Shown here: positions 1-64,000 of the stretch, one piece after another | How the letters are laid out: every line of letters begins with the position of its first letter | Position numbering within the stretch: position 1 is the first letter of the stretch | Assembly (NCBI GenBank): GCA_905235595.1 | Contig: CAJOMG010000005.1 | Span: 7,119-71,118 of the forward strand | DNA from: an uncultured Desulfovibrio sp. | Lineage (GTDB): Bacteria > Desulfobacterota > Desulfovibrionia > Desulfovibrionales > Desulfovibrionaceae | Length of the DNA stretch: 64,000 nucleotides | Direction: 5' to 3' | Notes under the pieces: model-generated | The model's database searches: none | The model's input: the letters and a program-made list of their open reading frames with translations, nothing else | What the model was told of the DNA's origin: nothing | Translations under genes and position numbers: made by a program

Positions 1-765
1 CAGCTGCTTGCAAACGTTAATTCATGGAAAGACGTTGATGAAGCAGCAATCCTGGGTGATTTGGCCGCCCGCTACGGCTGGGAAGAAGAATTCGCATGGG
101 TGGATACCTACCTTAATAACCTACGTATGCCTTGGTATGCTATCGCCGGCAACCATGACTACGCCTATGTGAATAAAACAGACGAACCGGGGAAACTGAA
201 GCGCGGCACCTACGCCGAGAAGCAGGCAAAGCTGCTGGCCTTTACCAAGCGGTATCGCTTGCCGGGCGTATACTACGCCCGTAGTATCGGTAACTGTCGC
301 CTGCTCTATTTAGCCCCTGACGCCTGTAGTGATTTAAATGTGGAACTCTCCTCGGAGCAGCTTACCTGGCTGGAAAGAGAAATCTCCACCCACAGCCAAG
401 CCCCTATCCTGTTCTTTTGTCACGCCCCGCTGTTAGGCACACTGCGAAACTATCACAAAAGAATCAACACGCCTGGAACCACAGCGCAACCAGCAGATAA
501 GCTGTCCACCATTCTAGCTGCCTGCCCTAACGGGAGCCTCTGGCTGTCAGGCCACACCCACACTTCTGTCAGTAATGACAGCTTTGCAGATGACAGGGTA
601 AACCGTTATAACGCAAACTTGGTGAATATCCATAATACTACTCTGGACAGCCGCCATCTGTACACAAACTCCATATACCTCTACCCGGATAAAATTGTAA
701 TACGCACCTATGACCACACAAAAGGGAAGTGGCTAGACAATCTAGAACGAGTGTATCAGAGTTGA
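1..765 (+). CDS. Calcineurin-like metallophosphoesterase, 5' end runs off the window
   Basis: Frame is open from base 1 (QLLANVNSWKDVDEAAILGDL...). Metallophosphoesterase motifs GD, GNHD, HAP and GHTH are present in order. Confidence 0.85.
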   Translation, partial: QLLANVNSWKDVDEAAILGDLAARYGWEEEFAWVDTYLNNLRMPWYAIAGNHDYAYVNKTDEPGKLKRGTYAEKQAKLLAFTKRYRLPGVYYARSIGNCRLLYLAPDACSDLNVELSSEQLTWLEREISTHSQAPILFFCHAPLLGTLRNYHKRINTPGTTAQPADKLSTILAACPNGSLWLSGHTHTSVSNDSFADDRVNRYNANLVNIHNTTLDSRHLYTNSIYLYPDKIVIRTYDHTKGKWLDNLERVYQS

Positions 766-962
766 TGATAGGTGTGTTGCCACATATCAACTCGGTGGAA
801 TCATTTGAGCTAGTCTCGACTTGATCAGATAATCGGTTCCATTTTAAGGTGCCGTTTTATTAGTGTTCCTGCAAAAAATCAAAATCTTGGCATTTACGAT
901 CATTATGCAGCAGTCTTGAGCAGTGGGCTGCGTCTTCAAAGCCGCAATTCTTCTTCCAATAC

Positions 963-995
963 AAAAGCGACCATGCAAGGTGCACGGTCGCTTTT
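963..995. terminator. Bidirectional intrinsic terminator-like hairpin
   Basis: AAAAGCGACC-N13-GGTCGCTTTT between two convergent genes. Confidence 0.65.
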
Positions 996-1057
996 AGCTT
1001 GAGGATTTACTTATTAAACCTTACAGCCCCTTTGAATACTATGCGGTTCGCGGGTAA

Positions 1058-2836
1058 TTACGCTCGCTTGGTTACCGGGATTTGAAGATATGAATCATAC
1101 TTCCCGCCTGCGTGTATGACGAGGCTTCCCTTGTTGTCCGGGTCATACCTCTTGACGGTCGGCATCATGCTTCCCGTGATATTTTGAGTACTGACAATGA
1201 CTCTCAGGCTCTCGCCGGGATAGAGGACGAGACCTATTGGGTCAAGAGGAAACTCGGCCGGCACTATTTCGCCCGGAGACAGCGGCTCGCTCCTGTCGAA
1301 GGAATAATACGGATTCACGTCCGTTGAGAGATTTTCATCAAGGTGCCTCATGGAAAGCCTTAAGACAGCCCATGTTCCAGAATACCTTAAAACGGTGGAG
1401 CCCCAATCCGTCGCATCATAGATTCTTGCGGAATGGTTCGGAACATTGAACTGCTTCAGCTCATGGCCGAACTTATCCAGCTTTTGGACGAGAACGAAGA
1501 CGTCCATATCATCCGTATCCTTTGTTTCAAGCCAAAGCTTCAGCTTGGGATATCCGACCATTTCGGTCTTTTCCTTCGCCGTGAAAATAAACGAGACCAA
1601 CGGCATCAACGGTACGCGGTACTGCCCCGGCATCTCCGAGGGAATATCGACGGGTGTCGGCTCGTTCGACAAAATGCGAGTGCCGCCGTTAAGATAGAAC
1701 TTTTCATAGGTGGTTCCGGCCGGAGGGAACGTATCGGCCGCGATTCCTTCCACATCGCCTCCCTCCAGATCCTGTATGGTATATCTGACGGGAGGGGTCT
1801 TCTCCCAGCCGTTGTCAATCCCCTTTAAATAGTGGTCGAAGAATTTGAGACGCTCCCTTTGGTTTTCTTCCTTGTAATAGTCCGGCCATTCCTGACTGTC
1901 ATGTATTCTCAGCCATTTTTCCTTGCTGCCAAGGTTTCTCCACGCCCTAAAGGTGCCGTTCGTATGGAGCGCATTCGTATAGCTCGCGACGACGAGGGCG
2001 GGACATTCTATTTTTTCGGGATGCGCAACCTTGTCTTCCCAGATGGGAGCGTCCGCGAAAGGATAAACCATCGTTTCCGTGGCTATATCCTCACGTTTAT
2101 GAGGCCTTCCCGAGTGAACGTGGTTTACATCGCTCAGCATCTTCATGAAGTCAGGATCAGGTATTCCTCCGCGTTTACACCAGTCACGGTATGCGTCCAT
2201 GAGCCCCTCGGTCGGATTGATGCAGGCAAGGTGAGGGGGTCTCTGCGCAGCTATGAACCATTGGGTCATAGCCAAATAGGAGGTCCCGCTGAGGGCAAGC
2301 TTTCCGTTGCACCACTCTTGTTTGGCAAGCCACTCGATGTAGTCGTAGCAGTCCTCCCCTTCCTGCGAGCCCAGCATCACCACGTCTCCTTCGCTATGAA
2401 CAATACCTCTGGGATCAGGATGGCAAATGGCATAGCCCTCCTTGCACCACCACGCGGGGTCTGGACCCTCAAATTTCTGCAAACCCGAAACGTCGCTGTC
2501 AGGTATCCCGACCAAACTGAAAATACCTGCGTATCTTCGAGCGTTCCCGCTGCTTTTTCCATAGGGGCTCCATGCGATTATCCCGGGAACCTTCTCATCC
2601 GTGACCGGACGCAGTATGTCGGTATACATCGTAACGCCATCACGCATCTTGAGCGGGACGTCCTTTTCGAGGATGATGTCACATTCAAGCGACTTGAACC
2701 TTGGGGCAAGTTGAAATCCTTTTTTCAGAACTCTGGTACCGGGTTCGAACTTGGCAAGCATTCCGTGGGTTACACCGTCGTCCACAAATTCGACAGTCTT
2801 CTTGAAAATCATCATTTCCTTTGCTTTATTATCCAT
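1058..2836 (-). CDS. CocE/NonD family hydrolase (peptidase S15-like alpha/beta hydrolase with C-terminal jelly-roll)
   Basis: Motifs MRDGVTMYTDILRP, WSPYGK, DPRGIVHSEG and nucleophile elbow GTSY. RBS AAAGGAG upstream. Confidence 0.88.
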   Translation of the reverse strand: MDNKAKEMMIFKKTVEFVDDGVTHGMLAKFEPGTRVLKKGFQLAPRFKSLECDIILEKDVPLKMRDGVTMYTDILRPVTDEKVPGIIAWSPYGKSSGNARRYAGIFSLVGIPDSDVSGLQKFEGPDPAWWCKEGYAICHPDPRGIVHSEGDVVMLGSQEGEDCYDYIEWLAKQEWCNGKLALSGTSYLAMTQWFIAAQRPPHLACINPTEGLMDAYRDWCKRGGIPDPDFMKMLSDVNHVHSGRPHKREDIATETMVYPFADAPIWEDKVAHPEKIECPALVVASYTNALHTNGTFRAWRNLGSKEKWLRIHDSQEWPDYYKEENQRERLKFFDHYLKGIDNGWEKTPPVRYTIQDLEGGDVEGIAADTFPPAGTTYEKFYLNGGTRILSNEPTPVDIPSEMPGQYRVPLMPLVSFIFTAKEKTEMVGYPKLKLWLETKDTDDMDVFVLVQKLDKFGHELKQFNVPNHSARIYDATDWGSTVLRYSGTWAVLRLSMRHLDENLSTDVNPYYSFDRSEPLSPGEIVPAEFPLDPIGLVLYPGESLRVIVSTQNITGSMMPTVKRYDPDNKGSLVIHAGGKYDSYLQIPVTKRA

Positions 2837-2875
2837 TGGGAATCTCCTTTATGTCCGGTCAATGGCATATTTATG

Positions 2876-2937
2876 GCCCCAGTTGTTAAACAGTCCCCGC
2901 CGCTTTTATAGCTTGGGTGCTGTTTAACAAACGGGGC
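2876..2937. repeat. 62-nt imperfect palindrome (23-bp arms, 19/23 match, 16-nt loop)
   Basis: GCCCCAGTTGTTAAACAGTCCCC ... GGGTGCTGTTTAACAAACGGGGC. Confidence 0.75.
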
Positions 2938-3089
2938 ACCTCAGAGCAAGGGTCGGACCGTCTATGCTAAACCCCGATTATTCCCATGGTAACATAGAAG
3001 ACCGAATGTCTGATTGGGAAGCATAGTGCGGATTTCATCAAGGGCACAGGGAAAAGATCCCTACAAGATGCCGAAGACATGGATTGCAT

Positions 3090-3262
3090 TCGATTCGAAG
3101 CAAAAAAGTCTTGACGCGGGGCAGGGACTAGACATGGGAAAAAAGTGTGTTATGAAAACTCATGTCCAAAATCTCCTTGTGTAACAATTAGTTGTAATGA
3201 ATTCTTGTAACACATTTTAGTGAGATTTTGAGCATTTTTAGTTCGTTAGCCGGACAGACATG
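3090..3262 (-). mobile_element. Decayed left end of an IS4-family-like (DUF4372-type) element
   Basis: Minus strand reads CATGTCTGTCCGGCTAA (IS4-like end), then an AT-rich promoter zone, RBS AAGGAG, and MSFHNTLFSHV*SL-PRQDF with a stop and a frameshift. This resembles from memory the N-terminus of DUF4372 IS4 transposases. Confidence 0.45.
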
Positions 3263-3433
3263 CAAAAACTATTGATCATAAAAACCCCGTAGTATTATTG
3301 ACAATAGTTCCATTTCTCACTGTGCCTGAGCTACGTTACACATGTTATGATGCCACCACACTTGAGCACATGTAGCGATGAACATGTAGCAAAAACACTA
3401 TGAAACCTGTAATACTTTCATGGAGTCAACACT

Positions 3434-3976
3434 ATGCCCCAAAACGTCCTCATCATTTCCACAAGTCCTCGCAAGAACAGTAATTCAGATGCGTTAGCCG
3501 AGGCTTTCGCAGAAGGAGCCCGAAGCGCTGGACATCGCGTGGAAATAATCAGCCTGCGTGACAAAACCATTAACTTCTGTAAGGGATGCCTAACCTGTCA
3601 GAAGACACACCGTTGCATACAGCACGACGATGCTGACACCATAGCACAAAAGATGCTCTTTGCGGATGTGCTCTGCTTTGCTACACCTGTTTACTATTAT
3701 GCTGTGTGCGGACAAATGAAGACCATGCTGGATAGGGCCAATCCCCTCTTTTCAGCAAACTATGCATTCCGCAAAGTATACCTGCTGGCGACGGCAGCTG
3801 ATGAAACTCCCTCAGCCATGGATGGAGTTCTCAAAGATATGGAAGGTTGGGTGGCCTGCTTCCCTGAATGTCGCATCGCTGGCATGGTGCGTGGCACAGG
3901 CGTAATCAATGCGGGCGACATCAAAAGTAAAATAATGCTGTTACGAGAAAGCTACGAACTCGGCCACGATTGTTGA
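3434..3976 (+). CDS. Flavodoxin-like / iron-sulfur flavoprotein (NADPH-dependent FMN reductase family)
   Basis: STSPRKNSNS FMN loop, CKGCLTCQKTHRC (CX2CX2CX5C), ATPVYYY, LKTMLDR-like helix. Confidence 0.85.
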   Translation: MPQNVLIISTSPRKNSNSDALAEAFAEGARSAGHRVEIISLRDKTINFCKGCLTCQKTHRCIQHDDADTIAQKMLFADVLCFATPVYYYAVCGQMKTMLDRANPLFSANYAFRKVYLLATAADETPSAMDGVLKDMEGWVACFPECRIAGMVRGTGVINAGDIKSKIMLLRESYELGHDC

Positions 3977-4018
3977 CAGGAATCTGAGTTTATTTCCATC
4001 ATGGCAGAAGGAGGCAAT

Positions 4019-5119
4019 ATGAACATTTCCCGACGTACTTTCGTCAAAGGCGTGACCGCTACTGTTGGCGCAGCATCTGTAGGAGTACTACCCGGGCAGG
4101 CAGCAGAAGGAGACAATATCACAAATGGTGTGCCACCTGTGGCGGCAACCGATGGTGATATCTATATCCCCTATACGCAACGAAAAGGGGACGAATCCAT
4201 CGTTTGGTTTACCCGCGACCTGTCTGCTGCGGGCCTGCAAAAAATATTCGCCAAGGTCGGCAATGCTCTCACTGGAAAGATCGCCATCAAACTACATACT
4301 GGCGAGAAAAATGGACCCAACATCATCCCACGTCCGTGGGTGCAGGAACTGATTGCCAAGAATTTGCCTGGCGCAACTATTGTGGAAACGAATGCCTACT
4401 ATATGGGCGACCGCTACACCACGGCACAACACCGCGACACACTTAAAATCAACGGCTGGAACTTCGCCCCAGTGGACATCTTGGACGAGCATGGCACAGT
4501 CATGCTGCCTGTCAAGGATGGCAAATGGTTCACTGAAATGAGCGTGGGCAAAGGGCTGTTGACATATAATTCCCTGCTGGCACTTACACATTTCAAGGGC
4601 CATACAATGGGCGGCTTTGGCGGTTCAGACAAAAATATCGGCATCGGCTGTGCTGATGGCCGCATTGGTAAGGCCATGATTCACACGCACAAGGGTAAGG
4701 GCCAGTGGAGTATCACAGCCGAGGAATTCATGGAGCGCATGACGGAATCCACCAAGGCAACGGTGGACCATTTTTCCCCACATATCGCTTTTATCAATGT
4801 CCTTCGTAACATGTCCGTTTCCTGTGACTGCGAGGGTGTGGCTGCCCAGCCCGTGGTGACGCCCAATATCGGCATTGTCGCTTCGTTGGATATTCTGGCA
4901 GCTGACCAAGCCTCTGTTGATTTGGTTATGGCCCTTTCTGAAAAAGACCGCTCTGCCCTCGCTGAACGTATGAGCAGCCGCCACGGCTTCCGCCAGTTGA
5001 CCTACATGAAGGAACTGGGAATGGGCAATGACCGCTACCGGCTGCTGGATATGGATAATGGTGACACGCGCATTCTGCCCAAGAATGCCGTAGCCGACGT
5101 GAAGCCATTTACAGGCTAA
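4019..5119 (+). CDS. DUF362 family protein with twin-arginine (Tat) signal peptide
   Basis: RBS GAAGGAGG before ATG 4019. SRRTFVKG Tat motif. IKLHTGE, HFKGHTMGGFGGSDKNIGIGCA and SCDC motifs. Confidence 0.8.
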   Translation: MNISRRTFVKGVTATVGAASVGVLPGQAAEGDNITNGVPPVAATDGDIYIPYTQRKGDESIVWFTRDLSAAGLQKIFAKVGNALTGKIAIKLHTGEKNGPNIIPRPWVQELIAKNLPGATIVETNAYYMGDRYTTAQHRDTLKINGWNFAPVDILDEHGTVMLPVKDGKWFTEMSVGKGLLTYNSLLALTHFKGHTMGGFGGSDKNIGIGCADGRIGKAMIHTHKGKGQWSITAEEFMERMTESTKATVDHFSPHIAFINVLRNMSVSCDCEGVAAQPVVTPNIGIVASLDILAADQASVDLVMALSEKDRSALAERMSSRHGFRQLTYMKELGMGNDRYRLLDMDNGDTRILPKNAVADVKPFTG

Positions 5120-5141
5120 CCGATCCCACTGCACATATGAA

Positions 5142-5163
5142 GACCGCCCTATTAAGGGCGGTC
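5142..5163 (+). terminator. Hairpin downstream of the DUF362 gene
   Basis: GACCGCCCT-ATTA-AGGGCGGTC, perfect 9-bp stem with a weak U-tract. Confidence 0.5.
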
Positions 5164-5279
5164 AGCTTCAGTCTATGACGCAGCACTGATGCAATCAGCA
5201 ACAGGGGATGAGATTTATGCAGCAGAATACTTTCCCTTACGAACTTGCCTGGGCTGTTTAGATAACAGAAGATAGAATT

Positions 5280-5684
5280 TTACACACACGGCTGTAGACA
5301 AGCCAATTCTTCGAGTAAATGCGCATCGGCAGGCAAAAAACCAAGTTCTAATGCTTCCTCTGGCGTCACCCAACGTACATTCTGCCCCTCCTTGCCACAG
5401 GGTTCCCCTGTAAAGGCCGTAACATGAAAAAAATGCAGAAGTACGGAAAAACCGCGTTCAGAATAATCATGTTCCAGATTTTTCCAGAACAGAGCCTTGC
5501 GTATGCTAATGCCTAACTCTTCTGCTAGTTCTCGATGCAAGGCCTCCAAGGCGTTTTCAGCACCTTCCAGCTTGCCTCCGGGGAATTCCCAAAATCCCTC
5601 CATAGGGGAACCTGTACGACGCTGCGCCGCCAAAAAACACCCTTTGCGCCAAATGATGCCCGCTGCCACTTCGATATGCCGCAT
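5280..5684 (-). CDS. mutT: 8-oxo-dGTP diphosphatase (NUDIX hydrolase)
   Basis: Nudix box WEFPGGKLEGAENALEALHRELAEELG. C-terminal FLPAD. Confidence 0.85.
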   Translation of the reverse strand: MRHIEVAAGIIWRKGCFLAAQRRTGSPMEGFWEFPGGKLEGAENALEALHRELAEELGISIRKALFWKNLEHDYSERGFSVLLHFFHVTAFTGEPCGKEGQNVRWVTPEEALELGFLPADAHLLEELACLQPCV

Positions 5685-5704
5685 AGTGTCTCCGATACAT
5701 TGCG

Positions 5705-7699
5705 CTATTGCGAAAGGAGTGTAGATTTTTTTCTTATAGCATCCATGCGTGCTTCAAGGGCTGTCATCTCATCCAACAAATCCTCACTGCGCTGTTTACA
5801 GCTTTCAAAAATCTTAAGCAGTTCGCTGGAACGGACATGGTTAGCATATACTTCAGGATCAGTCAGTTGCAATTCAGCCTCACTCTGCTCTTCCATTACC
5901 CGGGTTAGATCCATTTCCAGGGTTGCATATCGCTCCTGAAACGGCTTCAATTCCTTATGCAGGGCATTCCGTTTTTCTGCCTGTTCACGTTTGACACGTT
6001 TCTGCTCATCTCGTGACAGCGGCTGCACAGCAACAACAGATTCCCTCATTTCCTCCCGATCCAGGGGGATTACAGATGCTCTGTCGCCACTAGCACTAGC
6101 CACAGCACGCCGTTGAACATCATAAGCAGCAAAATTGGCATGAACAGTCAACCCTTTGCTACTCAACTCCCAGATTTCGGCCCCCACCTGTGAAAGCAGC
6201 CAACGGTCATGAGCAACCATCAATAGCGTACCAGAAAACTTTTGGAGAGCTGTTGCCAATGCCTCACGGCTTTCCAAATCCAGATGGTTGGTTGGTTCAT
6301 CCAACACAAGAAAATTGCAACGTTTCAGAAAAAGCGAGGCCAGTACAAGGCGGCTTTTCTCCCCACCGGAAAGTGCCCCTACCTGCCTATCAAAAAACTC
6401 CTGCCCAAGCAAAAAAAGGCCCAGCACGCTCATGAGTTCTTCTTCTGTAGTGTGGGGGTCAGAAAGACGACGTATTTCACCAAGCACCGTAGTATCAGGA
6501 CGAAGAGTTTCCATCTGATGCTGTGTGTAATAACCCATACGCATCTGCGAAGCAGTGACCATGTTGCCGCCACAGCGCTCGAGCGTGCCCGCCAACAGCT
6601 TGAGCAACGTGGACTTACCACTGCCATTGTGCCCTACAAGAGCCACTCGCTGTCCCCGATACAAGGTAAAAGTAAGTGGCGGCCACATAGACTTACCGTC
6701 AGGAAAACGAAAGGCAAGATCGGCTGCAGCCACGACAATCTTTTCTGAATGCGGAGCCTCTGGCCAAGTGAAATGCAATTCCTTACGTTTTGGCTCCGGT
6801 CGATAGTCCTCCAGCTCTTTCTCCAACTTTTTAGCCATCTTCTGTCGAGATCCGGCCTGACGAGCCTTGGTGGCCTTGGCGCGGAAACGTTCCACAAAAG
6901 CCATTTTACGTTCTAATTCGTCTCGCAAAGCACGGGCTTCACGTTCACGCTGCTGGTTGTATTCCTCCTGCTGGCGCAGGAATTGTGTATAGGTAACCTT
7001 ACGAAAGACCGGACGGGAAAGCCCCAAATAGAGGACATGCGTACCAACATTATCCATAAATACCCGGTCATGCGCCACAAAAACCAAGGCACCGTTAAAG
7101 CCCAACAAAAACGACTCAAGCCATTCTACCGCCTCCACATCCAAATGGTTAGTGGGTTCATCAAGCAGCAATACATCAGCCCCAGCCGTGAGCACACGGG
7201 CCAGTTTTGCACGTTCTCGCCAACCGCCAGAGAGTTGCCGCAATGTACGTCCCCACTTTTGCTCGCTGAAACCAAGGCCTGTAAGTACAGCCTTGGCGCG
7301 ATGCTCAGGATTATAACCGTAAAGAGCCTCTAACTCACTCTGCCGATGCATGAGTTCAGATAAGCGTGTAGCATCCTCGTGCGCGGCCGCGTCTTCCCAT
7401 TGAGCCCAAAAATCGTTCCAGTCATGCAGCACATCAAGTACGTAGGTCAACAAAGGGGTATCCAGTATATTTTCCGAAAATTCCTGCTCTACATAGCCTA
7501 AACGACAAGTACGTGGCAGTATAACCCGACCACCGTCTGGATTTTCCACTCCAGCCAGTAGGCGCAACAGTGTTGACTTTCCCGTACCATTAGGACCACA
7601 TACACACAGGCGCACTCCGGAATCAACTTCCAGAGAAAAATTGCTAAAGATATCTCGCCCACCAAAGGATTTAGATAGTTCCTGAATGGTGATTTTCAC
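5705..7699 (-). CDS. ABC-F family ATPase (YheS/Uup-like)
   Basis: Two ABC domains (GPNGTGKST, GHNGSGKST; LSGG; LLLDEPTNHLD twice), inter-domain linker, C-terminal coiled coil, no transmembrane segments. Confidence 0.92.
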   Translation of the reverse strand: MKITIQELSKSFGGRDIFSNFSLEVDSGVRLCVCGPNGTGKSTLLRLLAGVENPDGGRVILPRTCRLGYVEQEFSENILDTPLLTYVLDVLHDWNDFWAQWEDAAAHEDATRLSELMHRQSELEALYGYNPEHRAKAVLTGLGFSEQKWGRTLRQLSGGWRERAKLARVLTAGADVLLLDEPTNHLDVEAVEWLESFLLGFNGALVFVAHDRVFMDNVGTHVLYLGLSRPVFRKVTYTQFLRQQEEYNQQREREARALRDELERKMAFVERFRAKATKARQAGSRQKMAKKLEKELEDYRPEPKRKELHFTWPEAPHSEKIVVAAADLAFRFPDGKSMWPPLTFTLYRGQRVALVGHNGSGKSTLLKLLAGTLERCGGNMVTASQMRMGYYTQHQMETLRPDTTVLGEIRRLSDPHTTEEELMSVLGLFLLGQEFFDRQVGALSGGEKSRLVLASLFLKRCNFLVLDEPTNHLDLESREALATALQKFSGTLLMVAHDRWLLSQVGAEIWELSSKGLTVHANFAAYDVQRRAVASASGDRASVIPLDREEMRESVVAVQPLSRDEQKRVKREQAEKRNALHKELKPFQERYATLEMDLTRVMEEQSEAELQLTDPEVYANHVRSSELLKIFESCKQRSEDLLDEMTALEARMDAIRKKSTLLSQ

Positions 7700-8766
7700 A
7701 ACAATCCCTCACGGACATAGCCTTGTGCTGCTTCCAGCAGGCCGTCTTCCAGAGTGACGTGCGGCGTGAACCCCAATTCGTGACAAATGCGACTGCCTTC
7801 AGACAGCCATCCTTTCTGACAGGCCTCCCGGTATTTGTCTAAATTCCATTCAGGGGCACGTCGCAGTCCGTGGCCGTTCAAACGTCGGCACAAGATATCA
7901 GCCGCAAGCCCATATGCCGTTGAAAGCACGGCAGTAACGGCCATAATTGGTAAAGGGATGCGTAGAACACGCACAGTTTGCACTTCTCGACCCAAGGCAT
8001 GAGCCACAGCCTTCCCCATGGCTTCACAAAAGGAGGCCATTGTGTGTATTTGCCCATCGTTGAGATGATAAACGCCGCAGGCTTTGGGATGACAGGCACA
8101 AAGCACGGCACGAGCCATATCGTCCACATGTATGACACTTACGGGAAAGTCTCGCCCCCAGCCGGGACTTACAGCTATATTGTGTTTAACGCCGCGAAAT
8201 ACGGGTAAAAGCCCCTTATCCCCCGACCCATAGATAATGGGCGGCCGAAGCGTAACTAGACGGTCTCCCAAGGCATGCCCCAAAATCTGTTCCACAAGGA
8301 GTTTAGACCAGCCATACGCAGAAACCGGTGCAGGAGAGGTTGCTTCATTTGCACCGGGAGGAATCGCACAGGGGCCAGTAGCGGCTAAACTGGAAAGAAG
8401 AATGAAACGGGTATTGCCCTCCTTTCTTGTACATGCCTCGGACAAACGAAGAGCAGCCAATGCATTGGCACGCAGATACTCCTGCCAGCCCACACCAAAA
8501 AGCAAGGCCGCCATGTGAATAACCACATCCTTGCCATCAAGGACCTCAGCCAACCCTTCTCCCGTAGACAAGTCAGCCTGAACAACAGTAACATCTTTAG
8601 GTAAACGCGAAGTATCTGATGAGGCGCGGGTTAAACAAGTAACGACCGCCCCTGATGCCAGCAATTCTGGTAACAGGTGACGCCCCACAAAACCAGTCCC
8701 CCCCGTCAGCAAAACCTGCTTACCCGATAGATACTCCAAGGTATTTGTCACATGCGTCGCGCTCAT
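7696..8766 (-). CDS. NAD-dependent epimerase/dehydratase (extended SDR), ceramide-reductase-like candidate
   Basis: TGGTGFVG, SSLAA, YGWSK (YxxxK), RPPIIYGSGD. ATGA overlap with the upstream gene. Confidence 0.85.
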   Translation of the reverse strand: MSATHVTNTLEYLSGKQVLLTGGTGFVGRHLLPELLASGAVVTCLTRASSDTSRLPKDVTVVQADLSTGEGLAEVLDGKDVVIHMAALLFGVGWQEYLRANALAALRLSEACTRKEGNTRFILLSSLAATGPCAIPPGANEATSPAPVSAYGWSKLLVEQILGHALGDRLVTLRPPIIYGSGDKGLLPVFRGVKHNIAVSPGWGRDFPVSVIHVDDMARAVLCACHPKACGVYHLNDGQIHTMASFCEAMGKAVAHALGREVQTVRVLRIPLPIMAVTAVLSTAYGLAADILCRRLNGHGLRRAPEWNLDKYREACQKGWLSEGSRICHELGFTPHVTLEDGLLEAAQGYVREGLL

Positions 8767-9911
8767 GCAGCAATCTCTCGCCGATAAATACGGTAACGCT
8801 TGACCAGTCGACCGCAAAAGTCCTCTATAAGTTCGTCAATGGCCACATTATCCTCCAACACCCATGACCCCTCCACCCATTGGAAAAGGGGATGTTGCCG
8901 CGCTTTTTCCAACATGTAATCCAACAGCAACAAAGGCAGGCCAAGGAGACGAAATTCTTCACGAATCCCAAACAGAATGATACGATAGCCACCACGAATC
9001 TCTGAACGTGCACGCCACCAATGCCACGGAGCAGTAATACCCAACTTCCCCTTGAGTCTTCGCAGCAGTGGTGCCATATCGGGCAGGGCAACCATACCCG
9101 CAGCAGGTTCGTGACCATGAAAGAAAAGCACAAAAAAATCCGGATCCAGCACGCTTGACAATTCCTTGACGTGCCGGGCAGCCTCACCAGCGGAAAGTGG
9201 AGAAAATCCCCAGTTTTTCGCCCATGAAACTCTGTATAATTCCAGCATTGTCTGTATGTCTTCTGCAAGAGTACTTCTGCTGGAAGTGCGGCAGGTAAAG
9301 TGACCTTCAGCCTTGAGGCGCGCCACTTCTTCACTCAGCTGAGAAGGAAGAGCAAGCGACGCACGCTCAATGAGGTAGGCAAAAAGATCCTGCTCTTTAC
9401 GTAGATGCCAACTTTCAAGCAATACAGGGTAATACGGCGGATTCCAAGGCATCATGATGGCAGGCGGCAGGTTAAACCCATGCACTAGCAAGCCGCAGGT
9501 GTAATTAGATGAAGGATTCAATGGACCACGCATAAAGACCATGCCCTCAGCTTTCAGCCAGCTATATGCGGCGTCAAGCAGAGCATGTGCTGCCTCATGG
9601 TCATTGACACATTCAAAAAAACCAAAAGCGCCACAGTTCTCACCAGCGTAGGCATTGTATTTTTCGTCAACAATCGCGGCAATGCGCCCCACGGGACGCC
9701 CATTGCGGACAGCCAAAAAAAGTTCACGTCGAGCCGTTTCCCAAAAGGGATGCTGCCCAGGAGTGAGCAGGCTCATTGTTTCAGAGCGCAAATCAGGAGT
9801 CCATTGCCGACTTGCTGCATGCAAATGGAAAGGGAAATCCACAAATGCGTTAAAATCAATAGCAGAACGAACAGGGATAACAATGGGCGGCATGGTATTT
9901 CTCAGAATCAT
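8763..9911 (-). CDS. GNAT-fold acyltransferase of the YghO / bacterial ceramide synthase-like family
   Basis: PVGRIAA, GAFGFFEC, MRGPLNP, CGLLVHGF, PPAIMMPWNPPYY, SWAKNWGF, SWVLEDN. ATGA overlap with the pyrD stop. Confidence 0.7.
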   Translation of the reverse strand: MILRNTMPPIVIPVRSAIDFNAFVDFPFHLHAASRQWTPDLRSETMSLLTPGQHPFWETARRELFLAVRNGRPVGRIAAIVDEKYNAYAGENCGAFGFFECVNDHEAAHALLDAAYSWLKAEGMVFMRGPLNPSSNYTCGLLVHGFNLPPAIMMPWNPPYYPVLLESWHLRKEQDLFAYLIERASLALPSQLSEEVARLKAEGHFTCRTSSRSTLAEDIQTMLELYRVSWAKNWGFSPLSAGEAARHVKELSSVLDPDFFVLFFHGHEPAAGMVALPDMAPLLRRLKGKLGITAPWHWWRARSEIRGGYRIILFGIREEFRLLGLPLLLLDYMLEKARQHPLFQWVEGSWVLEDNVAIDELIEDFCGRLVKRYRIYRREIAA

Positions 9912-10837
9912 GAATCCAGCTGCAAACTGCCACAAAAGGAGGTAAGATTATCAATACCCAACCGATCGCAAACAGCGGGTAGCGTCTGCGTCAGGGCAAA
10001 AGCGCAATCGGGGCGCACAAAATTGCCCGTGCCCACCTGTACGGCCTTGGCACCTACCAACATAAATTCCAGCGCGTCCTCCGCTGTCAGAATGCCACCC
10101 AATCCCACAACGGGAATCTTTACAGCTCGAGCTACTTGCCATACGCAACGCAACGCCACTGGCTTGATGGCTGGCCCGGAGAGCCCGCCCACCACATTTG
10201 CCAGCGAAGGACGTCGAGTTTGAATATCTACGGCCATACCAAGCAAGGTATTGATACAGGAAATACTGTCCGCCCCAGCATCTTCCACACTTCGCGCCAT
10301 AAGGGCAATATCCGTAACATTGGGTGAAAGCTTGACCATGATGTGCTTATGGGGCGCAGCACGACGTACGGCAGATGTAACAGCAGAGGCTAAAGCCGGA
10401 TCCTGCCCAAAGAGAGCCCCACCTGCCTTCACATTGGGGCAGGAAACATTAACCTCTAGTGCTGCGACACCTTCTTCCAGATCCAGCCGAGCCGCAAGTT
10501 CTGCAAATTCGTCGACAGACGCAGCATAGATATTTGCAATAATTGAAGTATTATGCCAAGGCAAACGTGGCAGTTTTTCAAGGCAAAAGGATTCTACACC
10601 GTCATTCTGCAATCCAACGGCATTAAGCATGCCCGCTGTGGTTTCAATGATACGTGGGGAGGAATTGCCTTCACGAGGATGCAGGGAAAGACCTTTTACA
10701 ACTATGCCTCCCAGTTCGGAAAGGTCACCATAGGTGACAAATTCCAGCCCGTAACCAAAGGTACCCGAGGCTGTGAGCACGGGATTCTTGAGAACGAGGT
10801 CACGGGTTTGCCCTTTAAGTGTGACAGAAAGATCCAT
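9908..10837 (-). CDS. pyrD: Dihydroorotate dehydrogenase B, catalytic subunit
   Basis: LKNPVLTASGTFGYG, NVSCPNVKAGG, KLSPNVTDI, GGLSGPAIKP. Confidence 0.95.
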   Translation of the reverse strand: MDLSVTLKGQTRDLVLKNPVLTASGTFGYGLEFVTYGDLSELGGIVVKGLSLHPREGNSSPRIIETTAGMLNAVGLQNDGVESFCLEKLPRLPWHNTSIIANIYAASVDEFAELAARLDLEEGVAALEVNVSCPNVKAGGALFGQDPALASAVTSAVRRAAPHKHIMVKLSPNVTDIALMARSVEDAGADSISCINTLLGMAVDIQTRRPSLANVVGGLSGPAIKPVALRCVWQVARAVKIPVVGLGGILTAEDALEFMLVGAKAVQVGTGNFVRPDCAFALTQTLPAVCDRLGIDNLTSFCGSLQLDS

Positions 10838-10868
10838 CTTGCTATCTCCATGGCCGAAATGCACCTAA

Positions 10869-11678
10869 CTACAGTGCAACCTGACTAGCCCAAAACACCG
10901 GACCATTGGTGCATACCTGCACATGGCGCTCGCGTTTTTCACCAACAGGCCATGCCGCCGTAGTTTTTGTCACACAACCAAGGCATGCTCCCACACCGCA
11001 TGCCATACGTGTCTCCAATGAAATCTGACATCGCACTCCCAGTTCTATGGCAAATGTCTGCACAGTACGCAAAAAAGGCGTGGGTCCGCATGCCAGGACC
11101 AAGCCCTTCAGTTCGGCATATTCGCGCATACGCTCCTGAATTGTAAAAATAAAATTATCCAGATCACCATTTTCAGGTTCGCGTAGGCTGTCCACAGGTA
11201 TGTGTTCGTTTATACTGTCCACGGGATAGCAACTGATGTGCTCACGATGGCCAAACAACATGGAAACATTCCAAGGTTTAAGATGCTCGCTCACATACCC
11301 CACAAAAGGCACAATCCCCATACCTCCGGCCAAAAGCAGCGTGGGAGTATCCGGTTCCATGACAAAACCGTTACCCAATGGTCCCCACACGCGCACCTTA
11401 TCGCCAGGCCGAAGCTCGGCCATGCGTCTGGTACCCCTGCCTCGCACCTGAAAAAAACAGATCATATGGCGAGCTGTCATATGACAAATAGCCAATGGCC
11501 GAGCCCAAGGGATATCAAAACCAAAATTATGGGGTCGCAGCATCACAAACTGGCCCGGACACCAAATATTCCAATTGGGACGGTCAAGGCGCAGTGCAAA
11601 AAAACGACTCTCATTGCCCGTTTGTCCAAACGGCACAAGATCAAGGACTTCAAGTTCGCAGGAATTAGGTTGTGACAT
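10869..11678 (-). CDS. pyrK: Dihydroorotate dehydrogenase electron transfer subunit
   Basis: PGQFVML, RPLAI, GPLGNGF, AGGMG, ACGP, ETRMACGVGACLGC...VCTNGPVF. Adjacent to pyrD. Confidence 0.93.
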   Translation of the reverse strand: MSQPNSCELEVLDLVPFGQTGNESRFFALRLDRPNWNIWCPGQFVMLRPHNFGFDIPWARPLAICHMTARHMICFFQVRGRGTRRMAELRPGDKVRVWGPLGNGFVMEPDTPTLLLAGGMGIVPFVGYVSEHLKPWNVSMLFGHREHISCYPVDSINEHIPVDSLREPENGDLDNFIFTIQERMREYAELKGLVLACGPTPFLRTVQTFAIELGVRCQISLETRMACGVGACLGCVTKTTAAWPVGEKRERHVQVCTNGPVFWASQVAL

Positions 11679-11806
11679 TGGTCTGTTATAGGCACACAGA
11701 AGGTGAACGGTCAACAAGAATGAAACCCCACCACACACCGCTAATTGAATTGACAGGGCCTTTTCAGCCCTTAGTTTGAGGAGTATATTTGGGGTCAGGA
11801 GTTATT

Positions 11807-12883
11807 ATGAAGAATGATATCTTTGCCACACGACGTGAAAAATTGCGCAGACTTGTGCACAAGCGAGGTCTTGATGCACTGCTTATCAGCCAGGCCGCCA
11901 ACAGGTTTTATCTCTCCGGATTCGAGTTGCATGACCCTCAATATAACGAAAGCGCTGGCAGCATAGTCATTACGGCCGATGGAAACGACTGGTTGGCAAC
12001 TGACCTTCGCTATAGTGAAACAGCTCTTCGCCTGTGGGACAAAGACCGTATTTTCATCTATAAAAATCACACTGCAGATCAAATCAATACATTATTACGA
12101 CGCTGCGGTAGCCGCATTGGCTTAGAGGCCCGAGGCATTAGCCTTGACTTCGCACGCAATCTTGCAAAGACAGGTTCTGGCCTCTATCTTGAAGCTGCAG
12201 ACGGCCTTGTAGAGCACTTACGTTGCATTAAAGACTCTGCAGAAGTCGCAGCACTCCAACAATCTTTTGAACTCAACCACAAACTCCTTCACTGGATTGA
12301 AGGGCAACTTGAACCGGGCCGTAGTGAACGTGAGATCAGCTGGATGATTGAGCGCTATTTCCGTGAGCATGGCGCCTCAGAACTGGCCTTTGCCAATATT
12401 GTAGCAGTAGGCCGCAATGCAGCCATCCCCCATGCCGTACCTGGTCAAGATACTATTACAAACAACTGTCCCGTTCTAATAGATGTCGGCTGCCGTGTGA
12501 ACAATTACTGTTCGGACCAAACCCGCACTTTTTGGGTAGGACCAACTCCCACAGACGACTATCAACATGCCCTGGAACTGACCCACAAAGCCCAAAATTT
12601 CGCCATCGAAAAAATGCACCCTGGCATGCCGTTAGCTGAGGTTTACGCTTTAGCCCGTTCAGTATTTGAACAGGCAGGTGTTGCTACGGCTTTTACCCAC
12701 GGGCTTGGACATGGTGTTGGACTTGAAACCCACGAAGCCCCAAGCCTATCTCCCATAGCCCAGGGCGTTCTCACACCGGGCATGGTTGTAACTGTAGAAC
12801 CAGGCCTGTACTATCCACAATGGGGAGGAGTTCGCTGGGAGTACACTGTGCTTGTTGAAGAAAACGGTGTAAAGATTCTTTAA
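11807..12883 (+). CDS. Xaa-Pro aminopeptidase (M24 family)
   Basis: IDVGC, YCSDQTRT, FTHGLGHGVGLETHEAP, TVEPGLY, GVRWE. Confidence 0.92.
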   Translation: MKNDIFATRREKLRRLVHKRGLDALLISQAANRFYLSGFELHDPQYNESAGSIVITADGNDWLATDLRYSETALRLWDKDRIFIYKNHTADQINTLLRRCGSRIGLEARGISLDFARNLAKTGSGLYLEAADGLVEHLRCIKDSAEVAALQQSFELNHKLLHWIEGQLEPGRSEREISWMIERYFREHGASELAFANIVAVGRNAAIPHAVPGQDTITNNCPVLIDVGCRVNNYCSDQTRTFWVGPTPTDDYQHALELTHKAQNFAIEKMHPGMPLAEVYALARSVFEQAGVATAFTHGLGHGVGLETHEAPSLSPIAQGVLTPGMVVTVEPGLYYPQWGGVRWEYTVLVEENGVKIL

Positions 12884-12945
12884 ATGACACGATCTGGCTG
12901 GACAGACTCTCACATATGTAAACTGCCCCAGCCTTTTTTGGCAGG

Positions 12946-13512
12946 ATGAACCAAACGATGGACTTTACCCATATTTTTCTTGTAGGTCCACGGGGCGCAG
13001 GGAAGACCACAGTTGGCAAACTCCTTGCTAAACGTCTGCTGCTGCCTTTTGAGGATACAGATGCCTTTCTGCAACACCAAGAAGGTCGTAGTGTGCGTGA
13101 AATTGTGCATTCTGAAGGATGGTCAGGCTTTCGCTTACGAGAATGCACAACACTGCGCACAGTGACTAATAGTATGTCACATGGAGGCGTCATCGCCACA
13201 GGTGGTGGTATTGTGCTGGACAATGGGAATTGCATGTTTATGCGGGAGCATGGCACGGTTTTCTACCTGTCAGCTTCGGCAGAAGAATTGACGCAACGCT
13301 TGGCCGCATCCCCCCTTGCTTCTCAACGGCCTCCTCTTACCGGAGCTCCTCTTCTAGAAGAAATGACTTCAGTGCTAGCAGAACGCCATGATCTGTATTG
13401 TTCAGTTGCGCATCACATAATTAACGCCTTATATACCCCCAGCACACTTTGCGAGGAGATAGCGACAATACTCCAGCCTCTCCAACATAATGATCTAAAA
13501 AGAAAAGACTAG
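12946..13512 (+). CDS. aroL: Shikimate kinase
   Basis: GPRGAGKTTVG P-loop, DTD, FRLRE, IATGGGIV, RPPL. Confidence 0.9.
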   Translation: MNQTMDFTHIFLVGPRGAGKTTVGKLLAKRLLLPFEDTDAFLQHQEGRSVREIVHSEGWSGFRLRECTTLRTVTNSMSHGGVIATGGGIVLDNGNCMFMREHGTVFYLSASAEELTQRLAASPLASQRPPLTGAPLLEEMTSVLAERHDLYCSVAHHIINALYTPSTLCEEIATILQPLQHNDLKRKD

Positions 13513-13635
13513 TGACATATTGTAAAAAAATGTTGTGAAGCTTACACATTTTGTCTCCAATACCCTTTGACATAATAGGTTCAAGCAGCTATTCTCAAGT
13601 CCGGTAATTATTTCGCTTTTAGGGGAGGAAGCGGT

Positions 13636-14055
13636 ATGCTGGATCTCAATATTACCATGCTTTTTCAGCTGGTGAATTTTTTTGTAGCCCTTTTTGTACT
13701 CAATATCCTCCTGATCCGGCCTATCCGGGACATCATAAAAAAGCGTAAAGGCATTATGGATGACATGTCTGAAGAGGCATCTTCCTTTGAAAGCCAAGCA
13801 ACAGAACGGCTAAATAACTATGAGGCTACATTGGCGCACGCACGGCAGGATGCAAGTGCCGCTCGTGAGGATGGTCGCACGGCCGGCATACAAGAACAAC
13901 AGAAGCTCGTTGCCGATGCGCAACAGAAAGCACACAGTATACTTGCAGAGGCACGCACTTCGCTTCAGGCTCAAGCCTCTGAAGCACTTGCTGCACTACG
14001 CAAGCAAACAGACGCCATGGCCAGCACTCTGGCTGATCGTCTCATCAAGGGGTAA
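13636..14055 (+). CDS. atpF: ATP synthase F0 subunit b'
   Basis: N-terminal TM helix (LFQLVNFFVALFVLNILLIRPI) then coiled coil. First gene of the atp operon. Confidence 0.88.
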   Translation: MLDLNITMLFQLVNFFVALFVLNILLIRPIRDIIKKRKGIMDDMSEEASSFESQATERLNNYEATLAHARQDASAAREDGRTAGIQEQQKLVADAQQKAHSILAEARTSLQAQASEALAALRKQTDAMASTLADRLIKG

Positions 14056-14144
14056 CATGCTGCTTAGGCTCATGCCATCATGGGGCTAGTGCCTCGTGTG
14101 GTAAGGCAAAGGTGATTTCAGGTTATGAGCAGAGGGGGTGGACT

Positions 14145-14726
14145 TTGAGCAAATGGAAAAACGCGGTTTATTGGGTTCCGCTCGTTCTTGTTTTTGCCGT
14201 GCTAATGGCACTCCCTATGGAGGCACTAGCTTCGGAAGGTCATGATGCGCCCCGTTGGGGCGACTTCGGCTGGCGTGTGATCAATCTGATCATCTTTGCC
14301 GCAATACTCTGGCACTTTGTTGGTGGTTTAGCGAAACGTTTTTTCAAGGGACGTCGCGAGACCATCAAAAATTCTCTGGATGAACTTGATGCACGTCGCA
14401 CCAGAGCCAAGGAACAGCTTGCTACTGTTGAACAGCGAATTGCCAACCTTGACGCCGAGAGGGAATCTATTCTGTCCGAGAGCCGTAAACAAGCCGAGGA
14501 TATGAAACGTGGCATTATAGCAGAGGCACACCGTCAGGCTGCACAGATTGTGGAACAGGCACGGTTAACCGCAGAAAGTGAAGGTCGTGCCATCATAGCG
14601 GAAGTGCGCGCCACAATTGCAGACGAAATTGTCGACGCTGCAGAACGTGTTTTGAGCAATAAGCTTACGCCAGAACAGCATGACAGACTTATTACCAACT
14701 CGCTTAACAAGGTGGTGCTCCATTGA
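14145..14726 (+). CDS. atpF: ATP synthase F0 subunit b
   Basis: WGDFGWRVINLIIF TM segment plus coiled coil. TTG start after GAGGGGG. Confidence 0.88.
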   Translation: MSKWKNAVYWVPLVLVFAVLMALPMEALASEGHDAPRWGDFGWRVINLIIFAAILWHFVGGLAKRFFKGRRETIKNSLDELDARRTRAKEQLATVEQRIANLDAERESILSESRKQAEDMKRGIIAEAHRQAAQIVEQARLTAESEGRAIIAEVRATIADEIVDAAERVLSNKLTPEQHDRLITNSLNKVVLH

Positions 14727-15274
14727 TTAACACCGTGGTTGCACGCAGGTATGCCAACGCTATTTTTGCGCTCGGCAAAAAAGATGGGGATACCGCCCTC
14801 AATGCACGGGGCGAGTGTTTCGCGGCCATTGTGGAGATGCTTAAATCTTCAACAGATCTTGACCATACGCTGAAAAGCCCGGTTATTGGAATTGAAGAAA
14901 AAAAGAAGCTGCTCGACAAGTTGCTGCATAAAATTAAGGCAGATGCGACTCTCCGTAATTTCTGTTTTTTGCTGGCAGATAAGGAGCGACTCGCTTTTTT
15001 GGGAGAAATAGCCGCATATTACGGCAAACTGCTGGACGAAGCCAAGGGCATCATCCGAGGTCAGTGTATCACAGCAGTGAAACTTTCCGCAGACAAAAAG
15101 TCCAAGCTCAAAGAAACGCTGCAAAAAAAAGCCGGCGCCGATATTGAGCTGACCTTTGCCGTGGACAAAGACATCCTGGGAGGTATGGTGCTCAAAATGG
15201 GTGACCGGGTGCTGGACGCAAGTCTGCGCGCGCAGTTGGGAATCCTTCGGGATACTTTCAAGAGGGGTGAGTAG
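14723..15274 (+). CDS. atpH: ATP synthase F1 subunit delta
   Basis: VARRYANA, VDKDILGG, DRVLDASL. Confidence 0.93.
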   Translation: MINTVVARRYANAIFALGKKDGDTALNARGECFAAIVEMLKSSTDLDHTLKSPVIGIEEKKKLLDKLLHKIKADATLRNFCFLLADKERLAFLGEIAAYYGKLLDEAKGIIRGQCITAVKLSADKKSKLKETLQKKAGADIELTFAVDKDILGGMVLKMGDRVLDASLRAQLGILRDTFKRGE

Positions 15275-15277
15275 CAC

Positions 15278-16786
15278 ATGCAGATCAAAGCGGAAGAGAT
15301 AAGCAAGATCATAGAGGATCAAATCAAAAACTACGAGCAGCGCGTAGAGATGAGCGAAACCGGCACTGTGCTTTATGTCGGTGATGGGATTGCCCGCGTC
15401 TACGGTGTGCAAAACGCCATGCAGATGGAATTGCTGGAATTTCCCGGCGGCGTCATGGGCATGGTTTTGAACCTTGAAGAAGACAATGTCGGTGTTGCGC
15501 TGCTCGGTTCGGATGTAGGCATCAAGGAAGGGGATCCTGTCAAACGTACTGGCAAAGTCTTTTCAGTGCCAGTAGGCGACAGCGTTATGGGACGTGTACT
15601 CAACCCATTGGGGGAACCCCTGGACGGTCTCGGCCCAATTGAGGCATCTGAAGTGCGTCCAGTGGAAATCAAAGCTCCGGGTATCATTGCCCGTAAGAGC
15701 GTGCATGAGCCCATGCCTACAGGGCTTAAGGCCATTGACGCCATGACGCCTATTGGCCGCGGTCAACGTGAACTCATCATTGGAGATCGCCAGACCGGTA
15801 AAACAGCCGTATGTATTGATGCCATTTTAGCTCAGAAAGAAACTGATATTCACTGCTTCTATGTGGCTATAGGGCAGAAGAAATCTTCTGTGGCGTTGGT
15901 GGCCGATACCCTGCGCCGCTATGGCGCGATGGAATACACTACCATCATCTCAGCAACGGCTTCTGACCCAGCGCCGCTACAGTATATTGCTGCCTATACG
16001 GGCTGCACAATGGCTGAATACTACCGCAACAGCGGCAAACATGCCCTTATTGTTTATGATGATCTGTCAAAACAGGCTGTAGCCTATAGGCAGATGTCAC
16101 TATTGCTACGTCGTCCGCCAGGACGTGAGGCCTTCCCCGGCGACGTATTCTATCTGCATTCTCGTCTGCTGGAGCGTGCAGCCAAGGTTAGTGACAAGCT
16201 TGGTGCAGGTTCTTTGACGGCTTTGCCTATCATAGAAACACAAGCTGGCGACGTTTCAGCGTATATCCCCACGAACGTGATATCCATCACAGACGGTCAG
16301 GTATATTTGGAACCCAACCTTTTCAATGCAGGTGTACGCCCGGCCATTAATGTGGGACTCTCCGTCTCTCGTGTGGGTGGTGCAGCACAAATAAAAGCAA
16401 TGAAGCAGGTTGCAGGTACCATGCGGCTTGACTTGGCTCAATACCGCGAACTAGCAGCCTTTGCTCAGTTTGGTTCTGACCTTGATAAAGCAACCAAGGC
16501 AAAACTGGAACGCGGGGCACGCCTTGTTGAACTGCTCAAACAGCCTCAGTACAGACCTATGCCCTCCCAGGAACAGGTGGCTTCCATATACGCAGCAACT
16601 CATGGCTATATGGATGATGTAGCTGTTGATAACATACGAAAATTTGAGGATGACATGCTTACTTTCTTGCGTGATGCCAAGAAGGAAGTATTGGAAGCCA
16701 TCAAGGAAAAGAAAGTCATTGATGAAGCTGTGGAAAAAGCTCTCGTAGATGCCATTTCCGCCTTCAAGCAGGGCTGGAAGGCCTAG
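15278..16786 (+). CDS. atpA: ATP synthase F1 subunit alpha
   Basis: [31 protein letters not shown]. Confidence 0.98.
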
Positions 16787-16812
16787 AGCCCTCCTCTAAA
16801 AGGGAGAAAACC

Positions 16813-19126
<2,314 letters not shown>

Positions 19127-19141
19127 CACATTGTCTATATT

Positions 19142-19189
19142 TGTTAGTCACCGGTCCGCGTTTATTAATATGAGGTCCGGTGACTAACA
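19142..19189 (+). promoter_or_regulatory. Intercistronic stem-loop between atpD and atpC
   Basis: TGTTAGTCACCGG ... CCGGTGACTAACA, perfect 13-bp stem, no U-tract. Confidence 0.6.
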
Positions 19190-19219
19190 GCAGGGAATAT
19201 AGGGAGCGAAGGAGATTAT

Positions 19220-19621
19220 ATGGGCACGCTGCAGCTTGAAGTGGTCACGCCGGATAAAACCGTAGTCAGTACTGCGGTTGAGATGGCAGTCTGCCCCGGC
19301 GTGGAGGGCGAATTCGGCGTGCTGCCCCAGCACGTTTCTCTGCTCTCCGCTCTGAAGATTGGAGGTTTACGCTACCGGATAGACGGTAAGGACGAATATG
19401 TTTTTGTATCCGGCGGCTTTGCTGATGTTAATGACAATGTGCTTACTGTGCTCGCTGAATCAGCTGAACGTGCAGCAGATATTGACACTGCACGTGCTAA
19501 GGCAGCCAAAGAACGTGCAGAAAAAAGAATTGCTGAGCATGCGGATACTATTGATATGACGCGTGCGGAAGCATCTCTGCAACGTGCAATTGTACGTTTG
19601 CAGCTAGCACAATTACACTAA
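19220..19621 (+). CDS. atpC: ATP synthase F1 subunit epsilon
   Basis: [28 protein letters not shown]. Confidence 0.96.
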
Positions 19622-19648
19622 AGCCAGTCAGTAACATTTTTTACATAT

Positions 19649-19678
19649 GGCCGTATGTACAAACCGTACATACGGCCA
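19649..19678 (+). terminator. Hairpin after atpC
   Basis: GGCCGTATGTAC-AAACC-GTACATACGGCC, perfect 12-bp stem. Confidence 0.6.
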
Positions 19679-19719
19679 TCCTAGTTTTATCAAAAAAACG
19701 TTACACGCAGGATTCATCC

Positions 19720-20937
19720 GTGTACACACAACATCTTCTTTTCGATACAACACGCATCCCATCACCATGCTATGTACTTAATGAAGCACAACTGCGTGCC
19801 AACGCGGATATTCTTAACCATGTACAAGAACGAACCGGGGCAAAAATTCTTTTAGCTCTTAAGAGCTTTGCAGCATGGGCTACCTTTCCTCTACTTTCGA
19901 GAGAGAGAGGAAACGGGCCTCTCTGGGGCTGCTGTGCAAGTTCTGTCGATGAAGCAAGGCTAGCACGCGAAGAATTCGGCGGGGAGGTACATGCCTTTGC
20001 AGCAGCCTGGAATCAAAGGGAAATGGCTGAGTTGCTTCCTCTTGTAGACTACATTATTTTTAATTCTCTGACACAATGGCGTCGGTTTGCTCCAACTATA
20101 GCCTGGTTCAATCAGAGTCGCTGTCCACAACGACAAATCCAATGTGGGCTACGTATAAATCCAGAACATTCCGAGGGTGCCCCAGACATATATAACCCCT
20201 GCGCCCCAGGGTCACGTTTGGGTGTGCGCAAGGTGCATTTAGATGCTAGTGCAATGGAAGGCATATCAGGCTTGCATTTTCATTCCCTTTGTGAGCAAGG
20301 GGCAGATGCTTTAGAGCGTACACTAGCGGCTATTCAAAACCAGTTCCACCACTTTCTCCCTCAGTGCGACTGGATAAACATGGGTGGGGGACACCATATA
20401 ACAAAATCAGGCTATGACCTTGAACTTCTTTGTCACTGTCTTATCTCATGGCGCAATACCTACAAGGCACAAATCTATCTTGAACCGGGAGAAGCTGTGG
20501 CACTTGATGCAGGATGGCTTGTCACCACTGTGCTCGATGTCGTTCAGGCAGATATGCCCATTGCCATACTGGACATAGGTGTTCCCTGCCATATGCCGGA
20601 TGTCATTGAAATGCCTTATCGACCTAGAGTTCTCTATGTTGACAATTCATTAACTGACCTTGCAGGAATGCCTGGCGAAAAAAAATGGACATGTCGCCTT
20701 GCAGGAAAATCATGCCTTGCGGGAGATGTTGTAGGTGAATATTCATTCAATGTTCCTATCAAACTAGGGCAGAGATTGATTTTTGAAGATATGGCTATCT
20801 ACAGCATGGTAAAGACAACAACTTTCAATGGCCTGCGGCTGCCATCTATAGGTATATGCGAAAAAAGGGACAATGCACTATCATTTCGAATGCTGCGAGA
20901 ATTTTGCTATGAAGACTTCAAAAATCGGCTCTCGTAG
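19720..20937 (+). CDS. nspC: Carboxynorspermidine/carboxyspermidine decarboxylase
   Basis: TRIPSPCYVL, LALKSF (PLP lysine), YNPCAPGSRLG, GLHFH, NMGGGHHIT, LEPGEA, CHMPDV, SCLAGD, TFNG. Confidence 0.92.
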   Translation: MYTQHLLFDTTRIPSPCYVLNEAQLRANADILNHVQERTGAKILLALKSFAAWATFPLLSRERGNGPLWGCCASSVDEARLAREEFGGEVHAFAAAWNQREMAELLPLVDYIIFNSLTQWRRFAPTIAWFNQSRCPQRQIQCGLRINPEHSEGAPDIYNPCAPGSRLGVRKVHLDASAMEGISGLHFHSLCEQGADALERTLAAIQNQFHHFLPQCDWINMGGGHHITKSGYDLELLCHCLISWRNTYKAQIYLEPGEAVALDAGWLVTTVLDVVQADMPIAILDIGVPCHMPDVIEMPYRPRVLYVDNSLTDLAGMPGEKKWTCRLAGKSCLAGDVVGEYSFNVPIKLGQRLIFEDMAIYSMVKTTTFNGLRLPSIGICEKRDNALSFRMLREFCYEDFKNRLS

Positions 20938-21018
20938 CAACTCGGTCCACATTCTGACCTATTATTTTAAGATAACGACAGCATGATCAGGCACTTGGCT
21001 ATCTAAGGGATACTCAGC

Positions 21019-22989
21019 ATGGATGGTTATCGTTGTGTTCAAAAATTGCTACAAGAGAGACACTATAAGGAGGCCCTATCCCTATCAAAAACTATGCTCT
21101 CACACCAACCATCATCTTCAATATATAAACTATTAGCTGCATATGCATCAGTATTGTTAAATAAATATGATGATGCTCTATCTTTTATTGATTCTGATAT
21201 AACTATAGATAATAAATATAAAAATGAAATTGGCAATATTCTTATTTTAATAATTCACACATCCTTTGTAGAAGAAAATTTTGACGTATGTATTAAATCT
21301 GCAAATAAAATTATCTCTTCTGGAATACATGAAATTTCTGATGATACATTGCTAATAATGAGCAGTGTTTTCGATATGTATGGTTTTACCGATAAAAGTT
21401 TGAATGCGCTTAATGCAGTGAAAAAAAAAGATGCATCATTATTAATGTCAAAAGCTCTTCTCTTACAAAAGCAAGGAAATTATGAACATGCAAAGCAACT
21501 TGCTAATGATGCCATCAATCTTGATCCATCTTCAGAATATCTTGCCATCAATTACACGACACTGCTCATGCAGAGAGGAGAGAACTCGAACGTTCGAGCT
21601 TTTCTTGAAAAATTTATCATGACTAATACACAGTGTGAACTTATTCAAATACGCCTAGCACTCTCTATCCCTCCAATTCTCGAATCTCAAGATCACGCAT
21701 TTACAATACGAAATAATATTCATACAGTCTTGAAAAAAACATCTATAGAGAAACCTGTCAGACCTGAGCATCTTATCACTACCCCCCCATTCTATTTGGC
21801 GTATCATGGTCTCAATGATCGCGTTTTACTTGAAAATATTTCTGATACCATTTTGAATAACACTAGCATTCATACTCTTGTGAAAAAAGCAAAATTTAAA
21901 CGTGGCTATAATGCATCACTAAGGCATCCTAGTAAACGCAAGATCGGTTTTCTGTCATGGCATTTTTCACCCCATACAATTATGTCCTATTTCTTCAGAT
22001 TGCTGAAGCACACAGCTCCACAACTTGCAGAATGCTTTTTTATAGAGCAACCCCAACCGGATAATCTTTTTCGACACGAATTAGGCAAGATAGGTAAAAT
22101 CATCACATTACCAACAGAATCCCCTCTTCGCTTGCAGGAAATTGTTCAGTGCGTGGAAAATCTGGATTTGGATATACTGGTCTATCTCGAGTTGGGTATG
22201 GATCTGACTCCCTGGCTCCTGGCATTTACCCACCCAGCCAAAATACAATGCACACTCTACGGACACCCCGTAACCACAGGAATACGTAACGTGGATTTCT
22301 ATATCTCGCCAGAGCCCATGGAAACAGCTGGAGCGCAACAATACTACACGGAATCTTTGGTCACTCTACCCTGCCTTTTGAGTGGTTTTTTGCCTGTACA
22401 ACAACCGGTTGCCAAGGCTCAACAACAGCTTCCAGCCGGAGTAACCTATATATGCGCACAGAGTTTATTTAAAATCCACCCAGCTATGGACATGATATTT
22501 CGAAAAATTTTACAGGCGGACAAGGATGCACAACTCATCTTCTTTGTTTCAAATGATAAAAACATGTTAGCGGCGTTTACCTCACGACTAGCAAACGTGC
22601 TCGGCCCATATTATGAAAGAGTACATTTCTTACAACAATGTTCAGAATCCGACTTTCTGTCAATTATGCGCAGTGCAGATGTTGTTTTGGACACACTGTT
22701 TTTTAGCGGCGGTGCAACTTCCTATAAAGCTCTAGGAGCTGGTATCCCCGTTGTTACACATGAAGGGATGTTTATGCGTAGCAGACAAACATCGGCATTA
22801 TATCAATACATGGGCGTGGCAGGGCCAATCGCCAGAAATATTGATCATTATTTTACACTGGCGTTGGAACTGGCACATTCACCAGAAAAAAAACATGACA
22901 TCTCGTGTGAATTACTTGCGCATTCTCAGCAATTATTCAACATAAATGCATCCGTGGAACATTTTTCAAATTTCCTAGCAAGACTATAG
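21019..22989 (+). CDS. TPR-containing O-GlcNAc-transferase-like (SPINDLY / GT41) glycosyltransferase
   Basis: N-terminal TPR-like helices. Catalytic-half motifs KIGFLSWHFSPHT, LDLDILVY, PAKIQCTLYGHPVTTG, QSLFKIHP, DVVLDT...GGATS...GIPVVT. Confidence 0.85.
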   Translation: MDGYRCVQKLLQERHYKEALSLSKTMLSHQPSSSIYKLLAAYASVLLNKYDDALSFIDSDITIDNKYKNEIGNILILIIHTSFVEENFDVCIKSANKIISSGIHEISDDTLLIMSSVFDMYGFTDKSLNALNAVKKKDASLLMSKALLLQKQGNYEHAKQLANDAINLDPSSEYLAINYTTLLMQRGENSNVRAFLEKFIMTNTQCELIQIRLALSIPPILESQDHAFTIRNNIHTVLKKTSIEKPVRPEHLITTPPFYLAYHGLNDRVLLENISDTILNNTSIHTLVKKAKFKRGYNASLRHPSKRKIGFLSWHFSPHTIMSYFFRLLKHTAPQLAECFFIEQPQPDNLFRHELGKIGKIITLPTESPLRLQEIVQCVENLDLDILVYLELGMDLTPWLLAFTHPAKIQCTLYGHPVTTGIRNVDFYISPEPMETAGAQQYYTESLVTLPCLLSGFLPVQQPVAKAQQQLPAGVTYICAQSLFKIHPAMDMIFRKILQADKDAQLIFFVSNDKNMLAAFTSRLANVLGPYYERVHFLQQCSESDFLSIMRSADVVLDTLFFSGGATSYKALGAGIPVVTHEGMFMRSRQTSALYQYMGVAGPIARNIDHYFTLALELAHSPEKKHDISCELLAHSQQLFNINASVEHFSNFLARL

Positions 22990-23008
22990 TCTTTACTCGC
23001 AAAGGCGT

Positions 23009-23992
23009 ATGCATCAACTCCCCTGCTTTCTCTACGAAGAAGGCAAACATTTTACCTTACCCGGACCATTGACGTCATTAAGACGTGTCTTTTCACGTTT
23101 TGTGCAGATTGCTAAAGATGGCCGACCTACGCCGGACCCTGCAATCTTTCGCATGGTAACACATGCAGAAGACGCAGCAGTTTTCTTGTTTCCCTTAGAT
23201 CTCGGTGTGTATATTGATAGTGGCGCTGCAGAAAGTATAGGAGCAGTCGTAGCAGCCTTGCCGTTTTTTCCAGGCCGAGAACGACGTCATATTCTTACTG
23301 ATACGGGTGACAGTCTGGAGACCATCCCGCAGCCTGCCTGCATTTTTTCCACAAGTATTCTCAACAATGGAAGACCAGATGTTATACCCATGGCTTACTG
23401 TCTACCTGAACACAGCCTAGCTAACCCGCCATCTTTTGACTGGCGGGCCATACGCTATGATGTATCTTTTGTTGGTAATGTCACCCATCCTGTCCGTCGG
23501 GTCATGGTAGCGTCAATCCGTAAAGAAGCCCCACACCTACGTCTTTTCGTAGACTTTGACAACAGTACGGTAATAGATGGTAACGCCTGCCTTCACCAGC
23601 CACAAAGTCAGGAGCGAGATGCTTATCGCAAAGCGCTCTTTTGCAAGTCACTCCTCACATCATACTGTGTGCTATGCCCCCCAGGCCTTGGGCCACAATC
23701 CATCCGGCTCTATGAAACCATGCATGCAGGAAGGATACCCATAATCATCGATAATGATAGTCGTCGTCCGTTGGAAAACATTATAGACTATACTTCCTTT
23801 TGTTGTATCATACCCAAAAAATCAGTGCTGCATACGGGAACAGCGTTGGCAGCCTGGTTTGCAGCTCAAACCCAGGATTCTCTAAACAGACGTTGCACAC
23901 TGGCCTGCCGCGTCTGGAATACATGGTTTGCTCAGGAAAAACACAACGAAGCACTACTCAATATTGCACAGCGCTCTTATTGGTCAATGTGA
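23009..23992 (+). CDS. Exostosin-like (GT47) glycosyltransferase, apparently cytoplasmic
   Basis: YDVSFVG, HPVRR, SYCVLCPPGLGPQSIRLYETMHAGRIPIII (exostosin signature). No signal peptide or TM segment. Confidence 0.8.
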   Translation: MHQLPCFLYEEGKHFTLPGPLTSLRRVFSRFVQIAKDGRPTPDPAIFRMVTHAEDAAVFLFPLDLGVYIDSGAAESIGAVVAALPFFPGRERRHILTDTGDSLETIPQPACIFSTSILNNGRPDVIPMAYCLPEHSLANPPSFDWRAIRYDVSFVGNVTHPVRRVMVASIRKEAPHLRLFVDFDNSTVIDGNACLHQPQSQERDAYRKALFCKSLLTSYCVLCPPGLGPQSIRLYETMHAGRIPIIIDNDSRRPLENIIDYTSFCCIIPKKSVLHTGTALAAWFAAQTQDSLNRRCTLACRVWNTWFAQEKHNEALLNIAQRSYWSM

Positions 23993-24018
23993 AAAATGGT
24001 GGCATACGGTTTTCCATA

Positions 24019-24055
24019 TATAAAAAAAGCCCCCGGCATGGGGGCTTTTTTTATA
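24019..24055. terminator. Bidirectional intrinsic terminator
   Basis: TATAAAAAAAGCCCCC-GGCAT-GGGGGCTTTTTTTATA between the GT47 gene and groEL. Confidence 0.9.
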
Positions 24056-24081
24056 CAGTATACGAAGTGAGCGATTTGTGT

Positions 24082-25728
24082 TTAGTACATGCCACCCATG
24101 CCACCCATACCGTCCATACCACCAGGCATGGCAGGGGCGTCTTTCTTGGGTTCGGGCTTTTCTGCAATGGCGCATTCGGTGGTCAACAGCAAAGCCGCCA
24201 CTGAAGCTGCATTTTGCAATGCTGCACGTGTAACCTTCTTGGGGTCAATTACACCGGACTTGATAAGGTCTTCATACTCGCCCGTTGCAGCATTAAAACC
24301 AAAACCATCCTTACCCTGACGTACCTTCTCAACAACTATAGAACCTTCAAAACCAGCGTTATGAGCGATCTGACGCAGCGGTTCTTCTATAGCACGACGG
24401 ATAATATCCACACCTGCCAATTCATCGTCATCTGCAGGTTTGATATCATTGAGGACTTTGGCCACACGAATAAAGGCCGTACCGCCGCCAGGTACAATAC
24501 CTTCTTCCACAGCAGCACGTGTGGCATTGAGGGCATCCTCTACACGATCCTTCTTTTCCTTCATTTCCACTTCTGTAGCAGCGCCTACATGCACCACTGC
24601 CACGCCACCTACCAATTTGGCTAGGCGTTCTTGTAATTTTTCACGATCGTAATCAGAGGTGCTTTCTTCAATCTGTGCGCGTATCTGCTTTACACGCCCC
24701 TTAATGTCATCACTCTTGCCAGCGCCATCAACAATAGTAGTATTTTCCTTGTCAACAACAATGCGCTTGGCAGTGCCCAGCATATCCAAGCTCATATTTT
24801 CCAATTTGGAGCCTGTTTCTTCGGAAGCAACCTGACCTCCGGTAAGAATGGCAATATCTTGTAGCATAGCCTTACGGCGATCACCAAAGCCAGGTGCCTT
24901 AACTGCCACAACCTGCAATGCGCCACGGAGTTTGTTCACGACCAAGGTGGCAAGGGCTTCACCCTCAACATCCTCTGCAATAATCATGAGCGGGCGATTA
25001 ACCTTAGCAACCTGCTCAAGCACGGGCAGCATGTCCTTCATGCTAGAAATTTTCTTTTCCGTGCAAAGAATATATGGATTATCCATTTCGCAGACCATTT
25101 TTTCAGTATTGGTCACGAAATAAGGAGAAAGATAACCACGGTCAAAACGCATGCCTTCCACCACGTCCATGGTGGTTTCAAGCCCTTTAGCCTCTTCAAC
25201 AGTTATCACGCCTTCCTTGCCCACCTTGGACATGGCTTCAGCTATAATGTTACCAATGGTGGCATCCGCATTGGCTGAAATAGTGCCAATCTGGGCAATT
25301 TCTTTCTGGTCGCGAGTTGGTTTGGCGAGATTAGCCAGTTCCCCAATGAGTGCCTCAACGGCCTTATCAATACCACGCTTGATAGCCATGGGATTACGTC
25401 CCGCAGCCACGAGTTTGGTACCCTCATGGTAGATAGACTGTGCCAAAATAGTGGCAGTGGTAGTACCGTCACCAGCAGCGTCCGAAGTTTTTGAGGCAAC
25501 TTCTTTAACGAGTTGAGCGCCCATATTTTCAAACTTATCGGACAACTCCACTTCTTTTGCCACTGTCACACCGTCCTTGGTGATAACAGGTGCCCCAAAA
25601 GATTTTTCAATAGCTACATTGCGACCTTTAGGCCCCAAGGTAACTTTAACGGCGTTGGCTAGTTTGTCCACGCCGCGGGAGAGTTTTTCACGAGCTTTGA
25701 CATCAAAAAGAATTTCTTTAGCAGCCAT
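24082..25728 (-). CDS. groL: Chaperonin GroEL
   Basis: [18 protein letters not shown] tail. Confidence 0.99.
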
Positions 25729-25767
25729 GGGGAAACATCCTCCTCAATACATGGAAAGTCGTAGAAA

Positions 25768-26055
25768 TTAATCTATAATAGCAAGAATATCTTCTTCACG
25801 CATAACTAAATGGTCAATACCATCCAGCTTGACTTCAGTGCCTGCATACTTGTTAAACAGGACCATATCTCCGGCTTTCACCGCCAGAGCTACGCGCTTG
25901 CCATCTTCCCCAAGCTTGCCGGGCCCCACGGCAACAACCTCACCCTTAGAAGGCTTTTCCTTAGCCGTATCCGGAATATACAGACCACCGGCAGTCTTCT
26001 CTTCTGATTCGAGACGTTTGACCAACACACGGTCGTTTAAGGGTTTCAGCTTCAT
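25768..26055 (-). CDS. groS: Co-chaperonin GroES
   Basis: [34 protein letters not shown]. Confidence 0.98.
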
Positions 26056-26317
26056 AACGTCATATCCTCCCAATAATTTTTATCTAGGAACACAGCAACG
26101 GTCATAGTACCGGCCGCACTGGAAATTGCGCGTAACAGGCCACGACGCGGATATCGTAGCCGCTATGGCCCGCACCGGACATATAGATAAGACATACTTT
26201 GCAGTTGAAAAGGGGGTAATGAAAAAAATTTTGCTTTTTTCTTTGAAGTCTATCCCAAACAAAAAATGCGGCCTCGCAACTTGAGCGCAGCCGCAAAAAA
26301 AATGATATGGCTGAATG

Positions 26318-26551
26318 CTAGGGGGCTGGGTGATGGGGAATATCCCTCTCATGAGCGCTGGCAAGATTACGATTCCACGCGCGGATGGCCGCCCCTTGAG
26401 AAACAGACCACTGTTGCGAAGTCTGCCCGCAAGAGCAAACAACACGCCAGACCTCTTGCCGCCGACCTGGTGGCAACATGGATTCAAGGTGAACATTAGT
26501 GCCACCGCAGGCAAGACAAGGACGGATAGTGTGTGGATCGAGTTCTTTCAT
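26318..26551 (-). CDS. Small zinc-ribbon protein, Lar (restriction alleviation)-like
   Basis: IRPCLACGG ... VVCSCG ... AAIRAWN matches the Lar pattern PCPFCG...CxxCG...A...WN. Confidence 0.6.
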   Translation of the reverse strand: MKELDPHTIRPCLACGGTNVHLESMLPPGRRQEVWRVVCSCGQTSQQWSVSQGAAIRAWNRNLASAHERDIPHHPAP

Positions 26552-26639
26552 GCAGACTACTGTAGCAGCATTGCCATTGCTGCACAAGGACTGTACATAT
26601 TCTTACATCATTAAATTTTTATCTAAGGAGAGTAGTCAT

Positions 26640-27833
26640 ATGCCAACTCTTTCCTTTCAACACAAACCTCATCTGCGCCGCTGCCTGTGGATATTACTGT
26701 TGGCTGTTCCCGCAGTGTTGATTACTTCGCGTTTCCTTTTCAGCAACCACACACAACGCCGCATCATGCCTATGGAAGCTCCTCCGGTGCGTGTAGCCGT
26801 TGCCTTGGCACAGGATGTTCCCTATTTACTTAGCGGCCTTGGTACGGTGCAACCATCAAGTGACGTTCTGGTTACCAGCCGCGTGGACGGGCACCTACAA
26901 TGCCTTCACTTCAAAGAAGGACAACGTGTCAAAGCAGGAGATCTCCTCGCCGAAATCGATCCCCGCCCCTTTGAGGCAGAACTGACGCAAGCTCAGGGCA
27001 CATTGACGAGAGATCTGGCCCTGCTAGATAATGCCCGTAAGGACATGGTTCGTTATGCAACTCTGTCCAAAAACGATTTTATTGCCCGGCAGGAGTATGA
27101 CAATCAACGTGCCCTGGTACGTCAGTATGAAGGCACGGTGCAGGCCGACAAAGCCGCCGTTGAAGCCGCACGCTTGAAGCTGGAATATAGCCGCATCACT
27201 GCCCCGTCATCGGGTCGACTTGGCCTGCGTACGGTAGACGTAGGCAACATGATTAAAAGTTCGGACACGTTGGGTATTGTCCGCATCACTGAAACACGCC
27301 CCTGTGATGTGCTTTTTACCCTGCCAGATATTTATGTTCCCCTGGTCATTCAGGCTTTGCGTACTTCAAGGGATGGCGCTGGACCGCTGGTTCAGGCATG
27401 GGACAGAAAGCAACAAAAACTGCTGGATACTGGTTATCTTATGTCACTGGACAATCGCATTGACACCGCTACGGGTACCGTGCGCTTAAAGGGGCGTTTT
27501 CTTAATGCGGATGAAACACTGTACCCCAATCAATTTGTAAATGCACGGCTGCTGGTGCGGGTATTGCCTAAAGCTATAACCGTTCCCACTGCGGCAGTGC
27601 AGACAGGCGTTCGCGCCTCATATCTCTATGTAGTTGTGCGTACTGAGAACAATCAAGGAACCGTTGTCATGCGCGAGGTAAAAACTGGTATTGCCACAGA
27701 TGCACTAACAGTCATCGAAGAAGGTCTAAAAGCAGATGAACTGGTTGTGATAGACGGCATAGATCGGCTTCGCGACGGCCTGACCGTGACAATAGCCACT
27801 TCAGTAGAAACACCTAAGGCAGAATCTTTCTGA
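26640..27833 (+). CDS. mdtA: RND efflux periplasmic adaptor MdtA
   Basis: [54 protein letters not shown]. Confidence 0.9.
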
Positions 27834-27843
27834 GACAAAGCAG

Positions 27844-30800
27844 ATGAACCTTTCCCGTATTTTTATTCTCCGGCCGGTCGCTACTTCGCTACTCATGGCG
27901 GCGCTGCTACTGTCTGGCATACTGGGCTATCATTACCTTCCAGTGTCAGCCCTACCGCAGATAGACTACCCCACCATTCAAGTGCAGACGTACTATCCCG
28001 GTGCCGCTCCTGACGTCATCGCGGCCGTTATTACGGCCCCGCTGGAGCGGCAGTTTGGTGCCATGCCTGGTTTAACGCAAATGCACTCTTTGTCCTCTGC
28101 AGGAGCATCTGTAGTAACGCTACTCTTCGATCTCTCTGTAGCGCTGGATGTGGCTGAACAGGAAGTTCAGGCAGCCATCAATACAGCAAATAATCTTCTT
28201 CCACAGGATTTGCCTGCGCCACCCGTATACAACAAAGTCAATCCCGCAGATCCACCAGTTATGACCCTGGCTGTGACCAGCAGTGCTATCCCTTTGACCC
28301 ACCTAGAAGATTTGGTGGATACGCGGATGGCCCAAAAAATATCTCAACTACCCGGCGTGGGTCTGGTAACTCTATCCGGCGGGCAACGACCTGCTGTACG
28401 TGTGCAGGTGAATCCACGTGCTCTGGCTGCCGCTGGTCTAACACTGGCACAAGTGCGTTCTGCTATCGTTCAAGCTAATGTCAATACTGCCAAAGGTAGT
28501 TTTGACGGACCTGAACGTGCCATGAGCATTGACGCCAACGATCAGCTGACCTCGGCAAAGGAGTATGCGTCGACGATAATTGGATACAAGGACGGCGCTC
28601 CACTGCGACTGGGTGATATCGCTGATGTTGTTGAAGGGGCTGAAAATGCCCGTTTAGGGGCTTTTGTGGCCGGGAAAAATTCTGATTTCAACCCTGCCAT
28701 TGTGCTTTCTATCCAACGCCAGCCAGGTGCAAATGTCATTTACGTGGCTGACCGTGTGCGGCAACTGCTCCCGCTTCTACAAGAAACACTCCCCGGCAAT
28801 GTAGAGGTTCGCGTTGTAACAGACAGAACTATTACTATCCGCGCCACCGTAAAAGACGTACAAATGGAACTGCTTCTGTCCGTTGTACTTGTCATCGGCG
28901 TCATCTGGTTTTTTTTGCGTAACGGACGTGCCACAATCATTCCCGCACTGGCAGTTCCCCTTTCCCTTATAGGGACCTTGGGTGTCATGTATCTGGCCGG
29001 ATATTCCCTCAACAATCTTACACTCATGGCTCTCGTCATTGCCACCGGTTTTGTAGTAGATGATGCCATTGTAGTAATTGAAAACATTGTCCGCTATCTA
29101 GGGCAGGGACAATCGCCTGTACAGGCGTCGCTAATAGGCGCAGGCCAGATTGGCTTTACCATTATTTCGCTAACCATTTCACTTGTCGCAGTACTCATTC
29201 CTCTGCTTTTCATGGGAGATGTCGTAGGGCGGCTGTTCCGCGAATTTGCCGTTACTCTTGCCGTAACGATACTCGTTTCTGCTGGCATCTCTCTCACACT
29301 CACGCCTATGTTATGCGCCATAATGTTGCGACCAGAGCAAAAGTCACATCCTGATGAAGGCTTTTTTACACACCTGCTCACTTGGTATGAACAGGCATTA
29401 GACGCAGTTCTTGCCCATCAGAGGCCCATGTTTGCTGTGGCAGCAGGGACCCTGGTGCTCACCATTGCTCTGTATATCCTAGTGCCCAAGGGTTTTTTTC
29501 CAGTGCAGGATACGTGCGTCATACAAGGCATTGCTGAAGCTGCTCAAGATTCTTCCTTTATGGCTATGGCCAACCGGCAGGAAATCTTAGCAAAGGCCAT
29601 TCTGCAAGATCCTGGAGTGGATAGCGTTGTCTTTCTTGTTGGCGTAGACGGCATCAACCCCAGCATGGGAACATCACGTCTTACTATCGCATTAAAGGCA
29701 TTATCAGAACGTGATTCCCGAGCTCCGGCCATCGCCCGTCGCATTATGACAAAGGTTGCCAATATCCCTGGCCTAACCCTCTACTTGCAACCCGTGCAGG
29801 ATCTTACCATTGAAGACAGAATATCACGCACCCAGTATCAGTTTACGGTTGAAGCCTTGAATCGGGAACAGTTAGACGTATGGATACCCAAAATTCTTAG
29901 ACAGCTAGCCCAACAGCCTGAACTTGAACTTGTAACCAGCGACTATCAAAATCCTGGCAGTATGCTCTGGCTCACCATCGACAGAGATACCGCAGGCCGT
30001 CTGGGAGTGAGCATGTCAGACATTGACAACGCCCTCTACGACGCTTTGGGTCAACGACTCATCTCAACCATCTTTACACAGACAAACCAATACAAGGTGG
30101 TGCTGGAAGTAGCTCCGGCCTTTAGACAGGAACCACAGTCGCTGCAAAATCTCTATGTGAACGGGGCAGATGGAACGCCCATCCCATTAACAAGTTTGAT
30201 CACGGCAGAAGAACGCCCAATGCCACTTTCCATAGCAAGGCAGGGTCAGTTCCCCGTGGCAACCATCTCCTTCAACGTTGCGGATAATTCTTCGCTAGGA
30301 GCAGCTGTCAGAGCTCTTGCCAAGACAGAAGCCCAACTATCTATTCCAAACGCTCTACGTACGGAGCTACAGGGTTCGGCAAAGGCCTTCCTGGCATCCA
30401 GCGACAATCAGGTCTGGTTAATCCTGGCGGCAGTAATTACAGTGTATATTGTCTTGGGTGTGCTCTATGAAAGCTACATCCATCCCGTAACCATATTATC
30501 CACTCTTCCATCGGCTGGTGTAGGAGCACTGCTAGCGCTCATGGCTTTCCATATGGACTTGGGTGTGATGGGCATCATTGGGATTATTCTCCTCATTGGT
30601 ATTGTCAAAAAAAACGCCATCATGATGATTGACTTTGCCCTTGATGCAGAACGCAACGAGGGCAAATCCCCCCAGGCTGCCATTCGTCAGGCATGCCTGC
30701 TGCGATTGAGGCCAATTCTTATGACTACCATGGCGGCGCTTCTGGGTGCCCTGCCTCTCATGCTCGGATGGGGCATGGGTGCTGAACTTAGACGCCCATT

Positions 30801-30975
30801 AGGCGTAACCATGGTTGGTGGACTAATATGCAGCCAGGTACTCACCCTGTTCACCACGCCTGTTATCTATCTCTGGTTTGACCGCATAAGCCGTCGCTTG
30901 CGTGGTCTTGTTACTGCAGGCAACACAGCACATAACTTGACAGAGATAGACACCTCAACAGGGGAATCCCCATGA
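27844..30975 (+). CDS. mdtB: RND efflux transporter MdtB
   Basis: [56 protein letters not shown]. Confidence 0.93.
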
Positions 30976-33900
30976 GTGAAGGCACATTCCCGCAGCGAGA
31001 CCGTTCTGACAGGATGCAACGCCTGAAACAACTCCGGGAAAGCGGCAGCAGACACCGCTTCGGTCCGGAATCGCTGGAAACCAATCTCTCCGCACCATTC
31101 ATCCGGCGGCCGGTAGCCACAACATTGCTGACCTTGGCCTTGGCCTTAGCTGGCATGGTAGCTTTCGGCCTACTACCCGTGGCCCCCCTGCCGCAGGTGG
31201 ACTATCCTGTAGTTGTGGTTAGAGCCAGGATGCCCGGCGCAGGGCCAGAGACCATGGCCTCCACCGTGGCCACACCGCTGGAGCGCGCCCTCGGCCGTAT
31301 CGCTGGCGTGACTGAAATGACATCTACAAGTAGCCTGGGTTCCACCAACGTCATCCTGCAATTCGAGTTGGAGCGTGATATCAACGGCGCTGCACGCGAT
31401 GTGCAGTCAGCCATCAATGCCGCTCGTTCTACGCTGCCCAGCATGCCTTCTAATCCAAGTTATCGCAAAGTGAATCCGTCTGGTGCTCCTATTCTGATTC
31501 TCTCCATCACCTCCGACACGTTAACCCGTACGCAACTATACGACGCGGCTTCCACAATACTAGCTCAAAAAATTGCACAATTACCTGGCGTAGGCGAAGT
31601 AACGGTTGGGGGCGGCGCACTACCAGCTGTACGAATAGACGTTATCCCCGATGCGCTGCATAGAACAGGCCTTGCCATGGCAGACGTGCGTGCCGCTCTA
31701 GCAGAGGCCAACGCTTTTCTGCCTAAAGGTCAGCTGGAAAATGGTAAACGATACTGGCTGGTGGGAGCTAGTGACCAATTGCGAGAGGCATCAGCCTATA
31801 ACAACATCATTATAGGTCGACACGAGGGGCATGTAATACGCCTTGCCGATATAGCTCGCATTGTGGACGGACCGGAAGATATACGCACCATGGCCATAGC
31901 TGACGGCAAGCCTGCAGTTTTGTTGATGGTTTTCCGTGCGCCAGGGGCCAATATCATTGAAACAGTCGATAAGGTGAAGGCCATGCTGCCACAGTTGCGT
32001 GCCTGGCTGCCTGAAACTGCAGACTTGGCCCTACGCATGGATCGCTCACTAACAATAAGAGCGTCGCTTAAAGAGGTAGAAAAAAGCCTGCTTCTTTCCA
32101 TGGCGCTTGTCGTATTGGTAACTTTTCTTTTTTTACGCAATGCCCGTGCTACAGCTATTCCTGCAGTTGCCGTGCCTGTATCCCTGCTCGCGACCTTCGG
32201 GGTCATGTACTTATGCGGCCATAGCCTCGACAATCTTTCTCTTATGGCACTCACAGTCTCCACAGGCTTTGTGGTAGACGATGCCATCGTTGTCCTTGAA
32301 AATATCGTGCGACATATGGAAGCAGGCGAAAGCCCCCTGCGAGCCTCACTACGTGGAGCCAAGGAAGTTGGCTTTACCGTCATTTCAATTTCCATTTCCC
32401 TGGTAGCCGTTTTTTTGCCCATCCTGTTTATGAGTGGCATTATCGGTCGTCTTTTCCACGAATTTTCCGTTGTGCTCACAGCGGCAGTACTCGTTTCAAT
32501 GCTTGTTTCCCTGACTACTACGCCAATGATGTGCTCTCTCATGCTCAGGCCCAAAGCCTTCGAAAATATCGTTTTTCCCCCCCACATAAACAAAGGATTT
32601 TACAGCCAATTACGCAGTATTATTTCATTTGTAGACGGACTCTGGGGGCGTACCCTTGCTGCCATGCAGAATGCATATGCCACCAGTCTGCCCACGGTGC
32701 TGCGTCACCGCCATCTGACTATGCTGATTTTTCTTTGTATTATTGGCGCATCTGTCTGGCTGTATATTATTGTGCCTAAGGGTTTTTTTCCCCAACAGGA
32801 TACAGGCGTTATCATGGGTGGAATACAAGCCGACCAAAGTGCCTCTTTTCAGGCCACACAGGAACGCCTGCAACGACTCATGTCTGTTATTGTCAGTGAT
32901 CCGGCTGTAGCCAATGTTTCAGGGTACATCTCGGGCGGGCGCGGAGGCGGTGGAGTGTTCATCACCCTGAAGCCTCTTGCAGAACGTGGTATTAGTGTCA
33001 TGAACGTCATCGCTCGCCTACGCGGTCGTCTTTCCGCTGAACCTGGTGTGCAAATCTTTCTGCAACCAGCACAGGACATAATGATGGGTGGACGCAGCGC
33101 ACGCTCTCAGTATCAGTATACCTTGCAAGCCGATAATCTTAACGAACTGCGGGCCTGGGGACGCAAGATGCAACATGCCATGATTGAACATTCTACCTTC
33201 AAAGACGTAAACAGTGATATTGAAGAACGCGGTTTGGAGACCTTTATTACTGTTGATCGGGATGCCCTAGCCCGTTTGGATCTCACCATGCGCGATGTTG
33301 ATACTGCACTCGGCAACGCATTTGGACAAAGCCAAGTTTCCACCATCTATCAGGACAAGAACCAGTACCACGTCGTATTGGAATATGGCCCCAGCTGGCT
33401 GACCGGCCCAGACGCCCTAGGAAAAGTTTATCTGCCGGGTCGGGATGCACTCGTACCCCTTGCTGCCTTAGCTTCCGTTTCCCCATCTCTGGCTCCTCTT
33501 TCCGTAGCACACCAGGGACAATTTGCAGCTGTCACCATAGCATTTAACCTCGCTCCCAATGTCTCACTCTCGCAAGCACAGGACGATGTGGAACGCATCA
33601 AAGTCACGCTTGGCATGCCTGCAAGTGTGTTGGCAGGATTTCAAGGCACAGGAAAACTGTTCACCGATAGTGCTAAAAACCAGATCGTACTCGTCTTAAC
33701 AGCCCTGGCAGTGCTCTATATTGTTCTAGGCATGCTCTATGAAAGTCTCATTCATCCCTTAACCATACTTTCCACACTGCCTTCTGCGGGCTGTGGTGCC
33801 TTGCTTGCGCTCATGGCCTGCGGCATGGAGTTTAGTGTTATCGCTCTTATCGGCGTTCTTCTTCTTTGTGGACTTGTCAAAAAAAACGCTATTATGATGA

Positions 33901-34178
33901 TTGACGTAGCACTAGCCATATCACGCGCACGCTCTCTTACACCGGAACAAGCAATTTATGAAGCATGCCTCCTGCGTTTTCGGCCCATTATGATGACAAC
34001 AGCCGCAGCTATTTTAGGTGCTATACCACTCGCGCTGGGACAAGGAGACGGCGCAGAGCTGCGCCAACCCCTCGGCGTGACCATTGTGGGTGGATTGCTG
34101 GTTAGTCAGTTGCTGACACTCTATACCACCCCTGTAGTCTATCTTTGCCTGGATCGTTTTCGCCACGATACCCACTAG
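30972..34178 (+). CDS. mdtC: RND efflux transporter MdtC
   Basis: [28 protein letters not shown], second RND of a tandem pair, ATGA coupling. Confidence 0.92.
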
Positions 34179-34427
34179 CATTCAATAACGTTCCTCCCAA
34201 AAGCGACAGCTGCATTGTTCAGCAGTTAACAAAAACTTTGGTAATACTATTATTGAAATACGACCTATCTCAACCGCTAACGATTGTTACGGTTTTTATG
34301 TACAAAAACTGACTTGTCAAGATGATTGGAATTGGTTAAAATAAAATTTCTATGTTGTTTTCATAAAAGAAAAAACGTGAACTTCAGCCTGCTGTGCTGT
34401 ATGTTCCGTGTTACAGGGGTAACTACC

Positions 34428-34640
34428 ATGAAAAAAGATATTCATCCTAAGGTATACAACGCAACCATTACCTGCGCATGTGGAAATGAAGAGCATGTTC
34501 TCTCCACAAAAGGTGAACAGGTTCATGTGGAAGTGTGCTCTGCCTGTCATCCATTCTTCACTGGTAAGCAGCGTTTCTTGGATACAGCCGGTCGTATTGA
34601 TCGATTCCGTAAAAAATACGCCAAATTTGAGCAGAAATAA
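34428..34640 (+). CDS. rpmE: 50S ribosomal protein L31 (Zn-binding type)
   Basis: [22 protein letters not shown]. Confidence 0.97.
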
Positions 34641-34641
34641 C

Positions 34642-35700
34642 ATGAATTCCCGTCATTCACGGGAAAGCAAAACAGCCGGAACCTCTCGCCATTGGCACAA
34701 CGCTTTTGTGGGCAAGGTTGCGTTTTCTACGCAGCTTGCCCATTCTATATTTGCAGGTTGTCCAACAATTGGAGGACAAGCCATCCTGGAAGGGGTTATG
34801 ATGCGCAATGGTGACGTTTACAGTTTAGCTGTTCGCCATAGCGATGGCAGGATCACCGCCCGACGTTACCCGTGGTTATCGTTGACACGTCGTCCTTGGC
34901 TTAAAATGCCCTTTGTACGAGGATTTCCTGTATTGTTAGAAACGCTTATCAACGGTATCAAAGCTCTAAACCGTTCCGCAGAAGCTGTCGCCCATGGCGA
35001 AGCAGAGGAGCTTTCAAATTCTCAACTCGTAGGGACCTTAATCTTGGCATTTTTGATGGCCATTGGTCTTTTCGTTGTAGTGCCGCATCTTCTATCATTA
35101 GTGATGTTGTATCTGCATTTTAGCGGCGATGTAGAAGGATTCTCATTTCACATCTGGGATGGCTTTTTCAAGTGTTGCATTTTCATGGCCTACATAAAAG
35201 GAATTTCCTGCATTCCCGAAATACACCGTGTTTTCCAATATCATGGAGCTGAGCACAAAACCATACACGCCTTCGAGACTGGGGCTCAAGTAAATCTCGC
35301 TTTAGCTAAAAGTCGAAGTCGCTTGCATCCTCGTTGTGGGACGACATTTCTTCTTTTTGTTATTGCTGTGTCTATCATGCTACATGCTGTACTCGTACCG
35401 TTACTTTTGAACATATATACCCCAGACACTATCATAACAAAACACATATTTACAATTAGTGTAAAACTATTGCTCATAGCCCCGATTAGTGCTCTTGCCT
35501 ATGAATTGATTCGTTATGCGGCTCGCCTTCCAGAGGGAATTTGGGCCACAATACTACGTACTCCTGGTTTGACCTTGCAGAATATAACCACAGCTGAACC
35601 TGACGAAAGCCAGCTTGAAGTGGCCTTAGTTGCCTTACGTGAGGCTCTTGGAGTGGAAGACGGCATTATCGTTCATACCGCACCATATTCATTGGAATAG
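34642..35700 (+). CDS. DUF1385 membrane protein
   Basis: IGGQAILEGVMMR, PFVRG, FQYHGAEHK, SRLHPRCGTTF, TTAEPD. Confidence 0.9.
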   Translation: MNSRHSRESKTAGTSRHWHNAFVGKVAFSTQLAHSIFAGCPTIGGQAILEGVMMRNGDVYSLAVRHSDGRITARRYPWLSLTRRPWLKMPFVRGFPVLLETLINGIKALNRSAEAVAHGEAEELSNSQLVGTLILAFLMAIGLFVVVPHLLSLVMLYLHFSGDVEGFSFHIWDGFFKCCIFMAYIKGISCIPEIHRVFQYHGAEHKTIHAFETGAQVNLALAKSRSRLHPRCGTTFLLFVIAVSIMLHAVLVPLLLNIYTPDTIITKHIFTISVKLLLIAPISALAYELIRYAARLPEGIWATILRTPGLTLQNITTAEPDESQLEVALVALREALGVEDGIIVHTAPYSLE

Positions 35701-35816
35701 ACGGCTTGCAGACATGATTTACCTTTGTAAAATCTCTGTTGGTACAGCGTAAAAGTTTTTACAGAACTACAACTGCCCGCTGACAAACAGTCCATAGAGC
35801 ATCGTGAGAAAGCATT

Positions 35817-36884
35817 ATGTTTGCAAAACTTGAAGGCTTGGAAAAAAAATATCTTGATTTAGAGCAAGCTCTCGCTGCGCCTGATGTATTTAATGATCAG
35901 GAACGTTACCGGAAGCTCGCCAAGGCTCATGCAGATTTACAAGATGTTGTTGAACTGTATCGGCGTCACCGGGATCTCACCAGGGAAGTTGATGAAAACA
36001 GACAGCTTCTTCATGACAACGATCCTGCAATGCGAGAGTTGGCACAGGAAGAGATTCGTCGCATTGAGTCTGAACTGCCAGATGTAGAGCATGAGCTTAA
36101 AGTCATGTTGTTACCAACTGATCCCTTGGACGAAAAAAATACCATTCTTGAAATTCGTGCCGGGACCGGCGGTGAAGAAGCTGCTCTTTTTGCTGCAGAC
36201 CTTTTCCGTATGTATACCCGCTATGCCGAACTTAAGGGATGGAAGACAGAACTCATGAATGCATCACCCTCTGAATCCGGGGGATACAAGGAAATTATCT
36301 GTCTCATCAGTGGTACGAAGGTATACAGTCGATTGAAATTCGAGGCAGGAACGCATCGTGTCCAACGTGTTCCTGCCACAGAAGCACAAGGCCGTATTCA
36401 TACATCCGCAGCAACTGTGGCCGTTATGCCGGAAGCCGAAGAGGTAGATGTGGACATTCGCCCTGAAGATCTGCGAATAGATATCTTCCGGGCTTCTGGA
36501 GCAGGTGGACAGCATGTCAACAAAACGGAATCGGCAGTCCGCATAACTCACTTGCCCACAAATACGGTAGTCACGTGCCAGGACGAACGTTCACAGCACA
36601 AAAACAAGGCACGTGCTATGAAAGTACTGGCTTCACGTATTCTGGCTGCGGAACGAGCTCGACAAAATTCTGAACTATCTGCAGATCGTAAAGCTCAGGT
36701 TGGTTCTGGTGACCGCTCAGAACGCATCCGTACATATAACTTCCCTCAAGGACGATGCACAGACCACCGGATTAACCTGACCCTGCATTCTCTTGACCGT
36801 ATTATGGAGGGAGAACTTGATCCTCTTGTCGAAGCTCTGGGCACAGCAGCTCAAACCGAAGCATTAAAAGCCGAGGCGGAATGA
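35817..36884 (+). CDS. prfA: Peptide chain release factor 1
   Basis: [21 protein letters not shown] (PxT), GAGGQHVN. Confidence 0.98.
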
Positions 36885-36908
36885 CTTCAACAATGAACAA
36901 CAGGGAAG

Positions 36909-37877
36909 TTACGACTGCACTGTTTCATCCATATCAATCACACGCCCTTGCAGCCAGACGTATGCATCAACATCCTCCCCTTTTTGGGGGATATAATCGC
37001 CCAGAACCATCTTTGACACATAGACTGGCAGACGCATTGCCGATCTTTTTTCAAAAGGAAAGCTTAGATATAACAATGTAACCGGCATCTTTTCCAGCTG
37101 ATGTTCCTCAACTTCTTCGACAACAGCACGCATTTGGTATTCACAGAAATGTCTTCCAGGCATGATTAGATGCTTGTTGTGTACATCCACCTTTAGTGGA
37201 GGCACATCAAGACGGCTTTTACCGGAATTTTCCGCTAGCCATTCTGCAGCATATGCTTCATATGCCGCGCCTTGGGTAACAGTGATTTCATCAATCAGGG
37301 CCTTTCGCAAAGCCAATGCCAGAGCAGCTAAAAGAAATGTGTGTGTGATTCCCGGGGTAAGATCTTCTTTATCCCTGCCATAGAGGGGATCATAGAACCA
37401 CATTGGATTCTTACCCTCAATCATGGTTACAGCCACATCTGCATCAACACCGTTGGCCCATGGATGCACGGCCTCAACTGTGAGATCATTTGGTAAACCT
37501 TCCAGCAAGGGTGCAGCCGTGACCGGCGAGAGTTTTCCTTTTTCCTCTCCAGCCAAAAGTACAGAAGCACGCACGGGCTGGTCCTGAGGCCAGGCCAAGA
37601 GTACATGCTCCTTTCCAGCACGCTTCCATTGCCAGGAAGGACGAGTTCCTCCTTCGTGCATAACAGTGGACACTACCTGACCCATAAGAGCCTTTGTAGG
37701 AGCATGACCAGTTAACACAGACCATACATCGCCCAAGGCTTCTGCATGCGTACGATTTTGTGCAATAAATGTGGTTTCTGTCTCTTTGGCTGAAGGATTA
37801 TGATCTACCCGTACCCATGCCTCTTTTTCATCATTAGGGCTCACCCCTGTCACACTCTTGTTATTTTTTGTGGCCAT
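36909..37877 (-). CDS. Hypothetical protein of unknown function
   Basis: 322-codon ORF with protein-like composition filling the gap between pnp and prfA. No family recognised. Confidence 0.7.
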   Translation of the reverse strand: MATKNNKSVTGVSPNDEKEAWVRVDHNPSAKETETTFIAQNRTHAEALGDVWSVLTGHAPTKALMGQVVSTVMHEGGTRPSWQWKRAGKEHVLLAWPQDQPVRASVLLAGEEKGKLSPVTAAPLLEGLPNDLTVEAVHPWANGVDADVAVTMIEGKNPMWFYDPLYGRDKEDLTPGITHTFLLAALALALRKALIDEITVTQGAAYEAYAAEWLAENSGKSRLDVPPLKVDVHNKHLIMPGRHFCEYQMRAVVEEVEEHQLEKMPVTLLYLSFPFEKRSAMRLPVYVSKMVLGDYIPQKGEDVDAYVWLQGRVIDMDETVQS

Positions 37878-37970
37878 ACATCGTGCCCTTTCAGCAAGGC
37901 CGCTCCTCTGCAATGAAGAACGGCCCATAGATCAAAACGTTACGAAAAGGATACGCTAACAGATTAACGC

Positions 37971-40205
37971 CTAACGGTGATCACCTTTTTCTCGACGATC
38001 TCCATGCCCAGAACGTTCGCCGCGACTGCGTCGATCACTTTTGTCTGACCTTGACGGACGTGCCGTTTCTTCGGGATTCCAAGGATGTCCCTGTTCTTCC
38101 AGGAGAACAGCCTTTCGGCTGGCGCGAATGCGGTCTCCATTGATTTCAATAACCTTTACCAGCATATCTTCACCGAGGCGTGCTACGTCCCCTGGTTGCT
38201 CAATACGCTTCACATCAAGCTGCGACACATGGACAAGTGCTTCGACATTGGGCAGCACCTCCACAACAGCTCCAATTTCCATAACCTTACGAACCTTGGC
38301 CAAATAATTTTTTCCAATTTCAGGTCGTTGATCGTAATAAGAAATCATCTCACGCGCCCTTTCCAGAGCTTCGGCTGTGGGGGCAAAAATGGAGACACGC
38401 CCAGAATCCTCGATATCCACAGACGCCCCTGTGACCGTGGTAATGGCTTTGATATTTTTTCCACCAGGCCCAATAATCAGGCGTATAATATCGGGATTCA
38501 CAAAGAGTTCCACATGCTGTGGTGCGTATCTCGAAAGCTCCTTTCGAGGTTCGGCAATAGCTCTAGCCATTTCCCCTAGTATATGCAGACGTCCTTCATG
38601 GGCCTGCTGCATGGCAGCGCGCATAATCTCCGTGGTCAGTCCTGTGATCTTAATGTCCATTTGAACGCCGGTCACTCCATCAGCAGTTCCAGCAATCTTG
38701 AAGTCCATGTCCCCCAAGGCATCTTCATCTCCAAGAATATCTGTAAGGACAATAAACTTCTCACCTTCCTTGATCAGTCCCATAGCCACTCCAGCCACAG
38801 GTGCACTGATAGGTACGCCAGCGTCCATGAGCGAAAGGGAGCCTCCACATACCGCAGCCATAGATGAAGAACCGTTAGATTCCACTGTTTCAGACACCAC
38901 ACGTACTGTAAAGGGGAAATCCTCCTCATTGGGCAGTACTGGACGAAGAGATTTTTCAGCAAGCGCACCATGACCAATTTCACGGCGGGAAATCCGCACT
39001 GGCTTCACTTCTCCTACGCTAAATGGAGGGAAATTATAGTGCAACATGAACTTACGCACCACGTCTCCATTAAGCCCATCCGTACGCTGTTCATCAGTGG
39101 AGGCCCCCAATGTGGTCACTGCCAACGATTTTGTCTCCCCCCTACGGAAAATGGCAGAGCCATGTGCTCGGGGCAATACTCCTGTCTGAATTTGTATAGG
39201 CCGGACGCTCTTTGTGTCACGCCCGTCAATACGTGTTCCTTCATTAACAATACGTGCACGCACAAGAGCCTTTTCCTGATCAGCCAAAATGTCGCTAACC
39301 GCCTTGAGGGCCTCTTCATTTTCAGCCCAGGCAGGATCATTTTTCAAGGCCTCTATTACTCTGTCCTTGACGGCTTTACGTGCATCCTTACGGGCCAGCT
39401 TTTCTGGCACACGCAAAGCAGCGTCCAATCCGGCATCAGTAGCCAGTTCTTGAACCCGAGCAACAAGAACCGGATCGTCTTCGTGTGGAGTAAAGATCAT
39501 CTTAGGCTTTCCTGCCAGATTGCACAGTTTGATCTGTGCTTCCACAAGAGGCTGAATTTGTTGACGCCCCCATTCCAAGGCATCTATAATAACATCTTCG
39601 GGAACAAAACATGCTTCCCCTTCAACCATTGTCAACGCATCTGCTGAAGCCGCAAAAACAATATTCAAATCACTTTGTGCCATCTGCGCAAAGGTTGGAT
39701 TGAGCACAAACTGACCGTCCAGGCGACCTATACGCCCTCCCGCAACAGGCCCAGCGAAAGGCAGAGGAGAGAGCATTACAGCAGCCGATGCGCCAGTAAG
39801 GGCCAACACATCAGATTCGTTTTCTTGGTCAGCAGAAATAACATTGGCGAGCACCTGAACATCTTCATTCAATCCCTTTTTAGGAAAAAGCGGTCGGATA
39901 GGACGATCAATAAGGCGAGAAACAAGAGTTTCCCGTTCTGAAGGACGACCTATCTCACGACGAAAAAAATTGCCAGGTATGCGACCTGCTGCATACATTT
40001 TTTCTGTGTATTCCACCGTCAGAGGGAAAAAACCTTTATCAAACTCCAATGACTGGGCACATACTGTTACAAGTACGACAGTACCACCACACTGTATCCA
40101 TACAGCCCCCTGGGCCTGGTTGGCCAGACGACCAGTTTCGAGAATAATCTCTTTACCACCTACAGATGCAGTTACACGTGTGGGAGTGAAAATGTCTTGA
40201 TTCAT
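37971..40205 (-). CDS. pnp: Polyribonucleotide nucleotidyltransferase
   Basis: LETGRLANQA, SRREIGHG, ESNGSSSMA, GDMDFK, KH and S1 domains. Confidence 0.98.
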   Translation of the reverse strand: MNQDIFTPTRVTASVGGKEIILETGRLANQAQGAVWIQCGGTVVLVTVCAQSLEFDKGFFPLTVEYTEKMYAAGRIPGNFFRREIGRPSERETLVSRLIDRPIRPLFPKKGLNEDVQVLANVISADQENESDVLALTGASAAVMLSPLPFAGPVAGGRIGRLDGQFVLNPTFAQMAQSDLNIVFAASADALTMVEGEACFVPEDVIIDALEWGRQQIQPLVEAQIKLCNLAGKPKMIFTPHEDDPVLVARVQELATDAGLDAALRVPEKLARKDARKAVKDRVIEALKNDPAWAENEEALKAVSDILADQEKALVRARIVNEGTRIDGRDTKSVRPIQIQTGVLPRAHGSAIFRRGETKSLAVTTLGASTDEQRTDGLNGDVVRKFMLHYNFPPFSVGEVKPVRISRREIGHGALAEKSLRPVLPNEEDFPFTVRVVSETVESNGSSSMAAVCGGSLSLMDAGVPISAPVAGVAMGLIKEGEKFIVLTDILGDEDALGDMDFKIAGTADGVTGVQMDIKITGLTTEIMRAAMQQAHEGRLHILGEMARAIAEPRKELSRYAPQHVELFVNPDIIRLIIGPGGKNIKAITTVTGASVDIEDSGRVSIFAPTAEALERAREMISYYDQRPEIGKNYLAKVRKVMEIGAVVEVLPNVEALVHVSQLDVKRIEQPGDVARLGEDMLVKVIEINGDRIRASRKAVLLEEQGHPWNPEETARPSRSDKSDRRSRGERSGHGDRREKGDHR

Positions 40206-40339
40206 ATAGATCCTTTGCATTCTGCGAAGGGGATTCCGGCAAAAGCGGGCAAAGGCTGTCATTCTTTGCCTGATTTTCCCGGACCCCCCTTCTTCGCATT
40301 ATCTTTGTACCCTTACGGGTGTTGTCTTGATAATGAGAT

Positions 40340-40364
40340 AACGGGGGAGCTATTGCCCCCCCGT
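40340..40364 (-). terminator. Hairpin between rpsO and pnp
   Basis: AACGGGGG-AGCTATTGC-CCCCCGTT. Confidence 0.6.
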
Positions 40365-40374
40365 TATACTCCCC

Positions 40375-40644
40375 CTACTTACGCAGGCCGAGTTTCTCAA
40401 TAAGAGCGCGATAACGCTGAATATCTTTCTTTTTTAGATAATTCAAAATATTACGGCGACGTCCTACAAGCTTCAGTAGGCCTGTACGGGAATGAAAGTC
40501 CTTTTTGTGTTCTTTAAAATGCCCGGTCAGCCCTTCAATACGCGCCGTTAACAACGCGACCTGCACTTCAGGTGAACCAGTGTCACCTGGATGTTTTGCA
40601 TGAACTTCAATAACCGCTTTTTTGTCATTAGCATCCATTACCAC
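40375..40644 (-). CDS. rpsO: 30S ribosomal protein S15
   Basis: [29 protein letters not shown]. Confidence 0.98.
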
Positions 40645-40668
40645 AGCAGTAACTCCTTGATATTGGGG

Positions 40669-41619
40669 TTAATTCCATAGCCCCCGCAATACGGCCCAGC
40701 AATGACCCCGAGGTGTTGATTGTCGCTGTGCTAAAGCCAGGGCTGTGCCCTGATCAAGCAACAGTGCGCAATCCATATCCTCCTGATCATCTGCTATTAA
40801 TGCTTCCTTTTGGCAGGGCACGGCTACACCATTGCGGACGCGTGCTACATCCTCCGAGGATAATTCCACCTTATGCCAGCGAGGCAATGCCTCCGCAATG
40901 GGATGAACATAAGTGGGAAGTATATCGGGATCTGTAACAATCTCTGCCAAATCGCAAGACATTTCCAAACCGAAGGGGTGACTGAACTCCCGGGTCAGCT
41001 CTGTGAGCACGGCTCCACACCCTAGGCGTTTCCCCAAGCTGTGGGCCAGGGAACGTATATAGGTGCCAGAACTACATGTAACCCGAAAGCGAACAAACGG
41101 CAGGCTTACATCAAGCACTTCCGCTTGTAAAATTTGTATACGTTTAACCTTTACAGGCGCGGCAATACCCTTACGTGCCAGCTTATACAAAGGTTTTCCC
41201 TTAAACTTGGCTGCTGAATAAAAGGGTACCGGCTGCTCAGTCAAATCGCACCAGGCAGCAATCTCCTGTCGCAAATCTTGCTCGCGTACATACTCCCATG
41301 CAGCCTCTGTTGTTACAACGCCTTCACTGTCCCAAGTATCGGTAGTCTGCCCCAAGCGTAATGTTCCACTATATACCTTGCCGCCATCTGCCATCAGATA
41401 CCCGGAAAGCTTCGTAGCCTGCCCTAGCAGGATCAACAACACACCTGAAGCCAAAGGATCCAACGTGCCAGCATGTCCAATTTTTTTTTGCCCCAAGCGC
41501 TTTATAACAGAGACACAACGTGCCGACGTTGGTCCAGATGGCTTATTCAATACAAGAATGCCATCAAGCTGAGGCAAGGATGATCCCTTTCCTGCACAAG
41601 ACACATCTTTGGGTTGCAT
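40669..41619 (-). CDS. truB: tRNA pseudouridine(55) synthase
   Basis: LNKPSG, KIGHAGTLDPLASGVL, YSAAKFKGKPLY, CSSGTYIRSL. Confidence 0.96.
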   Translation of the reverse strand: MQPKDVSCAGKGSSLPQLDGILVLNKPSGPTSARCVSVIKRLGQKKIGHAGTLDPLASGVLLILLGQATKLSGYLMADGGKVYSGTLRLGQTTDTWDSEGVVTTEAAWEYVREQDLRQEIAAWCDLTEQPVPFYSAAKFKGKPLYKLARKGIAAPVKVKRIQILQAEVLDVSLPFVRFRVTCSSGTYIRSLAHSLGKRLGCGAVLTELTREFSHPFGLEMSCDLAEIVTDPDILPTYVHPIAEALPRWHKVELSSEDVARVRNGVAVPCQKEALIADDQEDMDCALLLDQGTALALAQRQSTPRGHCWAVLRGLWN

Positions 41620-41722
41620 CTGTATATCAGAACTGTACGCAATACTTGAAAGCATAGACAGGTAAGTATAACCGCACCAAGCTAGGGCTGCAAGTTAAAA
41701 CAATATCCTCGTTCTAGGGTAA

Positions 41723-42736
41723 CTACAGCCCTTCATTGGCGAGCTCTTGTTCAATGGCTGAAAGCAGGTTTGCTTCGGCATCCTCCATGGTCATACGGAC
41801 TGTTCCACCAGAAGCGTTACGGTGACCTCCACCGCCAAGAAGTGTCGCTGCTGCGCATACATCTACAGTGCCGCTTGAACGCAGACTGAACTTACAACAG
41901 CCCGGCGCATCTTCTCGTAATACAGCAGCCACTTTAACTCCATGCAATTGTCTGAGCTGCTCCACAAAACCTTCCAGATCTTCTTTATGTGCCCCGGTAG
42001 AACGTAAATCGGACAGAAATATCGGACAGAAAGCCACTGTGTTATTACGCCTCATTTCGGCACGACACATCAACTCCCCCCATAGTCGCATGCGGGATAG
42101 ACTCCAAGAATTGTCCAGCTGCGCTCTCAATGCAGCAAGATTACATCCGTTGGCGACCAAATGAGCAGTGAGATGCAACACCTCTTGACTGGTATTGCTA
42201 TATCGGAAGCCCCCCGTATCAGTGACAAGCCCAAGAGCTACTGCAGTGGCCAAATCTTCCTTGAGGGATAAGCCCAACGCAAGAGCTATATATGCCACAA
42301 GTTGTGTCGTAGCAGCACCTTGTGGTTCCACCCAGTTCGCCATTGATCCCATACCTTCACTGCCAAGATGGTGATCAATATTCACGCTTTCCAATGCCGA
42401 CATGAGATTACTCAATTCCGGCCCCAGGCGGTGTGATTCACTGCAGTCCAGAAATATGGCGCACCTAGGTTCAAACGGGAAATGTACCAGCGTCGTAACT
42501 ATTGGGCCAGGCAGAGGTATAAATGATAAATTCAATGGCACCCTGGGAGTAACATAGATGAACGCTTCCTTGCCAAGCGCACGCAACATATAGCCTACTG
42601 CTGCCACAGCCCCAAGGGCATCACCATCTGGATTTGCATGCGCGGCAATGATCACTCTGTCCATTTTGCGCACAGCCTCAGCTATATGTTGCGCCACATC
42701 TCGATAGCGTTCAGGTATAAGCTCACTCTGCTGCAT
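41723..42736 (-). CDS. DHH/DHHA1 phosphoesterase (NrnA-like)
   Basis: HANPDGDALG, IDHH, TDTGGF, GGGHRNASG. Confidence 0.92.
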   Translation of the reverse strand: MQQSELIPERYRDVAQHIAEAVRKMDRVIIAAHANPDGDALGAVAAVGYMLRALGKEAFIYVTPRVPLNLSFIPLPGPIVTTLVHFPFEPRCAIFLDCSESHRLGPELSNLMSALESVNIDHHLGSEGMGSMANWVEPQGAATTQLVAYIALALGLSLKEDLATAVALGLVTDTGGFRYSNTSQEVLHLTAHLVANGCNLAALRAQLDNSWSLSRMRLWGELMCRAEMRRNNTVAFCPIFLSDLRSTGAHKEDLEGFVEQLRQLHGVKVAAVLREDAPGCCKFSLRSSGTVDVCAAATLLGGGGHRNASGGTVRMTMEDAEANLLSAIEQELANEGL

Positions 42737-43019
42737 AAATCTCCACCTGGCTGCCAACCATTTCTTCTGGGCACACGGCTTCCATCATCAAGGCACACTT
42801 GTCCATACGGCTGCGTAAATGGCTCTCATTATTGGAGATAGAAACCACTGCAAGGCGCAAAAGAGTCAGATTATTTTCAGTCCCAGCTTCTGCAATAGCA
42901 ACATTGAACTTGTTTCTGACCTTCTGCTTCAGACTGTTTGCCACGCGACGTTTCGCCTTAAGATTGTCATTGCCATCCAGACTAAACTCCACTGTCAGTA
43001 CTGCTAGGCACATACCCAT
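42723..43019 (-). CDS. DUF503 (YlxP) family protein
   Basis: NLKAKRRVANSLKQKVRNKFNVAIAE, canonical position after infB. Confidence 0.88.
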   Translation of the reverse strand: MGMCLAVLTVEFSLDGNDNLKAKRRVANSLKQKVRNKFNVAIAEAGTENNLTLLRLAVVSISNNESHLRSRMDKCALMMEAVCPEEMVGSQVEIYAAE

Positions 43020-43081
43020 GCAGGACCTCGCTAATATCAAATGCCCAACTACAAAACGTTCACTACCCCATTGTGGACATA

Positions 43082-45899
43082 TTATAGTGTTGCCGCTTCC
43101 TCAACAGTTTCAAAAGCTTCTATAATATCCCCTATCTTGATATCGTTAAAATTCTCCAGCCCCACACCACACTCATTACCCTTAACGACTTCCTTGGCAT
43201 CATCCTTAAATCTTTTAAGGGATGCTATCTTGCCTGTGTAGACCACCACTCCCTCTCGTAGCAAACGCACCCCTGCATTGCGTACGATTTTTCCATCTGC
43301 CACATAGGAACCTGCAATAAGGCCAACTTTAGGCACATTAAACGTTTCGCGCACTTCAACCTGCCCGAGATAGACTTCTCGTTGAACCGGGGCCAGCATA
43401 CCAGCCATGGCACTTTTGATATCGTCAACCAACTTGTAGATGATGTCATAAAAACGGATATCCACATTTTCACGTTCTGCCACATCCTTGATCTTTGCAG
43501 TCGGTCTGACATTGAAACCTATAATGATGGCTTGTGATGCTGAGGCAAGCAGGATATCAGATTCTGTGATGGCACCAGTACCTTCATGCACCACACCGAT
43601 ACGCACCTTTTCTGTACTTTGTTTGTTCAAGGCTTCAATGATGGCTTCTAAACTGCCCTGCACATCAGCCTTAACTAAAAGATTAAGGGTAAGAGTCTCT
43701 TGTTCCACTAAACGCTGCGACCATGTTTCCAATGTAACTCTTGACTCTGTGGCCAATTCACGTTCACGTTGCTTTGCAGCACGGGCATCTGCTATACGGC
43801 GGGCAACTTTCTCATCCTCTACCACAAAAAATTCCTCACCTGCCTCAGGTACTCCCTCAAAGCCTTGAACTTCCACAGGCAAAGAAGGACCTGCTTCCTT
43901 GACCTTTTTGCCTTGGTCATTCATCAAAGCGCGAGTACGGCCAGAAAAAGTTCCGCAGACAAAATTATCTCCCTGATGCAACGTACCTTCCTGAATAAGT
44001 ACCGTCGCCACCGGCCCACGGCCTTTGTCCAGCTTTGCCTCAATAATATGGCCTCGTGCAGGCTTGTCTGGATTCGCCTTGAGTTCCATAATTTCAGACT
44101 GCAGGGCCACCATCTCTAGCAATTCATCCAACCCCATACGGGTTTTGGCAGAAACTCGAGCAACAATAGTATCGCCACCCCAGTCTTCTGCTTGGAGACC
44201 TAGTTCAGCCAATTCACGCAGCACACGGTCCGGGTCTGCACCTGGTTTGTCCATTTTATTTACGGCCACCATAATGGGTACCCCAGCGGCCTTGGAGTGA
44301 TTGATAGCCTCCCGTGTTTGCTCCATCACTCCGTCGTCGGCAGCAACCACAAGAATGACCAGGTCCGTCACTTGTGCACCACGGGCCCGCATTGCGGTAA
44401 AAGCTTCGTGACCAGGAGTATCAAGAAAGACAATTTCTCCACGCTTTGTTTTCACATGATAGGCACCAATATGCTGTGTGATACCGCCCGCCTCGCCACT
44501 TGTCACATTAGATTTACGAATGGCATCGAGAAGAGAAGTCTTTCCATGATCCACATGCCCCATAATAGTGACAACAGGGGGGCGTGGCTTAAGACTTTCT
44601 GGAGCATCTGTCTCCTTGGGCAGCAGATAGTCATCCTCTGAAAAACCAACTTTCTCAACTTCATAGTCGAATTCTGCAGCAACCAGAGTAGCGGTATCAA
44701 TATCCAGAGCCTGATTGATGGTAGCCATCACACCGAGGTTAAAAAGTACCTTAATAATCTCATTGGCTTTGAGACCCATCTGATGCGCCATATCTGCTAC
44801 GCGAATCGCTTCAGTGATACGAATCTTACGCTTTGCCGCTTTGAGTGGTTGCGTAACCTGAGGAGTTGGGATGGGCTTATTGGGCTTACGCCGTCCTCTG
44901 TTACTACGATTCAAACGCGCATTGTCATCTTCATCCATTCCATGGCGACCAAAGTCACCCTGCTGAAAATCCACTGTACGACGACCCTTATTGCGTTTTT
45001 TCTTACTCTGCCCATCACGGCTGTCACCTAAAGGTGCAGGCTGTTGCACATAACCGCCTGCCCCCCCCATACGACTACTGGAAAGAGAGCGATTTCCAGA
45101 ACGCCCACCTCCGCCACTTGATCTTGAAGGACGTCCAGAATTTTCACGGGTGGTAACATCTCTGCTCTCGCCATAACGAGGTGTACGGGCGCTGTGCGAG
45201 GAGCCCTGAACTGGTCTTGAAATAACACGAACTTGTGGGGTTATTGTTTCGTTCTGCAGTGTTGTGTCGCTAAGGTCAACTATTTCTAATGCTTCAGGCG
45301 CTTGTACGGGTAGAATTGGTGCAGCAGTTCCTTCAGGCTCTGCTGATGCATCAGGAACGATCAATCGGGCAGACTTGGGCAGTTTCTCCTGAGCTACCGG
45401 AGCTTCCTCAGTCGTCATATTTTCTTTAACAGATTCCGTAATGACTGCAGTAGCTTTTACAGTATGTTGTTCTGCATCAGCATGGACATCCTGCTGTTCA
45501 ATGGTCGCAGGAGGTTGTTCCTCTTCGGGATGTCGAATGACACGTGCTGTAGTTTCTTCAAACGATTTTTCGTCACTAATCCCAGGCTGCTCCATTTTAC
45601 GCACTGTAGCTTCCAACGGCTCTGAATCACTCAATAAAGGTGTAGCAACGACATCTTCCTTTGGGTGTGATTCCTTACGACGGCGGCCGAACAATGACGC
45701 TAGGATGAGAAGCTCTGTCTTCTTCAGCCTGCTTTAACATCACAAAATGCTCGCGCAAACGGGAGGCTTCCTCCAAGGTTACTGACCCCTGAGTCGTTTT
45801 AACTGGCAAACCGAAGCTCTGCGCGACCCTTAGAACTTCCTTGGGATCCTGAGAGAGATCACTCCCCAGCTCCTTAATCTTAATTCTGTCTTCACTCAT
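43082..45899 (-). CDS. infB: Translation initiation factor IF-2, split by a +1 frameshift near 45685-45688
   Basis: IF2_N domain (45899-45675) ends at TAA 45675. The G-domain ORF ([13 protein letters not shown]) continues in the +1 frame. Removing one base restores IVRRRRKE and a 938-aa protein. Confidence 0.95.
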
Positions 45900-46162
45900 G
45901 GTTTACCCCCCTTGCGCCGTGCTCCGGGCCTGTACTTGATAAATCGGGCCGCACAGACAGGATCGGGACACACATACCAGCCCCTGCCCGGTCTGGTTTT
46001 TCCAACATCAATAATCAAAAAGCCTTCTGCATTTAGCACATAACGATGCAGACTATCCTTGGGAAAGCGACGGCGACACACAACACACATGCGTATTGGC
46101 CCTCGGCTTGCCAAAGTGGTGACTATTTCAGACTTTCGCATCCTCGGTTTTGCTCCCGCCAT
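45896..46162 (-). CDS. YlxR/DUF448 RNA-binding protein
   Basis: PIRMCVVCRRRFPK, GRGWYVC, position between nusA and infB. Start codon uncertain. Confidence 0.88.
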   Translation of the reverse strand: MAGAKPRMRKSEIVTTLASRGPIRMCVVCRRRFPKDSLHRYVLNAEGFLIIDVGKTRPGRGWYVCPDPVCAARFIKYRPGARRKGGKP

Positions 46163-47474
46163 TTTCTTCTCTGTTACTGATATCTTCAGTAGTATGCTTG
46201 AATACCCCCACTGCAGAAGATTCTGGTTCATCTTCCACAACAGGGGCAAGGAAATTGATGGCAGAGCGCAAATCAGCGATACGTGCAGCACTAATTGTCA
46301 ATTTATCAGCCAGCTCCTCATCTGAAGCTGTCCGCAGTTTATCAAGCGAAGAATACCCGGCTGCCAACATAGCTTCTATGGGAATTTCAGCCACACTTGC
46401 GACCTGTTCGAGTCCATGTCCGATGGCATTGATCTCGTTGTAGCGGGTCTCAGTAAAGATATCGACCTTCCATCCCAATAATCGCGCAGCCAGTTTGACG
46501 TTTTGACCTTTGCGACCGATAGCGTTAGTAAGCTGATCGTCTGGCACAATGACTTCGAGTAGATTTTCTTCCTCATCCACTACTATACGAGACACCAATG
46601 CCGGTGCAAGAGCATTACGCGCATACGTGGCGATATCGGGGCTCCAAACTACGATATCAATGCGTTCCCCGTGCAGCTCCTGCACAATATTCTGAATACG
46701 TGAACCACGCACTCCCACGCAGGCTCCCACGGGGTCCACATCGCGTTCGCGTGACAGCACAGCCACCTTGGCTCTTGATCCGGGGTCACGTGCCACGCCC
46801 ATGAACTGCACGACGCCATCATCCACTTCAGGAACTTCCCGACGAAAAAGCGCTGCCATATAATCACGGTGTGCACGAGAAATAACTACCTGCGGTCCTC
46901 GTCCTTCAGAGCGCACTTCAATAATCAAAGCCTGTACGCGGTCACCCCGTTTATAATGTTCACGCGGAATCTGCTCCTCACGCGGCAAAATAGCTTCAGT
47001 GCGACCGAGATTAACCACCCAGCCTCCCTTGTCACGCCGCTGCACAATGCCAGAAACGATTTCACCTACACGGTCTTTATATTCATTATAAATGATTTCC
47101 TGTTCGGCATCACGCATACGCTGGATGATCACCTGCTTTGCTGATTGCGCTGCGATACGCCCAAGGTCTTCGACACGGACACGAAAACCCATCTCATCGT
47201 CCAACTGTACCGAAGGATCATGCTTACGCGCCTCGGAAAGCTCTATCTGCATATCTGGATTAGCGACGTCGCCATCTTCCATGACAATTTTAAATTGGTA
47301 GATTTCAATGTCACCGGTTTCGTCGTTGTAAGACACTTCTATATCCATGTCCTCGCTGAAACGACGCATCACCGAGGTGCGAACAGCCTCTTCCAGCGTG
47401 GCAACAAGCATGTCGCGGTCAAGACCTTTATCTTTGCTTATCTGATCAATGGCCTTTTTAAGTTCGAGATTCAT
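46128..47474 (-). CDS. nusA: Transcription termination/antitermination factor NusA
   Basis: GRIAAQSAKQVI, ARDPGSRAKVAV, AIGRKGQNVKLA. Confidence 0.98.
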   Translation of the reverse strand: MNLELKKAIDQISKDKGLDRDMLVATLEEAVRTSVMRRFSEDMDIEVSYNDETGDIEIYQFKIVMEDGDVANPDMQIELSEARKHDPSVQLDDEMGFRVRVEDLGRIAAQSAKQVIIQRMRDAEQEIIYNEYKDRVGEIVSGIVQRRDKGGWVVNLGRTEAILPREEQIPREHYKRGDRVQALIIEVRSEGRGPQVVISRAHRDYMAALFRREVPEVDDGVVQFMGVARDPGSRAKVAVLSRERDVDPVGACVGVRGSRIQNIVQELHGERIDIVVWSPDIATYARNALAPALVSRIVVDEEENLLEVIVPDDQLTNAIGRKGQNVKLAARLLGWKVDIFTETRYNEINAIGHGLEQVASVAEIPIEAMLAAGYSSLDKLRTASDEELADKLTISAARIADLRSAINFLAPVVEDEPESSAVGVFKHTTEDISNREENGGSKTEDAKV

Positions 47475-47561
47475 GACTGCCTCCGACCACCGCGTACGGC
47501 GACGTAGAAAATCGCAATTGCGGCTTTACTTATTTGTCAAGCCATCAACTCAATGTCGATG

Positions 47562-48263
47562 TTAACTGCGTTGTTTTTTTCTGCTATTGCCATTAGTTTT
47601 AGAAGACGAAATTCGTTTTCCAGGTTTTTGTGGCTGTTTGAAAATATACATGCGCATAACCTTGCGTACAGTATTCCAAGGGATCCGCACCAAAGAAGCG
47701 TCTTCCAATAATACGTTACCTTCAGATGATACAGAAGCCGGGGCCAAGATAAATGCATCTTCTTCCACTGCCTGTAGCGTGCCGCGCAAAATACGACGTG
47801 GCATTTCCGTTCCCTCTCTGGTTGTGCTTATAGGGGCAAGCAAGCGAACCTCCATCATGTCACCAAGATATGGGTGCATTTGGGCAAGTGAAAAAAACTG
47901 CCGCGTTAAACCTGGGGTAGAAACCTCCAAAACATATGGCTCGAGAAAACAATTATCCACCTCAAGAGCCAATCCAAGGTGGCGAGAAATCTCCTCACAC
48001 TGATCCAGTGTTGCAGAATAACATGCTAAAGTTGTTTTTTCTGTCACGGAATTGCCGTCATTATCACTATCAGTCGGAAGAATGCATGTTCCCCCTGAAC
48101 CACAGTCACAGTTGTAAGCAGAACGCGCTGGCACATCAACAAATATACGCAATATAGTGCGACCAGCACGAACAATTTCTATTCCCCACACACTAAGCCC
48201 CAGGGAAACGACAACAGGCTCTACCAACCGTTGAATGTTTTTTTTAAGGGCATCATCATTCAT
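47562..48263 (-). CDS. rimP: Ribosome maturation factor RimP
   Basis: LRIFVD, CEEISRHL, YVLEVSTPGL, first gene of the nusA-infB operon. Confidence 0.9.
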   Translation of the reverse strand: MNDDALKKNIQRLVEPVVVSLGLSVWGIEIVRAGRTILRIFVDVPARSAYNCDCGSGGTCILPTDSDNDGNSVTEKTTLACYSATLDQCEEISRHLGLALEVDNCFLEPYVLEVSTPGLTRQFFSLAQMHPYLGDMMEVRLLAPISTTREGTEMPRRILRGTLQAVEEDAFILAPASVSSEGNVLLEDASLVRIPWNTVRKVMRMYIFKQPQKPGKRISSSKTNGNSRKKQRS

Positions 48264-48353
48264 AATGCTAAAACATCCTAAAAAACAGAATGTTACCCCG
48301 AGCATGACAACTACACAGGCAATCCTGAAGGGCATCCTTTATGTCACAGGGAC

Positions 48354-48383
48354 AAAAAAAAGGGGGCCCGTTAAGGCCACCCC
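48354..48383 (-). terminator. Leader terminator/attenuator upstream of rimP
   Basis: Minus strand GGGGTGGCC-TTAA-CGGGCCCCC followed by T8. It lies ~90 nt upstream of rimP and downstream of a TTGACA at 48477-48472. Confidence 0.7.
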
Positions 48384-48505
48384 GTAGGAAACTTGTTCCG
48401 CATCAGGATGTAGCGGCGACAATGATGTCAGCCACTTTGGATAATTATTCATATATTGTTATGGCACTTATGTCAAGAAGGCCTCCGAAATTCCATATAT
48501 TTCTT

Positions 48506-49519
48506 TCAATCTCCCACAAAAGGTGTACGCAGACCAGTACCATCTACACCAAAACAGCCATCTAATTGTTTATTGTCGCCAGGATGTCTAAAGTACCCAT
48601 CCATACACATAACTGGGGTACCCATGCGTAGTAGCGTACTGACTGTAGTAAAACGATAGCCCTGAGCCTGCAATAACGCCACCACTTCACGTAACAGCTG
48701 CGCCGTGCCGCGGGGAACGCGATTCGCGTGAAAAAGCAGAATTGAACCCTGCCTAACTTGATCGACTACCCGACGAGCTGATTTTTTAGCCTGTATAGGC
48801 CTGCTGCTGTCACCGACTTCGGCCACTACATCCCAGAGTACTACTCGCATTCCCAAAGAGGACAATGTGTTCAACGCAGCCGGTGTACACCTTCCATAAG
48901 GCAAACGAAAAAGGGTCGGCACCGGTGCGATGTCGGGCACGGGCATTCCCCTCATTTCTGCCTGACGCAATGTCTCTTCACGTAACAACTCATACTGGGC
49001 CTGCGTCCACAACACCTGGGCCCGCAAACCACTACTCGAAAGTAACGCACAGTTACCGTGGGTCCATGCATGGTTACCGATTTCAAACAATGGTTCGTTC
49101 ATAATCTGCAAAACACGACGAGCATGGGTACGCATCCATTTCCCACCCATGAACAGAGTGGCCGGAATCTTTTCCTCGCGCAAGTAGTTGAGAATGTCCA
49201 TATCACAACCGGTTGTCACTGTAGCAAGCTCACACATGTCAAAAGTCAGGGCGACTATTTTTTCCTCACTATCAATAGATACTCGCCTGATGGTTCCAAC
49301 CATGTGCTCTTCCAGTGGGGGCAACAGCATGCTGGGCTCTCGACGGTCTGGAGGACGGGTATCATTGGGAAGCATTTTTCTTTCATCCCAAGAATCTGCT
49401 TTCCAAGATGATTCCAATGCGAATGCTATATCATGTACAACGGCAAAAGCCAGCGAAGACAACAAAAACAACCAAAACCTGACAAAAGCATTCTGTCTCG
49501 TTATACCACTCCCTAACAT
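48506..49519 (-). CDS. Exported polysaccharide deacetylase (NodB/CE4 family)
   Basis: Signal-like N-terminus, VALTFD, IGNHAWTH, FRLPYG, WDVV, ILLFHAN. Confidence 0.85.
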   Translation of the reverse strand: MLGSGITRQNAFVRFWLFLLSSLAFAVVHDIAFALESSWKADSWDERKMLPNDTRPPDRREPSMLLPPLEEHMVGTIRRVSIDSEEKIVALTFDMCELATVTTGCDMDILNYLREEKIPATLFMGGKWMRTHARRVLQIMNEPLFEIGNHAWTHGNCALLSSSGLRAQVLWTQAQYELLREETLRQAEMRGMPVPDIAPVPTLFRLPYGRCTPAALNTLSSLGMRVVLWDVVAEVGDSSRPIQAKKSARRVVDQVRQGSILLFHANRVPRGTAQLLREVVALLQAQGYRFTTVSTLLRMGTPVMCMDGYFRHPGDNKQLDGCFGVDGTGLRTPFVGD

Positions 49520-50400
49520 AACCTGTAGCCCTCATTTGCAGCATACGCCAAAGACATAAGCAAATGGCAAAGTTTTGCAGCCGTAAAATCTGCATGGTGC
49601 AATCCTGCAATAGGGGCTAATTCAACCACGTCCAACCCTACAACATGACGCCCCTGCATACAGCGTTCTAAAATAAATTGCGTTTCACGCCAATTTAAGC
49701 CTCCAGGCGAGGGTGTGCCTGTGGCTGGCATAAGTGAAGAATCAAGTCCGTCAACATCAAAAGAAATATAGATATCGTGCGGGAAGTTTTCTGGCAGAGG
49801 ATGTTCCGGCAATCCCACACGTGCCAAATAACACGCATCATAATGCGTAACGTCAAAATGTTCGCGCGTCTTCGCCTCTTCACGGCTCAAATCACGAACA
49901 GCGAATTGCGTCAAGGGAAGGCTTAATTCAGCTACAGCCCGATACATGACACAGGCATGAGAATACGCATTACCCTCGTAGTGCGCTCGCAGATCTGCAT
50001 GTGCATCAAACTGCACTACGCCAAAGAATGCACCAGTCTGGCGTGAACGGGCTGCAAGAGCACGTAATGCCCCAAGGGTAACTGTATGCTCACCACCAAG
50101 AATTACGGGTACAGCCCCACATTTCAGTGCATGCGCTGTTACTAACGTAATGCGCTCCAACACTCCTTCAACGGGGCCGGAACAATCAATCGGCTGCACA
50201 GTGTAAAAACCTGCTTCACCTGGTGCGAAGCCACTTTCCCAAGCTTCAAGTTGTTGTGAAGCATCTAGCAAGGCTTGAGGACCTCTGGCCGTTCCACGTC
50301 CATAAGAAACACTCTGCTCCAACGGCGCAGGAATAATATGGAATGCCGCCTCTTCTGGTGGCACAGGAGCATACTCTGATGCGAGGAAACTATTCTTCAT
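49513..50400 (-). CDS. speB: Agmatinase (ureohydrolase family)
   Basis: GGEHTVT, FDAHADLR, SHAC, SFDVDGLD, TGTPSPGG, DVVELAP. Confidence 0.9.
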   Translation of the reverse strand: MKNSFLASEYAPVPPEEAAFHIIPAPLEQSVSYGRGTARGPQALLDASQQLEAWESGFAPGEAGFYTVQPIDCSGPVEGVLERITLVTAHALKCGAVPVILGGEHTVTLGALRALAARSRQTGAFFGVVQFDAHADLRAHYEGNAYSHACVMYRAVAELSLPLTQFAVRDLSREEAKTREHFDVTHYDACYLARVGLPEHPLPENFPHDIYISFDVDGLDSSLMPATGTPSPGGLNWRETQFILERCMQGRHVVGLDVVELAPIAGLHHADFTAAKLCHLLMSLAYAANEGYRLC

Positions 50401-50403
50401 GCG

Positions 50404-50441
50404 ATAATCCCGTGTTTTGATAATAATCCCGTGTTTTGATA
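50404..50441. repeat. Perfect 19-bp tandem duplication covering the speB ribosome-binding region
   Basis: ATAATCCCGTGTTTTGATA twice (50404-50422, 50423-50441). Confidence 0.95.
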
Positions 50442-50510
50442 AAAAAATGGCCCGCTTGGGGGGCAGGCCATTTTAAATGGAGGAGGCTGTCAGCAAAAGA
50501 AAGGAAGGTA
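50441..50510 (-). ncRNA. Candidate ~70-nt sigma54-dependent small RNA (or terminated leader of speB)
   Basis: Follows a consensus -24/-12 promoter. Pyrimidine-rich 5' part with CCUUCCUUU and CCUCCUCC. Ends in AAAAUGGCC...GGCCAUUUU plus a U-tract. No ORF. Confidence 0.55.
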
Positions 50511-50520
50511 TTTTCAGCAT

Positions 50521-50536
50521 AGCAAGGAGCATGCCA
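50521..50536 (-). promoter_or_regulatory. sigma54 (RpoN) -24/-12 promoter
   Basis: Minus strand TGGCATGCTCCTTGCT against consensus TGGCACG-N4-TTGCW, exact GG-N10-GC spacing. Confidence 0.75.
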
Positions 50537-50689
50537 AAAGAATATATCATTAAAAGAAATATAATATGCTAATTTTACAGGAAAAATTTTTCACTCATAA
50601 AAAAATCTGTTAAAAAAGTTTAACCATTCTTTCTGATATTAAGACATCAAGCTGTACGGTGTTCAAAAAATTTTCTTCCTTTCTTGGCA

Positions 50690-51229
50690 TTAGTGCACGC
50701 CATTCTCACTGGCACCCGCAGCGCCCTCCCCTTGCAGAGAAATAGAAAGCTTTTCAGCCAATTCGTGCGCAGCGGGTGTCTTACGCCATTTAGAAAAAAG
50801 TTCTTGCCATGCACCAAATTCCAGAAAGTTTTGATCAAGCTGCGTCTCATGAACTTGCACCCATGTATTAAAGAGCTGCAACTGTATTTGAAAAAAGATG
50901 CTTTCAAAAACAATGGCCGCCATGTTGCGCGGAATAGATTTTCCATCCACATGCATCAGCACAAAGTTACAAACCGTACGTCGTGATGTTTCAAAATCTA
51001 TTGCCTTGCCGTTAATCGCTTCCGCCATAGGAAGCAGGTGAGGGTACAGATCACCGATTCGCTCCATGCCCTTGATTGGCACTGCGATGTAAAGTGACGA
51101 TTGTCCATCTTCTCCGATGGGAGCGTCATATTTTTCCGAAATAAAATAGAACCGCAACCAGTTTTCGAACATCACAGCTTCTAACACTGTAAACACGGCA
51201 TGTTGAAAGTCTTCCTGTGCTTTAGGCAT
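50690..51229 (-). CDS. Hypothetical protein
   Basis: 179-codon ORF with strong RBS GGAGGAG. No family recognised. Confidence 0.75.
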   Translation of the reverse strand: MPKAQEDFQHAVFTVLEAVMFENWLRFYFISEKYDAPIGEDGQSSLYIAVPIKGMERIGDLYPHLLPMAEAINGKAIDFETSRRTVCNFVLMHVDGKSIPRNMAAIVFESIFFQIQLQLFNTWVQVHETQLDQNFLEFGAWQELFSKWRKTPAAHELAEKLSISLQGEGAAGASENGVH

Positions 51230-51460
51230 GGCTCCTCCACTTTCATTCAAACAATCTGTTTGAGGTTAGAGGACATGACATAAATAATCAATCTGTTCGC
51301 CGCAAAAACCTGTTGTCTGATCACAGGCAGACTTTTTTCCCGCTAGACACTAGGCATGAAACAATTTAGCCTGTGCGTTCATTTAGGCAGGGCGAAAACA
51401 CAGACAACAGTCTGTGCTTAGGTATACAGTCGTCGACAACTACTGAGCATACAAAGGCAT

Positions 51461-52306
51461 ATGATGAATGACGCTGCATTGAAGCCAATTGGGCTTTTCG
51501 ATTCCGGCATGGGAGGTTTAACGGTTTTTAAGGCATTGGCCCAACGCCTTCCTGAAGAAGATTTGCTTTATCTGGGAGATACTGCGCGACTGCCGTATGG
51601 CACTAAAGGACGCGATACCATTATACGTTATACCCTTAAAGCGGCACAACATCTTGTAGATTTAGGTGTAAAAATGCTTGTCGTAGCGTGCAATACTGCC
51701 ACCTCTGCAGCCCTGCCCACACTACGGGAACATTTTGCCCCCCTGCCTGTCATGGGAGTGGTGGAACCTGGGGCGCGTGCAGCAACAACAACCAGCCGCA
51801 ATGGTCATATTGTTGTCATCGCGACAGAAGCAACTATCACTGGCGGTGCCTACCAACAGGCTATAACACGTATCCGCCCAGATGCTATTGTCACAGGACG
51901 CGCATGTACGTTGTTTGTTCCTCTCGCTGAAGAAGGATGGATGGATGGGCCTCTTGTGGAGGGGATAGCACGCCGTTACCTTGGAGATATATTTAACACT
52001 CCTGGACAGACTATGCCGCATGCACCTGCCCCAGATACACTGCTTCTTGGCTGCACACATTTCCCTCTTTTGCAGGGAGCGCTGCAAAATGTTGTTGGCG
52101 CCAAGGTCCATATAGTTGATTCCGCTGCCACAACAGCAAAAGATATCGCTCAGGAACTACAAAGAGTTCATCTATTGCGTCATAATGACACGCCAGGTAA
52201 ATACACATTTCTTACTACTGACAATACGGCTCGTTTTGCCAAGACCGGCTCTATATTTTTAGGACGGCATCTCAACGAAAATGAAGTATCCTTGGTAGAT
52301 CTTTAG
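51461..52306 (+). CDS. murI: Glutamate racemase
   Basis: FDSGMGGLTV, DTARLPYG, VACNTA, LGCTHFP. Confidence 0.97.
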   Translation: MMNDAALKPIGLFDSGMGGLTVFKALAQRLPEEDLLYLGDTARLPYGTKGRDTIIRYTLKAAQHLVDLGVKMLVVACNTATSAALPTLREHFAPLPVMGVVEPGARAATTTSRNGHIVVIATEATITGGAYQQAITRIRPDAIVTGRACTLFVPLAEEGWMDGPLVEGIARRYLGDIFNTPGQTMPHAPAPDTLLLGCTHFPLLQGALQNVVGAKVHIVDSAATTAKDIAQELQRVHLLRHNDTPGKYTFLTTDNTARFAKTGSIFLGRHLNENEVSLVDL

Positions 52307-52594
52307 CACCTGATACCTTTGCGCAATCAGCCTGCATAACGCTCGAACTTTGAGAATGAAACCCACAGGCACAGCATTGCGCTTTTTCATTGACAGCAGG
52401 CCATCCCTCACGTAAGGGAAGGGCAGTTATATTAGTTAATTCGGTGCTGCACTCAGTTTCCGTACTATACACCGAATCATTTATGTTATGGTTTTTAGCC
52501 TAGTGTACGAGATTCGGGTCACATCCCTTGATCACAGACCTCTTGCCTGACCCTTTTGCAAGAGAAAACTAAAGCCTTCATGGAGAACATCATG

Positions 52595-52867
52595 ACCAAA
52601 GCTGAACTTGTTGAAAAGATCCATGCCAAAGCGGGCCTGCCTACCAAGGCTAAAGCAGAAGAAGCCTTGGATGCTGTCGTTGCCTCGCTGCGCGAAGCCC
52701 TAGCAGCCGGTGAATCCGTGACGTTTACGGGCTTCGGCAGCTTTAAAGTAGTTGAGCGTTCCGAACGTAAAGGACGCAATCCCCGTACTGGCAAGGAGAT
52801 CACCATTCCTGCAAGCAAGGTTGCTAAATTTACCCCTGGCAAAGGTTTGAAGGACGCCATCAAATAA
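52595..52867 (+). CDS. hup: DNA-binding protein HU
   Basis: MTKAELVEKI, GFGSF, RKGRNPRTG, KFTPGKGLK. Confidence 0.96.
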   Translation, partial: TKAELVEKIHAKAGLPTKAKAEEALDAVVASLREALAAGESVTFTGFGSFKVVERSERKGRNPRTGKEITIPASKVAKFTPGKGLKDAIK

Positions 52868-52947
52868 TTTAATGGCGCTCTGGTTTCAATTTGCTAATCC
52901 CGTTATGAAGCACTACATCATCTAATACGTAGTACAGATTATTTTCT

Positions 52948-53037
52948 GGAGGGGTGGCAGAGCGGTTGATCGCGGCGGTCTTGAAAACCGTTGAAGGTGC
53001 AAGCCTTCCGGGGGTTCAAATCCCTCCCCCTCCGCCA
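52948..53037 (+). tRNA. tRNA-Ser (anticodon TGA)
   Basis: Acceptor GGAGGGG/CCCCTCC, anticodon loop CTTGAAA, long variable arm, TTCAAAT T-loop, encoded CCA. Confidence 0.97.
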
Positions 53038-53046
53038 CCAGAATAA

Positions 53047-53112
53047 TTCCATAAAGTTCCATAAAATTTTTAACGCCCGTAACTCCTTGAATTTCAAGGT
53101 GTGTCGGGCGTT
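53047..53112. mobile_element. att-like remnant behind tRNA-Ser: direct repeat plus compound hairpin
   Basis: TTCCATAAA twice (53047, 53057), then AACGCCCG..CCTTGAA-T-TTCAAGG..CGGGCGTT. This layout is typical of island ends at tRNA genes. Confidence 0.5.
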
Positions 53113-53160
53113 TCTTATTCCCAGATTTATAACGGTGCCAAGTAAACCTCTCAGAATCAT

Positions 53161-53820
53161 TCAACGCAGATTAATATATTTATGTGTCTGCAGTGAAAGC
53201 CCCCAATTACGTTCCAGACACAGTCGAACACACAATGCAGTAGCTGCAGGTTCTTGATTTACCGGCTGCAGACGAATCCTTTCTGCCGGCAGGGAAGCCA
53301 AATGACCAGCATGACGTCGCACATCCTCCATCGTCCGCACGGGCAACTTGATTTCATCAGCCTTGCTCCAATTTGCTTCCATAACAGGCTTTGCCTTAGG
53401 CGAAAGCGTCACCCAAGTACCGTATGTGCATTCTATAGGACACGTTCCGCTGGTTTCAATCTGCACCTGCATGCCAGCTTGAAGTAAATCCCTCGTCAGT
53501 TCCATAATAGGTTGGGCACACGGTTCTCCGCCGGTAAGCACTACATGCTGCAAGAGCCCTCTTCGGGCCAATACTTCCTGAACAAGCCATGTTTCTTGGG
53601 CATGAGTGTAAACCGGACTTATGTCTGTCTTGCAAAATACAAGGAGATCATTATCCGACAAACGGTCTTCAACCCTCAGCCCCAGAGCATAGCCAGTATC
53701 ACACCATGGACAACCGACAGTACATCCTTGGAGGCGTATAAATATCGCGGGGATGCCTGTCCAATACCCTTCCCCTTGAATGGAATGGAAAACTTCATTT
53801 ACAAGGAGATGCGCCATCAA
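53161..53820 (-). CDS. queE: 7-carboxy-7-deazaguanine synthase (radical SAM)
   Basis: EVFHSIQGEG, FIRLQGCTVGCPWCDT, TGGEP, IETSG, LSLQTHKY. Confidence 0.93.
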   Translation of the reverse strand: MMAHLLVNEVFHSIQGEGYWTGIPAIFIRLQGCTVGCPWCDTGYALGLRVEDRLSDNDLLVFCKTDISPVYTHAQETWLVQEVLARRGLLQHVVLTGGEPCAQPIMELTRDLLQAGMQVQIETSGTCPIECTYGTWVTLSPKAKPVMEANWSKADEIKLPVRTMEDVRRHAGHLASLPAERIRLQPVNQEPAATALCVRLCLERNWGLSLQTHKYINLR

Positions 53821-54254
53821 TCACGGCTCCAGCATGCTGAGCTGCCATCCGTTTCATGCACGACCACCTTGTCTATACGCAGATCTTCGGGCATGCCGGC
53901 TTCGCGGATTACTGAAGGAAAAAACTCCTCGCCCAAATAGGTGGCCATGTTTTCAGCCGTAGGATTAAAGGGTACAGGGCACAAAGAATCATCATCCAAC
54001 ACACCAGCAAGCTTTGCACACAAAGGATCTTTTGTATACAATAGCGTTCGATGATCCCAGACAGCATCTAACGCACCGAACAGTATCTTCTTAATCTCAG
54101 CGAAATCGACAATCATGCCCAAACGATTTAACTGGGGTGTAGAAAGCGTCGCTTCTATACGGTAGTTATGCCCATGCAGGCGTTCACACCTACCATCGTA
54201 ATCGTAAAGACGATGTGCAGATGAGATAATGTGTTTGCGGGTAATCTGCATCAT
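53817..54254 (-). CDS. queD: 6-carboxy-5,6,7,8-tetrahydropterin synthase
   Basis: SAHRL, CERLHGHNY, GMIVDF, DHRTL, NPTAENMA, VHET. RBS AAGGAG 9 nt before ATG 54254. Confidence 0.93.
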   Translation of the reverse strand: MMQITRKHIISSAHRLYDYDGRCERLHGHNYRIEATLSTPQLNRLGMIVDFAEIKKILFGALDAVWDHRTLLYTKDPLCAKLAGVLDDDSLCPVPFNPTAENMATYLGEEFFPSVIREAGMPEDLRIDKVVVHETDGSSACWSRD

Positions 54255-54376
54255 TGGGAAGATCTCCTTAAGAATTTCATAAACGCTCTGGCGTATGCCT
54301 GCAAGCTTATCCTCAAGGCTCGTTGCAACGCAAAAGTTCTCTAACCTTATTAAAACCATTTTTATTGAGGAAAAAC

Positions 54377-55345
54377 ATGCGCGTCATCTATAATCCGGAA
54401 ATGGATCCAACATGGAATCTGGCCGCTGAAGAATGGCTTCTTATGCATACCCATGAGGATATTTTCATGCTCTGGCGCAACGCCAGATCCGTTATCGTTG
54501 GACGCAATCAGAACACACTTGCCGAAATCAATCTGAACTATGTGCGGCAACACAATATTCCCGTTGTGCGTCGACTGACCGGCGGCGGCGCTGTTTTTCA
54601 CGATCCCGGCAACCTGAATTTTACCTGCATCAGCCGCTATGCAGGTAGTTGCGGGCTGGATTTCCAACGCTTCGCCTCACCTATTATTACCGCACTTCAA
54701 GCCATGGGTGTACCTTGCAGTTTCAATGGGCGTAATGACATCATAGCAGAAGGCAAAAAAATATCCGGCAATGCACAGTATATTTCCGGCAATCGAGTTT
54801 TGCACCATGGAACTCTGTTATTTTCGTCACAGCTTGAAGATATGGCCAATGCTCTGCGACCGAATACAGCAAAATTCTCTGGCAAAGCCGTCAAGAGTGT
54901 ACGTACGCGCGTTGGCAATATTATTGATATGCTGCCCCATCCCATGCACATTGAGGAATTTTCTACAACATTGCTGCAGCAAATAGCCAAGGATCAACCA
55001 ACAGAAGAGCTTGGTTCAGAAGAAAAGGGAAAAATTGAAAAACTAGCGACTAAATACCGCAGTTGGGAATGGAATTATGGCCGTTCTCCACGTTATGATA
55101 TAAGACGCATCAGTAGGACTGCCGGAGGTACAATTGATGTACACATTACTGTACGCCACGGCCTGATTGCAGGCATACGCCTTTACGGCGATTACTTTGG
55201 CATACGGGATGTGGCGGAACTGGAGTCTGCTCTACTTGGCTGCCATTACGATGTTCGAGCTCTGGCCGATCTGCTGGCAGATCTACCACTTTCCGAGTAT
55301 ATGCAGGGTGTGGATGCAATCACCCTGGCAGGCTGCATGATATAA
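54377..55345 (+). CDS. lplA: Lipoate-protein ligase A
   Basis: WNLAAEEW, VIVGRNQN, VVRRLTGGGAVFHD, GRND, KKISGNAQ, HHGTLLF, WEWNYG. Confidence 0.93.
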   Translation: MRVIYNPEMDPTWNLAAEEWLLMHTHEDIFMLWRNARSVIVGRNQNTLAEINLNYVRQHNIPVVRRLTGGGAVFHDPGNLNFTCISRYAGSCGLDFQRFASPIITALQAMGVPCSFNGRNDIIAEGKKISGNAQYISGNRVLHHGTLLFSSQLEDMANALRPNTAKFSGKAVKSVRTRVGNIIDMLPHPMHIEEFSTTLLQQIAKDQPTEELGSEEKGKIEKLATKYRSWEWNYGRSPRYDIRRISRTAGGTIDVHITVRHGLIAGIRLYGDYFGIRDVAELESALLGCHYDVRALADLLADLPLSEYMQGVDAITLAGCMI

Positions 55346-55428
55346 CTCTTTTACTCGGTGCAGACATAGAACGTCATAAGGAAGAAAACCTCGCAGATCT
55401 CACATAGATCAATCACTGTTCACGCCTG

Positions 55429-56070
55429 TTAGTCAGAGGTCATTCGCGAATTAGATTCTCTAATGCCTATCATAAATGCCTGCACAGCTTCTGCAACTAG
55501 CCGGGTGTAGATACCCATGACCTGTTCGGAAGAACGCCCTATAGCTGTCGCAAATTTTGCAACTGTTTGCTCGTCACCAATAACCTTGTAGAATTCTTCA
55601 ATGCCGTGGTTGCACACCACAGGGTCCAAAGATTTTTTGCACATATTGTGCAGAGGCTGAAGAGCAGTATCAAACTCTTGCCTGCTCATAAAATGGCTGT
55701 CTGTATCCACAATCTCCCAAAATTTTTCCTGCGTGGCATACTCCAGCAGTATAACAAGACAGATCAAGTCATAGTACCCACGGTTCCCCGGCGGTGCCAC
55801 CATGCCAGCAATAAGATTGAGCGAAGCACCAATCTCCCGAGCCTTGGAACGCATGCCACCAGAAACATCCGGAGATGCAAACCTATCCCGTCGCAACTGA
55901 GAATCACGACGCCTCTCTGAATACCGCACCTGTGCCTTTTCAATTGCCTGTGCGAAACATTGGGAACGGGACTCTTCAGGCTGACTGCGACACTCGCGGA
56001 AATCATCCAGAGGGGCAGAAAGACTGGGAACTGCAACACTTACTATCAACAAAAAAAATACCATCTTCAT
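55429..56070 (-). CDS. Hypothetical secreted alpha-helical protein
   Basis: MKMVFFLLIVSVAVPSLSA signal-like start, several Cys, no family recognised. Start codon uncertain. Confidence 0.6.
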   Translation of the reverse strand: MKMVFFLLIVSVAVPSLSAPLDDFRECRSQPEESRSQCFAQAIEKAQVRYSERRRDSQLRRDRFASPDVSGGMRSKAREIGASLNLIAGMVAPPGNRGYYDLICLVILLEYATQEKFWEIVDTDSHFMSRQEFDTALQPLHNMCKKSLDPVVCNHGIEEFYKVIGDEQTVAKFATAIGRSSEQVMGIYTRLVAEAVQAFMIGIRESNSRMTSD

Positions 56071-56197
56071 TTCTTTAAGAAAATACCTGCGATGCAAACG
56101 AAGACAAAACAAATTTCTGCTGCCCACTGAATATCCTTGCATATTCTTGTCCATATACTGTGCTCTCCATCCAATGATAAAAGCTCTTGGAATTAAC

Positions 56198-57490
56198 CTA
56201 AACACTGGGCCATCGTACTCTTTGAATAGATTGTTCGTCAGCTAACAATGAATCCTTCAGGCTGGATGAAGTTGTCAACATTTCCCCTGGTTGAGGTTTT
56301 ATACCGCCGCTAAGCATCGCCTGCTTAAACACTTCACCGGTGCGAGCAAAAAGATTCGTAAGGATTGAATTGGAAACCAACATGCCACTGCGGGTAAGAC
56401 GCATGTAGCCATTACGTATTCGGATAAGCCCATTTTCGTGCAAGGCTTGTACAAGGCGCTTATGGTCGCGCATAAAATCACGTCCAGTCATCTCGTGATA
56501 TGCTTTTATACGCAAACCACGTGTAGTGCGCAGGCGTAACATGATCATTTCCAGTACACGCGTTTCAGGCCCGAGTTCTTCCACCTCACGGCCCAAGGAA
56601 CCTTCGCGTATGCGTGTATTCCAAGCCGCCTGATTGGCAGGGCTTGTCCAGCGGCGATTATTAATGGTGGACGTCGCAGACGGACCAAGCCCAAGATAAT
56701 CCATACCCTCCCAGTAACCCATGTTATGATGGCACTGAAAGCCCATACGGGCGTAGTTAGAAATTTCGTATTGAAGATAACCATGCTGCTCCAGTAAAGA
56801 TGCACCTTCCATAAACATAATGTTCTGGTCGCGCTCAGGAGGCAAGGTAAGACGACCTTTCTCCACGTCCTTTTCCAATGGAGTTCCTGGTTCCAGCGTA
56901 AGCCCATAGGCAGAGATGTGGTCGGGGGACATGCGGATAACATCCTTGAGAGTCTGCAGCCACTGACGTACGCTCTGCCCTGGCAATCCCCACATAAGAT
57001 CCACGCCAATGTTGGCGAAACCAGCCTCCCGTGCCAAAAAGGCAGCATGCAAGCTGTCCATGGCCTTATGAGGCCTCCCCAGGGTATGCAACAACGTTTC
57101 ATCCAAGGTCTGTATGCCAATGGAAAGACGATTTATGCCTGCATCCAGGTACTGTGCTGCGCGATGCCCCCCGCGCAAAGATTCAGGATTTGCCTCCAGC
57201 GTAACTTCAGCCTTGGGAATCAGCGAAAAAAATTTAGCCAGACGTTCCAGAATCAGACCGATGATGCGTGGCGGCAAGAGACTTGGCGTGCCACCGCCAA
57301 AAAAAACGCTTTGTACTTCACTGCCACCGAAACAGTCGCCCCAATAGGCCAATTCCATAAAAAGCGTATCCACATAATCACGAACAAGAGGTGAAGACAC
57401 CGGATCGACGCCTCGCCCCAATGGGTTGGAAAAAAAAGCACAGTAGCGACACCGCGAGCGACAGAAAGGGACATGGATATATACAAGCAT
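56198..57490 (-). CDS. hemW: Radical SAM heme chaperone HemW (HemN-like)
   Basis: YIHVPFCRSRCRYCAF, FGGGTPS, EANP, NRLSIGIQ, YEISNYA, GLGPSA. Confidence 0.9.
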   Translation of the reverse strand: MLVYIHVPFCRSRCRYCAFFSNPLGRGVDPVSSPLVRDYVDTLFMELAYWGDCFGGSEVQSVFFGGGTPSLLPPRIIGLILERLAKFFSLIPKAEVTLEANPESLRGGHRAAQYLDAGINRLSIGIQTLDETLLHTLGRPHKAMDSLHAAFLAREAGFANIGVDLMWGLPGQSVRQWLQTLKDVIRMSPDHISAYGLTLEPGTPLEKDVEKGRLTLPPERDQNIMFMEGASLLEQHGYLQYEISNYARMGFQCHHNMGYWEGMDYLGLGPSATSTINNRRWTSPANQAAWNTRIREGSLGREVEELGPETRVLEMIMLRLRTTRGLRIKAYHEMTGRDFMRDHKRLVQALHENGLIRIRNGYMRLTRSGMLVSNSILTNLFARTGEVFKQAMLSGGIKPQPGEMLTTSSSLKDSLLADEQSIQRVRWPSV

Positions 57491-57686
57491 GGGAAATCCT
57501 GAACGGCATGCCATGAGAATTTGACACTGCAGTTCGGTGCTTACAGGAATCAACTCTGTGGCTACCGCAACCTGCCAGCCATCACCCTTGGCAAATACGC
57601 CTCGTCGAAGTATATTATTTTTTTATTGCACGGCGCAAGTCTGTCTGCTGGGCAGGTGTCGTTCCTAACCACACAGGAGCCCTTAT

Positions 57687-59192
57687 ATGGACATACGTTT
57701 TCAAAATCTCGGCCCAGACCGGTGGAAAGGTGATATATTGCTGGCCCCTGCCTGTCAGGGTGACGTATTGCCCTCATGCTGCCCCCAACTGGATAAAGCC
57801 GTGCCCTGGCTGGCTGTGGCACCAGCCTTGCGCGACTTTACGGGCAAAAAAGAAGAACTCTTGCTGCTGCACGGCCAACCGGAATTACCCATACCACGGG
57901 TCCTGGCTGTGGGGCTTGGACGAAGAGAAACTGTTGACTGCAATATCGTACGTAATACTATAGCAAACGCTGTACGTTTCTGCCACAAACGGGGCTATGT
58001 TTCTCTTGTTCTGCCCGAAGCACTGCTGGCACCCCTACCAGGCGGAAAGGAACGTTTGCTTGAGGAATGCATCTGCACCGCGCAATTAGCCTTGTACCGC
58101 TTCACAAAGCTAAAAAAACCCGATCCAGATGATACTCCCGTCCCACAGTGGCTAGCCGTAGCTTTTGACAGGCCGGAAACATCGGATGCTGGAAAAGCCG
58201 CTGCACTGCGTGGTGAAACAGCTGCGAAGGCCGTAACACTGGCCCGTGATTTTGCTGCCATGCCACCCAATTATTTATCACCTGCCATTTTAGCAGAACG
58301 TGCAAACGAACTGGCACAAGAAAAGGGGCTTGCCTGTACCGTGTTGGATGAAGAAGCCCTGCGCAGCGAGGGTATGGGATGCCTTCTGGCCGTCGGAAAA
58401 GGTTCGTCGCGTCCGCCACGGCTTATTGTGCTGGAGCATGTTCCTGCAGGGTGTGAACAGGACCCCCCCCTCATTCTTGTTGGTAAAGGTATTACCTTTG
58501 ATTCCGGTGGCATCTGCCTCAAACCTGCGGCCAACATGCATCAAATGAAGGCTGATATGACAGGCGCAGCAGTTGTTTTGGCCACGCTTACAGCTTTAGC
58601 CGAAGAGCATATTTCCAACCGTGTTGTAGGATTGCTGGCCTGTGCAGACAATATGCCCAGTGGTGCTGCCATGCGCCCTGGCGATGTGGTATGCGCAGCG
58701 AACGGCGATAACGTGGAAATTCAGAATACAGATGCTGAAGGGCGTTTGGCCCTGTGTGATGCTCTCACCTTTGCCCAGAAACACTGGACACCTGCTGCCA
58801 TTGTGGACATAGCCACCCTCACCGGGGCCTGTGCCGTAGCACTTGGTTCGCAGCTGGCAGGTATCTTCTGCGATGATGCTGCACTCACAGATCGGATTCG
58901 CGCTGCAGGTGGAGTCAGTGGAGAGGAATACTGGCCATTACCACTATGGAAGCCTTATAATGAATCTCTCAAAAGCGAAGTGGCTGACATCTGCAACACG
59001 GGTCCACGTGAAGGCGGAGCCATCAATGCGGCCCTCTTTTTGCAGCATTTCGTGCAAAAAGGTGTACGCTGGGCACATCTGGATATCGCCGGCGTAGATT
59101 GGGCTGCCAAGGCAACCCCACTGACGCCGGTGGGGCCCACTGCCTTTGGAGTACGTACTCTGCTCAATCTTGCCCGGGGAGGCGTACAATGA
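57687..59192 (+). CDS. pepA: Leucyl aminopeptidase (M17)
   Basis: LVGKGITFDSGG, MKADMTGAA, NTDAEGRL, DIATLTGA, WAHLDIAG. Confidence 0.96.
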   Translation: MDIRFQNLGPDRWKGDILLAPACQGDVLPSCCPQLDKAVPWLAVAPALRDFTGKKEELLLLHGQPELPIPRVLAVGLGRRETVDCNIVRNTIANAVRFCHKRGYVSLVLPEALLAPLPGGKERLLEECICTAQLALYRFTKLKKPDPDDTPVPQWLAVAFDRPETSDAGKAAALRGETAAKAVTLARDFAAMPPNYLSPAILAERANELAQEKGLACTVLDEEALRSEGMGCLLAVGKGSSRPPRLIVLEHVPAGCEQDPPLILVGKGITFDSGGICLKPAANMHQMKADMTGAAVVLATLTALAEEHISNRVVGLLACADNMPSGAAMRPGDVVCAANGDNVEIQNTDAEGRLALCDALTFAQKHWTPAAIVDIATLTGACAVALGSQLAGIFCDDAALTDRIRAAGGVSGEEYWPLPLWKPYNESLKSEVADICNTGPREGGAINAALFLQHFVQKGVRWAHLDIAGVDWAAKATPLTPVGPTAFGVRTLLNLARGGVQ

Positions 59193-60706
59193 AGGTTATT
59201 CTGATCGGTGCCGGTCCTGGTGATCCTGGTCTCCTGACGATCAAAGGGCGTGAAATGCTCGCCGCCGCTGATGTAGTAGTGTATGACGCATTGGCCAACG
59301 AGAGTCTTTTGCAGTATGCCCGCCCTGATGCAGAAAAAATTTATGTGGGGAAGGTGGCGGGCGATCATGCCCTGCCGCAACAGGAAATCAATGCCCTGCT
59401 TGTGCAAAAAGCCAAGGGAAATAAAGTGGTAGCCCGGCTCAAAGGAGGAGATCCCTTCATTTTCGGGCGCGGAGGAGAAGAGGCGGAAGTATTGGCAACT
59501 GCTGGCGTACCCTTTGAGGTGATCCCTGGAATCAGCAGTACTATCGCTGCCCCTGCCTATGCAGGAATTCCCCTGACACACAGAGATGCGGCATCTTCCG
59601 TGACCATTATCACGGGCCATGAAAATCCAGACAAACCCGGCTCCGCCCATAACTGGAAGGCCCTTGCTGCCAGCGCATCCACGCTTGTCTTTGTTATGGG
59701 CATGAAGAATCTTCCGGACATCGTGCGCAATCTGATTGCTGCCGGTATGGATTCCACAACTCCTTCCGCACTCATCTACCGCGGCACCACACCTGCACAG
59801 CGCAGCCTTGCAACCACACTGGCTGAACTACCTCGTGCAGCAAGGGAAGCTCACTTCACCAATCCTTCCATTATTCTGGTAGGGAAGGTGGCAAGCCTTC
59901 GTAACACACTAAACTGGTTTGAGAAAAAGCCTCTTTTCGGTATCAGTGTTGTTGTTACCCGTGCACGAGAGCAGGCCAGCGAGTTGGCCCAAAGCCTGGC
60001 TGTACTGGGAGCTGAAGTTATACAATGCCCTACAATCGAAATACATCCTCTTCGTGACTATACTGCGCTGGATACGGCAATAGCCGCACTGAGAAGCTAT
60101 CACTGGTGCATTTTCACATCAGTCAACGGGGTGCGCTTTTTTTGGCTGCGCATGCAGAAACTCGGATTTGACAGTCGTGCTTTAGGCAATATCAGGATTG
60201 CCGCCATCGGTCCGGCCACGGCAGCAGCTTTACGCGACCATGGTATTGAACCCGATGCGATTCCTTCACGCTACATGGCCGAGGGCATAGTCGCATGCCT
60301 GCTGTCCAATGAAAACGGCCATGTAGAGGGAAAACATTTTCTTCTGCCGCGTGCAGCCAAGGCCAGGGATGTGCTCCCCAATGAACTGCGAAAAGCAGGC
60401 GCCATGGTAGATGTTATCCCCGCCTATGAAACCATACCCGCAAAAGGGCACAAAAACGAGGTTCTGGCACGGTTGGAGGCGGGAACTCTGTCCTGTGTCA
60501 CGTTCGGCTCATCCTCAACGGTAGAAAACTTTCTCTCTGTCATTCCTGCAGCAATGTTACGCAACCATCCGGAGACAAAACTGGCCGCCATCGGCCCTGT
60601 GACCGCAGATACCCTGCGCAGGCATAATCTGCCCTGCGACATTATGCCGGAGAAGTATACTATCCCGGCATTAATAGAAGCACTGCAAACTTTCTTTGCG
60701 AGGTAG
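59189..60706 (+). CDS. cobA: Fused uroporphyrinogen-III C-methyltransferase / uroporphyrinogen-III synthase
   Basis: IGAGPGDPGLLT, RLKGGDPFIFGRGGEE, then HemD domain (VVTRAREQ, FTSVNGV, FGSSSTV). Confidence 0.95.
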   Translation: MKVILIGAGPGDPGLLTIKGREMLAAADVVVYDALANESLLQYARPDAEKIYVGKVAGDHALPQQEINALLVQKAKGNKVVARLKGGDPFIFGRGGEEAEVLATAGVPFEVIPGISSTIAAPAYAGIPLTHRDAASSVTIITGHENPDKPGSAHNWKALAASASTLVFVMGMKNLPDIVRNLIAAGMDSTTPSALIYRGTTPAQRSLATTLAELPRAAREAHFTNPSIILVGKVASLRNTLNWFEKKPLFGISVVVTRAREQASELAQSLAVLGAEVIQCPTIEIHPLRDYTALDTAIAALRSYHWCIFTSVNGVRFFWLRMQKLGFDSRALGNIRIAAIGPATAAALRDHGIEPDAIPSRYMAEGIVACLLSNENGHVEGKHFLLPRAAKARDVLPNELRKAGAMVDVIPAYETIPAKGHKNEVLARLEAGTLSCVTFGSSSTVENFLSVIPAAMLRNHPETKLAAIGPVTADTLRRHNLPCDIMPEKYTIPALIEALQTFFAR

Positions 60707-60708
60707 CC

Positions 60709-61386
60709 ATGCCCTGCAATATCGCCATACTGGCTTCAGGCAGCGGAACCAATGCTCAGGCCATGATTGATAAAGTCGCTGCCGGCCTGCTGGATGTCAA
60801 TATCGCACTCATCATCTGCAACCGTCCGGGAGCGGGCGTGATCGCACGGGCACAAAGGGCTGGAGTACCCTGCCTAGTGCTGGACCACAGCACCTTTCCA
60901 GACAGGGAAAGCTATGATCTCAAGCTGGTAGAGGCATTACATGCAGCCGGGGTGGAACTGGCCGTACTGGCGGGCTATATGCGTCTGCTCTCTGCGACAT
61001 TTCTAACAGCTTTTCATGGCAGGGTGATTAATCTCCACCCCGCTCTGCTGCCAAGTTTTCCCGGAATTCACGGAGGCAGAGATGCCCTTGCCTATGGAGT
61101 CAGGATTTCCGGCTGCACAGTACATTTCGTAGAGGAACAAATGGACAGTGGCCCAGTCATCATCCAGGCAGCAGTACCTGTCAATCCTGATGAGAGTGAG
61201 GAAACTCTTATGGAACGTATCCATGCCATGGAGCACCGCATCTATCCACAAGCAGTACAATGGCTGGCTCAGGGACGCATCAGTATTCATGGCCGGCAGG
61301 TTCATCTGTCCCCCGGCACGGCATCCCCTGCCGTCAACAATAATGACAGCAGCCTGATCTGGCCACCGCTTGAAGAAGGTTTTTAG
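60709..61386 (+). CDS. purN: Phosphoribosylglycinamide formyltransferase
   Basis: ILASGSGTN, LAGYMRLL, INLHPALLPSFPG, GCTVHFV, DSGPVI. Confidence 0.97.
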   Translation: MPCNIAILASGSGTNAQAMIDKVAAGLLDVNIALIICNRPGAGVIARAQRAGVPCLVLDHSTFPDRESYDLKLVEALHAAGVELAVLAGYMRLLSATFLTAFHGRVINLHPALLPSFPGIHGGRDALAYGVRISGCTVHFVEEQMDSGPVIIQAAVPVNPDESEETLMERIHAMEHRIYPQAVQWLAQGRISIHGRQVHLSPGTASPAVNNNDSSLIWPPLEEGF

Positions 61387-61450
61387 CTCCATCAATCAAT
61401 AATGTGTATAACGAAACGCACATGTTACATAGGGCCTTATCTACAGCCTG

Positions 61451-62158
61451 TCAGTAGACGACGCTATAGGACATCACCTCCGGCCTGTGGAAGAAAAATT
61501 CCACGCGGCGATTCATAGCACGGCTCTGTTCATCAATTCCAGGCTTGAGTGGACGCGTGTCACCATACGCTACAGCACGCATGCGCGTGGGCTTAATGCC
61601 GTGTTCCGCAAGATAGTGCACCATGGCAGAGGAGCGTGCTCCAGAAAGCTCCCAAGCTGAGGGATAGGGAGATTTTGCCTCCATACTGTCAGCATGCCCG
61701 CGTACCACAAGGTAGAGATTATACTCATTCATCAGCTTCTGAACTGATTCAAGAACGCGCTGTCCCTCTGGCAGAAGTTTTACGCTGCCGGGGGGGAACA
61801 TCACATCTGAATTAACACGCAGCTGAATGCCCACATCATCGGCGCTGATGCCGGATGCACTTTGCGGCACAGCATCAGCCATGAGCATCTGTTTCATTTT
61901 CTGTGCTATGGCGTAATGAGATTTCTCCACTTCACTGATCTTCAGATCGCGGGCATCAATTTTATCCGTATTCTGGATAAAGGGATTGTTGGAAACTGGC
62001 GATGTGGCGCTGGAGTCGAAATTTCGTTCGCCCCGGAAATAGGCTGCCAACCCTGCCTTGGTTTCCGGTGGAACCATGTTCAATATCCACATGAGCAGAA
62101 AAAAAGCCATCATGGCCGTGACAAAGTCAGCATAGGCAACTTTCCATGCACCGCCCAT
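61451..62158 (-). CDS. motB: Flagellar stator protein MotB (OmpA-like peptidoglycan-binding domain)
   Basis: WKVAYADFVTAMMAFF, GHAD, WELSGAR, AYGDTRP, NRRVE. RBS GAGGAGG before ATG 62158. Confidence 0.9.
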   Translation of the reverse strand: MGGAWKVAYADFVTAMMAFFLLMWILNMVPPETKAGLAAYFRGERNFDSSATSPVSNNPFIQNTDKIDARDLKISEVEKSHYAIAQKMKQMLMADAVPQSASGISADDVGIQLRVNSDVMFPPGSVKLLPEGQRVLESVQKLMNEYNLYLVVRGHADSMEAKSPYPSAWELSGARSSAMVHYLAEHGIKPTRMRAVAYGDTRPLKPGIDEQSRAMNRRVEFFFHRPEVMSYSVVY

Positions 62159-62308
62159 TGGGCCCTCCTCACTGTTTGGTTGCGGCCTGCAGCCGTTCCA
62201 CCTGATATGGAGTATGCCGATACCCCGCACTAGGGTGATAGCATAACGCATACCCCGGGGTGATGTAAAACCTGATTCTCATGGCATTCCGCCGGGCTAT
62301 GTAAAACA

Positions 62309-62340
62309 AAAGGCGCAACGAACAGCAGCCGTGCGCCTTT
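62309..62340 (-). terminator. Hairpin between motA and motB
   Basis: Minus strand AAAGGCGCA-N14-TGCGCCTTT followed by TGTTTT. Confidence 0.6.
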
Positions 62341-62362
62341 CAGAATATAATTTTTCGTTGTA

Positions 62363-63211
62363 TTAACCACTCTTTAACTTTTCTTCCATTTCGGCAAAAG
62401 TCGGACGGAAGGGATAGGGTATGGCACGGCGACCGTATTCCACGGCAATCAATGGCGTGGAACCGCGAATGGCAGCGGCCACGGCCTCCTTGATGGCATG
62501 GTAATAAAAATGCTCTTCCGCTGCAAAATTCTCCAGCTTGGAACCCATAGGGCCAAAAAAGCCATAACAGGCCAAAATACCCAAAAAGGTACCCACCATG
62601 GCTGCGCCGATATGATGCCCCAGCACTTCCGGCGGCTCGTTGATCTTCCCCATAGTTACAACAACACCGATAACGCAGGCAACAATGCCCATACCAGGCA
62701 AGGATTCGGCCATATGCGAAACGGAATGCGCGGGCAACAGACTCTCTTCCTGAATGGTTTCAATGTCCAGATCCATGAGGCTATCAATATCCGCGGGGTC
62801 GCCCGTAGTCAGATAGACACGCAGGGTATCTCCAATAAAGTTGACGACGGTACTGTTCTTTGTGACATTTGGGTACTTGGTGAAAATAGGGCTGGATTCC
62901 GGTTTCTCCACATCGCTTTCAATGCTGATAACGCCATCACGATGCATTTTGGAAAAGAGTGCATAGAGCAACGCAAGTGTTTCCAGATAACGTGCTTTAC
63001 TGGAACCAGGATCGGCAAAGAGTCGCTTCAGATTTTTGAGAATAAGACCGAATGTATATTTTGTCTGCCCGGCAAAAAACGCTCCCAATCCACTGCCCAA
63101 AATGATAAGAAGTTCGGCAGGTTGCACCATCACGCCCCAATCGCCATGGGACATGGTATAGCCCCCAGCTACGCAACCGCAAACGATGATGATGCCTATA
63201 AGTAAATACAT
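62363..63211 (-). CDS. motA: Flagellar stator protein MotA
   Basis: [43 protein letters not shown]. coli-type 282 aa. Confidence 0.93.
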
Positions 63212-63493
63212 TACCGTACCTGTATATGGAGTCGTTGCAGGGCAACTATCGTTTACTACGTCAAGAGACTAAAAATCTTTAGCCCTGCAAGGGGTATATA
63301 TCATCGTCAAAGACACAATTTCACACCCAGCACACTGGCAGATGCACATCCTGCCACTGCGCTGGAAAGATATCGTACCCCCCTTCTTACCTGCGACAAA
63401 TATGATTCTATCATGCCATTCTCCATACCGCAATGCTCGCGCACTGCTTTCGGGGGGATGACGCACAAACAAGTTTTACGTTACAAACAGCCA

Positions 63494-64000
63494 ATGAAAA
63501 CTCCCCCCTCAACCGTCCAGAGATGCAGGCTACCACCGGCCCTGATGTTCCAAGGCACCAGCTCAAATGCGGGCAAAAGCCTCCTCACGGCGGCACTGTG
63601 CCGTCTGCTGAGCAGAGAGGGACTGCGCGTAGCCCCCTTTAAAGCTCAGAACATGTCGCTTAATTCCTTTGTGACTGCCGACGGCGGAGAGATGGGCCGC
63701 GCCCAGGCAATACAGGCCGCGGCGTGTGGGCTTGATGCGGATGTTCGTATGAATCCCGTATTGCTCAAGCCCACATCGGACACGGGTTCGCAGGTTATTG
63801 TGCTTGGCAGGCCCGTAGGGTACATGCGCGTGAAAGCATACTTTCACTACAAGCCGCAGGCATGGAAGGCCGTATGCCGAGCTTATCGCAGCCTCGCAGC
63901 AGAAGTTGATGTCATGGTGCTGGAAGGCGCTGGCAGTCCTGCTGAAATAAACCTTCGGCAGCATGACATCGTCAACATGCGTATGGCCCGCTATGCCGGG
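63494..64000 (+). CDS. cobQ: Cobyric acid synthase, 3' end runs off the window (absent from the ORF track)
   Basis: Hand translation gives [13 protein letters not shown]...[13 protein letters not shown]...MNPVLLKP...[12 protein letters not shown]...DIVNM. Confidence 0.95.

What the first reader, a model, noticed from the sequence alone, without database searches (positions are those of the whole stretch)
7696..9911. Coupled GNAT plus SDR pair resembling bacterial ceramide synthase and ceramide reductase inside the pyrK-pyrD operon
Seen: pyrD, the GNAT gene, the SDR gene and the ABC-F gene are chained by 4-bp stop/start overlaps. The GNAT has the FGFFE / RGP / CGLLV.GF / PP.IMM.WNP.YY / NWGF / SW.LEDN pattern I associate with the YghO-like family. 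Known: in Caulobacter, ceramide is made by serine palmitoyltransferase, a GNAT-type bacterial ceramide synthase of this family, and an epimerase-like SDR reductase. Inference: this organism may make sphingolipids or a related N-acyl lipid, which is not a textbook trait of Desulfovibrio. The spt gene is not in this window.
Basis: partly seen in the sequence, partly recalled or inferred. Interest (0 to 1): 0.65.

Follow-up and report, generated by a model that had tools for sequence, protein, structure and literature searches.

The report
Ceramide-synthase-like gene pair in Desulfovibrio
A gut Desulfovibrio carries, tightly packed behind its pyrimidine gene pyrD, an acyltransferase and a reductase that are clear relatives of the two enzymes other bacteria use to finish ceramide. 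The first enzyme of that pathway (Spt) was not found nearby, so whether the product is a true sphingolipid or another N-acyl lipid is still open.

Summary
On the minus strand, pyrK, pyrD, a 376/382-aa tandem-GNAT gene, a 356-aa extended SDR, an ABC-F gene and a NUDIX gene form a tight chain with ATGA/ATGA/GTGA stop/start overlaps. The order and the overlaps recur in every Desulfovibrionaceae relative fetched.

- **GNAT family:** it is YghO-like (30% identity to E. coli YghO, E 2e-55) with a tandem-GNAT fold (pLDDT 91.6).
- **Link to ceramide synthesis:** relatives at 33-39% identity are fused to, or sit directly beside, serine-palmitoyltransferase-like genes in 38 of 80 genomes sampled. A Streptomyces cluster (Spt, ACP, acyl-ACP ligase, GNAT, SDR) has the same GNAT-then-SDR order; its GNAT is 39% and its SDR 37% identical to ours over full length.

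The bCerS/CerR resemblance is therefore real homology. Three limits remain:
- No Spt, ACP or acyl-ACP ligase lies in the 64-kb window or within 10 kb of the pair in any Desulfovibrionaceae locus.
- The Desulfovibrio GNAT groups (75% bootstrap) with proteins that are never next to Spt; several of these lie beside a giant type-I FAS/PKS.
- The Caulobacter reference proteins and the rest of the genome could not be reached.

Verdict: a new variant of the bCerS/CerR module; ceramide-type product plausible, not shown.

The parts
10869..11738 (-). pyrK (electron-transfer subunit of dihydroorotate dehydrogenase B), first gene of the chain. Homologues are 267-269 aa, so the true start is probably downstream of the GTG at 11738.
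   Evidence: PF10418 6e-15; NCBIfam PRK00054; homologue lengths.
9908..10864 (-). pyrD (class 1B dihydroorotate dehydrogenase, catalytic subunit).
   Evidence: PF01180 1e-73; NF005574 392 bits, above its cut-off.
8763..9911 (-). Tandem-GNAT N-acyltransferase of the YghO/bCerS-like family. It is 382 aa from ATG 9911 (ATGA overlap with the pyrD stop) or 376 aa from ATG 9893 (the start most homologues use).
   Evidence: No Pfam, NCBIfam or PDB sequence hit. 30% identity, E 2e-55 to E. coli YghO. 39% identity, E 1e-76 to the GNAT of a Streptomyces Spt cluster. AF2 pLDDT 91.6; Foldseek top hits are tandem GNATs, E 1e-13.
9204..9215 (-). NWGF motif (residues 227-230 in 376-aa numbering), the most conserved block of the family. 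In Desulfovibrionaceae it is followed by S instead of the usual V.
   Evidence: Invariant W224, W228, G229, F230, P232; V231 to S; codons read.
7696..8766 (-). Extended SDR (NAD-dependent epimerase/dehydratase fold), CerR-like, 356 aa. Start ATG 8766 overlaps the GNAT stop (ATGA). No N-terminal signal peptide is visible.
   Evidence: PF01370 1.6e-29. 33%, E 1e-28 to the SDR beside the Spt::GNAT fusion. 37%, E 3e-45 to the Streptomyces cluster SDR. Best PDB hit only 58 bits.
8683..8706 (-). Rossmann dinucleotide-binding motif TGGTGFVG (SDR residues 21-28).
   Evidence: Read from the translation.
8302..8316 (-). SDR catalytic YxxxK (Y151-G-W-S-K155).
   Evidence: Read from the sequence; aligned with YGRSK/YGASK of the Spt-cluster SDRs.
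5705..7699 (-). ABC-F family ATPase (a soluble Uup/YheS-like translation factor type, not a transporter). GTG start overlaps the SDR stop (GTGA).
   Evidence: Two ABC_tran domains, ABC_tran_Xtn and ABC_tran_CTD; NCBIfam ABC-F models. The overlap is conserved in L002-L004, L090 and L091.
5280..5684 (-). NUDIX (MutT-like) hydrolase, last gene of the conserved chain.
   Evidence: PF00293 1.7e-17; conserved position in L002, L009, L010, L090 and L091.

Best explanation
The two genes encode a coupled lipid N-acyltransferase/ketoreductase module of the bacterial ceramide type.

Proposed mechanism: the tandem-GNAT protein (YghO/bCerS-like) transfers a fatty acyl chain from acyl-CoA or acyl-ACP to the free amine of a long-chain alpha-amino-ketone (a 3-ketosphinganine-like base). 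The extended SDR (CerR-like) then reduces the 3-keto group with NAD(P)H, giving a dihydroceramide-like N-acyl amino-alcohol lipid. The amino-ketone would come from an alpha-oxoamine synthase (Spt or Spt-like) encoded elsewhere in the genome.

In Desulfovibrionaceae the pair is translationally coupled to pyrD upstream and to an ABC-F gene downstream, so it would be made constitutively with housekeeping genes.

Shown: homology of both proteins to the Spt-cluster enzymes; the tandem-GNAT fold; intact SDR cofactor and catalytic motifs; conserved gene order and overlaps.

Inferred: the substrates, the order of the two reactions (taken from the Caulobacter model, PMC11087976), the existence of an Spt elsewhere, and co-transcription.
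For: 1. Fusion evidence: P0209 and P0147 join an Spt-like domain to this GNAT family. P0209 matches PDB 8guh/3a2b at E 3e-107 and NCBIfam serine palmitoyltransferase NF047600 at 470 bits (below the model's 640-bit cut-off). Its GNAT part is 36-37% identical to ours, with an overlapping SDR upstream and PAP2 downstream.
2. Neighbourhood: in 38 of 80 genomes from about 20 phyla, a GNAT 33-39% identical to ours lies within 3 kb of an Spt-like gene (nearly all within about 160 nt). An SDR of our type lies within 3 kb of the GNAT in 26 of them.
3. Streptomyces locus L008 holds PAP2, ACP, KS, Spt, ACP and an AMP-ligase, divergent from GNAT then SDR then acyl-CoA dehydrogenases and a desaturase. The GNAT-to-SDR order is as in the window, with 39% (E 1e-76) and 37% (E 3e-45) full-length identity. 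Papers state that Actinobacteria carry the three ceramide genes (PMC12134224).
4. The SDR tree mirrors the GNAT tree: the nearest SDRs outside the family are L068 and the Streptomyces cluster SDR. This indicates inheritance as a pair.
5. The SDR matches Spt-cluster SDRs at 100-165 bits over its whole length, including the C-terminal extension, against at most 58 bits for any solved epimerase.
6. AF2 model pLDDT 91.6; tandem-GNAT fold.
7. Lack of adjacency does not mean lack of Spt. The Black Sea study reports Cloacimonadota and Bacteroidota with Spt but with bCerS and CerR elsewhere (PMC11334938), and the Cloacimonadota loci here (L067, L075, L084) likewise show no adjacent Spt.
8. The pair and its overlaps are conserved across Desulfovibrionaceae down to about 54% GNAT identity to the window protein.
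Against: - No Spt, ACP or acyl-ACP ligase in the 64-kb window or in the flanks of eight Desulfovibrionaceae loci, even at E<1e-2.
- The Desulfovibrionaceae GNAT groups (NJ bootstrap 75%) with a Desulfobacterota/Nitrospirota-type clade in which no member has an adjacent Spt. Six members (L006, L012, L015, L021, L023, L026) sit beside a roughly 2600-aa type-I FAS/PKS plus a PPTase instead.
- Two aromatic positions that are at least 90% conserved in Spt-linked members are small residues here (F89 to A, F266 to G), and V231 is S.
- E. coli YghO keeps 46 of 56 columns conserved among Spt-linked members, although E. coli has no sphingolipids.
- No paper found reports sphingolipids in Desulfovibrio. 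A detailed lipidome of D. alaskensis G20 lists no ceramide (PMC5193443), though it is unknown whether G20 has the pair.
- Caulobacter CerR is periplasmic (PMC11087976); this SDR shows no signal peptide.
- The experimentally characterised Caulobacter proteins were not compared directly.
Confidence: 0.45

Rival explanations
1. Spt-independent N-acyl lipid. The pair belongs to a diverged subfamily that N-acylates a different amine (an amino acid, phosphatidylethanolamine, an amino-sugar lipid or a polyketide-derived amine), with the SDR reducing a keto group on that lipid. In relatives the acyl chain would come from the neighbouring type-I FAS/PKS; in Desulfovibrio it would come from ordinary fatty-acid synthesis.
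For: - The window GNAT clusters with Spt-unlinked proteins (bootstrap 75%).
- Six of these lie beside an NMO-KS-AT-ACP-KR-DH megasynthase and a PPTase. L012 reads PKS, PPTase, GNAT, SDR, flanked by a sugar transferase, a GT4 and an AsnB-like gene.
- B12-radical-SAM/DUF4070 and LPG_synthase_C neighbours point to membrane-lipid tailoring.
- Pocket-type substitutions F89 to A/I and F266 to G/V are shared by Desulfovibrionaceae and the orphan clade.
Against: - Desulfovibrionaceae loci contain no PKS or PPTase next to the pair.
- Distances from the window GNAT to Spt-linked members (1.12-1.26) are only slightly larger than to orphan members (0.96-1.2).
- The nearest SDRs include the Streptomyces ceramide-cluster SDR.
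- A keto-reductase has no obvious role in N-acyl-PE or N-acyl amino-acid synthesis.
Confidence: 0.35
2. Sugar-nucleotide tailoring. The SDR would be a nucleotide-sugar epimerase or 4-ketoreductase and the GNAT an amino-sugar N-acyl/acetyltransferase for LPS or exopolysaccharide.
For: - The SDR hits the epimerase/dehydratase Pfam families; the best solved relatives are MoeE5 and GalE.
- The best structural neighbours of the GNAT include a glucosamine N-acetyltransferase and mycothiol synthase MshD.
- Glycosyltransferase genes occur near the pair in L012 and about 6 kb away in L002.
Against: - Similarity to sugar enzymes is weak (at most 58 bits, N-terminal Rossmann half only), against 100-165 bits over the full length to Spt-cluster SDRs.
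- The GNAT family is repeatedly fused or adjacent to Spt.
- No glycan genes lie in the conserved Desulfovibrionaceae chain.
Confidence: 0.08
3. The adjacency has no functional meaning. Two unrelated housekeeping enzymes (or, as E. coli YghO is annotated, a 'DNA-binding transcriptional regulator') merely share an operon with pyrD.
For: - The E. coli K-12 RefSeq record names YghO a putative DNA-binding transcriptional regulator.
- The operon mixes unrelated functions (pyrimidine synthesis, ABC-F, NUDIX).
Against: - The fold is a tandem GNAT, not a DNA-binding protein.
- GNAT and SDR co-occur next to each other in many phyla and their trees agree.
- The 4-nt overlap between them is conserved.
Confidence: 0.04

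Closest known systems
Bacterial ceramide synthase bCerS (Caulobacter CCNA_01212 / CC_1154) and its homologues in Spt clusters
   Same: - Same protein family as the GNATs fused or adjacent to Spt: 33-39% identity over the full length, with all family motifs.
- Tandem-GNAT fold.
- Followed directly by a CerR-like SDR, as in the Streptomyces and Gemmatimonadota clusters.
   Different: - Not next to Spt, ACP or an acyl-ACP ligase.
- Sits in a pyrKD / ABC-F housekeeping operon.
- Falls in a subclade without Spt linkage.
- Carries F89 to A, F266 to G and V231 to S.
- A direct comparison with the Caulobacter protein was not possible.
Ceramide reductase CerR (Caulobacter CCNA_01222 / CC_1164), an NDUFA9-like extended SDR
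   Same: - Extended SDR with TGxxGxxG and YxxxK.
- 33-39% full-length identity to SDRs in Spt-GNAT clusters.
- Adjacent to the GNAT.
   Different: - Caulobacter CerR is reported to be periplasmic (PMC11087976); this protein has no visible signal peptide, and its Rossmann fold starts at residue 17.
- The Caulobacter sequence was not compared directly.
E. coli YghO (b2981)
   Same: 30% identity, E 2e-55 over the whole protein. It lacks any Pfam model, as the window protein does. It keeps 46 of the 56 columns that are at least 90% conserved in Spt-linked members.
   Different: Distant outgroup on a long branch (100% bootstrap separation). No adjacent SDR. The host makes no sphingolipids and the function is unknown.
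OleD (2-alkyl-3-oxoalkanoate reductase) and HpnA, the best-scoring named NCBIfam models for the SDR
   Same: Extended SDRs that act on lipid keto groups or in lipid pathways; best NCBIfam hits at 1.7e-17 and 2.7e-17.
   Different: Scores of 63-64 bits are far below the model cut-offs (580 and 368), so the SDR is not a member of either.

Membership tests
YghO-like tandem-GNAT family | Full-length sequence similarity to E. coli YghO | tested here: met
   30% identity over 375 columns, E 2e-55.
YghO-like tandem-GNAT family | GNAT superfamily fold (two GNAT-like halves) | tested here: met
   AF2 pLDDT 91.6, pTM 0.89. Foldseek top hits are tandem GNATs (2wpw, 5kgh, 7q3a, MshD), E 1e-13 to 1e-8. Relatives P0122 and P0147 hit PF00583 at 2e-15 and 5e-10.
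Bacterial ceramide synthase (bCerS) | Homology to an experimentally characterised bCerS (Caulobacter CCNA_01212, S. aurantiacus, P. gingivalis) | not testable with these tools
   The reference sequences could not be obtained and the defining paper is not held. Proxy: 39% identity, E 1e-76 to the GNAT of a Streptomyces Spt/ACP/ligase cluster, and 36-37% to the GNAT part of an Spt::GNAT fusion.
Bacterial ceramide synthase (bCerS) | Spt (serine palmitoyltransferase) encoded in the same genome | not testable with these tools
   Absent from the 64-kb window and from 10-kb flanks in eight Desulfovibrionaceae loci.
Bacterial ceramide synthase (bCerS) | Phylogenetic placement among Spt-linked members | tested here: not met
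   NJ with 200 bootstraps: Desulfovibrionaceae plus L006 90%; plus the Spt-unlinked 'orphan' clade 75%. The whole set is separated from E. coli YghO at 100%. This is a distance method on 87 sequences, so it is only indicative.
Bacterial ceramide synthase (bCerS) | N-acylation of 3-ketosphinganine or sphinganine | not testable with these tools
   A biochemical assay is needed.
Ceramide reductase (CerR)-type extended SDR | NAD(P)-binding TGxxGxxG and catalytic YxxxK | tested here: met
   TGGTGFVG at residues 21-28 and Y151-x3-K155, read and aligned with cluster SDRs.
Ceramide reductase (CerR)-type extended SDR | Specific full-length similarity to SDRs of Spt-bCerS clusters, beyond general SDR similarity | tested here: met
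   33-39% identity and 100-165 bits over about 340 residues, against at most 58 bits to any PDB chain and 64 bits to any NCBIfam model.
Ceramide reductase (CerR)-type extended SDR | Periplasmic location as shown for Caulobacter CerR | tested here: inconclusive
   No N-terminal signal-like hydrophobic segment is seen in the translation. No predictor was run, and whether the Caulobacter protein has a recognisable signal is not stated in PMC11087976.
pyrK-pyrD (class 1B DHODH) operon | Adjacent pyrK and pyrD on one strand with the pair immediately downstream | tested here: met
   The same order occurs in L002-L004, L009, L011 and L091.

The most novel reading that the evidence does not exclude
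Host-associated Desulfovibrio constitutively make a so far undescribed N-acyl amino-alcohol lipid with a bCerS/CerR-type module that has become independent of a linked Spt. Two versions are possible. Either these gut sulfate reducers are overlooked sphingolipid producers, with an unlinked or unusual Spt. Or the module has been re-tooled for a different amine substrate, as hinted by its PKS-linked cousins and its altered pocket residues.
Probability: 0.35. Interest if true: 0.75.

Novelty: new variant of a known kind. Interest (0 to 1): 0.55.

Why it matters
In the gut, sphingolipid production is attributed essentially to Bacteroidota, and these lipids signal to the host. Desulfovibrio is a common gut pathobiont linked to inflammation. 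If it makes ceramide-like lipids from a constitutively expressed operon, that adds a second bacterial source and a new candidate host-interaction molecule.

More generally, the data show that the YghO/bCerS family has at least three contexts: linked or fused to Spt, linked to a type-I FAS/PKS, and linked only to an SDR. This gives a concrete route to the unknown function of E. coli YghO and to the substrate range of bacterial 'ceramide synthases'. It also cautions against calling sphingolipid potential from bCerS/CerR homologues alone.

Tried and rejected
- **Family and structure libraries on the GNAT:** Pfam and NCBIfam gave no hit, even at E 10. A PDB sequence search gave only noise.
- **Defining paper:** the bCerS/CerR paper (PMID 34969973 / PMC8891067) is not held. 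The Black Sea paper's supplements contain no sequences or Desulfovibrio data.
- **Literature:** searches for Desulfovibrio sphingolipids, bCerS or oxoamine synthase returned only gut-correlation studies or nothing.
- **Second homologue search:** using a divergent Desulfovibrionaceae GNAT as query, to see whether model strains (D. vulgaris, D. alaskensis) carry the pair, returned only gut or rumen Desulfovibrio and Desulfovibrionaceae MAGs and isolates. This is uninformative for the model strains.
- **Expression:** the sequencing-run search found only DNA metagenomes (ruminant and other gut), so there is no expression evidence.
- **Promoter/terminator scan:** the operon shows only chance-level matches.
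- **Short contig:** P0121 sits on a contig too short to give context.
- **Ornithine-lipid synthase considered and rejected:** Desulfovibrio ornithine lipid is made by OlsF (PMC5193443).
- **Sister relationship to Actinobacteria rejected:** the first NJ tree suggested it, but bootstrap support is 5%.
- **Third homologue search not used:** it was not spent on an Spt query, because only the 120 best hits are listed and absence of Desulfovibrio among them would mean nothing.

Full report
**1. What is in the sequence.**
On the minus strand of window 5.2-11.8 kb lie six genes:
- pyrK, 10869-11738
- pyrD, 9908-10864 (PF01180, 1e-73)
- a 382-aa ORF with no Pfam or NCBIfam hit, 8763-9911
- an extended SDR, 7696-8766 (PF01370, 1.6e-29)
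- an ABC-F ATPase, 5705-7699
- a NUDIX hydrolase, 5280-5684

The junctions read ATGA (9911-9908), ATGA (8766-8763) and GTGA (7699-7696). They coincide with invariant or nearly invariant columns of a family alignment.

One caveat concerns the GNAT start. Most homologues are 376 aa, which corresponds to ATG 9893, 14 nt after the pyrD stop. L002 starts its GNAT 2 nt after the pyrD stop, whereas L009 and L091 do show the 4-nt pyrD/GNAT overlap. Either way the genes are packed without room for a promoter. A consensus promoter/terminator scan gave only chance-level matches.

**2. Conservation.**
The order pyrK, pyrD, GNAT, SDR, ABC-F, NUDIX recurs in every Desulfovibrionaceae locus obtained (L002-L004, L009-L011, L090, L091), down to about 54% GNAT identity to the window protein. 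The 4-nt GNAT/SDR and SDR/ABC-F overlaps recur as well. The window itself comes from a gut (probably ruminant) metagenome lineage. Only DNA runs hold it, so there is no transcript evidence. Named hits in two homologue searches are all gut or rumen 'Desulfovibrio sp.', D. desulfuricans or 'Desulfovibrionaceae bacterium'.

**3. What the GNAT is.**
- It is 30% identical over its full length to E. coli K-12 YghO (E 2e-55). YghO likewise has no Pfam model.
- An AlphaFold2 model built on 20 homologues is confident (pLDDT 91.6, pTM 0.89).
- Its best structural matches are tandem-GNAT enzymes: the clavulanate tandem GNAT 2wpw, glucosamine N-acetyltransferase 5kgh, MAB_4324 and MshD.
- An exhaustive HMMER search finds 6007 clusters at 50% identity with E<=1e-3 and 952 with E<=1e-30. 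After the Desulfovibrio clade (59%) the next representatives are 43-38% identical.

**4. Link to ceramide synthesis.**
Four independent observations tie this family to Spt.

(a) Fusions. P0209 (780 aa) and P0147 carry an N-terminal alpha-oxoamine synthase. Its best matches are Sphingobacterium serine palmitoyltransferase (PDB 8guh/3a2b, E 3e-107) and NCBIfam NF047600 (470 bits, below the model's 640-bit cut-off). It is fused to a C-terminal YghO-like unit 36-37% identical to ours. In locus L005 this gene is preceded by an overlapping 336-aa SDR and followed by a PAP2 gene.

(b) A canonical cluster. Streptomyces sp. Wb2n-11 locus L008 reads PAP2, ACP, KS / Spt, ACP, AMP-ligase, divergent from GNAT, SDR, two acyl-CoA dehydrogenases and a desaturase. 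This matches the five-gene Caulobacter set (spt, acpR, aasR, cerR, cerS) described in PMC11324152. Its GNAT is 39% identical to ours (E 1e-76) and its SDR 37% (E 3e-45), both over the full length and in the same order.

(c) A genome survey. A scan of one genome per species with a family alignment returned 80 loci from about 20 phyla. Local tblastn shows an Spt-like gene within 3 kb of the GNAT in 38 of them, nearly all within about 160 nt. An SDR of our type lies within 3 kb of the GNAT in 26.

(d) SDR specificity. The window SDR matches these cluster SDRs at 100-165 bits along its whole length, including the C-terminal extension. Its best solved relatives (MoeE5, GalE) reach 58 bits over the Rossmann half only, and its best NCBIfam models (OleD, HpnA) reach 63-64 bits.

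The SDR has intact TGGTGFVG and Y151xxxK155 motifs. The SDR tree places the Desulfovibrionaceae SDRs with L068, the Streptomyces cluster SDR and L012, mirroring the GNAT tree. The pair has therefore travelled together.

**5. What argues for caution.**
- No Spt, ACP or acyl-ACP ligase is detectable in the 64-kb window or in the flanks of any Desulfovibrionaceae locus, even at E<1e-2.
- In a neighbour-joining tree with 200 bootstraps, Desulfovibrionaceae (100%) join L006 (90%). Together they then join a clade of Desulfobacterota, Nitrospirota and unclassified-MAG proteins (75%), none of which has an adjacent Spt.
- Six members of that clade lie beside a roughly 2600-aa single-polypeptide type-I FAS/PKS (NMO-type ER, KS, AT, ACP, KR, DH) and a PPTase. 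L012 reads PKS, PPTase, GNAT, SDR, flanked by a sugar transferase, a GT4 and an AsnB-like gene.
- Other members are flanked by B12-radical-SAM/DUF4070 genes or by an LPG_synthase_C gene.
- Of 56 alignment columns at least 90% conserved in 40 Spt-linked GNATs, Desulfovibrionaceae keep 44, but E. coli YghO keeps 46. These columns therefore mark the family's chemistry, not its substrate.
- The differences include F89 to A, F266 to G (F to I/V in the orphan clade), V231 to S and G163 to H, which could reshape a binding pocket (this is inference).
- No paper found reports sphingolipids in Desulfovibrio. [quoted passage not shown] It is unknown whether G20 carries the pair.
- On the other side, missing adjacency is not missing Spt. 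The Black Sea study found Spt-like genes in Cloacimonadota and Bacteroidota that are not near bCerS or CerR, and it names Desulfobacterota among the abundant Spt-encoding groups (PMC11334938). The Cloacimonadota loci in this set show the same lack of adjacency.

**6. Most likely mechanism.**
The GNAT most likely N-acylates a long-chain amino-ketone, and the SDR reduces the keto group. This gives a dihydroceramide-like lipid, in the reaction order proposed for Caulobacter (PMC11087976). The amino-ketone would come from an unlinked Spt-type enzyme. I put this at about 0.45.

The main rival, at about 0.35, is that this subclade has shifted to another amine or lipid substrate and is Spt-independent. 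A role in sugar-nucleotide tailoring (about 0.08) or a meaningless adjacency (about 0.04) is unlikely.

Homology, fold, motifs and synteny are shown. Substrates, product, co-transcription and the existence of an Spt are inferred.

**7. Comparison with the known and verdict.**
The pair is homologous to the bCerS/CerR module and has the same gene order as in actinobacterial and Gemmatimonadota clusters. It differs in five ways:
- it has no linked Spt, ACP or ligase;
- it is embedded, with translational coupling, in a pyrKD / ABC-F / NUDIX housekeeping operon;
- it falls in an Spt-unlinked subclade;
- it carries altered conserved residues;
- its SDR has no visible export signal, whereas Caulobacter CerR is periplasmic.

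Membership of the YghO-like family and of the CerR-like SDR group is met. Membership of functional bCerS is not established: the clade test is not met, and the Spt co-occurrence and biochemical tests could not be done here.

I rate it a new variant of a known kind, interest 0.55.

Noticed in passing
L005:10001-12343 (protein P0209); also P0147: Natural fusion of an Spt-like alpha-oxoamine synthase to a YghO-like tandem GNAT, with an overlapping SDR upstream (L005:9003-10013) and a PAP2 gene downstream. It is a compact three-gene candidate ceramide-phosphate cluster.
   Followed up: partly
L012:1562-9340, L015:12031-19977, L021:148-7032, L023:11145-18827, L026:12439-20526; also L006: The closest relatives of the window GNAT outside Desulfovibrionaceae lie beside a roughly 2600-aa single-polypeptide type-I FAS/PKS (NMO-ER, KS, AT, ACP, KR, DH; the N-terminal roughly 330 aa has no Pfam hit) plus a PPTase. 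The product is unknown.
   Followed up: partly
L014:8436-9929 and 11111-12700; L026:8649-9752; L021:8368-9273: B12-binding radical-SAM/DUF4070 genes flank the orphan-clade GNAT on both sides in L014 and on one side in L026. An LPG_synthase_C (aminoacyl-PG synthase C-terminal domain) gene follows it in L021. Together these suggest membrane-lipid tailoring neighbourhoods.
   Followed up: no
window 8763-9893, residues 89, 163, 231, 266 (376-aa numbering): Positions at least 90% conserved in 40 Spt-linked GNATs are changed in all five Desulfovibrionaceae sequences: F89 to A, G163 to H, V231 to S (NWGF-S-P), F266 to G. The orphan clade shares the loss of both aromatics.
   Followed up: partly
P0122 (784 aa); L082:11283-12398 and L084:6842-7933: The family also occurs as a tandem duplication within one protein (P0122), and as a second, divergent paralogue (27% identity) next to the Spt-linked copy in L082 or next to another copy in L084.
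   Followed up: no
L001:9044-10216 (E. coli K-12 yghO) and L001:10147-11341 (IS5LO): E. coli YghO is annotated as a putative DNA-binding transcriptional regulator, although the family fold is a tandem GNAT. In K-12 an IS5 element overlaps the 5' end of the gene. The neighbours are yghQ (a putative transporter) and yghRST (putative ATP-binding proteins).
   Followed up: no
window 4001-5119 (+): A DUF362 protein (PF04015, 4e-35) with a twin-arginine-like N-terminus (NISRRTFVKGV...). It lies just beyond the NUDIX end of the operon, on the opposite strand.
   Followed up: no
window 11738-11789 and about 13000-14000: pyrK and an M24 peptidase gene (11789-12883) diverge from a roughly 50-nt spacer. 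The cumulative GC skew reaches its minimum near 13-14 kb, where gene orientation switches from the minus to the plus strand. The ATP synthase operon follows at about 13.6-19.1 kb.
   Followed up: no
window 26499-34178 (+): An HlyD-type membrane-fusion gene is followed by two roughly 1050-aa ORFs. Their sizes and order are typical of an RND efflux system, but only the first was scanned against Pfam.
   Followed up: no

What the first reader, a model, noticed from the sequence alone, without database searches (positions are those of the whole stretch)
21019..23992. GT41 (OGT/SPINDLY-like) plus GT47 (exostosin-like) cassette: candidate cytoplasmic prime-and-extend glycosylation system
Seen: two co-oriented genes 19 bp apart sit between nspC and the groEL terminator. 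One has TPRs and the GT41 catalytic motifs, including the conserved His and Lys positions. The other has the exostosin signature. Neither has a signal peptide or TM anchor. Known: GT41 enzymes (OGT, SPINDLY, HMW1C/NGT) put the first sugar on proteins. In Actinobacillus an adjacent second transferase extends the NGT-linked glucose. GT47 enzymes are chain-extending enzymes best known from eukaryotic heparan sulfate and plant wall synthesis, and are poorly characterised in bacteria. Inference: GT41 primes a protein acceptor chosen by its TPRs and GT47 extends it. I do not know this pairing as a described system.
Basis: partly seen in the sequence, partly recalled or inferred. Interest (0 to 1): 0.72.

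Follow-up and report, generated by a model that had tools for sequence, protein, structure and literature searches.

The report
Lineage-specific GT41 plus GT47 gene pair
Two intact, probably co-transcribed genes for soluble sugar-adding enzymes (a TPR-bearing OGT/SPINDLY-type GT41 and a compact exostosin-type GT47) sit side by side in one gut/rumen Desulfovibrio lineage, but the pairing is found nowhere else, so it is a local arrangement of known enzyme types, not a conserved new system.

Summary
ORFs 21019-22989 (656 aa) and 23009-23992 (327 aa) lie 19 bp apart on the + strand, between nspC and a hairpin terminator shared with groEL. The first is a TPR + GT41 protein: Pfam above threshold, nearest folds SPINDLY/OGT, H319 and K485 at the OGT His498/Lys842 positions. 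The second is GT47-like: Pfam above threshold, nearest folds the EXT1/EXT2/EXTL3 GT47 domains, invariant E236 at the EXT1 Glu349 position. Neither has a TM segment or signal-peptide-like N-terminus.

Only a near-identical relative (goat-rumen Desulfovibrio MAG) keeps the pair. It is absent from 17 other GT47 loci and 5 other GT41 loci, and no GT41-GT47 fusion was found among 336 family proteins.

Coupling in this lineage is not excluded. The genes look co-transcribed and are under purifying selection. GT47-like relatives often sit beside another glycosyltransferase of varying family, or are fused to one, and are often fused to TPR arrays.

My best model is sequential cytoplasmic protein glycosylation, at about 0.4, and it is inferred, not shown. 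Independent functions are nearly as likely. Both genes are new members of known families; interest is modest.

The parts
19720..20937 (+). nspC (carboxynorspermidine decarboxylase). An unrelated housekeeping gene that may be the first gene of the same transcript, since no terminator separates it from GT41.
   Evidence: TIGR01047 462 bits against a cutoff of 409. The only strong upstream terminator-like hairpin is at 19647-19679, before nspC.
20938..21018 (+). 81-bp nspC-GT41 spacer with a Shine-Dalgarno-like AAGGGA at 21005-21010, 8 nt before the ATG.
   Evidence: Sequence read. The 3' part, including AAGG(G/A)A, is conserved in L001, which has a 9-bp deletion further upstream. No terminator-like site here.
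21019..22989 (+). GT41 gene (656 aa): about 6 TPR-like helix pairs (aa 3-202; nt 21025-21624), linker helices, then a GT-B catalytic domain (aa ~300-656). H319 codon at 21973-21975; K485 codon at 22471-22473.
   Evidence: PF13844 45.2 bits against 25, plus TPR families. AF2 pLDDT 92.6. Foldseek best hits SPY, TtOGT, hOGT and XcOGT, E 1e-27 to 1e-20. His/Lys alignment. dN/dS 0.16 against L001.
22990..23008 (+). 19-bp intergenic spacer with a purine-rich AAAGG at 23001-23005 and no terminator. It implies co-transcription of the two genes.
   Evidence: Sequence. 20 bp and 94% identical in L001. No terminator-like site.
23009..23992 (+). GT47-like gene (327 aa): a compact, soluble, single-domain GT-B. 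Motif C223-PPGLGPQSIRLY-E236 at nt 23675-23716; E236 codon at 23714-23716.
   Evidence: PF03016 43.0 bits against 33.4. AF2 pLDDT 94.9, pTM 0.91. Foldseek best hits are the EXTL3/EXT1/EXT2 GT47 domains, E 9e-14 to 3e-9. E236 is invariant in 29 homologues and aligns with the EXT1/EXTL3 C-alpha4 Glu. dN/dS 0.13.
24019..24055 (.). Bidirectional intrinsic-terminator-like hairpin (16-nt arms, 100% complementary, 5-nt loop, A-run and T-run flanks) that ends both the GT47 transcript and the convergent groEL transcript.
   Evidence: Inverted repeat I2; sequence.

Best explanation
Shown: in one gut/rumen Desulfovibrio lineage, two intact genes for soluble GT-B glycosyltransferases lie 19 bp apart with no intervening terminator and end at one shared terminator. 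One is a TPR + GT41 enzyme of the OGT/SPINDLY type that keeps the catalytic-site His and Lys. The other is a 327-aa GT47-like enzyme that keeps the nucleotide-sugar-binding Glu of the exostosins. The pairing is a lineage-specific juxtaposition, not a conserved cassette. Inferred, as the model I consider most likely at about 0.4: the two are co-transcribed, possibly together with nspC, and act in one short cytoplasmic pathway. The roughly six TPRs of the GT41 enzyme bind one or a few protein substrates and place a Ser/Thr in the cleft between the catalytic lobes. K485 holds the diphosphate of a nucleotide-sugar and the first sugar is transferred with inversion. The GT47 enzyme, also inverting, then adds a second sugar to that protein-linked sugar, using E236 to hold the donor's ribose. 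The donor sugars and the acceptor protein are unknown.
For: Annotation and integrity. Purifying selection on both genes (dN/dS 0.16 and 0.13 at dS ~0.3), similar to nspC (0.12). Operon-like structure: a 19-bp gap kept as 20 bp in L001, no terminator between the genes, and one bidirectional terminator after GT47. They are the only glycan-related genes within about 10 kb of a housekeeping region holding the atp operon, nspC, groESL and RND efflux genes. The arrangement is identical in 9 contigs from several metagenomes. The GT47-like family tends to work with partners. At 4 of 17 independent loci a second GT of a different family lies within 1.6 kb: GT2/GT92-like in L002, GT4 overlapping the start codon in L010, and GT2 in L011 and L008. 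The chance of at least 4 of 17 is 0.004-0.12 for a GT gene fraction of 1-3%. Among 40 long relatives, 22 are fused to TPR arrays, 8 to a GT9-like module, 5 to GT2, 3 to GT4 and 8 to Methyltransf_24. P0201 reads [TPR + GT-B]-[GT47]-[TPR + GT-B]. Precedents: ngt-agt is a two-gene cytoplasmic prime-and-extend operon described as present in only one species (PMC5303269), and FlmG is a soluble TPR + GT-B protein O-glycosyltransferase (PMC7591256).
Against: There is no recurrence of this specific pair. No GT41 was found within the available flanks of 17 other GT47-family loci. No GT47 was found at 5 loci of the closest GT41 homologues. The GT41-catalytic HMM had no hit among 216 GT47-family proteins, and the GT47 HMM had none among 120 GT41 homologues. 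Most core-clade GT47 genes are solitary, in unrelated contexts (MlaA/C, Cys/Met PLP enzyme, sigma-54 regulators, MutL, RNase J), so the enzyme does not need an adjacent partner. Composition differs: GT41 GC3 is 0.32 (0.22 in the TPR part), GT47 is 0.415 and neighbours are 0.38-0.54, which suggests separate histories. The nearest relatives from other species are 42-46% identical for GT41 but 63-64% for GT47. The TPR-fused relatives carry a GT9-like module, not GT41 (hhalign probability 0.1). TPR is a promiscuous domain, so fusion to it is weak evidence. No transcript data were found.
Confidence: 0.4

Rival explanations
1. The two enzymes are functionally independent and only adjacent. GT41 glycosylates its protein target(s) with a single sugar, as OGT, SPINDLY and GmaR do. 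The GT47 enzyme serves an unrelated acceptor, as it presumably does in the many genomes where it stands alone: a small molecule, an envelope glycolipid, or a protein-linked glycan primed by an unlinked enzyme. Co-transcription would be an accident of where one gene landed.
For: The pair is absent from 17 other GT47 loci and 5 other GT41 loci, and there are no fusions. The GT47 core clade is mostly solitary in varied housekeeping contexts. The two genes differ in GC3 and in divergence from their nearest relatives. After GT47, the closest folds include small-molecule and protein GT-Bs: POGLUT1, BshA, GlgM and SenB.
Against: Tight 19-20-bp spacing is conserved across dS ~0.3, with a single terminator. 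No other glycan genes nearby could supply a different partner. The GT47-like family is enriched for adjacent or fused partner GTs and TPR arrays.
Confidence: 0.35
2. The pair is an NGT/HMW1C-type cytoplasmic N-glycosylation system, a direct analogue of Actinobacillus ngt-agt. GT41 would put a hexose on Asn in N-X-S/T sequons of adhesins and the second enzyme would polymerise it.
For: There is weak sequence similarity to NGT/HMW1C (NCBIfam NF049992 E 7e-9; PDB 3q3e E 4.5e-5). The gene order is the same, with the primer followed by the extender.
Against: NF049992 scores 34.8 bits against a cutoff of 1000. The protein has an N-terminal TPR array and matches TtOGT and SPINDLY far better than HMW1C (E 3e-22 and 8e-14 against 4.5e-5; fold search). 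The second enzyme is GT47-like; the fold-search hit to the Actinobacillus minor glucosyltransferase 8xsg, a different Actinobacillus GT-B, is only rank 43. No adhesin or autotransporter gene was found in the annotated parts of the window.
Confidence: 0.04
3. The two genes form a recently acquired foreign island that was inserted as a unit between nspC and groEL.
For: GC falls to 0.30 at 21000-21500, against about 0.49 for the window. Both genes are absent from this position in every nspC relative examined.
Against: Only the GT41 gene, mainly its TPR part, is AT-rich; GT47 has host-like GC3 of 0.415. There are no flanking direct or inverted repeats beyond short chance matches, and no integrase, transposase or tRNA in the annotated flanks. 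The synteny test is uninformative, because nspC relatives of 77% identity or less lack the atp and groEL neighbours altogether. Both genes have relatives mainly in Desulfovibrionaceae.
Confidence: 0.1

Closest known systems
Bacterial and eukaryotic TPR-GT41 protein O-glycosyltransferases (human OGT, Arabidopsis SPINDLY, Thermobaculum terrenum OGT, Xanthomonas XcOGT)
   Same: An N-terminal TPR array followed by a GT-B catalytic domain. PF13844 is above threshold. The nearest solved folds are these proteins (TM up to 0.77 normalised to XcOGT). Lys485 and His319 occupy the positions of hOGT Lys842 and His498.
   Different: Only about 15-21% identical to any solved GT41 in structure-based alignment. 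The Pfam model matches only the C-terminal lobe. It belongs to a Desulfovibrio-centred subclade annotated only as 'tetratricopeptide repeat protein' or 'predicted O-linked GlcNAc transferase (SPINDLY family)'. The hOGT His920 position is Gly565 here. The donor cannot be assigned, because GT41 is multispecific: GlcNAc, fucose and glucose (PMC11468063).
GT47 domains of animal exostosins (EXT1, EXT2, EXTL3) and plant GT47 enzymes (e.g. IRX10)
   Same: PF03016 is above threshold. The AF2 model's nearest solved folds are the exostosin GT47 domains. The invariant E236 aligns with EXT1 Glu349 and EXTL3 Glu453, the conserved C-alpha4 acidic residue that the literature gives as the family hallmark.
   Different: It is a 327-aa soluble single-domain bacterial protein with no membrane anchor, no GT64 partner domain and no secretory-pathway setting. 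It is about 12-15% identical to the exostosins in structure-based alignment. EXT1 Arg340 is replaced by a hydrophobic residue (L227). No activity is known for any member of this bacterial clade.
Actinobacillus pleuropneumoniae rimO-ngt-agt operon (cytoplasmic prime-and-extend protein glycosylation)
   Same: A GT41-family primer gene is followed immediately by a second soluble glycosyltransferase gene, downstream of an unrelated housekeeping gene, with one terminator after the second GT. That pairing is also restricted to one species (PMC5303269).
   Different: The primer there is NGT, an N-glucosyltransferase, whereas the window protein has a TPR array and fails the NGT equivalog model (34.8 bits against 1000). 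The extender there is an alpha-1,6-glucosyltransferase, not a GT47. Function is demonstrated there and only inferred here.
Caulobacter FlmG (soluble TPR + GT-B flagellin O-glycosyltransferase)
   Same: A modular cytoplasmic enzyme in which the TPR domain selects the protein substrate and a GT-B domain transfers the sugar (PMC7591256).
   Different: No sequence-level comparison with FlmG was made here. The window has no flagellin or nonulosonic-acid genes near the pair; the only motility genes are motA/motB about 38 kb away.
Chlorovirus PBCV-1 A075L (GT114, formerly annotated as exostosin/GT47)
   Same: A soluble cytosolic GT-B once annotated as PF03016 that extends a protein-linked glycan (PMC11571054).
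   Different: It is only a distant structural match (Foldseek E ~1e-5, TM 0.36, rank 26 and below), far behind the true GT47 domains.

Membership tests
GT41 (Pfam PF13844; OGT/SPINDLY type) | Family HMM above the curated threshold | tested here: met
   45.2 bits against a gathering score of 25, but only profile positions 358-537 of 543 are matched. All 120 listed homologues hit a catalytic-domain HMM built from the family.
GT41 (Pfam PF13844; OGT/SPINDLY type) | N-terminal TPR superhelix followed by a two-lobed GT-B catalytic domain | tested here: met
   TPR_19, TPR_2 and TPR_14 hits. The AF2 model (pLDDT 92.6) has 12 paired helices in aa 3-202, then alpha/beta lobes. Foldseek top hits are SPY, TtOGT, hOGT and XcOGT, E 6e-27 to 1e-20.
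GT41 (Pfam PF13844; OGT/SPINDLY type) | Diphosphate-binding Lys (hOGT Lys842) and active-site His (hOGT His498) | tested here: met
   The profile-to-hOGT alignment places K485 opposite Lys842 and H319 opposite His498. K485 is present in 32 of 32 and H319 in 27 of 32 homologues.
GT41 (Pfam PF13844; OGT/SPINDLY type) | Transfers a sugar to a protein side chain | not testable with these tools
   Needs an enzyme assay or glycoproteomics.
NGT/HMW1C N-glucosyltransferases (NCBIfam NF049992) | Equivalog HMM above cutoff | tested here: not met
   34.8 bits against a cutoff of 1000. PDB HMW1C-like 3q3e scores E 4.5e-5, against 3e-22 for TtOGT. The N-terminus is a TPR array.
GT47 (Pfam PF03016, exostosin) | Family HMM above the curated threshold | tested here: met
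   43.0 bits against a gathering score of 33.4; only positions 204-290 of 293 are matched. NCBI names homologues 'glycosyltransferase family 47 protein'.
GT47 (Pfam PF03016, exostosin) | GT-B fold closest to solved GT47 domains | tested here: met
   AF2 pLDDT 94.9. The 16 best PDB hits are all EXTL3, EXT1 or EXT2 (E 9e-14 to 3e-9, query-normalised TM 0.59-0.66). The next family, GT90 POGLUT1, is at E 2e-6.
GT47 (Pfam PF03016, exostosin) | Conserved Asp/Glu on helix C-alpha4 (EXT1 Glu349, EXTL3 Glu453, IRX10 Glu293) | tested here: met
   E236 is invariant in 29 homologues. It aligns with the Glu of 'FRFLEAL' in EXT1 and 'TRLFEAL' in EXTL3. The hallmark is taken from PMC9178029. The Glu is also invariant in 40 long relatives.
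GT47 (Pfam PF03016, exostosin) | Inverting transfer that extends an existing glycan | not testable with these tools
   Needs an enzyme assay. No member of this bacterial clade has been characterised, as far as the literature searches show.
Conserved two-gene prime-and-extend cassette (GT41 + GT47) | Adjacent, co-oriented genes with no terminator between them | tested here: met
   A 19-bp gap, 20 bp in L001. No terminator-like site in the gap, and a shared hairpin terminator at 24019-24055.
Conserved two-gene prime-and-extend cassette (GT41 + GT47) | The pair recurs across genomes, as neighbours or as a fusion | tested here: not met
   Found only in the window's species and in L001 (89-94% aa identity). 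Absent from 17 other GT47-family loci and from 5 GT41 loci. No fusions among 336 proteins. Some flanks are cut short by contig ends.
Conserved two-gene prime-and-extend cassette (GT41 + GT47) | Both genes on one transcript | tested here: inconclusive
   No RNA runs hold this sequence. Co-transcription is inferred only from spacing and terminator positions.
Conserved two-gene prime-and-extend cassette (GT41 + GT47) | The second enzyme acts on the product of the first; an acceptor protein is identified | not testable with these tools
   No candidate acceptor gene is linked to the pair. Needs biochemistry.

The most novel reading that the evidence does not exclude
In this Desulfovibrio lineage the two genes form a working two-step cytoplasmic O-glycosylation pathway. 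A TPR-GT41 enzyme primes a specific protein and a minimal soluble GT47 extends the sugar. This would give the first defined function for a bacterial GT47. It would also be one instance of a wider, undescribed habit of bacterial GT47-like domains, which team up with TPR-guided glycosyltransferases either as neighbours or as giant [TPR + GT-B]-[GT47]-[TPR + GT-B] fusion proteins.
Probability: 0.3. Interest if true: 0.6.

Novelty: new member of a known kind. Interest (0 to 1): 0.33.

Why it matters
As it stands, this is a correct annotation of two uncharacterised members of known glycosyltransferase families, in a local gene arrangement. It would matter in two ways if followed up. First, the literature I read treats GT47 as a eukaryotic, membrane-bound family. 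A 327-aa soluble bacterial homologue that models at pLDDT 95 and keeps the hallmark Glu could be a convenient model for GT47 donor and acceptor recognition. Second, if GT47 really extends a GT41-installed sugar, the pair would be a second, unrelated example of cytoplasmic prime-and-extend protein glycosylation after Actinobacillus NGT/alpha6GlcT, a system already used in glycoengineering. The TPR-GT47 and multi-GT fusions found here suggest that bacterial GT47-like domains take part in protein-directed glycosylation more widely than is currently annotated.

Tried and rejected
1. nspC synteny, to test whether the pair is an insertion. The 80 metagenome loci with nspC relatives (77% identity or less) had no atp, groEL, GT41 or GT47 genes nearby, so the whole neighbourhood is lineage-specific and the test says nothing.
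2. Insertion scars. Only short chance repeats flank the pair, and the annotated flanks hold no mobile-element genes.
3. Transcript evidence. No public RNA run holds the sequence.
4. Whether the GT9-like module in the TPR-GT47 fusion proteins is a diverged GT41. The hhalign probability is 0.1, so this was rejected.
5. A possible link through Methyltransf_24, which lies next to a GT41 homologue in L016 and is fused to GT47 in P0186. The two methyltransferases share only 25% identity (pairwise E 0.009), so this is no more than family-level similarity.
6. Direct GT41-GT47 fusions. None was found among 216 GT47-family and 120 GT41-family proteins, with a positive control of 120 of 120.
7. A conserved neighbour of any kind for the GT47 core clade. 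None was found. The sigma-54 activators near two loci (L010, L105) and the FlgO and FliM genes near two others (L105, L106) are too sparse to interpret.
8. An NGT-type N-glycosylation reading. Rejected on the equivalog score and the domain architecture.
9. Literature searches for a bacterial GT41-GT47 pairing or for TPR-exostosin proteins. Nothing relevant was found.
10. Sigma-70 promoter scan. Matches were not above the shuffled expectation (15 against 10.6 +/- 3.0), so no promoter is claimed.


Full report
OBSERVATION. The window holds two co-oriented ORFs at exactly the stated coordinates: 21019-22989 (656 aa) and 23009-23992 (327 aa), separated by 19 bp. The upstream gene (19720-20937) is nspC by the NCBIfam equivalog (462 bits, cutoff 409), and it follows the ATP synthase operon. 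Downstream, groEL and groES run on the opposite strand. A perfect hairpin (16-nt arms, 5-nt loop, 24019-24055) flanked by A- and T-runs lies between the GT47 and groEL stop codons and can terminate both transcripts. The wider window is core housekeeping DNA: atp operon, groESL, an mdtABC-like RND pump, pnp, truB, infB, nusA and motAB. No sugar-nucleotide, flagellin or polysaccharide-export genes lie near the pair.

ORF A IS A TPR-GT41 PROTEIN. It passes Pfam PF13844 (45.2 bits, cutoff 25) and several TPR models. Only the C-terminal lobe matches the Pfam profile, but 528 homologues were found, and many of those listed are annotated by JGI as SPINDLY-family O-GlcNAc transferases. A family profile aligns both catalytic lobes to human OGT and SPINDLY. 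In that alignment the family's 'FxxHT' lies opposite hOGT 'FGNHP' (His498), and 'QSLFKIHP' lies opposite 'NQLYKIDP' (Lys842). The window residues are H319 (27 of 32 homologues) and K485 (32 of 32). The AF2 model (pLDDT 92.6) shows 12 paired helices (aa 3-202, about six TPRs), linker helices and two alpha/beta lobes. Its best PDB matches are SPINDLY, T. terrenum OGT, human OGT and XcOGT (E 6e-27 to 1e-20). It is not an NGT/HMW1C equivalog (34.8 bits against 1000). GT41 is multispecific (PMC11468063), so the donor sugar cannot be read from the sequence.

ORF B IS A COMPACT SOLUBLE GT47-LIKE PROTEIN. It passes PF03016 (43.0 bits, cutoff 33.4), again through its C-terminal part only. The AF2 model is very confident (pLDDT 94.9, pTM 0.91). 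Its 16 best PDB matches are all GT47 domains of EXTL3, EXT1 or EXT2 (E 9e-14 to 3e-9, TM ~0.6-0.66), clearly ahead of the next GT-B families. [quoted passage not shown] The invariant E236 in 'CPPGLGPQSIRLYE' aligns with that Glu. Neither protein has a hydrophobic segment above 1.47 on a 19-residue Kyte-Doolittle scan, and neither has a signal-peptide-like N-terminus. Both genes are under purifying selection against the relative L001 (dN/dS 0.16 and 0.13 at dS ~0.3; nspC is 0.12).

THE PAIR DOES NOT RECUR. A scan of one genome per species found 14 loci that encode GT47 relatives, all from Desulfovibrionaceae or Deltaproteobacteria MAGs. Only L001 has a GT41 gene next to it. L001 is a goat-rumen Desulfovibrio MAG, fully syntenic from atp to the RND pump, with 89-94% aa identity for the two GTs. 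The other 13 loci have no GT41 within the available flanks and share no neighbour at all. Four more loci also lack GT41: P0123 (62% identical), P0127, P0146 and the fused relative P0186. In the other direction, five loci of the closest GT41 homologues (35-46% identical) have no GT47. A GT41-catalytic HMM finds nothing among 216 GT47-family proteins, and a GT47 HMM finds nothing among 120 GT41 homologues; the positive control gave 120 of 120. The two genes also differ in history. GT41 has GC3 of 0.32 (0.22 in the TPR part), against 0.415 for GT47 and 0.38-0.54 for the neighbours. The nearest relative from another species is 42-46% identical for GT41 but 63-64% for GT47. The arrangement is stable within the species, being identical in 9 contigs from several metagenomes. 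Even so, it is a lineage-specific juxtaposition and not a conserved cassette.

WHAT STILL SPEAKS FOR COUPLING. First, the structure is operon-like. The gap is 19 bp (20 bp in L001, 94% identical), there is no terminator between the genes or between nspC and GT41, and one terminator follows GT47. Second, the published precedent, A. pleuropneumoniae rimO-ngt-agt, is itself described as present in only one species and is nonetheless functional (PMC5303269). Lack of conservation therefore removes support without refuting the idea. Third, and new here, the GT47-like family tends to work with partners. At 4 of 17 independent loci a second glycosyltransferase of varying family lies within 1.6 kb: GT2/GT92-like in L002, GT4 overlapping the start codon in L010, and GT2 in L011 and L008. 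A sugar epimerase and a hexapeptide transferase lie near two further loci. The chance of at least 4 of 17 is 0.004-0.12, depending on the assumed GT gene density. An exhaustive profile search shows that the family is much larger than the word-indexed search suggested: 6,414 representatives at E<=1e-3 and 107 at <=1e-30, against 31-51 proteins. Of the 142 top representatives held, 40 are longer than 450 aa. All 40 carry PF03016; 22 also carry TPR arrays, 8 a GT9-like module, 8 Methyltransf_24, 5 GT2 and 3 GT4, and one of those scanned singly (P0191) carries a NodZ-like domain. P0201 reads [TPR + GT9-like]-[GT47]-[TPR + GT9-like], which is the window's logic fused into one polypeptide. The caveats are real. 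The partner GT-B in these fusions is not GT41 (hhalign probability 0.1). TPR is a promiscuous domain. These fusion proteins are cousins of the core clade (170-250 bits against 270-490).

MECHANISM AND ODDS. What is shown: two intact, selected, soluble GT-B genes with conserved catalytic-site residues in an operon-like arrangement. What is inferred: GT41's TPRs select a protein, and a first sugar goes on a Ser/Thr, with K485 holding the donor diphosphate. GT47 then adds a second sugar, with E236 holding the donor ribose. I put sequential action at about 0.4, independent functions at about 0.35, and the remainder on other readings. These include an acquired island (about 0.1, not exclusive of either of the first two) and an NGT-like N-glycosylation system (about 0.04). 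No acceptor, donor or transcript evidence could be obtained.

COMPARISON AND NOVELTY. Both proteins meet every testable defining feature of their families (GT41 and GT47) and are new, uncharacterised members. NCBI already names relatives 'glycosyltransferase family 47 protein' and 'tetratricopeptide repeat protein'. As a system, the pair resembles ngt-agt in layout, but it differs in both enzymes and fails the recurrence test. No paper in the searchable library describes a bacterial GT41-GT47 pairing or TPR-exostosin proteins. The most interesting by-product is the compact soluble bacterial GT47 clade and its TPR and multi-GT fusion relatives, which suggest a role in protein-directed glycosylation.

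VERDICT. The annotation is right, the 'cassette' is not conserved, and coupling in this lineage is plausible but unproven. Interest is modest at 0.33. The most novel reading still allowed has a probability of about 0.3 and would merit about 0.6.

Noticed in passing
window 21019-21920 (GT41 codons 1-300): The TPR and linker part of the GT41 gene is strongly AT-rich (GC3 0.22-0.27), against 0.35-0.44 for its own catalytic half and 0.38-0.54 for neighbouring genes. Only three homologues (P0002, P0003, P0011) align over the first ~150 residues. This suggests a swapped or fast-evolving substrate-recognition module.
   Followed up: partly
proteins P0195, P0201, P0206, P0208, P0212, P0219 (metagenome representatives, 1165-2156 aa): These giant proteins combine TPR arrays, one or two GT9-like GT-B modules and a GT47-like domain; P0201 reads [TPR + GT9-like]-[GT47]-[TPR + GT9-like]. 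I found no description of this architecture in the searchable literature. Taxonomy is unknown; the cluster of P0219 lies on contigs of about 570 kb.
   Followed up: partly
L107 8001-9734 (Desulfovibrio sp. CP182354.1; protein P0186): A GT47-like domain is fused to a class I SAM methyltransferase (Methyltransf_24) in a complete Desulfovibrio genome, at a solitary locus next to a cytochrome oxidase operon. Eight of 40 long relatives share this fusion, which hints at methylated-sugar products.
   Followed up: partly
L010 1020-3751; L002 2527-5372; L011 1679-3946: Core-clade GT47 genes are paired with a different second glycosyltransferase in different lineages: GT4 overlapping the start codon, a GT2/GT92-like gene 558 bp downstream, and a divergent GT2 175 bp upstream. 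The partner appears to be exchangeable.
   Followed up: partly
window 19647-19720: A strong 14-bp-stem hairpin follows atpC and ends only 40 bp before the nspC start. nspC directly downstream of the atp operon is peculiar to this lineage: nspC relatives of 77% identity or less have neither atp nor groEL nearby.
   Followed up: partly
window 26080-26514 (- strand): An ORF of about 140 aa with no Pfam match lies immediately upstream of groES and diverges from the RND efflux operon. It is called as a gene in public assemblies and conserved in L001. Its function is unknown.
   Followed up: no
window 26499-34178: An mdtABC-like efflux operon: one membrane-fusion protein followed by two tandem ACR_tran (RND) pump genes of 1043 and 1068 aa.
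   Followed up: no
window 48506-50400 (- strand): An arginase-family (agmatinase-like) gene overlaps the start of a polysaccharide deacetylase-family gene. Together with nspC, this places two polyamine-pathway genes in the window about 30 kb apart.
   Followed up: no
L015 6341-7885 and L017 8697-10583: Two of the five GT41-subclade loci have a GGDEF or EAL-GGDEF (c-di-GMP) gene immediately next to the GT41 gene, on the same strand. The sample is too small to interpret.
   Followed up: no
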